64,000 nt of DNA, taken from positions 1,538,927-1,602,926 of the forward strand of contig MU053513.1 in assembly GCA_013239625.1 (NCBI GenBank). The letters run 5' to 3'. The stretch is from Lama guanicoe. Taxonomy: Eukaryota. The notes beneath the pieces are model-generated. The model did not search any database. It saw only the letters and a program-made list of their open reading frames with translations, and had not been told where the DNA came from. The translations under genes were made by a program, and so were the position numbers. Of the stretch, positions 1 to 64,000 are shown piece by piece; position 1 is the stretch's first letter, and each line of letters starts with the position of its first letter.

Positions 1-219
1 TACACTACCACAGAATGACATTGCGGAAAAATGCCACTTTTGCTTAGTATCTCTGAATACTTAATGTTACTTGAATGCTACCAAAATTATTGAATGTAGA
101 GCACAGAGTAAACACCTCTGTGTTGGGTGTGTGTTTTTTGTTTTTAGTGTGGATTATGTTTTTCTCTCTCTAGGATTTAAGAAAGCCCAAAGTGGTTTCC
201 AGGTATTTTCAACAGAGAC

Positions 220-1890
220 TAAACAACCTAACCTACTATCTAAAAGAATTCAAAAAAAAAAAAAAACAAACCTAAAGTCAGCAGAAGGAAGGAAATAAAG
301 ATCAGAAAGGAAATAAAAGAGATTAATAATAGAAAAAAATCAATAAAGCCAACAGCTGTTTTTGTTTTTTTTTTTTTTTGAAATGATAAGCAAAAGCAAC
401 AAGAAACTTCTGGCCAGGCTTACCAAGAAGAAAACAGAAAAGAACCAAATAAACAAAATAAGAAATGAAAGAAGAGAAATAATAACCAATACTGAAAAAT
501 ACAAAACACCGTAAGAGAATACTATGAACAATTATATGCCAACAGACTGGACAACCTAGAAGAAATGGACAAGCTTCTGGAAATGTACAGTCCACCAAAA
601 CTGAATCAAGCAGAAATAGATAATTTGAGCAGACCAGTAACTGCAAGTGAAATAGAAGCTAATTAAAATAACAACAAGCTTTCTGCAGACAAAGTTCAGA
701 AGCCCAGGACTAGCCGGCTTCAGTGGGGGATTCTCCAAAAAAGAACTTATACCAGTCCTTCTCAAACTCTTCCAAAAGACTGAAGAGGAGAGAACACTCA
801 CAGAGTCATTCTCTGAAACCACCATCATTCTGCTCTCAAACCAGACAAAGAACAACCTACAGAAAGGGAGACAATATTCGCAAACAATGTAACCAACAAA
901 GACTTACTTTCTAAAATATACAAACGGCCCATACAACTCAGTATCAAAGAAAAACACAACCCAGTCAAAAAATGGGCAAAAGTTCTAAATAGACATTTCT
1001 CCAAAGAAGGCATACAGATGGCTAGCAGGCACAAGAAAAGATGCTTAACATCACTAATTATCAGAGAAATGCAAATCAAAACTATAATGACGTATCACCT
1101 CACACCAGTCAGAATGGCCATCATCAAAAAGTCCACAAACAATAAATGCTGGAGAGGGTGTGGAGAAAAGGGAACCCTCCTACACTATTGGTGGGAATGT
1201 AAATTGGTGCAGCCACTATGGAAAACAGTATGGAGGTTCCTTAAAAAAACTGAAAATAGAATTACCGTATGATCCAGCAGTCCCACTCCTGGACATATAT
1301 CCACAGAAAATTCTAATTTGAAAAGACACATGTACCCCAGTGTTCATAGTAGCGGTATTTACAATACCAAGAGATGGAAGCAACCTAAATGTCCATCAAC
1401 AGATAATTTGATAAAGAAGTTGTGGTGTATATATACACACAATAGAATACTACTCAGCCATAAAAAGAGAATGAAACAATGCTATCTGCAGGAACGTGGA
1501 TGGACATAGGGATTATCATACTAAATGAAGTAAGTCAGACAAAGACAACTATCATATGATATCACTTATATGTTGAATCTAAAATATGATACAAATGAAC
1601 TTATTTACAAAACAGAAACTGACTCACAGACATAGAAAACTTAGTTACCAAAGGGGAAAGAGGGTGGGGAGGGATAAATTAGGAATTTGGGATTAGCAGA
1701 CACAAACTACTATATATAAAAACAGATAAACAAGAAGTTTCCTAGCATAGGAAACTATATTCAACATCTTGCAATAACCTATAATGAAAAAGAATGTGAA
1801 AAAGAATACATGTACATGTAACTGAATCACTCTGCTGTACATCAGGAACTAACACTGTAAATCAACTATTCTTTAATTTTTAGGAAAAAA
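220..1890 (+). mobile_element. L1 fragment (ORF2 pieces plus 3' UTR) with internal deletion
   Basis: ORF 1018-1272 is the L1 ORF2 C-terminus ([49 protein letters not shown]). 220-850 matches the ORF2 region between endonuclease and RT. A typical 3' UTR follows. Confidence 0.92.
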
Positions 1891-4800
1891 ATTTAAACTG
1901 TAGAAAATGGCATAAGACAATGACAAGTGAAACAGGCTACATTTTAGCAGAAAATGGCTTTTTTAAACATCCATAAAGCCAAAGTTCTTCTTAACATGGC
2001 CAGGAGCTGCTTTCATAGGCTAATTTGCTGCAGTCTCTCCAATACTAGGCTCCTTTCCACAGAAAACCCTCCTTCCTTCATCTATACTTCTGCTGCCACC
2101 CTGAAAAGCCAAGTTCAAGTGCAATGTTCTTCAGGAACCTTTCTCGCCCACTCATCTTTCCCCTCTCTAAATACCCACTTAAATTTCCATAGTGGGTTTG
2201 ATTGTTTGCTTCATAATTCTGAAGAAAAGTGTCAGATTGAAGCTGACTATGAGCCCCCAACTCCACAGGTTTGGTGACAAGCTAAGTGTTGTTTTGCTTT
2301 GGAGTCTCCCCCTCTCAGGACCCAGACGGTCGATGTTGTGCTCAGTCCAGCACAGACTCGTCCTGAAGCTCCACATCCAAGTTCGTGTCTCTGAGCCCAG
2401 GGCGCAGGTGGTCTCTCACCGCAGATGGCAAGGTCACAGCTCTCAAAGCCCTCGTATCCCTCTGCAGCTCTATTAGGAGTCCAGTCACCTCTCACGGGGA
2501 GTTGCGTGGGAATGAGGTACTGGTCCCTGATACTGGTGGGACTTGCTATAAACCATCTGTCCCACGGCTCTCTCTTTGGGGAAGGTCCTCCCCAATCTTA
2601 CCACTTCTCTCGGCCTCCATCACTCTCTCAGCCTTAGGACCTTTCCCAGGCACGGACAAGTCAGCTCAGCTCTCAGTTGAACTGCACTCTGTTTAAATCC
2701 GCATTACAGCACAAATCGTGTAGTTGGCATTATATTCTGAAGAGGCAACAACACTCAACGTTAAGCACTCTTCTAAGTGCTTTATGGATATTAACTCATT
2801 CAACCCCCAAGACACTTTATGGATAAGTGAACAGGCATAGAAGGGAATAAGTAAGTAGCCCAAGACCACACAGGAAATAAGCAGCAGAGGTAGGAATTAA
2901 ACCCAAGCAGATTGGCTGAGAATCTATGCTTTTAACCATTATACCATATTGCTTCTAATAAGCATTCAATAAATGGTAGTTATTACTGCTATGGATAGAA
3001 TTAGTTGATTCTTAATGTATCTGCCTCCTGATGTAAACTGCAAGCTCCTAGAGGACAGCAAACATGCTGACTCAGCCTCACGGCGTGGTTTAGAAGCCTA
3101 CCTCCATCACCCACTAGCGAGCTCTAAAACACTGGACAAACTGCTTACGTTTTTAGAATGGTTGTGAGGATTACGTTATTTCCTACTTAGAAAGTACCTA
3201 GAAAAGTGAATGGCAGCTCTGACAATGTGACATACTGATATATTTCATTATTTGATGTGTGATTTACTATCTGCCTTTGCAGGATCTGAAAGAGTGCCAG
3301 AGTTCTCAACAAATACTTGCTAATCGCCAACTCACCTACATTGTTTCTTATTTCATGTAGGTTCATTTTGTTTCTAAAATTACTCCTTAAACAAAGAGTT
3401 GCACCTTCAAAATAATAGTAATCATAGCAGCTAACTTTTCCTGAAGACTTAACTACGCACCAAGAATTGTTCTATGTTTTCTTTTCCATGTGTTTAATTA
3501 TTTAACCCTCACAAGGGCCCAGTGTGGTAGACACTATTATCATCTTCACTTCTTGTGTGATGAAACCAAAGCACAGAAAGGTCAGGTAATTCACCCAGCA
3601 TCACATTATCACGCAGCCCGTACGTGGCGGAGTCAACGTACTTAACTACTTATGCTTTGTTGTCTCTTTTGTAACTTTTTTCCTTATTCCCCAGGAAGTT
3701 TGGTAGAATTCAGTAAGTATTAAAAAGTACCAAAAGCACCGGTACTTGAAAAACTTTCACTTGAAATAGCATGAATAATAGAAAGTATTTTTAAATGTTT
3801 GAAGTGTCTATCTAAAAAGTCATAAAACCTTAAAGCCAAAGTTTCTCTTCATAGCAAATAGATAGTCTTTGAAAGGAGCACATCCGTTAAGCTGAATCAC
3901 CAAGATGAGGTCCGGGTTTTCCAGCTGTGAATGACTCAAGGGACTTGGACGTACTTCACATACTGAACATCCTATTCTGATGGGCACATAGCACAGAAAT
4001 GAAGTCTCTAAAAGAAGACATAGCCCAGAGACCTGTAACAAAATCAAACCTCAAAACAAGTACTATCAATGCTTTTGGAGGCAAGCAATCTTTTCAACTT
4101 GCTTTCTGGTTTTCGAAACACTTTACAGAAACATTTCAGACCTCCTTCCACAAACTTCTTTCCATAAAGGGCAACAATCACAAGTTAAAGAAATTCTCTG
4201 GGATAAACGACGTAGACAGCCATCTAAGTAATACTGAATCAAAGCCTCATCCATCTAGTAGTTAATTAAAAGGCCTCATAGGAAAACAAATCAGCAGGGT
4301 CCTGGAGTCAGTTAAATGGAAGAAGGCATTTTCACAGCCTTGGGAAAATCTAGGTTTACAGGGCACACTGCAGGCTTGAGCTCACTGTGGAGATATGTGC
4401 CTTTTCACTGGCAAAGAGGAAAGGAAGTGAGCCATGCCCTAAAAAAAATACCACTAGAGACATTCCAGCCGATACTTGATAAGGACTGGGAAGGCTGCCA
4501 TCAGCTCATGGCTAGACGGAGGAAACTCTGGATCAGAAAGCAGCTGACCAGGAGAAACCATCTCAGTTATGGGAAAGATTTCCCATTGAATTACAAGTTT
4601 TCAACAAGAGGGTCATTTCAACCAGTGTCTTTCGAATGTTTTTGCTGTGACATATAGTGAGAAATGTATACATTATAGCACGACTCATAAATATGTAGAC
4701 AGCGGAAACACACACATGGATACACAGGAACGTTGAAACCAAGACAATACTTGCCCTTCCTAGGCACAAAGCACTGTGAAATTTTCAGTTCTATTCTACT

Positions 4801-5049
4801 TTGTGTTCTAAACACACTGGTTGAGACCTACTGGTTGAAAAACAGTGACTTAAACTAGCACAGGAGATTCTGAGGGTATGCTTTCTGATGGCCTTTATTC
4901 CTCCCTCAGAGCCCCACAGCCAACTTAGGAAAGCTACAATCACGCATTTGCTCTTGGGACAAGTGACTTGTTCTTGAGCGCCCGGGTGAAGGCCACCTGG
5001 AAGCTGCCTCCGCCATGTCTGGCCAGTTCCTCTCTGTGCTGCCTCCCCT

Positions 5050-6220
5050 TCCTCCTTCCACCCCTTACATGTGGGGCTCCCCCACATCCCTGTTTTTGGT
5101 CTTTCTCTCTTTTGACTCTCAGTTGTTGGATCTATTTTTATGACTATAAATTACTCAGAAATCCCATTCCCTGGGCCCGAATTCTAAATACCCACCTACC
5201 TCTTACATATCTCCAACTGAATTGTCCTACAGATTTCAAACTCTTAAGGCCCAAAATTGCACCATAAGTACAACCTCTCTTCCCTGTCTCCTCCCCCGAA
5301 CCTCTTTCTTTTCCATTCTTCCTCCTCTCAGAGAATGGCACCACACTCAGCCCACAAAAAAAGCCCTGACTTGAAGCACTTGCCTATTTCCATGATGTAA
5401 ATACCTCACCTCAGCCAATTTCAAGCAACCGACTTGATGCCACTGGACGTGGAATTGTAAAGAGATGGGCACAAATGTCTCCAGCACACCACTGTCTAGT
5501 CCCCAGAACCACTTATCCACGCCTACAGGCACTGCCTGAATTCAGGATTTCACCTTCTCTCCCCTCAACTAGCACAACAGAGTCTTTCCTTACCTCTAAC
5601 TCGCAGCCCACCCCTCCCTCTGACACAGTCGCCAAAATGCCTTTCTAAAATTCAAGCCTCATTATGTTTCTCCCCTGCCTGAACCCCTCAAGTGGCTCTC
5701 CACTGCCCACTCTCTGCCTTCATACACAAGGCCTGTGATCACTTGGTCCCCACTCACTCGAGCTTCACCTCTTGCCACACCACCACCTATATTCCAACCA
5801 CACAGACATACAGCATCTTCCCAGCTATGTGATACTGTTCCATATTTCTGCATCTTTGCTTAATCTGTTCACACTCCCTAGGATGGCCTTCCCTGATTTG
5901 TTTATTGAGCAAGTCTCTTGGAAGATTCAGCTCAAATTCCCTGTCCAGGAAGCTTTACCCCAACTCCTTGGTTGGCTTGATGGATCCTACTGTTAAACCT
6001 CCAGTACATTCTATCATCTCTAATATTCTTCATTTAAAATTTTTCTTCCTCCAAGACATGAGTTTCTTGCAGACAAGAACTGGATCTTATTCGTGGGTAT
6101 TCCAAGCGTGTAGTATGATGTAGGAACACAGCAGGTTCTCAATAAACAGTGACTATTATTCCAGCAACTAGCACCCTAGGACCAGCAAATACTAATTATT
6201 CAAATATTTGCTGACTGAAA
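5050..6220 (+). mobile_element. Degraded L2 LINE (approximate bounds)
   Basis: Pyrimidine-rich L2-like motifs (CTCTCAGAGAATGGCACCAC, CCTTTCTAAAATTCAAGCCTCATTATGTTTCTCCCCTGC, CTCAATAAACA end). Confidence 0.55.
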
Positions 6221-6358
6221 ATACATGAGTATGTTCTTGCCTGCCACCTGCCCAAGGCCAAAGGACTGCTAATATACCCAACCTGTACCTTCTACAATGT
6301 TAGGAAGTCCAAGATCTACTGTCAAAGTCAAAGAACTTGCCCTGTATATACACACATA

Positions 6359-6399
6359 TGTGTGTGTGTGTGTGTGTGTGTGTCTGTGTCTGTGTGTGT
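6359..6399. repeat. (TG)n microsatellite, interrupted
   Basis: Seen directly: TGTGTG...TGTCTGTGTCTGTGTGTGT. Confidence 0.95.
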
Positions 6400-6418
6400 A
6401 CACATACTTACTGGTGTC

Positions 6419-6793
6419 TGTATTCGTTTTCTAGGGCTGCTGTAACAAAGGACCAACTGGCTTAAACACAAAAACTTACTACCTTAATTACGGAGGCTGG
6501 AAGTCCATTATCAAGCTGTCACCAGGGTTACTTTCCTCTGAGCCCTCTCTCCTTGGCTTGCAGGTGGCTGTCTTCATGTTCACATGGCACTCTCCCTCCC
6601 TATGGCTCCATTGTCCAAATTTCCTCTTATAAATACATCAGTCATATTGGACCAGGGAGCCACCCTAATGACCTCATTTTAACTTAACTACCTCTTTAAA
6701 GATTCTATCTCGAAATATAGTCCCATTCTGAGGGACTAGAGATGAGTCGACTTCAACATATGAATTTTAGGGGGCATACTTCAGTCCATAACA
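6419..6793 (-). mobile_element. MLT1B/C-like MaLR solo LTR
   Basis: TG...CA termini. The reverse complement starts TGTTATGGACTGAA..CCCCCTAAAATTCATATGTTGAA. 5-bp TSD GTGTC/GCATC, consistent with CpG decay of GCGTC. Confidence 0.85.
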
Positions 6794-8669
6794 GCATCTG
6801 ACACCTAGCAGAAAAAAAAAAAATAAAAAGACTAGACACCCAAAGCTAGTTGACAATACCCTCCTCCCTCCACATTCATTCTGATACACCCAGCCTGAAC
6901 GCATCATGCATGACTAGAGTCAGGTTCAAAGTCAAGAGAAAACTAACACTTCTCTGCCTAAAGAACAAGGTATAACACCTTAGAGAAATGGTAAAATGGA
7001 TATCTGCCTTCTCCTACCCAAAAGGAATCTTCCCTCACGTCATGGTTCTGTGTGATTTTGGTTGGCCTATCGTGTAGCCTGCCTTCCCACGACCAAGAAG
7101 GACATGACCTAATCAGTCCGCCACCCCATCCCAGGAATTTGAATTCTACATGGAGTAACATGAAGATAGGAAATAATTGGAGAAAGTCAATTAAACCAGT
7201 ACCATGAAGGGTTCCTGGTTCACACATCCCTGAAACAGCTTTGCTTCCTATTGGTACAAGGCTTGACTGAATTGTCTTTGTTTCTGAGACCTACCTGATA
7301 GTCCTTCCCAAGAAATGCCTTTTCCTTAAATTAGACAGTGCTTATTCTGTAGCTCTCAAAGAATCTTGGCACGTACAGTGGCCCCTCGAAGTGGGATGTG
7401 GGTAGTGACCCACAATGTGGGAACAGAGCAGGCAGTAAGGATTCCATCATCGATGGCTGGGGAGCCACGCTCATCACCCTTGTCAACGCTGGTGCAAAGC
7501 CGCCAACAACACCACTCCCTCCGGTATCTGGGGACACTGTCTACACGCCTCCCCAGGTTAAATACTTAGGGAAGTTGGTAGGACAATGTCAAAATCCTAG
7601 AGTGTGTAGCCATTTCTCACAGCTTTTGGTACAATCCCAGAAATAACTCAGCTTCAGCCAAGATGGCCTATCTGAGTACAAGGAGAAAGCTCTGCCTCAC
7701 GCAGAATGGCCCTTCCTCCTGGTAGGATGCCAAGACGACAGAGTCAGATAATCATGAAGGACTTTAAATTTGAATTAAGGCACCAGTGAAAATGCTAGAA
7801 AAACAAGAAGGAAGGAAACACAGCAAAAGGTAAGATTGAGATGGAGATAAAGGGGCCAAGCCTGGTCCCCCAAGTATCTCCTGATGTACCTACACTCCCT
7901 CCCTGGCAAAGAGCTAAGTGCTGGAATGAGGCCACAGGATAGCAATGTCTTTATCCTTCAGGCAAAAAAATAAGCAGGGCCAGAGGCAAAGATCAACCCA
8001 CAGGGTGGAAAATGCATATGGACCAGCAGATTTAATCTGGGTTAAGTTGAGTTAAGCTGCCATTGAAACCTTGGAAAATAAAAACTTGTCACTGCTCCAA
8101 AATCAATCTTCAGGTATCCGGACCCACAGCACCACCAGAATGTGAGATGCTGAAATAACATACGCCTATTAGGAAAATCCTACTCATCGTCCATCTCAAT
8201 TCTACCCACGGAATTCAGATGTGGTAACAGACAGCGGCTTCAGGAGTCACAGGCACATAAGGCAGAGAAGTACACCAAACGTCAACACGTATGTCTCAAA
8301 TGCTGAAGGAAAACATTTAATCATGCAATAATAGCTAAGTACAATGACCTCTGTAACATCCAATTCTATCACCAACCTAACATCCATGTTAAGGTGTATC
8401 AGCAACATTCTACAGAAACACAGGGACCACACGATGTATATGCAGACGAGGGAAAATAGAGAGAGATTAACTTTGGAAAACAGATTATATGGTGGGGACA
8501 AGTGTAGAAAGAAATTATTTTCCTTGAGTTGTACTAAGAATAACTCTGATTTACAAAGAGCCTAAATCAAATAATATTTATCTCGAACTGTCTACGTCCT
8601 ATTAATTTATATGCTATGATACCCAGGAAGTTGGTTACCAAACAAAGCCGTTTCAAAAGGAACTGCTTA

Positions 8670-8800
8670 GGGGGAGGGTACAGCTCAGTGGTGGAGCCTG
8701 TCCTTAGCATGCGTGAGGTCCTGGGTTCAGCCCCCAGTCCCTCCGTTAAAATAAACAAACTAAATAAAAATATAATTACTTCCTTCCCCCCCAAAAAAGA
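8670..8800 (+). mobile_element. tRNA-Ala-derived SINE (camelid vic-1 type)
   Basis: GGGGGAGGGTACAGCTCAGTGGTGGAGC...GGTCCTGGGTTCAGCCCCCAG with Pol III A/B boxes, then an A-rich tail module. Confidence 0.88.
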
Positions 8801-10152
8801 CTGGTTAAGAAATTAATTAAATTCTGTTAAAAGTACATTTTTAAATTTTATTTATTTTTTAACACCTTTATTGTGGTATGATTCCTGTAAACTACATGTA
8901 TTTCAGATGTATAATTTGATGAATACACCAATGAAACCACCACCACTATCAAGATAGCTAACATTTCCATCACTCCCCAAGAGGTGTAAATTTCAAAGTC
9001 CCAATTTATCCCTTCCCACCCTCCTTACCCTCTGGAAACCAAAATTTTTTGGAAAAAGGAGCTGCTGGATAGAAATCTGAGAGCTGGCCCACCTTCCTGT
9101 GTGGGAGAGCTCAGATGCCGCAATGCACCGTGCAGAATCACAGTGTCTGTAGCAGCGGTTCCTAGAATGGTCCCTCCAGGAGCAGCACCAGTATAAGACA
9201 TCCTTTTCTTACATCTTCTTAAAACCCTGTCTCCCATAAGCAATACCACCTACACTGTATTTCTATTAAATGGCATAGAATTACTTGGAAGCAGAGAAAA
9301 CTTTTCATTTCCGTATGGCTAGGATCTCCCCCTTACTTGCTAAGGGAGGGGAAAAGTAATTCCCCAGACCCACTGCATTCTCCCGTCACTGTCGTTAACT
9401 GCCATTACAGACAAACTATAAGGAATATTTATGTTTAGTGAGCAAAGGAAAGAACATAAGGTGGGTGGAGTCACGGATGTGGAAGGGCAGCCTAGAATGA
9501 TTCTGCTGTAGATATTTTAACACCGATGAACACTAAGCCATCGTTTGGCTTATTAAAATAGTGCTGGGTAGTGAGAGAGAAGCTGGCACATTTTCCTGTA
9601 GATGAGGTGGCCCTGGGGGTTTGAACAACAGTTGGAACACAGCTGCCATGGCTAAAACCAAACAAGTACAGATGTCACACCAAAGAAGTAACGTCATACC
9701 GTTCCACACTGCCAAATTCAAAATGCCAATGGAGGAAAAGCATTGAAGGAAGTCTTTAAAATAGACTAGATAACTATTTTAAATGCCAATTCTATGTGTA
9801 ACCAAAGGTTTTGCTGATGAGGCCCGTGAACGAGGGTTATCACCGTTAAGAGAGCTTAATCAAAAATGTCACTGCTCAGCAAGATAAACGCAGTACAATG
9901 TGCTGTTCTTAGACTCTGGAACACATTCCGAGTCACTAGACATTAGACTTTATAACTCCAAATGTCTTTTTAAGAAAATGTCTTTCCAGGCAAATTTTTT
10001 TCCCCTCCTTCAATGGTTGTCTTCCTTATAAGCAGTGCCATCTATCGCTGCTCTTGCTCTTAACTGATCCACGAGAGCACACGGCACCACATCACAGTAG
10101 TCACCTCCCTTAGAAAGATAAGCCAGGGGCACAGTTCAGCGAACCAACTTAC

Positions 10153-10333
10153 CAAAGGCTTTCTTGGGTTCTATTAACTTCATGGTAAAGAGTTCCTCTT
10201 TTTTCAGTTCCTTTAACTTCTTCGCAACATCAAAGTGGCGCCACCCAACGATGTTTTCTCCGTTGATGGATTCAATGTGATCCCCGACACAGACTGTTTT
10301 CACTGAGTCAATTATGCTGCCATCTTTAATTCT
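10153..10333 (-). CDS. GIPC2: GIPC2 coding exon 3 (181 nt; remainder of PDZ domain)
   Basis: RIKDGSIIDSVKTVCVGDHIESINGENIVGWRHFDVAKKLKELKKEELFTMKLIEPKKAF plus 1 nt. Acceptor TTTCAG|AGA and donor TTTG|GTAAGT, phase 1. Confidence 0.97.
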
Positions 10334-10924
10334 CTGAAAGAAAATTAGGGACAACACTTTATATAAAGTAGAACCGTGCAGTATTACTTTTCAGGCTCTT
10401 GAGATGTTGTGTACAAGATACTGACACAGCAACAAGGCAGTTTAATGTTCAGTTAGAGACAGAAGACCGAGCAACAAAAGACAGCCATCCAACCACTCTG
10501 CTCCTTTCTTCTCATTCATCATTCGGCTCTGTCACAGTCAACACCTCCTCTGAGCAGCTTTTCCTGACACCTCCCAGCCCACTCCCCCAGGCCCAGGTAA
10601 GGCGCCACTCTCGTGCTTCTCGTACGTTCTGCTACATATGCTGAGCTCTAAGCTAAGCACTTTACATTCACTATCTCATTTGAACAACCTTTAGGAGAGC
10701 CTCATGCCATGGATCAGGAAGATGAAGTACTTTGCCACGTTCAGCACAGCACAGTGCAAGTGTGCCCCGACCTCTCAGTCTCCACGACTGAACTGTAATG
10801 TCCTGGGGGCAGAGATGGCCCCTGTATGTGTGCCGTGTGCCTAGCACATCTGCACAGAAAAGTCCCACCATAAATGACTGGAATCATTTCAACATGAGGC
10901 CCATTACATAAGCATAAAGCTTAT

Positions 10925-11058
10925 GGGGGAGGGAATAGCTCAAGGGGTAGAGCGCATGCTTAGCAAGCATGAGGTCCTGGGTTCAATGTCCAGCACCTCC
11001 TGTAAAAAAAAAACAATCAATCAATCAAATTACCTCCCCTCCACCAAAAGAAATTTAA
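10925..11058 (+). mobile_element. vic-1-type SINE
   Basis: GGGGGAGGGAATAGCTCAAGGGGTAGAGCGCATGCTTAGC...GGTTCAA. Degenerate TSD AAGCATAAAGCT/AAGAATAAAGCT. Confidence 0.88.
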
Positions 11059-13278
11059 AGAATAAAGCTGGAGTTTTTCCTACTGGCTACATTTTTTAAA
11101 TCTTAGTTACAAATCCAAGACTGAAGAATTGGTATAACCTTAGCTAAGAATATTGATACTTAAGAGACAGGTATGGCTATCAGTTGGGGAGCCCGTAAGA
11201 ATGATTTCTGTACCATCACTTCTCATGTATATATTTTAGGTGAAGAGAACTTAGGACCCAAGGAGAAACTTCAAATTGGTCCTTCTTAACTATCATACAT
11301 GTATACAATACATCTACAGCACAGAGCTTCAAAATGAGATGTAAGACTTCCTAAGATAGTACTAAGAATTTCTGAAAGGATTTTAGGGACAGGAGCTCCA
11401 GAAAACTCCGCATAGTTTACATCCAGAAAAAGACTTAAAAATTCTTCAACAGCACTGAGAAACACGGCAAAATGCAGGCCACAGTCTGCTGCTGGTGTCA
11501 CAAATCCTTCGTGAGAATGACAGGCTAGAAATAACGATATTTCTATTGTGTGATAAAGTATGTATATTTCCCACTCTTGCTGGGTCGAAAAGTCACATCG
11601 TCTAAGTCAGCAGGGTGACTGATCACTGTGTCCAGGAGTTGAGAGGAAAACTGATCTCCTGTGTCCCAGCATCTCTATAATAGTGTCATAAGAAGAGCAA
11701 TGTGTAGCAGACTAACCTGGCAAGGCTGGAGATTTTTTAACTTTTAAAATTACCATATACCAAAACTGACAGTAGGTTTTTTCACCCCAGGATTTTAAGA
11801 ACACTGCTATGCTCATCGTAACAACTGTTAATATGCTTTACGCAAATGACACAGTAATGTCAATTCACACGGAGATTATTTGTCATTACAAATAGTTCAT
11901 GATGAAGCAAAAACCCAGAAATGTCGTAATCTAACTGACAATGTTTTTTAGGAAGTCTCTATTAGCTTTATAAGCTATGGAAGCAAGCAAGGGTAACCAC
12001 AACACACCACTCAGTACAACTGGAGTTTCTAAACCGTCATAGAAACATAAGTGAGACTAAGACTAGAGTCCAAAGAAACAAAGAAAAAAAATTCTTTAAT
12101 ATTCTGTCATCTAACTGTTCTTAAGTCACTAGAGAAGGCGAAAATCTGTATCCTTCTTAGTTTTTATTCTAATGTATTGCTTGATACCTTCCGAACCTGG
12201 TTTTCTTTAGATCACCTTCACCATACAAATTTCAGCTCCACATATTTTTAGTTTCTTAAGATTTACTATTGTAATTTTAATAAGAATAAGCATTATATAA
12301 AACTAATTAAGTGAAAGGCTTTAAGGACATGTATGAATCTTACCAGTAAATTAAAGGGCAGAGTAACGGAAATCTAGGGTCACCAGGACCTATGGGCAGC
12401 CACAGAGGCGAACAGAACAGTGTCTAGTGAGACAGAGGAAAGGCAGCTCCCGGCAGGCAGCAAGGTGAGAGTCCAGGTGGGCAGAGAAAAGTCAAAGCAT
12501 GCGTCATCACCAGAGGCAGCAGGGGAGAATCTGGGGTGAAGAGAGGAAGACCAACACAAGAAAACTGAAGAGCACCGAAGGTGGAGCAGACAGAGAAGCA
12601 GAGCAGAGACACTGACCATGTGCTCTGTGGGTTACCTCAGCCTTAGCTTCCTAATCGAATAAAGAATGAGGCAGCAATTGAGACAAGTTTCTGAAATCCA
12701 ATATACTTTAACAGTTTATGAAACCCAATATACTTTAATCATCTTACCAGAGCTTGATAGAAATTAATAAGAATGCTAAAAGTGCTACTCAGGCACAGAG
12801 GACTAGGAAAACAGAGGCATTAATTCTATATTTACTGAGTCACTTAATATTATTGTCTATAACACTTAGAACTTTCTCTCATCTGGCTTTGGCGCTCGAT
12901 GCTGCAGAAGGCAAAGACAACATAAAATATTTTTGTATATCATGGCCTGTAAATCTCAAACATTACCTATTTTCTCAGATCACTGCTTCTATTCTGGCTT
13001 TACACGCCTCTTCTCAGAGATCCTAACTTCCATCCTAGAACCCTCTGCCCCAACTCCGACCTTGTATATTTCTAACCTTACTGATTATTAGTTCTAGATA
13101 ATTAATCAAAATGTTAGAACTATGTGAGTACCATATTTCTCAGAAGGATCATGCTAAAACGTGATTTAGTTCTACTGAAGTAGCCCAAATTAAAGATTTC
13201 TATAAGAAGATATTCTGGCAATGACAGTTTTGTTATTTATAAGTTACTTCAATTCAAAATCAATTTCAGTTTTCATTT

Positions 13279-13675
13279 CTTTTTTTATTGAAGTACAGTT
13301 GATTTACAATATTGTATTAGTTTCTGGTGTACAGCATAGTGATTCAGTTATGCATATTCTTTTTCATATTCTTTCTCATTATAGGTTATTACAAGATATT
13401 GAATCCCTGTGCTATACAGTAGGACCTGTTGTCAATTTTATATATACTATAGTTTGTATCTGCTAAAGCCAAACTCCTCTAATTTATCCCTTTCCACTCC
13501 TTTTCCCCTTTGGTAACTATAAGCTTGTTTTCTATGTCTGTGAATCTGTTTCTCTTTTGTAAATAAGTTCATTTGTATCATTTTTTAGATTCCACATAAG
13601 TGATATCATGATATTTGTCGTTCTCTCCTTGACTTCACTTAGAAGGATCATCTCTAGGTCCACCCATGTTACTGC
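13279..13675 (-). mobile_element. 5'-truncated L1 3' end (sense to GIPC2)
   Basis: TTTTTTTATTGAAGTACAGTTGATTTACAATATTG...TCTCTAGGTCCACCCATGTT. Degenerate TSD CAGTTTTCATTTCTT/CGGTTTTTGTTTCTT. Confidence 0.9.
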
Positions 13676-13750
13676 GGTTTTTGTTTCTTAATTGCATAGT
13701 ATAAGCCCTTATTTTTATTTTGTTTCTAAAAGCATGCTCTTTTCTTAAAC

Positions 13751-14083
13751 TAGGGATCAGCAAACAATGGTTCATAGGTCAGATCTGGCCCATCACTGTT
13801 TTCATTATAGCCGTGAGTTATGAATGGTTTTACCTTTTCAAATGGTTTGGGGACAAAAAAGAATATCTGTGACATGTGAAAGTTATATAAATTCAAATTA
13901 CAATGTCCATAAATAAGGCTTTTCTAGAAGACATCTATGTTCATCATTTCAGCATCGTATATAACTTTTTGTGCTACAAAGGCTGAGTTGAGTAGTTACA
14001 ACAGAGACTGTATGACCATAAATTAGAACAAAATCTAAACTATTTACTATCTGGCCTTTTATAGAAAATATGTACCAACTCTG
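13751..14083. mobile_element. MER58-like hAT/Charlie DNA transposon
   Basis: Terminus TAGGGATCAGCAAAC, end ACTATCTGGCCTTTTATAGAAAATATGTACCAACTCTG, and TCTTAAA on both flanks. Confidence 0.75.
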
Positions 14084-14644
14084 ATCTTAAAACTATTTCA
14101 GGAATTTATGGAGTTTGTTATAAGTATACTCTGAATTTTCTGGTTAGTTATTTATACATTTTTTCCTGGGAAATGCTAAAACCTGGGTAGTAAAATCATA
14201 TATGTTTGTCTGTTGTCTTTGATATGTGAAGGCCAGGCAGTACTAGTTAATACATTTCCCTGCCATTGACCTCATCTCCTAATTATGTGATGATTTGTTA
14301 TTATTGCTACCATGAAGGTATTAGCTATCAGTTACTAGTATTATCAAACATTTCAGATACATCATTAGTTTGTACCCAAATAATTCTGTAAAGTAAGTGC
14401 TAATATTCCCATTTGAGAGAAGGCTTAGAAAGGTTTAAGGACTTGACCAAGGTCAACAGCAAGTAAATAAGGGGCTGAACCAAGACTGAAAGTAGGTGTG
14501 ATTCTAAAGCCCATGGTCCTATGCGCCACACGGCACTGCCTTCCTAATCATGGACTCCTTCCTCCTCACCCTTGTCTAAACACGCACCACACTGTCCTCT
14601 TCCATAAATCTACTGACTTCCAGCCACTGCTAAAAGCGTATCAA

Positions 14645-14750
14645 GTACTTGCTTCAGTAGCACATACACTAAAATTGGAGCCACACAGAGAAGATTAGCA
14701 TGGCCCCCTAACAAGGATGACGTGCAAACTCTGGGAACATTCCACTTTTT
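14645..14750 (+). pseudogene. U6 snRNA retropseudogene (full length, ~80% identical to U6)
   Basis: GTACTTGCTTCAGTAGCACATACACTAAAATTGGAGCCACACAGAGAAGATTAGCATGGCCCC...CAAGGATGACGTGCAAA...TTCCACTTTTT aligns ungapped to U6, with about 22 mismatches in 106 nt by hand. ACAGAGA box at 14685-14691. Confidence 0.95.
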
Positions 14751-17003
14751 ATGCTTATCTTGGCAAAAAGCATTGGAATAGTAAGCCAGATATTAATGAA
14801 ATTGATTACTTCAAGGAGTGGGAGAAATGAGTAATGGGGACAGAGAAGGAGTGGCATCTCTGTATATATCTTTTATTATAGTTTTGACTTTTCAAACTAT
14901 TATGTATTCAGAAAATAAAATTAAATCAACATGAGAGGTAAAACTCAAAGTCAATTCAAAGAGAAATAACTGGATTCAATAGTTATTTTAAATGAGAAAT
15001 CATGGGATGGAGGGAGGAGGGGCAAGTGAGAACCTACCCCAAGTACCTCCTGAAGAGAATGCTTGGATTGTATACATGCATTTAAAGACAAAAAAAAAAA
15101 TGCATACAAATCTTGAACTCTTAATAGATTTATTTCTCCAACTATAGATACAGCAATTCTGAAACTATTTTATGTATATTGTAAAACTAAGAAAATGATT
15201 AAATATTCCAATCATTCTGAAAGTTAATACTTTAGTAGAAAAGCCAAGGAAGAACCCTGTGGGGCAGGATTAGAATTAGAGGCATAATTATGAATTCATA
15301 ATTTCTAAGATACATGTTTTCTATTAAGCGAAGCAAGTCAGACAGAGAAAGACAAATATCATATGATACCACTTATATGTGGAATCTTTTAAAAAATGAT
15401 ACAAATTTTATTTACAAACCAAAAGTAGACTGACAGACACAGAAAACAAACAATGGTTACCAAAGGAGAAAAGGTGGGGGAGGGATAAATTAGGAGTTTG
15501 CAATTAACAAATATGCATTACTATGTATAAAACAGATAAACAACAAACACCTACTATATAGCATAGGGAACTATATTCAATTTCTTGCAATAACATATAA
15601 TGAAAAAGAATCTGGAAAAGATATATATGTAGGTATATGTGTATATAACTGAATCGCTTTGCTGTACACCTGAAACTAACATTGTAAATCAACTACACTT
15701 CAATAAAAAAAACAATTTTTTTTAATTTTAAAAATAAAATACGTGTTTTCTAACACTTTCAGCGGTAATTGAAAGCACCTAGAAGCAGTGACACTCTGGT
15801 AGCAATGAACGTGTGCAACTAGCATTCAGGTATCGATTTTGAAATTACACATCCTCACTGAAAAAAACCAGAGCTCCTCGAAGAAATGGCTGATTCCAAG
15901 CCTGGGAACAAAAAGATGAAAGATGAACTTAGAACATGCCAGAAAGGAAGGAATTGCTCAATAAAGTAATGGGAGTCAGGTCAAAGAAATACAGGAGCCA
16001 GCTGAAAGGGACTCCTGCCCGCTGAATCTCAGGAAATCTGAGCATCAAAACAAATAATGGTAATGGGCCTGCTGAATAAGAAATCATGTGTTCATGTTGA
16101 TAATAGATAATATATAGGCAGAGTGTTTTATTACAATGGAATGTCTTCTAAAAATACATGGGAAATGATGGAATTAGAAATACCACCATTTTGCAACCAT
16201 TATAGTAAAAACTGAGTCACAGGCAAGACTCCTCAATAGATGCTGAATTTGTGGGGTGCAAGTAAGAGAACAGGATATTTACATAATTTCAAAGTATCTT
16301 CCCACAAATTACTAATTACAAAGGAAAATATACAAACGTTGCAGTGAGCTAAGACTGGCAGACACTACCTTACCCAAGCGACCAAAATTAACGTCACGAA
16401 TAATGAGACAAACCAAGATACCACACTTTCTGAGATAAGAAGCACATAACATCGCTTATCTAGTTTTCTTGCCAAAAATGTACAACCTGAAAAAAAAAAT
16501 GTATGGCCTGTTTCTCAACAGGAAGAGACATCAAAAAAGCCAAAAATGAGGGATATCCTCTAAAAGACTGAGGAACTGTTCCAGAAAAAAGACAACTAAA
16601 AAGACTTGATAACTAAATAATAATACTGGACTGGACTTATATCAGGAAAAACTATAAGGACAACTCATAAAACTGCCACATGGACATTAGATTAGTTTGA
16701 AAGTATTCTATCACTGTTAGGGTTCCTGAGTTTCATAGCTGTACTGTGGGTGTACTTCAGAGAATATCTTTGTTCTTAAAAACTACATTCTGAAGTGTTA
16801 AGGGATAAAGAGACATAATATATGCAATCCCTTTTCCAGTCGCTCAGGGGAAATTACACGTATGTATATGTCAGTAAGAGAATAAAGCCAATGTAGCAAA
16901 TGGTAAAAACTGGATTTTTTTGAGTAAGGGGTACTATGTGAGTTCTTTGTGTTATTACAATCTGTCAATAAGTTTGAAATTTATTCCTCTCTCAATTTTT
17001 AAA
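14751..17003 (+). mobile_element. Old L1 (L1MC3/L1MC4-like) 3' region fused to the U6 copy
   Basis: Recognisable L1MC-type 3' UTR motifs (e.g. GAAATGGCTGATTCCAAG, TTATAGTTTTGACTTTTC), an A-rich end at ~17001, and a TSD shared with the U6 copy. Confidence 0.75.
15324..15735 (+). mobile_element. Younger 5'-truncated L1 3' end nested in the U6/L1 chimera
   Basis: AAGTCAGACAGAGAAAGACAAATATCATATGAT...TGTAAATCAACTACACTTCAATAAAAAAA. TSD AAGATACATGTTTTCTA (15307-15323) / AAAATACGTGTTTTCTA (15736-15752). Confidence 0.9.
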
Positions 17004-18246
17004 AAAATCATATCAACCATGTACACAGTATGATAAGTCATTCCTCTTCAAAGTTGAACTCTTATCAGAGGTTTGGCTTAGGCTCCTCTTCCTCTTTGCC
17101 ACCATGTTCTCTGTCTCCACAGGGCCAGTGACTCGTACTCTGAAGCAGGCACATGTTTGACGGGGCATAAAAAAATAGAATCACAAGCTCTGAACATCAG
17201 AGGCTAAGATCTCAAAAAGCCATGCGTGTTTGCAAAACTTCCAAGCCCTTCCCTGCTGACATTAGAAAGGCATTGCTACACGGGCCTCATGTCCTGAGCT
17301 TCCCCTGGATAATCCCACATGACTCTCTCAACTGGCAGATTTTCCATTTGGTCACCCACTCAACCTTCAGCACAGTCATATCTTTTGCAGAGCTAAAAAT
17401 AGCCATTCTATCAAGTGGGAAGTTAAAGCACTACTTACAGTTAAGAAGATAACTGCCCTAAGGCTATTTTTTTTAATGATGACAATGCATCAGCAAATCA
17501 AGGATTTGGACAAAATAAAGCATGAAATGTGCTCTGTTGCATGAAGTTTATTGCTAATTCTTCGCTCAGGGGGTAGTATTGCCAGCTCTGGAGTCAGACC
17601 TCTTGGATTCAAATCCTGAATTTGTCCAGCTGCCTAACATTGGACAAGCCGCTTAACGTTCCTAATGCTGTTTCTACATCTGTAAAAGGAAAGGTTGATA
17701 ATAGTTCCCACCCAGAGATGAACCTCCCAGACATGCTGAACAAAAGCCAGAAACAGCAGAGGTCATAATAAATTAACTCCATTGATATGAAATTCGAGAA
17801 CAGGCAAAACCATAGTGATAAAGGTCAAAATAGTGGTTACCCTTGTGGGGGAGAGGTATTGACTGAGAAGGGGCACAAAGGAGCATTCTGGATGGTGGAA
17901 ATGAAATTTCCCTTGACCTGCGTGGCATTTACACAGATCTGTAAATATTCCAGCCATACATTAAAGATCTGTTACACCTCAACAAAAAAGTAAATAAGAA
18001 GAAAGCATGGTACCAACTACAACTGTTGTGAGCATTAAACGAGGAAGTGTATATGCAAAGGGCATAGTACATGATCAGCATTCAATAAGTCAGTGTATTG
18101 CAACTATTTATTACAGTAATAGAATTGATATTTGAGATGAACCTTTTTACCACTCCTCAGTTCTTAAAGTTTTTCATACCATTTCAAACTTCCTTCTCTT
18201 GTCTTTGCAGCTCTATATTGCTCTTTGTATTCAGATAAAAGAATTA

Positions 18247-19268
18247 CAGTTGGCCCTTGAACAATGCAGCAGTTAGGAGTGCTGACCCTCCACATAGTGG
18301 AAAATCCTCCTTAAAAAAATTCCACCTTACATGTAGTTTGGTGCAGCCATTATGAAAAACAGTATGGAGATTCCTCAAAAAACTAAAAACAGACCTACCA
18401 TATGATCCAGCAATCCAAGTTCTGGGTATATACCTGGAGGGAACTCTTAATTCAAAAACATACATGCACCCCAATGTTCATAGCAGCACTATTTACAATA
18501 GCCAAGCCATGGAAGTAACCTAAATGTCCATCGACAGATGACTGGATAAAGAAGATGTGGTATATTTATACAATGGAATACTACTCAGCCATAAATAAGA
18601 ATAAAATAATGCCATTTGCAGCAACATGGATGCGCCTGGAGAATGTCATTCCAAGTGAAGTAAGCCAGAAAGAGAAAGAAATATACCATATGATATCACT
18701 CATATGTGGAATGTAAAAAAAAAAAAAAGGACACTATGAACTTATCTACAAAACAGAACAGACTCGCAGACATAGTAAACAATCTTATGGTCACCGGGGA
18801 AAGGGGGTGGGAAGGGATAAATTTGAGAGTTTGAGATTTACAAATGTTAGCCACTATATACAAAAATAGATTTTTAAAAAGTTTCTTCTGTATAGCACAG
18901 GGAACTATGTTCAACATCTTACAGTAACCTTTAATGGAAAAGAATATGAAAACGAATATATGTATATATATGCATGACTGGGACATTATGCTGTACACCA
19001 GAAACTGACACATTGTAAATGACTATACTTCAATTTTTAAAAATTGTTTTAAATTTAATACTAATTAAGATCCCATAATAAAAAGGCAATGTCCTTAAAA
19101 ATGAAAAAAAAAAATCCCACCCTATAATCGGTTCCCCATATCTACAGTTCCACATCTGCAGATTCAACCAACCACGGATTATGTCATACTGTAGCATTTA
19201 CTATTGAAAAAGATCCACATGCAAGTGAACCCACACAGTTCAAACTCATGTTGTTCAAAGATCAACCA
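18247..19268. mobile_element. Tigger2a-like MITE interrupted by an L1
   Basis: TA|CAGTTGGCCCTTGAACAA ... TTGTTCAAAGATCAACCA|TA terminal inverted repeats with TA duplication. Confidence 0.8.
18330..19113 (+). mobile_element. L1 3' end nested in the Tigger element
   Basis: TTTGGTGCAGCCATTATGAAAAACAGTATGGAGATTCCTCAAAAAACTAAAA...3' UTR. Approximate TSD AAAAAAATTCCACCT/AAAAAAATCCCACCCT. Confidence 0.9.
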
Positions 19269-19682
19269 TATATATTTTAGAAATTTTTGAAGAGCACTTT
19301 GTTTTAAAGAAGTAAATAAGGTGGCCAAAATTATGTGCACTTGGAAATAACACTAAATCAATGGAAATCAGCATGGAAGTTACCAGACACTGATGAACTA
19401 CAGACCTACAAGAGCCCGTGAGGATGAGCAGTCACCAGGGCCAGGCTTTCCTTTTCAATAAACGCTAAATTCTAGAGGAAGTTTAAACTGAAGGGAAAAC
19501 ATTCAAGGAAAGGGTAAACAAAAGAATAATGTCTTTGAAACTTTTTTACAACTGGAACATTATCAATCCATCCATCCCTGCTGAGTTAGCTCTCTGAAGA
19601 TCATTTCAAACTTTCTTTGACCTGCTAGATTTTCTTAAATGTTACCCTCAGTTAAGTCACATAGTTATTTTTTAGGACTTAC

Positions 19683-19868
19683 CTTTATAAAAGCGTAGCC
19701 GGCACCATTATCTGTAATGGTGATACCAAGTGAATCTTCAGACTTAAACACATTCACTTCTTTTTTGATCCCTTTCACATGGGCAAATATGAAATCTTCA
19801 AGGCCTATTTGTGTTCCTAAGAGTTTATCCATGTCAACTTTAGGTGTGTTTAAAGTGCAATATAAGAT
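19683..19868 (-). CDS. GIPC2: GIPC2 coding exon 2 (186 nt; GH1 end and PDZ start)
   Basis: [62 protein letters not shown]. Polypyrimidine tract plus TTGCAG| acceptor and AAG|GTAAGT donor. Phase 0-0, in frame with exons 1 and 3. Confidence 0.97.
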
Positions 19869-22052
19869 CTGCAAGGAGAAAGAAATATTTTAGGTGAGTT
19901 TCCATCAGGAAAACACTCTGATCATCAGTTTATCTAACAAATACTTGACCAAGTGAAACAGTCCTCAATTTACGATGTAAGAGGTTACAGCACCAACATT
20001 AGGTAATATGAATGAAGTGTTTGCAACAGGCCAGGCTCTGTGCTGAGCAAAGTACCTCCATTATCATATTCAATGTTCACAATAACTTTATAAATACACT
20101 TTCTGCATATTACCGATAAGGAAATTGAGACTTAGTGATAGTAACCTGCCTAAGGTCACTAAGACAGTACTTGTCAAAGCCAAGATTCAAGTTCAGGTCT
20201 CACCAACTTCAAAGTGGTTTACACTCCTATGTTACCTGCCATTTACAGTGCTGGCTTCAAGGGTTGTGTTCCCAGAGGTAAAGTCATGATGTGTACACCA
20301 CAGTGAAAATACAGGCAGACTACTTCTGAAAACTCTTAAGTTTTTTAAATGAGGAAAGTGCATTTTTGTGCTGGAGAAAAATAATTTATTAATGAGAGGG
20401 TAAAACAAAAATGTCTAAAACATGTCTAAAATGGACCTAGTTCAGTCCCTTAGTTCTGAGCAAGGAGGAACTGAGGTCTGGAGAGGTTAATGTAACTTGG
20501 TCAGATTCACATGACAGTAGAAGCAGAATGAGAAACCGGAATGGTGGAAAGGTGTGTGGAGATTTTAAAGGGACTGCTTACATTTACCAAGTCTATGGTC
20601 CTTCAAAAACATGATTCATTTTACTAAGACCTGCAATCCTACTCTTAGGTTTGCCCACCATCATTTGGGCAATTTGTGGGGCCCAAGTACACAATGGAAA
20701 AAGAGAAGGATCGTTAAGAACATGCCATTGGTTTAAAGATTAAGTCCAAAAAATATTTATTGAGTACCTTCTACACACCAAATAAAAGACATTTAATACG
20801 GCTGTTTTATACCACAATGCTAAATGAACATTTTTAACTTCTGTTACCAATCAATGTTTGCCACAGAGATGGTGAGCCCTTCCTCCATTCCTGAGCTTGG
20901 CTTCAGCCCTCACTTCCAACCCTCCCGCTGCATCCCTGAGAGTCAGGCCAGTCCCAGTTCCCCTGGAACCCTGAGCCTGAACACATCCATGAGCCTCAGG
21001 AAGCTCAGAAACTGTGCGATCACTGTTTGATATGTGACTTTTTAAGCCCTATTAAAATATGTCTGAACTGGGACAGCTCCCCGTGTTCTATAGTTAGAGG
21101 TCCAGCAGGGTCAGCAAAGCCCCGACCAGATCCCAGAGTCGCATGAAAGGAGCGAGTGATGAGGGCAAGGAAGGGGACACAGAATCCACGCCCTTTCCTT
21201 TTTCATCCAGGTCTGCGGTGAGCTGTGCTAACTGGTGGGCCTTTAATTCAACCCTTTGTGTTCCGTGGAGGACGGAATACATTTAGCTTTATAGTTGTTA
21301 AGTTTTAGCAAATATTCTCTGGTGTTAAAATGTTATTATTCCCAGAGGGGTTGGTGGGGGAGGTTGTCATTTAAGCCAAGCATGGTTCCTATTTCTTATT
21401 CCATTTGTGAAGTCAGCGGTATAATTAGTCCACTTACAAAAATCATTACTAGTGATTGCTTAGGGGAGAGGGAGGATGCATAGAAAACAGCTTTCCAGTC
21501 TTTTTTTTCTCAAAATGATGGAAAGTATTTTCCCCTTGCTCTTTTTTTTTTCAGTGAATCTGTTACTGGTGTTCATAGTAGATCTCAACCACCACTAATA
21601 TAAAAGCAACTTAACCAAGTAGACAGGAAATAAAACATTAAAACATAATGATGATGAAACAGGGTAGGGGGAAAAAACCCAAAAAGGAAATCCCACACAA
21701 AGTAAACCTCTAGTTACTAAGCTGCTTCCTTTCTTTCAATTTTTTCACATGCTTCCCTGCAGAGCAAATATGAGATTTCCTGTAGGTATAACCTTTCCCA
21801 TTGTGCTTCCTCCCTGCAGAATAACATTTTAGCCCAGGCAACCGAAAGTTGGCAGGGAAGGCATTGGGCGTTTTTTTCCTGGAAGGAGTGGAGCCAGCTC
21901 TCTTCCCCACGGAATGGAGCTCCACAGAGGTTGTGTTGAAAACCAGCAGAAATGTAACAGTCACTGGGAGGGGAGTAAGAGCCCTCTGTAGCAGCAGGTA
22001 ACTGAACCTCCAAGACTTCAGATCAGCTCCTCAGGGGAGAATAAAAACCTAT

Positions 22053-22593
22053 ACTACTCAGCCATAAAAACCGACAACATAACGCCATTTGCAGCAACAT
22101 GGATGCTCCTGGAGAATGTCATTCTAAGCGAAGTAAGCCAGAAAGAGAGAGAAAAATACCATACGAGATCGCTGATATGTGGACTCTAAAAAAAAAAAAA
22201 AAAAACAGAAAAACAAAGCATAAATAAAAAACAGAAATAGACTCATAGACACAGAATACGAACTTGTGGTTGCCGAGGGGGCGGAGGGTGGGAAGGGATA
22301 GACGGGATTTCAAAACTGTAGACTAGATAAACAAGATTATACTGTATAGCACAGGGAAATATACACAAGCTCTTACGGTAGCTCACAGAGAAAAAAATGT
22401 GACAATGAATATATATATGTTCATGTATAACTGAAAAATTGTGTTCTACACTGGAATTTGACACAACATTGTAAAATGATTATAAATCAATAAAAAATGT
22501 TTAAAAAAAAATAAGGTGCAGTATCCTCCAACATACAACTGACTGAAACATTGTAGTAGCTAAAGAAAATAAAATACTGTCAAAATTAAAAAA
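22053..22593 (+). mobile_element. Young L1 3' end with probable 3' transduction
   Basis: L1 3' UTR retaining many CpGs. Perfect TSD AAAAACCTAT at 22043-22052 and 22594-22603. Two AATAAA/poly(A) ends. Confidence 0.9.
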
Positions 22594-23526
22594 AAAAACC
22601 TATCACCCAAATGATCTCAGTGCACACCTATCATTGTAAGTATGCGAAAGAAAGGTCTAGACACCCCAGTACTCACAGACACTGCATGTTGGAATGAAAA
22701 ATTAGAAAGTGAAACACCACGTTCTAAATGCTGCAAGTTCATGTTCACTCATCTACTCACAATTATCTATCAGACACAGGCTTTTTGCCAGGCTCCGTGC
22801 TGCGCACTGGGTGTACAAAGATGAGTATGACCAGTCCTATACACAAGGAACTCCCAGGCTGGTAGATGCTCCACTGAGGTCCAGTGGGGCAACAGGAGCC
22901 AACTGTAATGTATTAAAAGCCATAAATATTTAAACCCAAAAGGAACTTCAAATACATATCGTGAACTTGTCTACCTCCATTCATAAGTTTCCTTCAATTC
23001 AAAGTCTAAGAAGCCTGTCTGCCCACCCTGCACCCCCACCCCTGTGCTCTTGTCTGTTGAGGCTCTGCTCAAATGTGACCGCCCAGGGGGACTCACTCTT
23101 TCCACTTCACTCACATAGCTTAAATGTAGCACCTCACTCGAGTGTCTGAGTCACCTTGCCTTGAAGCCCAATTGATATAACACATATTTGTCACCCTCAC
23201 TCTTGAGACAGATGAGCTCTTAGTCATCTTTCTCCTACAATGTCTAACTCAGTGCCCTCTCAGTTAAAAACAGAATGGCATTTACAGTGCACATTCACTT
23301 ACCTCATTTATTAAAATCTATCTGTGTACCAGGCTTTATTTGCCTTATTTTGTGGATGGGAAAAGAATGACTTTATCCAATTAGCACAGCTCATAAATGC
23401 TTAATGTTAAAAGAAAGAAAAAACAAAACAAGAAGAGAAAAGAAACACTGAAGTGGTTATATAATCAATGTTCCTCTAAGAAATACTTGCTTCCAGAGGT
23501 GTACTGGTTAAAGATAAACTAGATAA

Positions 23527-23660
23527 GGGGGGAGGCTATACTCAGCAGTAGAGCACATGCTTAGCATACACGAGGGCCTGGGTTCAATCCCCAGTGCCTC
23601 CTCTGAAAAAAACAAATAAATAAACCTAATTACCTACCCCCCAAAAAAAAACTTTAAAAA
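23527..23660 (+). mobile_element. vic-1-type SINE
   Basis: GGGGGGAGGCTATACTCAGCAGTAGAGCACATGCTTAGC...GGTTCAATCCCCAG plus tail module. TSD ending ACTAGATAA on both sides. Confidence 0.9.
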
Positions 23661-23908
23661 ATATATACTAGATAAAATGCAGTACAATATAGTACTTAAG
23701 ATCGTTTTTTATACTCTCTGGTGAACAAACTAGAAGGAGGTAAACTCAAGGTACCTGATGGGAAGGGACCCACCCATGAGATATCCCTTTCTGATGTTTT
23801 TCATTGTGAAATGAAATCCTTAGCTTATCTACATTTGCTGCCTTGCCACCATCACTGCCAATTTTCATAAGACAGATGGAGTACTCATAACTATTCCACT
23901 TCCTAGAG

Positions 23909-24201
23909 CAGTACTACCCAACAGAAATGCAACACAAGCCACATCATTTTAAATTTTCTACTAATCACATTAACAAAAGATATAGCTGAAATTAATCTAG
24001 CTTATTCATATAACTCCATACATCTGACATATTTCAACATATGATCAATTATTTAAAAAAAACTGACTGAGACTTTACTTTTCTTATTAAGTTTTTACAA
24101 TCTGGTGTATATTTACCCTCACATCTTATCTCACTTCAGACTAGTCACTTAAGTTGTCAGTATCTGTGTTTGGCTAGCAGCTACCATATTGGGCAGCTCT
24201 G
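23909..24201. mobile_element. MER33/MER3-like hAT element
   Basis: CAGTACTACCCAACAGAA ... TATTGGGCAGCTCTG termini. 8-bp TSD TCCTAGAG/TTCTAGAA. Confidence 0.75.
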
Positions 24202-24601
24202 TTCTAGAATACCGTGTCTTCATCAATTTTATACTTCGGATTTTTCCCACGTCCATATATCTACACATGTCAGTCCCTTGGCCAAAAATGCCAAGGCTTA
24301 AACTCAACTTCTAAACCCAATCTCTAGCTGTCGAAAATCATCCCCATCCAAAAAAGTCTAGCTAAACCATTACGTTTCCTATTACCACCCTAAGCTAATG
24401 TTATTTCTTCATCTTCTATATACCCATTAACTTTCATACATCTCTTGCAGAGCTTGCCATGTGCTGCCTTGCAACTTTTAGTAGATAGGGATTTATCTTA
24501 TTTTGTGTCTTGTCACCGTGCTTTATTTACAGGAGTGATGGCTTAATGAAAGGAGAAAGCTGCTGCCCTTCGGGGCCAGATGGAGGGCCTTGAGTTGTTA
24601 C

Positions 24602-25590
24602 TGTGGTGGACGTCACTACCAACAGTATCCATGCCCCTTCCCTCTGAAGTTTTCTTTGGAAACGTCTCTTTCCCATATACTAGCTTGGGCAGGAGTGACT
24701 CCATTCTCAGTTCCATCAGGAATGAATCATGATTAGGTTTAAATCAGCTAGTGACTAATTCATAATCCAATAGAGGCCAGTGAGATCTAAGAAAGAATCT
24801 GTTGGGGTTTCTGGGGAAATCTTCTTTTCCACAGGAGCTCCTAGAAAGTGTCTCTCTCCCCCTCTGATGTGAAATCTAACTACTGCAGCCATCACTTCAG
24901 CATTGGAAGGCTGACCCTGGGGACAAAGCTGACACCTGGAGAAAGGCAGAGACTCTGGTTCCGGTCTCACCTAAAGATAGTCAGTCACGGATGCTGGACA
25001 TTGTCCACCATTTTCCCCTCCTAACATAATCTTCAGGTATCAGGTATCTGTACCTCCTATCTGTTTTGGAGGAAAATGATCCGCCTCCTCTGTTACAGGC
25101 ATAAGACTTAAACTAGTTGAAGTGGTGATTCAGGAGTAAGCATGTGGCCCAATCTTGGCCAACAAGATATGGGAGGAAGATGTCCAAGTAGCTTCAGGGA
25201 AATATCTTTTTTTCATTCCTAAGAAACAAACACAGTAAAAGACAATCCCTTTCTTCCCCGAATGTTGTCTTATCTGTTTATGGTCCAGGAACTTCCACCA
25301 CCATCTTACTACCGACTGAGGAAGAGATCAGTGCCAAGAAAGGCGCAGCAAAGAGTGAACCTAGGTCCTTGACATTGGTGATTCAGTCCGGAGCCCACTC
25401 TGCCTCTTTTATGTAAAATACATCATCTTGTTTTAGACAGTTGAAGTAATATTGTGCTACTTGCAGCTGAAAACCTGCCAGCCGAAACACAGTCTTATCC
25501 CAGAATATTTAGTTACATAAGCCAGTAAGTTCACCCACCCATTCTGGGTTGGACTTTCTGTTGCTTTTACCTAAAAGATTCCTAACTGGT
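24602..25590. mobile_element. Old ERVL-class LTR fragments (LTR16/LTR33-like, probably nested)
   Basis: TGTGGTGGAC start, then motifs such as TTAGTTACATAAGCCAGTAAGTTC and TTCTGTTGCTTTTACCTAAAAGATTCCTAACTG. Highly degraded. Confidence 0.5.
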
Positions 25591-28500
25591 AAAATCATTA
25601 TCCTTTGAATCTTCATAAGTCTTCACAGTTTAAAAGTTTTCTACCTACTATCACATTTTATCCTTAAAAAAAAAAAAGAAAAAGAAAACTAAGGTGTGTG
25701 GTGAATTGTGTTTCCTTTAATACACTGAGGTCTTATGCCTCCTCATCCTAATGTCACATCTTATCCTCTCTTACCAAAATTTCAGGCACAAAATAGTGCC
25801 TCCCCCTTACTTCCAATTCAGCAAAATAAATAGGTATCTAATGAGGAGCTACGTCATCCTTGTAATGGTTGTTAAAAAGAAAAATAAAAGGAAAGGAAAG
25901 AGACTGAAACAACGGATTAAGAGGTAAGAGACTCAGACTGAGTGCCAATTCTGTACTCTCAGTTGAGCTTAGTCATTTGACCTCCCTGGTCTTCACGTCC
26001 ATCACAGCATTAGTAAAGCTTGTTCTGCATAACACAGCTGATACAAAAGCTCAATAAAAGACTAAACAAAAAAGTGCTTTTTAAACTAAAAAAACTCTAA
26101 ACATCATTATCAGTATTATTCTTGGAATACAGGTGCTTCTTGAATATTTACACCTATGCTTGACAGCTTCCCAAATTGCACTACTTTTCCTGAAAATTAG
26201 ATTTTGCTCCTTTTTAATGTCATAACCAGGATGAATTCCATTTTCCTCCCAAAATTACATTATCCTTCAACTTTCGTTGTTGAGAATAACTCATGGAGAG
26301 TGTTCTTACCATGCATTTATATTTCAATTGCCATTTTTCAGTTCTTATCACATGGTTATGATTATCCACACTTGAAACTCAGTATGGCTAGGATGATCAG
26401 AGTCTGAACCACTGTATAGAGCCACTAATATAAATTAATATTGTTTTTACTCTGATGGCACCATTATATATTCCACAAGTGTTCTTTATGAATAGGGTTA
26501 AAAAAATCATTTATCATTAGTGCTACAAAGATATTCTGGCCTACAAGCAGGTTACAAATCTCTCCAAAAACACATCAAATTCATTTTTAAAACTCCAGGA
26601 AATCCATCTCCAACTTTTTGTTTAATGCTTTCCTTAAACAGGAACTGAGTTGGCCCAAGATTCCACATGTTCCAAAGACCTCTGGAAGAAATTACGGGTT
26701 TGCGTGGCTGGTATTACATTATTTGGGAATGTGATTTTAAATATAAGCAACTGGAACAGTTACCTTCAGTGGTTATCTGAAAAAAATCAGTATTACTACT
26801 AAATATTTTAATGCAACTACTTTCCTACATCTCAGTCTACCAAGAACCTTATTAACTCCTTATGTTCTTCTAAAATAAGCATTATCGAAATATCAGTCAA
26901 TGTCATTATAGAAAATAAAGAGAAAGTGCATAATAATAAACCTAATAATTTACTAACCATACTTTCTTCAAGAGTTAATACCACATGTTTATACACAAAA
27001 AAAAAACTATGTTTCCTTTGTTAATGACTAAAGCTGTATCTAAGCTGGCATTATTTAAGTCTCAGAGACTTTTTCTCAAAAAGAGAAAAAAAGATTTTAT
27101 TTTCATCTAGTTAATTGCCCTTAAAATAGCAGAAATTAAGAATAATCTGAAGTGAAGAATAATTGTTGAGGGGAAAAGATTACCCACTTACCATTACCCT
27201 GAGAGCTTGAACAGAACAAAGTCACTCTGGCTTAAAGAAGAAACTCTGGCCAAGCCAGAGTGACGGAATTGTATTACTCAAAATTCTTCTCAAAAGCTAA
27301 GTGTCTTATCCTACATGATTCCCCGAAATATCTGGTAGCTGTGTTGTACCAGGAACTTCTAGAACTCAAACAATTCTTCAGTGACATTCATAGACTTGGA
27401 CACCTGCTCAGCCCTCTTAGCTCACACAGTTTGGAGACTGGCTCCCGCTTCTAGTAAAGTACTATAAATATGCAGGAACTGGAGAGAGGAAGGTCTGGAA
27501 GAATGAAAAAAAATTAAAATTAAGATCTCAGAAACATGAATTGCTCACTTATGTGTACTGGGTACTTTCCCATACTACCTCATTTAATCCTACAAAATTT
27601 CTATGTGAGGTGTATTACTATATCCATTTTTCATAGATTAGAAAATAAAGATTTAGAGAGACAAATAGTTTGTGGTTAAGTAGTATTTGGTGCAATTGTA
27701 ACTCCAACCCTGGTTGTCCAACTCCAAGCTCTTCTCCCTACCATGTTGCCTCTCTGACACATAGAGACATCCAAGTTACTGATCACTTCCTTGGGCACTA
27801 GCTCAGCTAACCCAGGTGAGTCAGGTCATGAGGGCAGGCATCACTCTGCCCTGCGCAGAGGAGAAAACCAGCGCAGACCCCTTAAGTAATTTGTCTAAGG
27901 TCACACAGCAGACATGACGGTGAATGACAAAGTCAGAACTGGAATTCAGATTTTTGTGTTTTTTTCTAACCCATGACACAGTAGCTATGATGTAAATATA
28001 AACTCAGCTTTAAATTTAAAACACCTAGAAGGTAGGGACTACAAAATGTTTGCTCTATATGGAGCCAAATACTCTGTTTTTTTAATAAACTATCCACTTC
28101 CTAAAGGAGTTTAGACAGTTTATGAAAAGAAGCTATTTGAAATTGGATCTTAAAAACAAACACATTTGATGATTAATAAATATCAAAATATTAACTTATT
28201 GTTTAATTTTATTCACTGTAAGTAATTTTTAAATGATTTCTTACAGTTAATTTTAAAACTAATTAGTTACATTCATTTCTTTGAATTATAAACACTGATA
28301 TATATGATCTCATGCCTATTATTTACCCATTATAATGCATATAATAAATTTCTAAGATTTGTTTTTAAAATATACGTTATTTTATAAATACAGTGCCTTT
28401 GCTTTCACCTTGTCAATGGCTACAGTCATCTAGAAAAAAGTTTCACAGTTGGGAAAAGACAAAATTGGCAACAAGACAGATATTTAGAAACCTGATACTT

Positions 28501-31500
28501 TCTGCTCTATTTAGACCTTCATGAGGATATTGTACAAAGCCCTGCCTCGAACTATGTAGAACTTTCTATAAATGATTCACTTCTAAATTAGCTGTACTGG
28601 GTCAACAGTGGCAAGTCTTAAATAAAAGGTGAATCATCCTTTGTCCTGTTACTTCTCTGGTACAATTACTTATTTTTTCCAGTGTTTTCAATGGGCAAAA
28701 TAATGTGACAAAAATAATTCTACTCCCCCCTAAAAGAAAATCAAATCAGTTTTTAATCTACCAGATGACTTCCCAGAGTAGCCAAAAGAATATCTTCTTC
28801 TGTTAATGAAATCTAATCAAAGCAACTACGTATCAAAGAAAGTCAAAATCTCAAAGCAATTCTTGAAACATACGAAAAGGTTAAAAGAATAGAGATGGGT
28901 TTTGGTTTTAGTCTTGCCTTTGTGGACGTTACACAGACAACAAACCCATGAGTAGATAAATCAAATGTGTATAGGTGTGTGTGTATATATATATATATCC
29001 TCTTCCACGATATTCTTCCAGCCCGAGGAGCTATCTAAGCTTTAGCATAGTCTAATAATGCTGCAAGGTTACATACCAATTTTAAAAACATCATAAATCA
29101 CTGCTAGTCCCCTTGTCAGATGCTGTCTCAAATTTTCCAGGTTTCTAAACCACTTATCTTCTTAAAAGCTTCCTCTTGTTTGACATTTAAGATGGAAGAG
29201 AACCTCAAAGGGGAAGGAGAAACTGTAACAGGGAGACATTTTACATCCGAGAACACAGTAGAGTGGTTTGTGAAACATAACATTATAAATTAATTATGAG
29301 CAAAAAATCTATGATTAAACTTTCCACTTTACCAAATAAATATACAAATATAATTTATAAGAAAATGGCCATCAGATCCCAAATGGGTCCTTAAAATTTT
29401 TTAATTTGTTTGTCAGAATGCTTATGTAGCACTGTGTTTGTATTAACCACGAAGCAGACTTAAAGCCCTTATGATGAAATGTCTGTAAAGTACGTGATAT
29501 TAAAAACCTCCCAAATGAATTATGGAAAATTGGAAAGCAAGCACGGAGAGCTTCTCAAGGGCCAAAATGGAGTGACACGGGAAGGTGGTCTATTTCCTAC
29601 CAATCCCAAAAACAGAAATTGTGACAGAAAGAGGTGAGCACTTAAGGAAGAAAACAGGCCATGCAAGAAACTATAAACATCTTGAGAGAGTGAAAGATTG
29701 CAGTTAATTTTTATTCTAAATCAGGACACCTGAAAAAACGTTAGAACAATGACCACAGAGTGACAGGGCAAGAGGTGACCAAGGAAAACGTACTACAGGG
29801 TTCCCTAGATGAGGGTGACAAAAGGTTGGAGCGACGGAGTGGAGGCAAACTCAGTGACTGCCTTAGGCCTTTATCCATTAGAAAGTTGGAGAAGCACAAA
29901 AGAAAAAAAAATTCACCCATGGGCAGGGCTGGTATGACACGAGCGAGGTGAGTCCGAGTCTGGAGAGTGTGTGGGAAGATTCTTCTTGGCTCAGGTTGCT
30001 TAGTTTTGAGCCATCTCCCACCCCAGGGACAGAGAGCTCCGAGGACAAAGACCGGGAAGATGTGGAGAGGAGCTGCCAAGAATAGAATCCCGGCCCTGAA
30101 TCGGAGACACGTGGTCGCAGCCCGCGGAGAGACTCTCACCTTTGCTCCGAGTTGTTTATTACCAGCCCCCGCTCCCCGCCCTCAGGCAGCAATTTCTTCC
30201 CACCCTCTGCTTGCCAACATTACTGCCATTCCCGCCTGTGAGACTCCGGGGACTGGGGCAGACCGAGCACTTAGTGCAGGGGGAGGAGAGTCCAGCAGTG
30301 TCGGGAAGCTTCCCGAAGAAGCCGGCAGGCTCCCACGGGGCTCCATCCTCAACTCCCAGGAATGTGCCGCCGAGCCAGAGCCTGGACGAGGAGTACCAGA
30401 GTCCCCTGGCTCCAGGCCTAGTGCTGACACTGCGCCTTGGCTACCTGCTTCTATTTTTGTAGCCACACGCTCTCCTCTCCCCACCGCCTCCCTAAATGCC
30501 TGTAATTCAAAACCTTCCTTACTACCCAGGAAACTGGCTTGTATACTGTGGGTGCTTAATGAGCAAATGTATGATAAACTTTCTCCCAGCACATTTTTTT
30601 TCTCCTTGTCTATAGTTAGGAGCACTCCAGGTCCTAGTCTACCCCTGTTGTCCCAGAGTTAATATCCTCCCTTCCACTCTGAAGTATTTGGGTTAGAAAT
30701 ACAAATGCATGGCCACCTATTTATAATGCTTCTTCTATTAAACTGATCAGATGGGCATGTTGCCATTTCAGGATGGTAAGACTAGACAGCATGGGATAAA
30801 AGGAGAAACCTGATTTGGATATTGAAGAAAGTCAGTGGCAGATGTCTTCCTCTATCCCTTAGCATCTAAGTAATCTTCCCCAGAAGCTTCTTAGAAGCAA
30901 ATATCAGTGTCCACGACTGGAGCACAGTTAAGATTCCAGGAGACTTAATGAGTGTGGGAGAGTCAAAAATGAGCTCTAAATGTTCAGTGGGAGAAGGGAG
31001 GAGAATAATAGAATTACATGCCGAGAAAGTCTGTCACAGGTATGTCTAGAAAAATAACACAAAGAAACATCGGTACTACCAAAGAGTTATTTTTGACCCA
31101 AGAGAAATGTGTTGTTAAACGCAATGTAAAATAATTCTGAATTGGTATTTTTTAGTATTTCTCAAGTTTAACTGAGATCTTTGACTTTGTCGACTGAAAT
31201 AACTTATTAGGTTTATACTAGACTCGATTGAAGAAGCTGTCATCAGAAGAGCCCAGAGGAGTTACTGAGATGGCTTAGTTTGAGGATCATGTATAGAGAT
31301 ATGCTTTTAAATTTGCTTTCCTGATTTTCCGAGATTAGGCAAAGGGTAGGAGAATGGAAATTGTATGAGTCTAGAACAGAAAGATTACAAGGAAAAAAAA
31401 AGGTACTCAGAAATTGCCTTCAAAGCATCTTTGAGGAGAAGAGAGAAAGAGAACTGACATTTACTGAACCATTGGCCTAGATACCTAGCGTGCTAGTTCA

Positions 31501-31944
31501 TTCAACTCTCACAACACTTCTATAAGGCAGGTATTACTTGTCATGCTTTTCGGGTTCACTTCCCTCGTTCAGTTTGTCAGCTATCGTGTGGCATCTCCAG
31601 GCACCCAGGCCTGCCACCCTGCCCTGAGACCCACCTTCCCATCAGACCGACCTGAAACTGCTGTCACGCCACCCTGACCCTCCGTCTGCTGCAGGACCCT
31701 ACAAGCCTGGAAGCAGCCGCAGCAGCAGGTGTAGCTTTGAGATATTACAAAAGCTTGGACTCTCGCACAGGTAACCATTCACTCTATGTAATTATAATCC
31801 TGTAAGGCTGACCCTAAAACTACAAGTATAAACAGGCAGTCTTCCACTGGTTTTCCCTTCTTGATGTTTTCTCGGTTTTTTTTTTTTTTCCTCTTTACCT
31901 CCTGATTTCACAGCATAAAGAACTTAACCTCAAGAAAACTGGCA

Positions 31945-32770
31945 TAAAGCAATGTTACCAGGAGGGTGGGGTGATACTGGCCTCTAAGGAAAACTGTTTG
32001 AAATTTTGTGGGGCCTTTGTTGGTTGTTACAATGATTATGTGACACCACTGGCACCTGGGAGAAATAGGGGATGAGGTATGAATTCTCATGCTCAGAAAG
32101 GCTCAGCTCAGCGAAGAGCTGTTTGGCACTCTGCACGGATTTGCAAATGTCCTACTAGAGAGTCAAGCCGGGAAGAGGAAAATTATGTACACATAAAATT
32201 ATTAAAATTAGTAAAGCCTAGACCTTAGAGATAAAGTATGTTTGGTTGTAAGTTTTCCTGGATTGCAATACCCACGTAAATCAAGGAAAAGCTTGCTTGT
32301 GAAGAACCTTACCAAGAGTTGCTCACAACTGCAGAAAATCAAGTCACTGACGGCGATGTTGTTCATGTTATTTGAATTTAACATAAAGCAGTCATGTCAG
32401 TCTGTGCCTACTGTTGTTATGTTACATAATTCTATGAATATCTACAGGTATTTATCCCTTATTTCAAAAGGTAGCATATAAAGGAGTCAACAACATTCAG
32501 TTGACTATTATCTTATTCTTACCCTTTTTAAATCCAAACCTGTTCACTGTAAGAAGGTATAAGCACTGATTGCTTCATTACATCTGAGATAGTTTTCCCA
32601 AGTATTGCACTGAAATTCTTACTTGTTTCCAATATTACTGTTAAGGAATAATTTAGATTATATGCACAGGTAGATGGTATTGTTTAAATTTTTCAGGAAT
32701 TTTAATGTGGTACCACAAAGTATTTGTTAATATAGGGGAACCTTGGGCCCCATAAGGTTAAGACCACTTG
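31945..32770. mobile_element. MER20/Charlie-like hAT remnant
   Basis: GGTTGTTACAATG..CACCACTGGCACCTGG motifs and a GGTTAAGACCACT end. Approximate bounds. Confidence 0.45.
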
Positions 32771-33798
32771 TGTAAAGGAAGGAGCATGGCCTCTGGAGTC
32801 CGACAAACCTAAGATGAAAGACATCGCTTGGGACTGCATGACTTGAGTTTACTTTTGTTCTGAACTCCAGTTGCCTCATCTGTGAATGGTCGTCATTTCT
32901 GGGGGTTCTGTGAGCATTGCTATTTCAGACAAGACAGCACGGGTTAAGTGGCAATGACAGGTATTCAACAATAATCCCCTTCTCAGTGCTCAAGCCACGT
33001 TTCTCTTCCCCCGCTCACCTTTACACAAAGGCAGGAAAATCAAAATAGGAAGAAGGAAATATAAAGAATACCGAAGGAGAAGGGGAGTCACAGATCCCGG
33101 TCAGCACCTCATACCTAGCGACACCCAGAGCGCCCTGCGACTGTCAAGTGTGAGACGGCCCAGAAGGTTCAAGTAACATTCTGGCCCTGGACCATGAAGA
33201 ACACGGTGTTAATGCCAACCACACAAGCACTGCTACCTTCGTGGAGTATATGGATACATGAATTGTTTCAGGAATGGATGTGGAATTATTTCCTCAACCT
33301 TGTTACTGTGTATCCCTTTAAGACTACTTAAAAGTTAACACTGTAACTGAAGAACCTGTGACTTTTACAGACTGAGATGTAAATCCTGAACTTTAGCCGT
33401 ATTTTTTTTTAACTTGGAACTCTTCCTCTACTTGTGCTTTGATTACCTCAAGGGAGATTTTTATAAAATAGTAAATACACTTTCTGAATGCTGGAATTCT
33501 TGAGCTTCTTAGCCACAACTTACCAAGGGCCGGGTATGTTTCTAAAAGGCAAATATTCTACCACTGACAAGGTCTAAGGTCCCTTCTTGCCTTTCACTTA
33601 TCTGTAGAAGCCACTGGACCTCCCTGGTATTAGTCAGGTCCAAATTTCAACTTCCTATTCCATATTTTAATCACCAAAACTTCAAAATACTCTGCACACC
33701 CTAGACAGAAAGGCTAGAGTTTCTAAGATAGTGAGAAAAAACAGTTTTTAGATCCTACTCTAGAGAAACAGTTACAATGATCCACTCTTGGTTGGCTG

Positions 33799-33858
33799 GT
33801 TTTGTTTTGTTTTGTTTTGTTTTGTTTTGTTTTGTTTTGTTTTGTTTTGTTTTGTTTT
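33799..33858. repeat. (GTTTT)12 perfect pentanucleotide microsatellite
   Basis: Seen directly; explains the KTKQN repeats in ORF 33723-33974. Confidence 0.97.
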
Positions 33859-33930
33859 AGTCTTAGCAAGTATCTAGCCCAAAGGTATCTGTTGGTTACT
33901 TCTATCTGAATAGTTTCAAGGAACACCTTT

Positions 33931-34507
33931 AGATGCACTGCAACATTCACAGCATAGTTATTTACAACTGCCAAGATATGGAAGCAACCTAAGTGTCTAT
34001 CAACAGATAAATGGATAAAGGAGATATGGTATACATAGATACATACAATGGAATACTACCCAGCCATAAAAAAAGAATGAAATTTTGCCATTTGCAGTAA
34101 CATGGATGAATCTGGAGGGTATTATGCTAAGTGAAATAAGTCAGACAGAGAACAGCAAATACTGTATGATATCACTTTTACATGGACTCTAAAAAATAAA
34201 CCTACTGAATATAAAAAAAAGTGAATGTATTAAGAAAAAAAAAAAAGACTCATGGATACAGAGAACAAACTAGTGGTTACCAGTGGGGAGAGGAAAGGTG
34301 GAGGAACAAGATAAGGGTAGAGGATTAAGAGGTATAAACTATTATGTATAAAATAAGCTATAAGGACATACTGTATAATGCAGAGAATATAGTCCATATT
34401 TTAGAATAACTATACATGGAATATAACCTTTAAAAATTGTAAATCACTATGTTGTATACCTGAGACTTATTACACTATACATCAGCTGTACCTCACTTTT
34501 TTAAAAA
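33931..34507 (+). mobile_element. 5'-truncated L1 3' end
   Basis: GCCAAGATATGGAAGCAACCTAAGTGTCTATCAACAGATAAATGGATAAAG... TSD AAGGAACACCTTT/AATGAATACCTTT. Confidence 0.9.
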
Positions 34508-36276
34508 AATGAATACCTTTGGTTACCTCAGGTGATTGGAGGTTTATAATAAGGAGACACAGGAAAGCCAAAGAACCATGGGAAACATTTTCAAAAGACA
34601 AAGACTTCTTAGAAATTATTAAAAACTGGTTCATTGACATTAAAGACACTATGAGCTCTCCTGGCATGAAGGACGCTTTGGTGGCCCTCTGTCACCCTGT
34701 CAGGGCCCCAGTCACTCTGCCTTCCCCTGGCTTCATAGTTTTTTCCCTTAGGTCCACTTCTTTGCTTCTGCCACTACCAACTGTGCAGAACAGATACACA
34801 GTATGCTCCTGATGGGGTCAAAAGAAAAGCAGAAAAGGGGGTTGTACCCACAAAGATATGCGTGTACTCTCACACATAAACACACACACTTATGCATTCA
34901 TAAATTTTATTTTTCTGGAAGGACGGTCAAGAAAGTAGTCAAAGCAGATGCTTCTGGGGAAGAGAACTAGGGAACCGTGGTTCCGGGTGGCCTACTTTTT
35001 AAAAATATTTACTATCTACATATGTTATTTTTTTCAATTAAAATTAAAATTGGCTTTAAATAACATTTGCTACAGTAGCTCCACTGTGGACTTCTGCCTC
35101 ACAGAGAGTAATTTCTGCTAGCAGATTTAGTGACTGAATAAAACACAAAAGCACAGACACCACTTTCCTTTGGTGGCCTTTGGTCAAACATTCTGGACAC
35201 CTTCATTAACTGGGAGACAACAGGTGGAAAGGGAAAGGAGGACCTGAGAGGTGAATTAGAATTAATAACATTGAGGAGGTCAAGAGATGAGGCAGGCTGG
35301 ATTAGGAAGAGATCTCATAAACTGATTTTAGCTATTCCTGTTTATAGCTAAAAAGTTTTGAGGCAACTACATAAGAACTTGTGTGACATCACAGTCCTAA
35401 ATATCTAAGCAATATGTTTGATGTCAGAAGGGCAGAAAATTATATCTTAGCTTCTAAAATTTCATTTCAAGTTTATATTACTGTGCCTTACTGAATCAAA
35501 TTCATGGAATTCTATTTCCCAAGATTTTTATTGAGTTCAAAACACTTCATCTGCATTTTCTATTTATCTCTCATTACCCGAAGCACTATTAGCATCTAAG
35601 TCTCAGCTCTTTGTCCAGAACTTCTAACAAGAAGGAAGTAATCCCTAGATGACCGTGTAAATACACTAGCATCTCTACAATTTCAAGAATTTCTATAGTC
35701 CATCCACTTATAAGGCAGAGAGAGCTTTTGCTTACAAAGCAGAGAGAACTTCTGCTATGTTTTGTTTAGCGTTTTAGTAATGTAAAAACCAAAAACAAGA
35801 ACAAAACAAAACCAGCCTCTGATTTGAAGTTGGGTCTCTCTATTCTGGCTTGTTACTTTCCTGTACAGTTACACTTTTGCATTTGTGGAATCAAGATTAC
35901 ATGCTAGGTATATACATTGAGCAGTAAACAGACACGTGAATACTTTTGGAACTCTGTCATGATTTTCCCAACCAAGTTCTATCTCACTCTTCTTTGATCT
36001 CTGCCCACCACATCCCCATCTGCATACTTGGCATTGCTGGCATTTTTCATACTCCGCCTCGTATTACCAGCATATGTATCCTTGTTTCTCATATATCTTA
36101 GTTTACTCTTACTACCATGACTCCTATACATTGTAACACCATGAAATAGGCACTTAGTAACCTTTGTATGTATTTCAATACTTTGTACATAAAGATGATA
36201 CTCAAATATTTTTAACTGAGGGCACGAGCTCTGGAAGAACGTTCAAGCTAGAAAGGACTTTGGATCTCATTTAATC

Positions 36277-36460
36277 CAGTGGTTCCCAAATACATATCTA
36301 CTGACAGGTGACAGGCCGGCTGCATAGGGACATCAGGGAAATATTAAATTACAACATTTTCAGGCCCTATTCCAATCTGTAGAGGTGGGGCCCAGAAACC
36401 TGGGTTCTATAAAAGGGTTACCAGGTGATTCTGAGATGAAACCATGTTTGGGAACCGCTG
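36277..36460. mobile_element. MER5-like hAT MITE inserted into a MIR-like element
   Basis: TIRs CAGTGGTTCCCAAA / TTTGGGAACCGCTG. Confidence 0.8.
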
Positions 36461-36720
36461 GGCTAGTGCACCTACCCCAGATCACATATGAAGAAACTGA
36501 AGCCGAGTGAGATGGGAGCCTCACCCAAAGTTGGACAGTAAAGGAACAGAACAGCAGAAAGATCAATGGAGGACAGGGATGAAATGGAAACTATCTGGCA
36601 GACATCTTCAGAATTAAATAAAAGGAAAGTATTAACTAAATAGGACACGTTACCATAGAGAACCATTTTATCACAGAATAAAACTGATGAATAGCTTTTT
36701 TTTTAATGTAGGCATTTTCA

Positions 36721-38175
36721 CATCAAAACTACGATGAGGTATCACTTCACACCAGTCAGAATGACCATCATCAAAAAAAGTCTATAAATAATAATTGCTG
36801 GAGAGGCTGTGGAGAAAAAGGAACCCTCCTACACTGTTGGTGGGAATATAAACTGGTGCAGCCACTATGGAGAACAGTATGGAGGTTCCTTAAAAAGCTA
36901 AAAATAGAGTTGCCATGTGATCCAGCAATTCCACTCTTGGACATATATCCACAAAAACTTCAATTTGAAAGGATTCCTACACCCCAGTGTTCACGGCAGC
37001 ACTATGTACAATAGCCAAGGGACTGAAGCAACCTGAATGTCCACTGACAGATGACTGGATAAAGAAGTTGTGGTATAAATATGCAAGGGAATACTACTCA
37101 GCCATAACAATGAAATAATGCCATGTGTAGCAACATGGATGGACCTGGAAATTGTCATTCTAAGTGAACTAAGTCAGAAAGAGAAAGAAAAATATCATAT
37201 GATATCACTTATATGTGGAATCTAAAAAAATGATACAAATGAACTTATTTCAAAACACACAGACTCACAGACAATAGAAACTAAATTTATGGTTACCAAA
37301 AGGGAAAGGGGTGGGGGAGGAATAAATTAGGAATTTGAGATTAACAGATACACACTACAATACATAAAACAGATAAACAACAGGGCCTACTGTATAGCAC
37401 AGGAAATTATATTCAGCATCTTGTAATAACTTATAATGGAAAAGAATCTGGAAAAGAACATATGTATATAACTGAATTACTTTGTATACATGAACCCTTA
37501 TAAATCAACTATACCTCAACTTAAAAAAAAACAAAAAATTAAAAATTAAAGAAATCATGAGGATACAACGTACAGCGTGATGACTATAGTTAATACTGTA
37601 TTGCGTATTGGAGAGTTGCTGAGAGCAGATCTTAAAAGTCCTCATCACAAGAAAAAAATTTGTAACTATGAATGGTGATAAATGTTAATTAGATTTATTG
37701 TGATCATTTCACAATGTATCAAATCATTATATTATAAACCTAAAATACGTCACTTACCTCAAAAAAGATTACATTTAAAACAATAAAAGCAGTCAAAATG
37801 AAGCTACTCTGTTTAGAAAAGCTCACCAAGCTGATCAAATTATAAAGTAAGGGATTAATTACCATAAAAGTCAGGATAGTGGTTACGCTTGGAGGGCAGG
37901 TGGGAAAGGATGTGCAGAATGTTCTAGAGCAGCTGACAAGGACTATCCTTTTTGAGGGGTGTGGTTACAAGAGGGTTCAACTTATTCATCAAGTACATTT
38001 GTTTCATGTGCTTTTCTCTACTTATAGTTAATTAAAAAATTTAATGTAGAATGAAAAGTAGAAATGTCAGTCAAAATGTTGCTAATTGTCAAAACCAAGC
38101 ACATGGGAGTTAACTGCATTGTACTTTTCACTTTTGCATGTATTTAAAATTTCCATAATAAAAAGTTTTTAAAAA
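36721..38175 (+). mobile_element. Stack of L1 3' ends (younger 36721-~37545, older L1M-type to ~38175)
   Basis: ORF2 C-terminal DNA (CACACCAGTCAGAATGACCATCATCAAAAA) plus 3' UTR and A-tail, followed by two older L1 3' UTR-type segments with A-rich ends. Confidence 0.82.
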
Positions 38176-38383
38176 AAATTACTACACACCAACCAGTAGC
38201 CCCTGTCTAGAGCAGCTCTCAATCTCACGGGAGACAGTAAATCAACAATCCCCAATCTATTCAGAGTTATGGAAGCTCAGAGGAGCGGCACAGAACCAGT
38301 CCTCAGGAGGGCTGGGGACAGGCTTAGAGCAGTGACCCCCAAGTCCTGAGCATAAGTAGTTAGTCATTAATTTAAAAAGAGGT

Positions 38384-38707
38384 CATTAAATTGAAGGGGT
38401 TCTAATGAACTTGGCAGCCCAAGTAAGCAAAATCAAAACCTAAGCCTGCAAATGCCTCAAAATTAAGAAACCTAAACCTGAAGACAACCAATCACAGTCA
38501 ACTAGGCTTTCCCAAATAAGGCAACCACTGAAGCTACAGCCAATCAAATCGTTCCCTCGCTTGCCCTGCACGTCTTCTCTAGGAAACAGCTTGCCTCTAC
38601 CTCCTGTTTGTGGAGCACTCCCAGCCCTTTCTGGTTTGGCACTGCCCAAATCGATTTTTGCTCCAATAGCCTCTTAATTTTAATATGCCTCAGTTTGTCT
38701 TTTAACA
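38384..38707 (+). mobile_element. ERV1-type solo LTR
   Basis: Repeated CCAATCA boxes (ACAACCAATCAC, CAGCCAATCAAA) and a terminal CCTCAGTTTGTCTTTTAACA. Confidence 0.6.
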
Positions 38708-40363
38708 GAGTTCACTGGGAAAGAATAGAGGAGAGATTCCCCAGTAAAAGGAAGAACAATGAATAAAAGTCAGAGAATCAAAACCAGCTTCATGTTCTGT
38801 ACAGACCATGGAAGGCATCTGCTGGACCCTACTTCAGGAAGTCTCAGAGGACCAGTCATGCCACTGTCCTCTCCAACAGGTCTCCTTATTCACTGTTCAT
38901 CTGTCTTTGTACCACAGGACCCAACAGACTGGACCAGAGACATCCTGCCCCACCTGTCCCGTGCCCCGGCTCACCAACAACAGACTCACTCTCAGGGAGC
39001 TCAAATTTGAGACAGAGAGGGGCACAGGAAGTACAGAGGCAAAGGAACTGAAAGACACAGAGACATGAGGCAATAAGCACTTTAAAGGAGTAAAGTCAAA
39101 GGATGAGAGAAGAGACTCAGGAAGGAATAGAGTTTTAAGAAGTAGGGAGAGAGAGGCGGAGATGGGAGTGAGAGGACAACTGGACCTGCTCTCGGTTCTC
39201 TAGAGTCTAAAGCTACTGCTTGCACCCAGACAGCACGAATGATGTTCCAGTTGTCCATGGAGCCTGACTGCCCAGCTGCAGTCCTGAGCCCCCTCACCTC
39301 CCTGTAAACAAACACACACATACACATTGCCAGTGTAACCCGAATGTCTCCATCTCTGGATGGGAGCAGGTGAAGGACGGCAAAGGGGCCACCAACCGCC
39401 TATGAGGCAGCAGAGGCTTGGGGAGTGGTTGGCCCCTGGACTTGATCCTAGAATTGTTCACCCACCTACTTCAGGGAATTTCCAACACCCAGAGCGTCAG
39501 TCCTACCCATTTCTTATCTGCCTGATAGTGATGAGGTCTATAAGGCAGCTAGTGAAATTAACCTCCCACTTCCCCAAACGAGTCATGGTTTTTGGGTTTT
39601 TTGCTTGAGTTTTTCATGTAAAATTGAGGCTGATGCTCAGGAGGGATAGTAAGCACACATAATGATTGCAGTATATTTAGAACTTCTCAGATGGTACTGT
39701 GCAATTCCAGAAAATTCCATTCTATTTAACTTAAACCAAACTGTATAATGGAAACACAGCAGATGAATGGTTGATTGTGTTTCAGCTTTATAAAGCACTA
39801 GTCAGGGATCATTCCTCCTCTGAAAAACACTAGAGCTATTCTTACTGACTACAGAATAAAACGCGTACAGCTTCAAGGACATTTGTAGTCACTACTATCT
39901 ACATCTTCAGCTTCATTTCCTACTGTATCCAGTCGTCTACTTTTATTAAACTTTTATAGAGCAGCTAAGCCATCTAGCAGCTGTGGAAATGAGCTTATTT
40001 AAAAAAAAAAAAACCCTGCCAGCCCTCAGGAAGAGATAGGGAAGTAACAAAGTTCAACTTAGCATGCAAGTGCTATGTAAAAATCACGCAATAGTGAGTA
40101 TTATACGAAATGTAGGTTGGCAGATTCACAAGGAAGTCTTCTTGGAAGAGGTGACAGTTGAGACTGGAGAGGTGAGTAGGAGCTATCAGACCAAAGAAGT
40201 GAGAACACCATGAGAAAAGGCAGAGAGGAATGGAACAGTTAAATATTCTGGAATAAAAAGGAGATCGGTAGGAGATGAGACTGGAGGAGTAGGCAGAGGG
40301 CAGGACTAAAGAGGCAGGTAGGACTTGGAGACGTTGTTTGGCTGGCGGGGGTTACTTGTTACG

Positions 40364-40699
40364 TGCTATGATCTGTTTGTGTCCCCAAAACTCAAATGTT
40401 GAAATCCTAGTGTTCGTGGGTGGGGCTTTTGGGAGCTGCTCAAATTGTAAGTGTGGAGCCCTCGTAAATGAGATTAGTACCTTATCACAGAGGCTCCAGA
40501 GAAACCACTAGCTCCTTCCACCAAGTGAGGACACAGCAAGCAGGTGCCAGTTATGACTAGGAAACGAGTCCTCAGCAGAAGGTGACCGTGCTGCCACCCT
40601 GATCTTGGGCTTCCCAGCCTCCAGAATTGTGAGCAGTTGTTGTTTATAAGCTGCCCAGCTGGTGGTATTTTGTTAGGACAGCCTGAAAGAAAGAAGGCA
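40364..40699 (+). mobile_element. MLT1A-like MaLR solo LTR
   Basis: TGCTATGATCTGTTTGTGTCCCCAAAACTCAAATGTTGAAATCC...CCAGCCTCCAGAATTGTGAG...GGTATTTTGTTAG. Confidence 0.85.
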
Positions 40700-40824
40700 G
40701 TAAGAAACTGGGAGCCCTGTAGGTGTTTGATCAGAGCATCAATATTAAGATGAAGGATGGGGGGATTCAGGGAAATCATATTCAGGGTGCCCCGTTAGAA
40801 TCTGCATTGTAATAATTCAGCAGT

Positions 40825-41370
40825 GACGACCACCAGTGCCCTCCAGCCAAACCCCACCAGGAATTCTCATCTCTAGTTTACTGTTCCTTCCAACAAGGGG
40901 GGCAACACACCGTGGGGAACCATGGAGAGGGTCCAAGTAAGAGGGTGTTAGAGAGCCCTGGGGTCGTGTTAGGTGATTTTTAGGGCAGGCCCAAGGAAGC
41001 AGGGGTTAGCCGTCAGGCAGTAGGGGCAATTGTATGATTCAGTATCTTAGAAAACCTATCTACAAAGTGGGGGAAAGTGTCAAAGCGAAAACTGTGGTAA
41101 AGGAGCAGCAGCCATTTTCATCAGTCAAGACAGGGGGACGCCTGGTCATTTTTATGGTTTGGATCATGTCTATGTTTCTGTCTGTGTTGAGACAAGATTA
41201 CCAAGTAGTCTCGGACAAGATTACCGAGTAGTCTATTTCCGTCTTGAGCCATCACGGTCACAGAGTGGTCTTATCTGATGCCGATGCTCTGCGAAATCAT
41301 TGATATCCAATAAGAACCTGCCTGTGAGTGTCCGGCCAACTCCCAGATGTCAGGAGCTGACTTTCTCACA
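40825..41370 (-). mobile_element. MER89/MER90-like ERV1 LTR
   Basis: The reverse complement starts TGTGAGAAAGTCAGCTCCTGACATCTGGGAGTTGGCC and contains CATCAGATAAGACCACTCTGTGACC. Confidence 0.6.
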
Positions 41371-42059
41371 CTCTCTCTACTCAGTTTTGTAGGGCCTGCT
41401 TCATAATCCTCAAATGGATGGTCAAATTCACACCGAACTCCCAATTCCTTCGTTTCATGTGTGTGTGTTTATTGATTTTCCTAAGGGAGCAAACATACAA
41501 GTCGGTGAGCCCCATTTTGTGCTGTTCTTCCTGGATTTCCCATTTGTGAGGCAGAAAGACACAGCTCGACCTGCCAGTGTCTGCGTTGCTGGGAAGTGCT
41601 GAAGTCTGCAGCACAGTTCGTGTTCTCCAGAAGGGCCACAGAGGTACAGAATGTCGACTCTCACAAGAGCTCAGTGCTGGTGCCAGCAAGTTGAGAAAAG
41701 CAAGCAGTTTCAGTGTCTAGAAAGTTTTACAAGCCAACACACCATACACTGCAACTCACTTGCAAAGCCTTCTGTTTGCAAACAGTGCCTCCAACATCAT
41801 AATTTCTGGAATTTGTAGACATGCAAACGTTTGATACAACTTTTACTTAGCTTCCCAGTCTCCATACTTCACCCTCTTACTACTCCCCTTTCAAGATATG
41901 AGTGATGCTCCTCACTCCTGCCCCCCTCCCCAGCCCCACAGCAAGTCTCTTTTCTGACACTACAATATAAAAAAAAATTAACACCTACATAAGATACAAT
42001 ATTGTAACTGGTACTAGAGCTTTATGCCAAAGCTACAGGATTTTAAGTACTGTATTTAT

Positions 42060-42700
42060 GAGGGGTCTTATATTCAACAAATATTTTTTGAGCTCCAACT
42101 ATGTTTCAGATACAGTTCGAGGCCCTTAGGGGCTGCATCAGTAAACAAAATAGACAAAATCTTTGCTTTTAGTACACTGAAGAGGAAAAAGGCAATAAAC
42201 GAAGTAAGTTAAATCGACATAGGATGTTAGTACGCTATGAGGGAAACTAAGGGCAGAAGGGGTCAGGAGGCACTGTCATCTTCAGGGGAGGATCGGTACC
42301 CAGCCTCACCGAGGAGGTGATATGGGAGCCGATGTAAAGAAGGAAGAGCGTTCTACAGGAAGAGGCTCTGGTAGAGACAACAGCCAATGCAAAAGTCCTA
42401 AGGCTCCAGACTGCAAAGAACAACCAGGAGGCCAGACTGGCCGGACAAGAGGACCAGCAACGTTAGAGAGGCAACAGGACCTATGAGCACCGCTGGGCTC
42501 TGGCCTTTGTGCCAAGTTAGAGGAGGAGCTATTGGAGAGTTTTGAGCAGAGAGATGAGACACAGAATGTATCTCATTGGAAACAGCAACTTTTGAGTTTT
42601 GCTGTAAAGGAGAAATGAGGTAATAGCAGAAGAGATGGGGACAGGCAACAAAAGAAGGTTTGTTTTGTTTTTTTAAGAGAAATAATAGCACGTTTTATGT
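42060..42700 (-). mobile_element. Degraded L2 LINE 3' part
   Basis: ATTCAACAAATATTTTTTGAGC end and TTGGAGAGTTTTGAGCAGAGAGATGA motif. Confidence 0.6.
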
Positions 42701-43489
42701 TGAACATATGGCTGGGAATTAAAATCACAATTCTCACCTTTTCTGCTTCCCAAGCACACTGCTTATATGTATTGAGAGAGAAGGGGCTACATTTGCTTGA
42801 TATATTTACTCAATGAACTACTTAGTATTATATCATAGATAGACTAATATAACCAAATCAAAGTTAATAATTTCTGAAATCTATAAAGAGTTTTCAGCTT
42901 CTGGACATGTAAAAATATCTAACTACAAAGTGATTTCTTATAAAGCTCCTTCATATTCACTCTTCTTACAATCTTTCCACGTAGTAGAGAACTAAGAATA
43001 CATGTCATGACACAAACCACTTGTCAAACAATTACAGTGGCCAAACACTCAAAACGCCCCTCCAACAAATTTTACGACTACACAGCTCAAGGGTTTGGTG
43101 ACCAACTTTTGTGTGGATCCTGAATATTTCAAAAGATGGCATTAAACTTTTTCTAAAAGTGTCCCAGCATTTCTGAGTTAACTGTTCTTTTAGATGAGAT
43201 TTACTGTTTTTTTTTTCTTTTTACTGAATTGCTCACTTAGCTGTTTAGAATAGATGATATCACCTGTAGGGGATTTTTGTATAACTGGCCATCTGTTTTC
43301 AAGGTAATGATTACAGACTGTACTGTGCACGTGACCCATAGGTTTCATTAGCTTCCTCCTTCAGGAACCATGAAATAGGCGAAATCTATAATTGTCAGTT
43401 TCACAGCAGCATTTTTTGAGGCACTAAGTATTTTTGTGGTTGAATCTGAGGCTTTCATTGGAAAGATCATTTGCTTAGAAAAAGTTTTA

Positions 43490-43597
43490 GGGGGTGGGCA
43501 TACCTCAGTGGTAGAGCACATGCTTAGAATGCAGAGGGTCCTGGGTTCAATCCCCAGTACCTCCCATTAAAAAAGAAAAGAATACAATAAAAAAGAA
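43490..43597 (+). mobile_element. vic-1-type SINE (short form), left member of inverted pair
   Basis: GGGGGTGGGCATACCTCAGTGGTAGAGCACATGCTTAG...GGTTCAATCCCCAGTACCTCC plus A tail. Confidence 0.9.
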
Positions 43598-43611
43598 ATT
43601 TTGCCTGGTTT

Positions 43612-43716
43612 ATGGGGTTGTTGTTGTTGTTGTTGTTTTAATGGATGTGCTGGGGATTGAACCCAGGACCTCACGCATGCTAAGCATGTGCTCTACCAGT
43701 AAGCTATACTCCCCAC
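43612..43716 (-). mobile_element. vic-1-type SINE (short form), right member of inverted pair
   Basis: Reverse complement GGGGAGTATAGCTTACTGGTAGAGCACATGCTTAGCATGCGTGAGGTCCTGGGTTCAATCCCCAG plus (CAA)n tail. CCTGGTTT repeated at 43604 and 43722. Confidence 0.9.
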
Positions 43717-45060
43717 TACCACCTGGTTTGCATTTGGAATTTGATCAGTGACCAAGAATCCCACAGTTGCTATGTAATAAACTTGGAACAAGGAAACCTC
43801 AATTCAACTCCTGGCTCTGTCCCATACCAGTTCAGTGACTCTGGGCAAGCTACTCAACTTCTCAGAGCATCACTTAGCTCAGCTGGAAAATGAAAAGAAT
43901 CCTTGACTCATTGCTATGGTGAGGATGGAATGACCACCCTGTAGACTTACATGCCTCACACAGCCGTGGACACATCATTGGCTCCTAGTAAATCTGCCAG
44001 GATCTGCTAAACCAGATAGCAGGCCAGACCAACTCCTTCCCTTTCTTCCTTAGCAGAGAGAGTACACTTCTCCACTCAGTGCTGATTATATCCTTACAGT
44101 CACTCCCCTTCTTAAAGAAAAGATAGGACTTCTGAGATAATCATATTAAGGGGGGAAATTTTTTGTTTTGTTCCCACTGACATTGCAAAAGTTTATGCCA
44201 CTGTCCCTCTTGCTGGGGAAATGGGGTGAGAAATGAGATCTCACTAGTGTGCATCTTATTTCAATAAATTACTTCTTTCAAAAGTAACTATTGAGATTCT
44301 GTCACATATACTATGATGATCAAAACTTTACCCCAGATCTACTTAACTCTTTCTAATCCAAATGGAAAACTTGCATCACTGTTGGTTATATATATGTAAA
44401 CATTAATATATATCTAGAGTCATAAAAAGATATGAACTTTGATAAAGCACATCAAAATACCTAATGTTTATTTTTCTTGAAATTTTAATGCAAGTCAGTG
44501 CATTGGAAACTGAAAATGCTGAACATGCTATTGCTCAGACACCCTGAAAAACTTGGGAAGCAATATAACAATATAACTTCATTAAACTTAGAGCCAGGGG
44601 AAAAAAAAAAAAAAACCTGAGTTTAAAGCCAGGCTCTGTCACTTACTCTGTAATTCTGAAAACTTCCTGAACCTCAAAGCATTAGTTTCCCACCTGTGAA
44701 GCAAGGAAATTAATAATAATACTTCTCAGGGATTAAGTGAATTGAATAGTCGTGTATCTTGAGGAAGACAATGCAAAGTAACTAAATCTGGAGTCCGTGG
44801 TTACAGGAGAGACATTCAAAGTTGTTGGTTAGTATGCTAACAAGCTCACTTAGCTTAGAAACCGGAAGATCCAAATATAAGTAACAGGCCAGCTCCGTTC
44901 TTGCTAGCTATGTGACCCTGGCCAAAGTCCAATCATCCTGAACCTCAGCCCCCTCAGCCCCTCATTTAACTATTAGGTATTGATAATATTAGTTACAATT
45001 CATTAAGCACTTACCATATACCTTACAACCACCCTTCAAGGTACGTGTTCTTATCCCTCT

Positions 45061-45215
45061 GTTTTTGTTTTTTTGTTTGTTTTGTTTTGTTGTTGTTGTT
45101 TCGGTAGGGGGGAGGTAATTAGGGTTTTTTGTCTTATCAATGAAGGTACTGGGAATTGAACCCAGGACCTCGTGCATGCTAAGCATGTGCTCTACTACTG
45201 AGCTATACCCTCCCA
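45061..45215 (-). mobile_element. vic-1-type SINE
   Basis: Reverse complement GGGAGGGTATAGCTCAGTAGTAGAGCACATGCTTAGCATGCACGAGGTCCTGGGTTCAATTCCCAG plus tail module. Confidence 0.9.
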
Positions 45216-46099
45216 CTTCATCTCTATTTCACAAATGGCTGACACTGAGAGAAGTTAAACCCGTTCAAGGTCACCCAGCTAGTTAAAACTAGTAGAACCT
45301 GGATCCACATCCAGGATATCAGTCTCCAAATCCTGTCCTTGACTACCAGCCACCTACCTGTCCTAGGGAAGATCAAAGAACATTACTCCTGCAAGGCTGC
45401 TTTTTGAATTGAAACGCTCTATACAAAGATGAACTATTATTCTTAGTACTCTATATCAACATAAAGACTTCACAGAATGGCTTTTATTTGCCTCTCAGGT
45501 GCCTGGGAACCCTGAAAGAACAAAAGGTTAGCTTCAAGCTCTCTTTTCATCTCCTCTCGGAATTTTGCCTTGACATCAGTTTCGCTTGAGAAGAACTGAT
45601 AAAGAACGTTAAAGAGTACATAGCCAAATGCCACTCTGTGCCACTGAAGGCAGCTCTCTGCACTCCCAGGAGTCCCAGGCAACAAGATCTTGTGCTTTTC
45701 CTTGAAATGTGGACAAAGCACTTTCTTGGGCTAAAATCTCACACCTGCGTTTGCAACTGCAAAAGCAGCTTGGGAAAGTATACATAATGTGGTCACGTAA
45801 AGGTCCACATAAACAAGTGCTTTGGAAGTCAGCCTACAAGACACTCCAGCTCCAGGCACGCATGCAATCGATCTAATTAAAGCAAATTTCAGTCTCTTTT
45901 CAAGGATTTGGTGTAAAATTTAGAGCTGCTTTCTCCTCTGGTCCCACGTAGCTAAAAATAACTCTTAGTTATCCATCCTTGGAATAATAAGCTTCTTAGA
46001 AGTATCGAAGTGTTGCTGGGTATGGCATATGAGTGGCAAAGTGAGGCTCGGTTTGGTATCACCTGGAAGGTACCCCCTCACCCCTCAATCCCAGAGATG

Positions 46100-47000
46100 C
46101 TCAGCGTGGCCCTCTCACCCTTGCAGAGGAAGCAGGAGAGCAAAGTCCAGATAAATGAAGGATGTTAATCTGCCGAGCCAGACCTCGACGCTGGGAAGGC
46201 GCTGACGCCGCCGACCGCGGAATCCGGGACTCGAGCCTACTCATTTGCATGAGGAAGAAGGTCGCCCCGGGGTTTCCCAGAGGCTCGGATCTCCGAGCCT
46301 GGAGAAGGCGACTTTCTCCGGTCCGGGGACTTACCTTTTCCCTCCCCAGTAAGGACCTCTCGCGCCTCCTGGGGCGCTCGCAGCGGACCCCATCCCGCTT
46401 CCGACGTGGGGATCCGGGAGGCGAGGCTCTCAACCAGTCCCAGCCAATTTAGGCCGGCGCGCCGCTTGGGAGAGGCGGCGAGAGGCTGAGCCCGAGCACC
46501 TGGCGCTTACCTCGGACGGCGAGATCTCAAACACGCCCGCGATCTTGGCGTAGAGCTCCTGGACGCTGGAGAAATCCTCCACTCTGCCCGTGGCGCTGCC
46601 GTGGGCCAGCTGCGTGTGGAAGACCAGCCTGCGGGTGGGCGCCCGGGGCTCTGGGACGCTGCCGCCAGCCGCATCCTTCTGCTTGCCCTCTACCAGCCGG
46701 GAGGTCTCCTTGGTGTTCAGTTTCTTCTTTCTGCGCAGCAGCCCCAGGGGCATCTTGCCTGGCTGAGGGCGGGGACCCACCTGCACTGCTGACCGCTGCC
46801 TCTTAGGCCTGGCCAGCAGACTTTGTGCTAAGGGCCTGCTGGCTAGGGGGCAGATGCAGCCGGGGCTGGGCCAATGGCAGAGACCTTTGTGCCTGGCCCC
46901 GCCTGGTCAGGGCCCCCTCCTCCCCTGGGAGGAGCCGCACCTGCCCGCCGAGCAACCACCTGCCCTCCCTCGGATGGATCTGGAGAAGAAAAGGTAGACC
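46100..47000 (-). promoter_or_regulatory. CpG island / proximal promoter of GIPC2
   Basis: GC- and CpG-rich block covering exon 1 in otherwise CpG-poor DNA. GC boxes (GGGCGGGG ~46767, CCCCGCC ~46897) and CCAAT at 46871-46875. Confidence 0.85.
46511..46753 (-). CDS. GIPC2: GIPC2 coding exon 1 (81 codons; N-terminus and GH1 domain start)
   Basis: Translates [23 protein letters not shown]...[41 protein letters not shown], a GIPC-family GH1 signature closest to GIPC2. ATG at 46753 has A at -3 (GGCAAGATG). Donor GAG|GTAAGC at 46511/46510, phase 0. Lies in a CpG island. Confidence 0.96.
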
Positions 47001-47001
47001 C

Positions 47002-47478
47002 TGTGGACCACGGAATGTTGCCTACCATTCCAGTTCTACAAGGATCAAGCCACCAGCCATTGCAGCTGCCTCCCATGGTGCGCCCTGAGGGGAATTCAGA
47101 ATGGAGGAAAAAAGGAAACACTGTGTGCTCTGGGTACTGGCCCTAGATAGTTAAGATGCATACCTAAGGAATAATTTCAGTGAGTTCAGACTTTTGCATC
47201 TTCCTCTAGATAGAAAAGCACTAAAATCATTGACTTGAGATACCTGTTCTTTGTGATTAGCAGTAAACTTCTGATGTTCTAATACGTGTTTTTAGCCAGA
47301 TAAAACAAAAACAAACAAACAAACAAAAACTCCCACATATCCTGGCTCCTCACTTACCTCTTTGGAGCAGTTCCTCGGAGCTGAGAGGCTGTCTCCTCGA
47401 CTATAGTTCTTAGTTTTGTCCTCAAATAAAATTTAATTTGAAACTTTCAGGTTGTGCATTTTCTTTAACCCGTTCACA
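47002..47478 (+). mobile_element. ERV1 (MER41-like) solo LTR abutting the GIPC2 promoter
   Basis: Termini TGTGGAC...GTTCACA and AATAAA near the 3' end. Inverted homology to the LTRs at 48448 and 54597 (GAGCAGTTCCTC..AGCT..GAGGCTGTCTCC..GACTATAG). No clean TSD. Confidence 0.8.
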
Positions 47479-50400
47479 CATCTCATCTCCTGGCTTCTCT
47501 CCCCTTCTTTAAAAAAATGTCTCAAATTCTGTAAAAGCCTTTGGATGCTGATTCTGTAGGACAAGACGTCTTAGAATACAAGCATGCTGGCCCTTCGGGT
47601 GATGCTGATAAATGTGTGGTAGGCGCACACGACTGGGGCACATGCCCTCATGTCTGTGCGTCTAGGCCATTGGGGATAGGAGTTTAAGTAGAGGTCAGTC
47701 TTCAGCTTACTACCCTGTAGCTTACAGTCTGCAAGACAGAATTGGAAGGAAAAGTTTTGAGATTATTGCCACATTAAATTCATAGTCAAACAGCTTCAGC
47801 CGATCCCTCAGCAACTCTCAATGATCCTTTCTACTTTTTCCTGAGCACCTTTGTCTCCCAAACATTCAGCACTCTCCCCAAGTCATTTGCTCCGCTTCTG
47901 CCCTCCTTGGTCTCTGCAGAAAACCCTGTTATTCCAGGGGAAATTGAGGCCATTCAGTGTGACTCCTGAATTCCCTCAGTTCCCCATTTTCTGTAATTTT
48001 ACCCACATCCCTTCTCCAAACTCCAAAGAAGTCTCTTTTTCATTTGACCCTTGATCGGATCTTTTCATTCCTCAAGGATCTCTATGTCTAAGCCGCCTGT
48101 TGACTTGTTTTTCTCCTCCCCACGTAGTCCCACTCACTGATGGTCAAAACCCCAAATCTCTTACATTGTTTTCAAGTCCTCCATCCATACAACCCCACAG
48201 TAACCTCTATCTTTCTCAACAAAGCAAAACAGTCTTGGATTATTAGCTGCATCTCCTCAAATCCCCCCTTGCTCTTAGACTTGCTGTGATCAGACTTTGC
48301 ACCCACACTAAACTGAAATTACTATTACTATGGGCAGCATTTAATCATCAGGTATGATCACTTTTCAGTCTTTATCTTGCATGAGCTTTTAGAGTATCTG
48401 ACTGCGCTGACAATTTTATTCTTAAATCACACCTCTGTTTTGGCTCATGCCTACTGAAATAAAAATGCACAACATGAGAACTCTGAGTCTCAGTTTTATT
48501 TAAGGACTTGCTGAATACTATAGCCCAGGAGACAGCCTCTTAGATAGCTGTGAGGAACTGCTCAGAAGAGGTAAGGGGGGAGGTCACTATGCATGCGATT
48601 TTGGCAAAGGGGGTACATGAAACCGAGTGCCCATCTCAGTAGAATGTTACTGCTAGTCCTGAGGAACACATTCCTTAGTTAATGGTTTTAATTCCTTCCA
48701 AGTGTGGAAAGATGCCAGAATTCAGATTTACAAAAAATTTCTCCTGAAAATATCTACCTATCTGAAGGTCTGTCCTTCTAGTCTTCCCAGAGCCTCATTC
48801 CTAATCTCTGTCCTGAATTTCGTCTGGGGTGTGTTAAAGGTCAGTGACTGCCGTGGGTAATAACTCAATCCCTGTAGAGCCAGATGGCGACTGATCTTCT
48901 TCAGCTGGCAGTGCCCTCTCGTGCTCATAAATTCGACCAAGGTTTGGGAGGCATTTAATGACCATTTTGTCCCACGGTGCTAGGAATGCTCATTCCCAGG
49001 TCAAGCCAGATTTCTTTGACAGGCTACTCAGTGTGCTATTACTGGACTACTGTGGTCCAGGAAAAGAGTTCTTCTTGTTGCTTCTTCCCATATCTAGAGT
49101 CACACTATTAAAGTCACTGATCTCATGTAGAACTATATATGTGGCCAATCACGTGAAGTCGCCTAGTCATCCTTTTATCAGACGCTCAGTCACACATTTG
49201 GTTATGCAAGAAACAATAATCTTGCAAAATAGGCAGGACACATGTAATATAGCTAGTAGGTCATGAGTAAGAATTTAAGCCAAGGACTGCCATTAGGTGT
49301 GGCCCAGTATATTTCCAGGTCATCACCCAGGCTGTCCCATAGTAGTTGCCATGTTTAAAGGTAATGATGTGTTGGTATTGCTCACGAGGCACCCAGCCCA
49401 ACTGCCCAGCGTTACTAGGCTTAGTATCCTTAGTAGGGTTTAATTGTTCCCTGCATACGGGAGCTTTTAAACTTAAATGATGGTAGCCTGGTTTTAACCA
49501 CACAAGTCCGTCTCATAACTGAAAGGGGTTATATTCTTTGACAGAGATTAAGCTTGTATCTCTAATTGAGCTTGAGTAACTTTAAAGAAATTCATATTTA
49601 TGGCCACGGTCAGAGCAAGTATCGTTGATTGGGCAAGTGAAGGGATAACATCCAGTAATATCAATAGTAGCCTAAACGGAACTATAACTTACTTTGTCTA
49701 GAATAAATTTCCTAAGGGCATCTAATTAGGTGAGGAGAAATCCACCAAGGTGTAGAGGTAGTAAATGTAGGTAACTGATCTTAAACCCAGCCATTGATTT
49801 CTAAACTCTGCATAGGATCATGCCCATGATAAAAAAAATTTTTTTAATTTTTGCAAAATTTCAAGAAATCAAGAAAACACTGCAAATAATCAAATGGGGC
49901 CAGGTCTGGCACCTTGGGATAGCTGTCTACTTCTGATGTTGTCTTCTTTTCCTATGGAACTGAAGTTTCTCCTCTGAGCGTTGTTTTAAGGTGAGTTTGA
50001 GTTAGCAGTCTTCTCTATAGACCAGTTCATTGCAAGGGCCCTATCTAAGTGGAAAATATGAATCCAAGAGTCACTTCTCTTCAGTTTTGCTGCACATGAG
50101 CCAGTTAAGGACCTGATAAGGGTCTTTTCGTCTAGGTTGGAGATAGCTTTTTAAATGATACCTTTTCCAGTTTACATAATCCCCTATTTGCAAGGTCATG
50201 GGGCGTCTTCTGATCTTCATCCAATGATAGATCATTATAACAAGCTTCCGAAACAAACTCAATATTCTTTTAATAATTTAATTAAACTTTACAATAACAT
50301 GGCAATGAGGAGCTATCTGGGAAGTGAGTCTTAGGCAGTAAATACAGCTCTAGAACCCAGCATCCACTGAAACAATCTTCTCTCTAAAATTACCCCCATT

Positions 50401-51543
50401 TCTATCAAATAAAGCCAAATTAAGACTAACTTGTTTGCAACATAAGTCTGGTTTCAATAAACTTGGCCTGATTACTATATAAGTGTCGTTGATTATACAG
50501 GCTCTTTTAAAGTTGGCTTCTCAAGGCCAGGAAAGCCATGCCAAGGTCTTGCCATCAGGTTCCACTTGCAGTATCTACAAATTGGGGTGAATTCCTCTCC
50601 TCTTGAAGTCCCCAAGATAGCTTGAGATTCCTGCATTTGGCAGGATGTGGCCTTCATTACTCAACTGATAAGGCTCCTGGGAACCTAAGAGTTTCCGGTT
50701 TCTGGAGGGGTCAGGTAGAGAGAAAAGATAGATGTTTAAATTCTGCTTACAAGGGTATAATTTACCAATTTGCCATAAGTCATAATTAGCTTAAGGTGAA
50801 AGCTTTCCTTATCTCTGGAAAATACAGATTAAAAGTCAATAATATTTCGGACAGAAAAAAAAAACCCACCAAAATTATAACCATAGTCATCAATTTACTC
50901 AATGTTATGTAACTAATCCTTGATCTCCTGTATTAGCATTAGCTGTTAGTTTTATGAAGCCATCAGGGTTTCCATTAGAATTCTTTAATTTCTTACCCAG
51001 TTCAGTGATACAATCTGAAACCTGTTAGAAACCTGTACTTATCAAAAAATCTATGAATCTTCTTGAAAATGAAGCTTTTTTTTTGCAAAAGCCCCAATAA
51101 CATAATAACTGTCTATAAATGACAAAAGATTTTAAAGGTCATGATTAAAGATATGATTACAATGCTATTGACAAAGAAATTTGGTTACTGCTGTGACACA
51201 CAACAGTTTAAGACAATAACTAGAATTATGATTGATAACATTTTGCCAGGACACACCAGATTTTTAAGAATTCCATATCATTTCCAGGATATCCATATTA
51301 ATAACATTTATCCATACAATATAATCTAGGAAAGTTTATCACTCATTTGACAATGCTTCCCATGTAATTTAACATACCAAATAAGCCTAATTAATTTAAT
51401 ACCTCTCTTTGATAAGAAAAGAAAACAAATCTCTTGAGGTGTTCCATGGGCCCTTTGGAAAACCTGAAAGTTAGCTAGAGCTCAAATGAACTTCATTTAG
51501 AATTTGATCTTTGGGAAGTCTGTAAATATCCAAAAAAAGTTTA

Positions 51544-51735
51544 CATTACTATATGTAAAATAGATAAACAACAAAGACCTACTGTATAGCATAGGGAACT
51601 ACACTCAATTTCTTGTAAGAACATATAATGGGAAAGAATCTGAAAAGAAAATATATATGTATATGTATAACCGAATCCCTTTGCTATACACCTGAATCTA
51701 ACATTGTAAATCAACTACACTTCAATACACCTTTT
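51544..51735 (+). mobile_element. Short L1 3' end inserted in the provirus
   Basis: AAATAGATAAACAACAAAGACCTACTGTATAGCATAGGGAACT...TGTAAATCAACTACACTTCAAT. Degenerate TSD AAATATCCAAAAAAAGTTT/AAATACATCAAAAAGGTTT. Confidence 0.85.
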
Positions 51736-52156
51736 AAAAATACATCAAAAAGGTTTTAAAACACTTGTTCAAATAGGATCAAGGGTCACTGTGAAATAAT
51801 GCTTATTCACTTAACAAAAGTGGCAATAAAAGATTTCAAAAACAATACAGAAAGTTATGAGAGATTACTTAAAAGGTAAAGAAACTTTACAGTCTGTTGT
51901 CAAAAGCAGATCAATATTCTAAGAGAAATTTGTTCTCTTAACAGAGAGAGAAAACCAAATTCAAGTTTTGCACCACTTTACCTTTCATCTTAAAATTTAT
52001 CTACCCAATTAAATTCATTCTAATCTTAGTTAGTCTTAACCATACATAGAATCCTTTCTAAAGATTCTTTTCTTTCCTTCCCAGGAAACTTCCACAACTT
52101 GCTATATCCATATTAATTTTTTCCTTATTTTCTCTCTTACTCAGAAGTAATCTGGT

Positions 52157-52590
52157 TTTTTTTTTAATTTACAATGTTGTATTAGTTTCTGGTGTACAAC
52201 ATAGTGATATAGGCATACATACATATATATACATATATATATACACACATATTCTTTTCCATTACATTGAATATAGTTCTCTGTGCTATACAATTTGTCC
52301 TTGTTGTTTTTTCTATACATAGTAGTTTGTATCAGCCAATCTCAAACTCCCAATTTATCCCTCCCTCCCTTCTTTACCCGTAAGTTTGTTTTCTATGTCT
52401 ACGAGTCTCTTTTTGTTTTGTAAATAAGCTCATTTGTGTCAATTTTTTAGACCCCACATAGAAGTGTCATATGTGGAATCTAAAAAAAAAATTATATGAT
52501 GTTTATCTTTCTCTGTCTGACTTACTTCATTTTGTATGATAATCTCTCAGTCCATCCATGTTGCTACAAATGACATTATTTTATTCTTTT
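52157..52590 (-). mobile_element. L1 3' end inserted in the provirus
   Basis: TTTACAATGTTGTATTAGTTTCTGGTGTACAACATAGTGAT...TCCATCCATGTTGCTACAAATGACATTATTTTATTCTTTT. Confidence 0.88.
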
Positions 52591-53900
52591 CAGAAATAAC
52601 CACCTTTAAGGCAAAATTACTTTCTTTTTCCTTAACAAACTGCATTTCCATTCCTCATATACTCTTTTATTGAAAACACATATTTCCATTTCTCATATCT
52701 TCGTTTATTAAAAACACACATCCTACTTTCCTTGAATACTGAAATGCTTCCCTTACTATTTCCAGTAACTATAACTACATATTTTAATTGGAATTCTCAA
52801 CTTTTAAAAACCTTAATTTCTAGTGAAATCTAAGAAGCAAGCAATTGTGAACTATCTTTTTACGTTAGTATTCTGTAGATTGGCAAACTTATAAATACTG
52901 TTTATAATTTCTAAAAACATGTGCTTTCTTATAGAAAATGTCTCAGTGTGGCACCAAAAATATTCATTAATAGTCCTAAATATCTTTAGTTTCTCTGTAA
53001 AAGGAAGCCAATGTTCAATATTTTATTTTATTTGAGAATGAGCTAGATATTCAATAAACTTCCATCATTCAACTTAATTTAGCAAAACTCTAAAGTTTCA
53101 GGTTACCAAAATTTGGAAAGACTATTTTTAAACAGATATTCCTAAAACATAATTATTTCTAAAGAATAATTTCTTTATCTGAAGGCTCTTATATCATTTA
53201 CATTTGATTTACTTATAAAAATATTCTATTATACCACGTTATTTTTCTTGCTGACAAATTTTGCAACAGATATAATAAGATCTTACTTGACTTCTAGCAA
53301 ACCTAGATACAATCAGAGTATTATACCTAATGTTAATGGCTCTAAGATATGTCTATATTAATTAAACCAACAAACTTAAACTAATTTTAATAAAAAATAT
53401 TAATTTAATACTGAATATTTCCCAGTTCACATGAACCTGAAGATCACTTGGGTTAGTTACTTCTATATTTCTGGGAATTTATATAAAGTACTTAATTTCC
53501 TTTAAGCCAATTAAATAGAGCTAATTTACCAATTAATTTTGGTAATACTCTCTGGAGATAGAGACATATCATATCTGTAACATACACATTGACTTACATA
53601 CATCCATATAGACACAGAGATCTCACACTTTCATTTTAAAGTTTAGTCATGAATCAGATATCACAATGTCAAACTTACTAGTTTATAAATAACAGCTGGA
53701 ATAAGTTAGTCGCTTGAGTTTAAAAAGGCCCCTTTTCCGGTTTTGTTTTTTCTCCTCAGTCTCAGGAATTGGAGATGGTCTAGATAAGATATGAGTTCCT
53801 GAGAGTCCTAGTAGAACATGTACATCTCAAGACACAGAGAGAGAAATCCAAGCTTTTCCTAGAGGGTCTTATTCCCTTGGGTTCAGAATTCTGAAGAACC

Positions 53901-53990
53901 TTTTTTTTTTTTAATGTAGGTACTGGAGATTGAACCCAGGACCTCATGCACGCTAAGCGTACACTCTAGCAATGAGCTATACCCTCCCTC
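53901..53990 (-). mobile_element. vic-1-type SINE (short form) inserted in the provirus
   Basis: Reverse complement GAGGGAGGGTATAGCTCATTGCTAGAGTGTACGCTTAGCGTGCATGAGGTCCTGGGTTCAATC plus poly(A). Confidence 0.88.
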
Positions 53991-55709
53991 TGAGATGTTT
54001 TATCAGGCCAGCTTTCTTGAACTTGACTGTGTATACAATAAAAGAGCCCTTTCTTGGCCATTTGGGGGGCAAGATTTCCTTTAATTCCCAGTGAAGTGAG
54101 TACTGGTAAGTATACATTCTGTATCTACATAACCTGGCAAGGGAGTTAGTTGGAGACTTTCTTGCTTTCTTTCTTCCTTCCTTTTTTTTTTTTTTTGGAA
54201 GCTCTCTTATTTTTTTTAATTGATATATATTCAGTTTACAACACTGTGTCAGTTTCTGGTGTACAGCATAATGTTTGGCTTTCTGACTCCCCTCTTTCAG
54301 GAAAGATGTTAAGCCAGCCTCCCACCTAATCACTCAATCCAGACCACTCAATGTCTTTCAACTGAGTAACTCCCAGTATTAGTGTCTTTCAACTAGAAAA
54401 GCAGGTAACTGCTATACACTGCTAAATAAAACTTGGGATCATAAACCAATAATCGAGAGATCTGAGAACCAGAAGAGGCTTAACTCTACTTTGTCTGGAC
54501 TCCCCAAGGAGGTAGACAGGTAGGCTCTACCGGATCCGTGTAGAGTTCAGGCAAAGGAGAGAAACCTGCTCTGGGTCCCTGAGTTGTCACCAAAACTGTC
54601 AGCTGAAATAAAAACAATGTGAGAGCTCTGAATTTCAGTTTTATTGGGAGGTGTACTGAGGACTATAGTCCAGGAGACAGCCTGTTGGATAGCTCTGAGG
54701 AACTGCTCAGAAGCGGTAAGGGGGGCAATGATCACAAAATGCATGTGATTTTGGCAAAGGGGGTACGTGCACCCAAGCACACATCTCAGTAGAAGGCTGC
54801 TGCTAGTCCTGAGGAACACATACCTTAGATAATGGTTTTAGTTTCCTATTCCAAGTATGGGAAGATGCAGGAATTCAGGTTCGTAAAAGATTTCTCCTGA
54901 AAATAACTATCTGAAGGCCTGTTCTGCCAGTTCTCCCAGAGCACAGAGCGCCTCACTCCTGATCGCTGCCCTGATCTCCTTTCAGGGTGTGTTGAAGGTC
55001 AGCAGTTGCAGTAGCTAATGACTCAATACTTGTAGAGCTGGATAGCGATCAACCTTTAGTTAGAGCTTCCTCACCTCCCCACCTCTCTGCTAAGTGCTGC
55101 TCACCAAGAACTGTGTTCCCTAAAGCTCTCTTTCCTTGGCCATCTTGTCTGCTTACTCTACATGCTCTCCCTGAATGAACACATCTATTCTTTTTTTTTT
55201 TTTTGCTTTTTAAATTTTTTTAATTGAAATTATTCAAAAGTTCACTGAAGTTTGACTAAAGAGAAGTAGGAAGAGAAGTGAGTCATTGTAGGGCATTTGG
55301 CAGGTACATTACATTATCGATACCTGTGTAGGCGGGATAAGGGATCAGTATAAGGGAACACAAGGGGTGTGAAGTTAAGAAAAACTTCAGAGAAGAATGC
55401 TTTTAAGCTGTGTCAAATGAAATATCAAATAAACAGTGCAAAAGTATTGGCAGAGGATGGGAAGGTTGGATTCTTTAGCCTTTCAATTCCCTTTAGTTTC
55501 TAAATCCTATTATTCTTTGCCTGGAAAGTGAAAGTTTCCCTCAAAGCCTACATCAAGTTCAACTTTATTGTAAAATCTCAGTTAAGGGTGCTATATGTCA
55601 ATTATATATCTCCATAAAACTGGAAGAAAAAAATCTCACTTAAAGAACCAGCTGTATCAGCCATAACAACAGGAAATAGAGGGTACACCCAAATTAAGAA
55701 TATTTGGTT

Positions 55710-55910
55710 GGGGGAGGGAGAGTATAGTTCAGTGGTAGAGCATGTGCTTAGCATGCGTGAGGTCCTGGGTTCAATCCCCAATACCTCCCTCAAAAAGTAT
55801 AAATAAATAAATAAACCTAATTACCTCCCCCCACCAAAAAAAAACCTTAAAAAAAGAAAATAAATAAATAAACCTAATTTCCTCCCCCATAAAAAACAAT
55901 TTTTAAAAAA
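55710..55910 (+). mobile_element. vic-1-type SINE with duplicated tail module
   Basis: tRNA-like head, then two AAATAAATAAACCTAATT(A/T)CCTCCCCC-A(n) units. TSD AAGAATATT at 55696 and 55910. Confidence 0.9.
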
Positions 55911-58900
55911 AGAATATTCAGGGATGGTTTAATAAAGGGAATGGGCAGGTAGCAGTCAGCATATCCTCATAATATTTAGTATAATACCCCAGGGCCCTTT
56001 CTATCCGCAAGTCCAAAGAGATGAGGAATTTGGAAATTCTGCAGTGAAAATCACCTTAAGAGGAGCTGTGGCATTTGCTTGAAGGAAACATCTAGCTAGA
56101 GGCAAGCTAGAAGAAAAGGGAATGAAAAGCCTGACCTAATATGACCCTTAGATGTGAGCAGAAGGAGCGTCTGCTCCAGCCCTCCTTCAGCCGCACAACG
56201 TCCTACAAAAGTCCTACGGAGTCCACAGAGCCAAGGGGCATGGCCACCAGAGCTCATGCCTTCCAGAGCATGGTCTAGATACCCAAAGCCCCTGGATTCC
56301 CCTGCCCAACCGGCAGGGTCTGCTTCCAAAAACTGCATAGAATGTCCCGGGATCAAGGAAGCGAGTGACCCTGATGGGCACAACCCTATGCCTGGGGGTG
56401 GCCCAGGAGTAGCTCTTTGCCTCAGAAAGAGATGTGGGGAGGGGAGGAGTGCAGACAGAGCGGAGTAGGAAAAGAACACGGTAGGATGCAGGCAGAGAGC
56501 TGTTTCTCCCCGTGTCCCTATATTCCTGTATGGAACTCTGATGAATTGGGGAACTTGAAAGTTGAACTTGGCCTTTCAGATCAGTATTAATATATATTAG
56601 TCAAACTAGGAGGCTACAACATATATTACTTGACAGTTTGTTTTTAAGCAATTAGTTTGCAATAGTTAGGATTGGTATCTGGGCCTCTGTTTGTACTCTT
56701 GCCCCAGGGCCCACACATGTGCCAACCCTGACCTCTTTCTCCTCCCTCAGGTCACCTGCCCAACCTTCACACTGAACCAAACCAGATGCCAGAGGGAAGA
56801 CTCTCCGCCGATATTGTCCAGGCTGCAGATGCCTCCAGGAAAAACTGGAAAAGGTGAAATTTGTGTCTAAAGAGGCTGGTACACCACCCTGCCTGATACC
56901 ATCCATTTTACTAGAAATAGTTCTTTATAACAGTTTTGTGTTTGCGTGTATGCTGACTTTTTTCACATATGGTAAATTGTCTACCTGAATACACAGCTCC
57001 TTGAGGATAGAAAACATGTTTCCTGTTCCTCTTTGGTATTCTCTCCAGATTCTCGTTCAGCATTATATATGATATGTATCAGTAAATATGATTGGATAAA
57101 ATAAACTGACCTCTGTTTCTACCTAAAATAAATGAATTAACTACAATCAATTTAAAAAAATCAAGTCTTCATCTTACATCTAAGCTCACATTTCAACCCA
57201 GGTTATCAATCTACAGTATTTCTACTCAGTAGCATTTGGTGTTTCTAACAGTCTAAAAGTACTAACTATAAAATCAGATATGAGTGAGTCAAAAAAAAGT
57301 CTAGGATTAAATTAATATAACATTATATGTCTGCCAAAACCAATAATACTACCTTGTTTGTAAGAAAACATGTAGCCATCAAATGAATCATAAGACAAAT
57401 TTACTAACTTATTTTTCCCAGCAAATATAGCCTCTAGTTACAAGTAACATAAGGAGTTCTAAATAAACACACACTATCAAGAGCCCTCAACACGGTCCCC
57501 TCATCCCCCACAGTTACAAATCCAGTAAGCAAATCCTTGGGAAAAAATAAACACAGGATTTGTTAAACCATATGCAGTTTTCCCTGAAACTAAAGATAGC
57601 ATGTTTTATAGTTGCGTGGCAACAATGAACAACTGAAGATGGCAAGTGGGCAAGGAAATAACCCTTATTTAGCTGAAATTCAGAAAAATCTTCTTAGGAA
57701 TAACTGGAAATGGAGAACTGGAAAACAGGAAGAGGAAAAGGAGGTGAAGTGATACAGTAGGAAGAATAAAGTTAATAGTAATAATAAGTAGGTGTTCACT
57801 GAGCACCTACTGTGTGTCTGGTGTAGTGTTCAGTATTTTACATGCATTAGCTCGTCCATGGTTACTTGGAGGAAACCCTCTGGTTTGGAGTCCAGATTAA
57901 TCTGCATCTCCAAGGTTATGGTAAATAAAAAAGTAAACAAACAAGAACAGATGTGAACAACAAGCTGATTTAACACAAGTTCTTCTACAATAATATAAAT
58001 ATGAAAGAGCTGCATGGGATTTAGAAAACAGCCACATTCAAAAGTCACATGTTTTAATCATTCAAGGAATGTATTCAAAACTGAAAATAGTAATTAGTTG
58101 ACATATAAGCCCTTGATGACTCTTTCAGAGTTGGGTGAATAGTTTCCTTTATACAGAATCCAAAATCGTATTTAGAGTAAAACAAGTATTTTCAGTGAAA
58201 ACAATAACCCAAACAACCTTTGAAGATAATCATATAGTGATTTTAAGGTCGAGATACAGCAAAGACAAAAAGAAACATAATTTCTCTAAGGAAAAACCTC
58301 TCTCATCAGAGTGGAAATTCTGGAAAAATTATATTACGTATCAAAAACATGAAATCTAGGGGTCCCTCTACTATCCATTTGCTGGGGGGAAAGGTAACAG
58401 ATTGTCAGCACCTGATAGTTATTAGCTAGTGATGAGATAATTGTCTCCAACTGTTCCATTTTTAATTTGAAATACATGCAAATAACAGGTTCTCAAACAT
58501 GGCCAAATATTTCTCATTTTGTTCCTCGGTTTTATTGGAAAAATTATACTAGTGAATGTTATCCACAAATATTTTACCACATTGGGTAATTAAAATTAGA
58601 ATACTGCACTTACCCAGAAAGTTTTAAAAATAAGAATTTGATCTGAAAACTAATCAGCATAACATAACCTCATTAATTTAAGGTAATATAATTCAGGTTT
58701 TGCTGTAATTTTAGCAGACAGGACCGAAGTTTTCATCTGCCAAGCAGAAGACAGAGAATGCTGATTTACGTGACATACATATAAACTGAAAATCCAAATA
58801 AAGATTCTAAGTGGGCATCCTGCTTTCCACTTTCCTTTCACAAATCAAGCAAACAAAAAGCAATGGTGAGTTTATGTATTTTTAAAAATCAGCCATAAGG

Positions 58901-61894
58901 GAATGTTATACAGAGATGGCATTATTTTCTACACTTTCCTCAACTGTAATAAATCAGAGAAAGTGTTCAGCATACCAATTAAGTGCATAAGTATTGGATT
59001 AAAAGCCCTGATTCATGTCATCAAAATATTTCATAATAGTAGTTGACTATGGTTTGGGGCAAATCTTTTAATCTCTTGGCTAATTTTTCATGCTTGAAAA
59101 TATTTACTTCTTATGGTAAATGTGAAGGTTACATGAAATAACATTTGTAGATCGGGTATCATAACACCTAGCACATGGAAAGTGATTAAGAAATATTTGT
59201 TATTATTGCATAATAGATAATCAAAATGAAAATGAATGTCATGTTGTAAGATCCTATAGTATATTCTGAATCAAGTACATGTTTTATGTTTGGTAATAGT
59301 TTTCATATGGTATATTTCATTACACTCTCAAACTTTGAAAATAGGCTATCTGAATATGGTATATATTTAGTTACTCAAAATAATGAATCAGAATATTTTA
59401 TTCCAAACATTTCAGATTAAGAAAAGTTGGTTTAAATAGTGAATATAAATTATAAAAGAAATGTAATCCAATTATTTTAAAATATAATAGGGAATTTCAA
59501 CAATTCCTTATGGTTATCATCACATTTTATCTGCTCTTAAAATCATATCCTAAAGTACATTTACTTAGTATATGAGTATTTCAAGTTATAAACTAAATTG
59601 GAAAATAAACAATCTTTGTGATTTGTTGTATTTAATATTTCTTTAACTCAGAATAGGCTACTTCCAAATTGTTTCAATTCATTGTGTTTCAAAGACATTT
59701 TGCATTATCTTCCTCCTTGGACATCTTAAGTGAAAATATTAATAAATACCACAAGATGTCGATTTAAATTATTTGGCATAAATTCAATACAACATATACT
59801 GAGAAATTGTTTTGCATAAGGCCTGACCTAAATGCTGGGAAAGAAAAGTCTATTTTTAAGAGAACTGATAACACAACTGTCAATTACACAAGGCAAATTA
59901 TAACGTGCTCTACAAGGAAGTAAGCAGAATGAGGGGAAGATTCTGATCAAAGGGATCAGGAATGTCCCATGTCTCAGATAGACCTTGATTTTGACAGGAG
60001 ATGGGATTAGAGTGGTAGAAGGACCACATGAGGAGAAAAATCGGGATGCTTGCTTTCTGCAGAGGCCAAATGTTCATGTGGATGGCTTATCGTACAAAAA
60101 GGCCTAGGTTTGGAGTAAACGTGTAAAACTGAAAAAGCAGGTTGATACCAGATTATAAATGATCTTGGATACTAGGAAGAAGTTTGACTTTTATTTTGCA
60201 AGCAGTTGATTATAACCAATAATGTAATTAAGGCGGACCACCAGACCGACAGTGAGGACACCTAGCCCAGGCTCTACTATCACTTAACTTGTGTGCATGT
60301 CATTCAACAGCTCAGGGCATCAGTTTCCTCACTTGCTTTTTAAAAAACAAAACTGAGTTGAACTGAATCATCTAAGATTCCTTGAAGTACAAAAGTAATA
60401 TAATTCGATGATTCAACATAAAACTATGGGGCTACTTTAAGTTTTTCTCAATCTGTATAATTTAGAAGCTAAAGATGGATCATTCCTATTTAAACAGAAA
60501 ATAGAAAAAAAATTTAAATCATACCATGCACGTGGTTGTTGAAAAATGACTCAGTTTTGCTGATACCTAGTTCTAAGTCTGTAACAAATATTTTCTTTCT
60601 GGAAATTAAATAAAACATATTCCCCCCAAATAAAGTTTATCTCATCTTCTGCTTTTATAGCAATTTCTTCTCTGCCAGGATCTCAAATGCTTTGAAAAAA
60701 AATCCAGAGTGCCATAAAAATTAAAGGCAAAACATTTAGGCACAGTATCTGTCATTTAATAATATTTGTTGAAATTGTTTGCTCCTTCCTTCCAAAATCC
60801 CTCAACACAGTCATTTTATCACCTTTCAGTTGATCTCATTTCTCTTACACTGTATCTTTCCCATCCATCTGCCATACTTCTACCTGTGAGTGATCTTAGT
60901 AAACGTAAGTCTAACTGTGTTGCTTCTGTTTAAAGCTGCTTATTTGTTTTCCATGGCTTATAGCAGCAGTTCTCAAAGTGTAGTCCCCACACCAGCACCA
61001 TCAGCATTACCCAGGAAGTTATAGGGAATAAAGTTTATTTTATTTTATTTTATTTTACTTTTTCATGCAGAACCCCAGGCGCTGCCTAAACACTATTGAT
61101 CATTCTGGTTTGCTGCTTATCCATTAAGCCACTCCTTTGTCAAGAATGTGACCTTTAAGTCCTTAGTGAGAAGCACCTTGGGAGAAGTATTTCTCCAGCC
61201 CAGTAGTTTTAAAGGAGAGGAGGAGCAGCAAATACCTGAGGACTGACTATGAGTCAGTCTACATTCCTTTTCATCATAACCTCAACAACAAGGCTTTGCA
61301 TTGCCCTGGTAACACTACAGTTATCAGCATCGGGAACCTGGGCTGTTGTCCCCATTCTGAGAAGTGAAGCTGCAGGTAATGTCTATGGCAAGTAACGCAG
61401 GAGAGAGACAAGTGCAGACCTGAGTTTTCCTCCAACTAATCCTTTCACTGCTGCCTCACCAGCCTGCCACCCATCAATCCTGACAACCTACTTCAAGACA
61501 GTTCGCTCTCTACAAGGGTCCCTCTTGTTTCCAACTAGTTCTGTACTTTCTCTAGGGTTGAATATCAGAGAGGAAGCTTGCAGCTCCTCTTATTTCCTAT
61601 CTTGACCAGGAACTAGAAACCTTCAAATTCTCATGAATCTAATGCCCGGCATATAGTTTGCTCTTAAATGTTTAATTAATATTGAGTGAATAAATCCTGG
61701 CTCTAAGACCTGAAAATCGGATTCTAATTTGACTTCCAGTTGAAAAGATGTTATGATTGATAATAGCTAATATTCATTATTGAGTTAGACATTATTATAG
61801 GTGCTTATTTGTTTAAGTGAAGTAATACATATAATAAATGAAACAATTGTGATTTCCTTGTGTGTTCTGAGTGGGAACTAAGACAAAGAAGCAT

Positions 61895-62212
61895 AAAGTC
61901 AGCCTTCCACACCCACAGAATGGAAAAAAAATTCCCCCCAAATCCTGGAAAGTTCCAAGGAGCAAAACTTGCATTTGCCAGGCTCTAACAACAATTTACA
62001 TAGCATTATGTTGTATTTACAAATATTTGCATAGCATTTACATTGTATTAGATATTAAGAGTCATCTAGAGATGATTTAAAGTATAGGGGAGGATGTACT
62101 TAGGTTATGTGCAAACACTACACCATTTATATAAAGGACGTGAGCATCCCTGGATTTTGGTATCCATGGGAATCCTGGAACGAGTCCCCTGTGGATACCA
62201 AGGAACAACTAT
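61895..62212. mobile_element. Tigger3/MER2-like DNA transposon fragment
   Basis: GAAAGTTCCAAGGAGCAAAACTTG...ATTTTGGTATCCATGGGAATCCTGGAAC..CCCCTGTGGATACCAAGGAACAACTATA. Confidence 0.75.
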
Positions 62213-62253
62213 ACTTTTTTTGACAATAATATATAACTTCAGCGCTCACTATG

Positions 62254-62799
62254 TGTGTTAGTTCACTTTGTGTCAACTTGACTGTGCCAAGGGATACCAA
62301 GATAGCTGACAGAACGTTACTTCTGGGTGTGGCTGTGAGGGAATTTCTGGAAGAGATTAGCATTTAGTTCTGTAGACTGAGTAAAGAGATCTGCCCTCAA
62401 CAACGTGGGCTAGCATCACCCCTGTCCAGTCGCTGAGGGCGACAATGGAACATAAAGGGAAAGGAAGGGCAAACCTCATGCTTTGCTCCTGGGCTGGCAC
62501 GTCCATCTTCTCCTGCCCTGCGACACCCATTCGTGGTTTGAAGACCTTCAAACTCTGAACTTACTGCAGGGTCCCCTGGTTCTCAGGCTACCAGAGTTGG
62601 ACTGAATTACGCCACGAGCTTTTCCTGATTCTCCAGCTTGCCCATGGCAGATAGTGGGACTTGTCAGTCTCCACCACTACGTGAGCCAATTCTTACAATA
62701 AATCTCCTCTTCTATATATATTTACATCAGTATCAATATACATCAATGTAGGTATAGATCCTATTTGTTCTGTTTCTCTGGAAAATCCTGACTAATACA
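62254..62799 (+). mobile_element. MLT2-like ERVL solo LTR
   Basis: TGTG..TTTGTGTCAACTTGACTG...TTCTGTTTCTCTGGAAAATCCTGACTAATACA. 5-bp TSD CTATG/CCATG. Confidence 0.88.
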
Positions 62800-64000
62800 C
62801 CATGCATCATGATTTACCAAATAGGGCTAATATTTTCCAAATACATTTAGTCAACTAGCACTTTGATTTTTTTTCTAGAAAAAAGAAAAGCTTTAGTTTT
62901 TCTGAAAATATATTTTTGTGAATTTGGAAATTATACATACACACCTACCACTTAATGCAAATTAATTTTCTAATAATTTCCAAGTTTTTATAAGAATAGT
63001 TATTAGACAGTTTCTTAGCTGCTGCCTTAGAGATATATGTATGTGGCCCATTTATTTCTATCCCAGAAGTACACAGACTGAAATAGCAGTAATAAAGAGG
63101 ACATTAACCCAAAGGTCTGTAAGTTCCAACAGGCTACACATAAATTCTATGTACAGTCTCCTCAAACATCAATATTACACTTAATGCTTACAAATGAAAA
63201 CCACTGAATGTAACAACTGGGGGAACATACTTTTTCCTACATTATTTTTGTGCTCACTAATAATGACCATAAAATTTAAAAATAATGTGAAAATAGAATT
63301 TAATCAGACACTTTTAATAGTATTTTGTTGTCTCATATGTAACCCTGAGAAAAATGGTCGTGATTCTGGCAAACAGAATGAAATTTTTTTGAGTAAATCT
63401 TTTAAATTTAAAAAGTTTAAATGAAATTGTGCTTCCTTTAAAATTATCTTCCCTCAATCAGGTAGAACAACACATCAGAATTAAGCTCACTCAAATGTAT
63501 TAGTTTTGAAATTTTATTTCAAATAAAATAAATCTAATAAGAAATTTAAGACATTTCTAAGTTTCTTACTAAAACACCCATCTCTTTATGTAAGATCTTA
63601 ACAAAGTTTTTGGTGTGTAAATTTAATATTTTTAAATGTCATTAATTGGTTTGCTAAAATAATGTATAAACAGAAAAACTTAATGTTATTGTCATAATTA
63701 TGGGCCTTTAATATGGTAAATTTAATACAAATTTACATTCTTTATCTACAATTATCTTAAGTTCGGGGGAGGGAGAGGAATGAACTCCATCTATAAGTTA
63801 ATTGGAATAATGACCTTTTATTAGAATTTGTCTCATGACCAAGAAAAAGATCTATTGCTGTTCCAGTAATCAAATAATGAGTCAAAACCTTCTAATCAAT
63901 AGCTTAAAAGTGAATTTAAACAAATAACAGTTAAGTTTTAAATTTTGGCAATTTATACTACATTTATATCCCTGCAAGAATACCTAGGAGTGTTTCTCAA

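What the first reader, a model, noticed from the sequence alone, without database searches (positions are those of the whole stretch)
14632..17016. Ancient U6 snRNA/L1 chimeric retro-insertion bounded by one TSD in GIPC2 intron 2
Seen: a full-length U6 copy (14645-14750) ends in TTTTT with no poly(A) and runs directly into ~2.2 kb of L1MC-like 3' sequence. The whole unit is flanked by AAAAGCGTATCAA (14632-14644) and AAAATCATATCAA (17004-17016), 11/13 identical, starting at a T/AAAA L1-endonuclease-type site. Known: U6/L1 chimeras join the U6 3' oligo-U to a 5'-truncated L1, by template switching or RtcB ligation. Inference: this was a single insertion event. The ~20% U6 divergence and old L1 partner would make it an unusually old chimera, possibly predating the split of the placental orders. 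Repeat annotation would normally list the two parts as unrelated.
Basis: partly seen in the sequence, partly recalled or inferred. Interest (0 to 1): 0.7.

Follow-up and report, generated by a model that had tools for sequence, protein, structure and literature searches.

The report
Old U6-L1 chimeric retrocopy in GIPC2
A dead copy of the spliceosomal U6 RNA, joined to the tail of what looks like a very old L1 jumping gene, was probably pasted as one piece into an intron of GIPC2; this is a known kind of accident, unusual only in its likely age, which is not proven here.

Summary
The anatomy is real. A full-length U6 copy (14645-14750, Rfam 77.4 bits) ends in five T, has no poly(A), and lies antisense in GIPC2 intron 2. 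The 13 bases before it recur at 11/13 in the A-run at 17004; only 2 of 63,988 window positions match that well. Between them is a purine-rich 1.8-kb segment (not 2.2 kb) whose blind compositional edge falls near the U6 end. A younger 411-bp L1 with its own 18-bp TSD interrupts it. No tool held a reference for the 1.8-kb segment, so its reading as an L1MC4-type 3' UTR rests on my recall, and no orthologue could be examined. The U6 clock is weaker than claimed: 19% overall, but 14% outside CpG, not separable from the nested L1. Best reading (0.8): one L1-driven insertion of a U6/L1 chimera. Pre-placental age is about 0.5. Old partners are already catalogued: 14 of 180 human U6 chimeras have L1MB-ME partners. 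None is listed with L1MC3-5, and none lies at human GIPC2. New member of a known kind; low interest.

The parts
14632..14644 (+). 5' copy of the 13-bp target-site duplication; begins at a CT/AAAA L1-endonuclease-type site and abuts the first base of U6
14645..14750 (+). full-length U6 snRNA retrocopy ending in T5, no poly(A); 20 of 106 differences from a metazoan-type U6 (13 of 94 outside CpG)
14751..15323 (+). first part of the host element: A/purine-rich, non-coding; read as 5'-truncated old L1 3' UTR of L1MC4 type (subfamily by recall only)
   Evidence: composition and change point; no ORF2 remnant by tblastn; family assignment not tool-tested
15306..15323 (+). 5' copy of the 18-bp TSD of the nested L1 (16/18 identical to 15735-15752)
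   Evidence: (D13)
15324..15734 (+). nested younger L1 3' end: last 22 codons of ORF2, 3' UTR, A/T-rich tail; 8 paralogues in the window; 9.8-13.5% from the majority of its relatives
   Evidence: paralogue's ORF2 end matches human L1 ORF2p residues 1235-1273
15735..15752 (+). 3' copy of the nested L1's TSD
15753..17003 (+). second part of the host element, running to its A-run (17001-17007); read as the rest of the old L1 3' UTR (by recall)
   Evidence: family assignment not tool-tested
17004..17016 (+). 3' copy of the 13-bp TSD (11/13), overlapping the A-run
19683..19868 (-). GIPC2 exon 2 (upstream border of the host intron)
10154..10333 (-). GIPC2 exon 3, the 60 codons examined (downstream border of the host intron)

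Best explanation
14632-17016 is one dead retrotransposition product. In a germ-line cell of an early mammal, L1 ORF2p nicked a CT/AAAA site in GIPC2 intron 2 and copied, by target-primed reverse transcription, about 1.8 kb of an L1 3' end and then a complete U6 snRNA. The two were joined at U6's 3' oligo-U, either as RNA beforehand (RtcB ligation of the U6 cyclic phosphate to a cleaved L1 5'-OH) or by a template switch. Repair duplicated 13 bp. Later a younger L1 3' end inserted at 15324 with its own 18-bp TSD, and the poly(A) tail eroded to a few A. The copy has no Pol III promoter and is antisense to GIPC2, so it is most likely inert. Shown: U6, T5 end, TSD pair, nested L1, intron position. 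Inferred: single event, L1 identity of the 1.8-kb segment. Recalled: L1MC4-type subfamily. Taken from the literature, and not separable by sequence: ligation versus template switch (I lean to ligation, about 60:40, on Moldovan's biochemistry).
For: Full-length U6 with T5 and no A tract fits the hallmark list of genomic U6/L1 pseudogenes: full-length U6, 5-7 T, 5'-truncated L1, 6-19-bp TSD, EN site (PMC6789731). The TSD abuts U6 exactly and its best match within 14745-17400 is 17004-register for every length from 7 to 18, alone or tied; 0 of 226 other A-runs reach 11/13; 7 of the 9 bases after the A4 match, p 0.0015 for one register. A blind two-change-point scan puts the start of a purine/A-rich block at 14765 (support 14630-14910), and 0 of 100 block shuffles reach its score; a second L1 inserted inside it. 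No TATA-like box in the 200 bases upstream, so not a U6 gene. By eye, the segment resembles my memory of the L1MC4-type 3'-end consensus in collinear blocks from the first base after the T-run to the A-run (recalled, not tested).
Against: No tool could show that the 1.8-kb segment is L1. Without an independently fixed 3' end, an 11/13 match somewhere in the next 2.6 kb has about an 8% chance (my arithmetic). The compositional 3' edge is broad (16624-16984) and stops 20 bases short of the TSD. The 11 bases right after U6 match the upstream flank at 7/11 (p 0.015 for one register), a weak rival TSD. U6 outside CpG is no more diverged than the nested L1 at this sample size. If each TSD copy were 25% diverged, 11/13 or better has probability 0.05 (0.15 at 19%). 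The locus is not among the human chimeras of Law and Burns.
Confidence: 0.8

Rival explanations
1. Two sequential insertions at one re-used endonuclease site. The old L1 inserted first and made the 13-bp TSD; a U6 retrocopy later inserted at the same CT/AAAA site, and its own tail and 3' TSD copy decayed into 14751-14761.
For: 14751-14761 matches the upstream flank at 7/11 in register with the U6 end. U6 outside CpG is only 13.8% diverged, like the nested young L1.
Against: Stand-alone full-length U6 retrocopies carry a poly(A) tail (PMC4476161 section 7) and none is here. All four mismatches of the rival copy are transversions and its leading A-run is missing. By recall these bases are ordinary L1 3' UTR.
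Confidence: 0.1
2. Chance juxtaposition. U6 and the downstream segment are unrelated (the segment is another repeat or several fragments, perhaps joined by an old deletion), and the 13-mer match is a coincidence.
For: No tool-based identification of the segment (and the collection searches). About 8% chance of such a match within 2.6 kb if the end is free; 8 window positions match the downstream 13-mer at 11/13.
Against: The match sits in an A-run at the end of a compositionally coherent block that starts at the U6 end. It leaves a full-length, tail-less U6 without promoter or TSD unexplained.
Confidence: 0.07
3. A decayed genuine U6 gene or DNA-level duplicate into whose 3' flank an L1 later inserted.
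For: Full length with a T5 end that would also be a Pol III terminator.
Against: No TATA-like box upstream and only one CTCACC hexamer as a PSE-like hit. The L1's TSD lies 5' of U6, not between U6 and L1.
Confidence: 0.03

Closest known systems
U6/LINE-1 chimeric pseudogenes of mammals (Doucet et al. 2015, PMC4476161; Moldovan et al. 2019, PMC6789731; Buzdin 2002/2003 and Garcia-Perez 2007 seen only as citations)
   Same: Full-length U6 ending in a T-run, same-sense 5'-truncated partner, one TSD of 6-19 bp, L1 endonuclease-type site, often intronic.
   Different: Far more decayed than the copies Doucet analysed (97.5% identity cut-off); partner appears to be 3' UTR only and is interrupted by a later L1.
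Old human U6/L1M chimeras in the TiMEstamp catalogue (Law and Burns 2026, PMC13174262, Table S2): 8 L1MB, 2 L1MC (MC1, MC2), 3 L1MD, 1 L1ME1 of 180; also U4/L1MC5a and 5S/L1MC3
   Same: Same architecture with partners active at time points 8-11; L1ME1 is assigned to time point 11, as L1MC4 is (Table S1).
   Different: No U6 row has an L1MC3, 4 or 5 partner; none of the 15 chr1 U6 rows of Tables S2 and S3 lies between 75.2 and 88.8 Mb, where GIPC2 is; the U6 sheets give no TSDs.
U6/L2, U6/RTE and U6/SINE chimeras of platypus and Anolis (PMC4476161 section 10)
   Same: U6 joined to the 5' end of a truncated LINE.
   Different: Other LINE clades, often truncated U6. They show that U6 capture is a general LINE property, which lowers the surprise of an old L1 example.

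Membership tests
U6/L1 chimeric pseudogene | full-length U6 copy | tested here: met
   Rfam model positions 1-105 of 105
U6/L1 chimeric pseudogene | U6 ends in about 4-8 T and joins the partner with no poly(A) or spacer | tested here: met
   T5 at 14746-14750, then mixed sequence; range from PMC6789731
U6/L1 chimeric pseudogene | partner is a 5'-truncated L1 in the same orientation | tested here: inconclusive
   purine/A-rich + strand block starting near the U6 end, but no reference sequence or paralogue found; L1MC4-type by recall only
U6/L1 chimeric pseudogene | one TSD of 6-19 bp encloses both parts | tested here: met
   13 bp, 11/13; 0 of 226 other A-runs match as well; weight depends on the L1 end being at 17003
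U6/L1 chimeric pseudogene | insertion at an L1 endonuclease consensus site | tested here: met
   CT/AAAA at 14630-14635; Law and Burns score CT/AAGA-type sites as EN motifs
U6/L1 chimeric pseudogene | poly(A) tail at the L1 3' end | tested here: inconclusive
   A7 at 17001-17007, four of them in the TSD; nearest AATAAA at 16881
U6/L1 chimeric pseudogene | both parts arrive together in orthologous alignments (empty site has one TSD copy) | not testable with these tools
   no genome held; no sequencing run listed
L1MC4-type (time point 11) LINE-1 | 3' UTR aligns best, and collinearly, to the L1MC4/4a/5 consensus | not testable with these tools
   no Dfam/Repbase library available; resemblance recalled
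L1MC4-type (time point 11) LINE-1 | locus shared with Afrotheria and Xenarthra | not testable with these tools
   no orthologue available; time point from Table S1 of PMC13174262
functional U6 snRNA gene | upstream TATA box and PSE; near-invariant sequence | tested here: not met
   no TATA-like box in 14445-14644; 8 of 59 columns invariant in 13 eukaryote U6 genes are changed

The most novel reading that the evidence does not exclude
A U6/L1MC4-type chimera that inserted before the placental orders split, still shows its TSD, and is missing from the largest published human catalogue. It would be among the oldest well-preserved U6/L1 junctions, the first listed with that subfamily, direct evidence that joining at the U6 oligo-U operated in stem placentals, and a sign that searches anchored on other mammals would recover old chimeras that human-anchored pipelines miss.
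Probability: 0.5. Interest if true: 0.36.

Novelty: new member of a known kind. Interest (0 to 1): 0.25.

Why it matters
If the age holds, it is a well-preserved fossil of U6 capture by L1 from before the placental radiation and a possible presence/absence marker, and it would add a subfamily to the catalogue. It opens no new mechanism: one DNA junction cannot tell RNA ligation from template switching, chimeras with equally old partners are already listed, and U6 capture is known from other LINE clades. Nothing points to a function.

Tried and rejected
Own genome: none held. Search for relatives of the 1.8-kb segment: window by blastn, nhmmer and Smith-Waterman tiles (the best hit, 16582-16617 against 6809-6844, is an A-rich 36-46-base match of no weight); viral contigs; metagenome contigs (35 loci, none extends much beyond the seed); GTDB contigs; plasmids and phages (no match); L1 ORF2 relatives in viral contigs (none confirmed); three window motifs in paper texts (0 papers). 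Rfam at E up to 10 found only U6 above noise. No ORF2 remnant in the host segment, as expected for a 3' UTR but not proof. Pfam found nothing for the ORF2 C-terminal pieces; PDB did. Orthologues: one search for public runs with GIPC2 exon 3 and the word PACBIO listed none; that is no evidence, and no reads were laid. A human U6 pseudogene name that I recall inside GIPC2 (RNU6-1102P) gave 0 papers; GIPC2 with RNU6 gave 6 listed papers, of which two were opened by passage and showed no link; one paper's supplement could not be read. Moldovan's supplement has no GIPC2, L1MB, L1MC or L1ME. Rival TSDs at 14751 (7/11) and 14763 (11/16) were considered and ranked lower. U6 divergence as a stand-alone clock was rejected.

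Full report
Setting. The window is mammalian DNA carrying GIPC2 on the minus strand. Exon 1 is in the ORF at 46430-46906, exon 2 ends at 19683 before a GT donor, and exon 3 starts at 10333 after an AG acceptor. Exon 3 matches the human GIPC2 PDZ chain at E 1e-33, against 4e-17 for GIPC1; exon 2 matches GIPC1 and GIPC2 chains. The flagged element therefore lies in intron 2, antisense to the gene. The tRNA-headed repeats of the window (7 Rfam tRNA hits) look to me like a camelid SINE; that is recalled and comes from no call.

U6. Rfam RF00026 matches 14645-14751 over model positions 1-105 at 77.4 bits. The copy ends in T5 (14746-14750) with no A tract. There is no TATA-like box in the 200 bases upstream. 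For a reference I fetched 15 loci holding the U6 core from GTDB contigs, 13 distinct. The closest, L037, differs at 20 of 106 positions (K2P 0.22). 7 of these are at CpG sites; outside CpG it is 13 of 94 (13.8%, CI 7.6-22.5%, K2P 0.16). Four differences cluster at 14708-14711 and may be fewer events. L037 is a eukaryotic contaminant, not the host's U6, so the figures are approximate.

Target-site duplication. The 13 bases abutting the 5' end of U6 recur at 17004-17016 with 11 identities, one CpG transition and one transversion; the site is CT/AAAA. Of 63,988 + strand positions, 2 besides the source reach 11/13, and for flank lengths 7 to 18 the 17004 register is the best or tied-best match in 14745-17400. 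0 of 226 other A-runs of five or more reach 11/13. After the four A, 7 of 9 bases match, p 0.0015 for one register. Against this: if the 3' end is not fixed independently, such a match within 2.6 kb has about an 8% chance (my arithmetic), and the downstream 13-mer has 8 matches at 11/13 in the window. A rival copy directly after U6 (14751-14761) scores 7/11, p 0.015, with four transversions. Under decay of 15, 19 or 25% per copy, 11/13 or better has probability 0.28, 0.15 or 0.05, so the TSD is plausible for an old insertion but better kept than expected at the oldest end.

Nested L1. 15324-15734 has 8 paralogues in the window, begins with an open stretch of 22 codons ending in a stop, and a paralogue's corresponding peptide matches the last 39 residues of human L1 ORF2p (the ORF at 817-1269 matches ORF2p at E 1e-56). 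It is flanked by an 18-bp TSD, 16/18 identical. It differs from its four closest relatives by 17-19% pairwise, and from the majority of relatives by 33 of 338 (8 copies) or 44 of 325 (3 copies) positions. The host is necessarily older than this insert. The host segment is thus 573 + 1,251 = 1,824 bases, not 2.2 kb.

Host segment. It is A- and purine-rich on the + strand (purines 0.55-0.59 against 0.47-0.49 in both flanks). A blind two-change-point scan of 13660-17800, nested insert skipped, put the 5' edge at 14765 (support 14630-14910) and the 3' edge at 16704 (support 16624-16984); 0 of 100 block shuffles reached the score. The 5' edge agrees with the U6 end; the 3' interval stops 20 bases short of the TSD. 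It has no ORF2 remnant. I could find no relative of it in the window or in any collection, no genome is held, and no sequencing run was listed. By eye it resembles my memory of the L1MC4-type 3'-end consensus in collinear blocks, from the first base after the T-run, across the nested insert, to the A-run at 17001.

Mechanism. The anatomy equals the hallmarks given for genomic U6/L1 pseudogenes: full-length U6 ending in 5-7 T, 5'-truncated L1, 6-19-bp TSD, endonuclease site (PMC6789731, passages). Two routes are in print: template switching (PMC4476161, section 6) and RtcB ligation before reverse transcription (PMC6789731, abstract and discussion part 1). A DNA junction cannot separate them. 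Stand-alone full-length U6 copies are described with poly(A) tails (PMC4476161, section 7), which this copy lacks. I put the single-event reading at 0.8, re-use of the site by a later U6 at 0.1, chance at 0.07 and a dead U6 gene at 0.03.

Age. Outside CpG, U6 is not significantly more diverged than the nested L1 (Fisher p 0.26 and 1.0; with CpG 0.016 and 0.21), so U6 alone does not date the event. L1MC4, 4a, 5 and 5a are placed at time point 11 and L1MC3 at 10-11 (PMC13174262 Table S1); from the text and Figure 2, I read time point 11 as present in all placentals and absent in marsupials. If the recalled subfamily and the single event are both right, pre-placental age follows; I put that at about 0.5.

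What is known. Law and Burns list 180 human U6/L1 chimeras, most from time points 8-6. A text search of their Table S2 gave 14 of 180 U6 rows with old partners: 8 L1MB, L1MC1, L1MC2, 3 L1MD (two with matching fragment sizes, perhaps duplicates) and L1ME1; also U4/L1MC5a and 5S/L1MC3. Table S3 adds L1MB8 and L1M4 among 23 U6 rows. No U6 row names L1MC3, 4 or 5. None of the 11 + 4 chr1 rows lies between 75.2 and 88.8 Mb, and GIPC2 is near 78 Mb. So this locus is not in that catalogue; it may be lost, split or unannotated in human, which I could not check. Doucet et al. found U6/repeat chimeras in nearly all mammals surveyed (6 in alpaca) and U6 chimeras with L2 and RTE in platypus and lizard, using only copies at 97.5% identity (sections 9 and 10). 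Seen: Law and Burns preprint (results parts 1-2 of 3, discussion part 1, figure legends part 1), journal version (passages; Table S1; Table S2 parts 1-3 of 5 plus searches; Table S3 parts 1 and 3 of 3 plus a search; one supplementary PDF too large to read); Doucet (abstract, sections 6, 7, 9, 10; supplements not read); Moldovan (abstract, discussion part 1, passages, supplement search); Repbase review PMC5753468 (one passage). Buzdin 2002/2003, Garcia-Perez 2007 and Hasnaoui 2009 were seen only as citations and may list old copies. Searches for prior mention of this locus; none found.

Earlier notes of this scan report other snRNA/LINE chimeras as ordinary, one in this genome; I did not test them and they are not support.

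Verdict. Observation partly confirmed; interpretation partly supported. A probable old member of a known class, with subfamily and age untested. Interest 0.25; 0.36 if the pre-placental reading holds.

Noticed in passing
window 15306-15752: Younger L1 3' end nested in the host element, starting with the last 22 codons of ORF2 and bounded by an 18-bp TSD (16/18).
   Followed up: yes
window 817-1880, 13280-13640 (-), 18300-19060, 22120-22500, 34120-34510, 36710-37530, 51520-51730, 52160-52530 (-): Eight further copies of the same broad L1 3'-end family, 17-31% from the nested copy; several subfamilies seem present, and 51520-51730 is close to the nested copy over only about 210 bases.
   Followed up: partly
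window 10929-11001, 23531-23602, 43494-43565, 43642-43713, 45141-45212, 53915-53986, 55718-55788: Seven tRNA-like Rfam hits, probably heads of one SINE family (camelid-type by recall); 43494-43565 (+) and 43642-43713 (-) form a close inverted pair.
   Followed up: no
window 46430-46906 (-): ORF holding GIPC2 exon 1 in a GC-rich stretch (46001-48000 is 54% GC).
   Followed up: partly
window 6500-6795: Sequence that looks like the end of an MLT1-type LTR (recalled, not tested).
   Followed up: no
L036-L050: Fifteen loci in contigs filed under bacterial MAGs in GTDB carry eukaryotic U6 genes, i.e. eukaryotic contamination; three lie on one 14.8-kb contig (L039, L049, L050).
   Followed up: partly
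window 14708-14711: Four adjacent U6 differences after the C-run; may be one C gain plus CpG decay rather than four substitutions.
   Followed up: no
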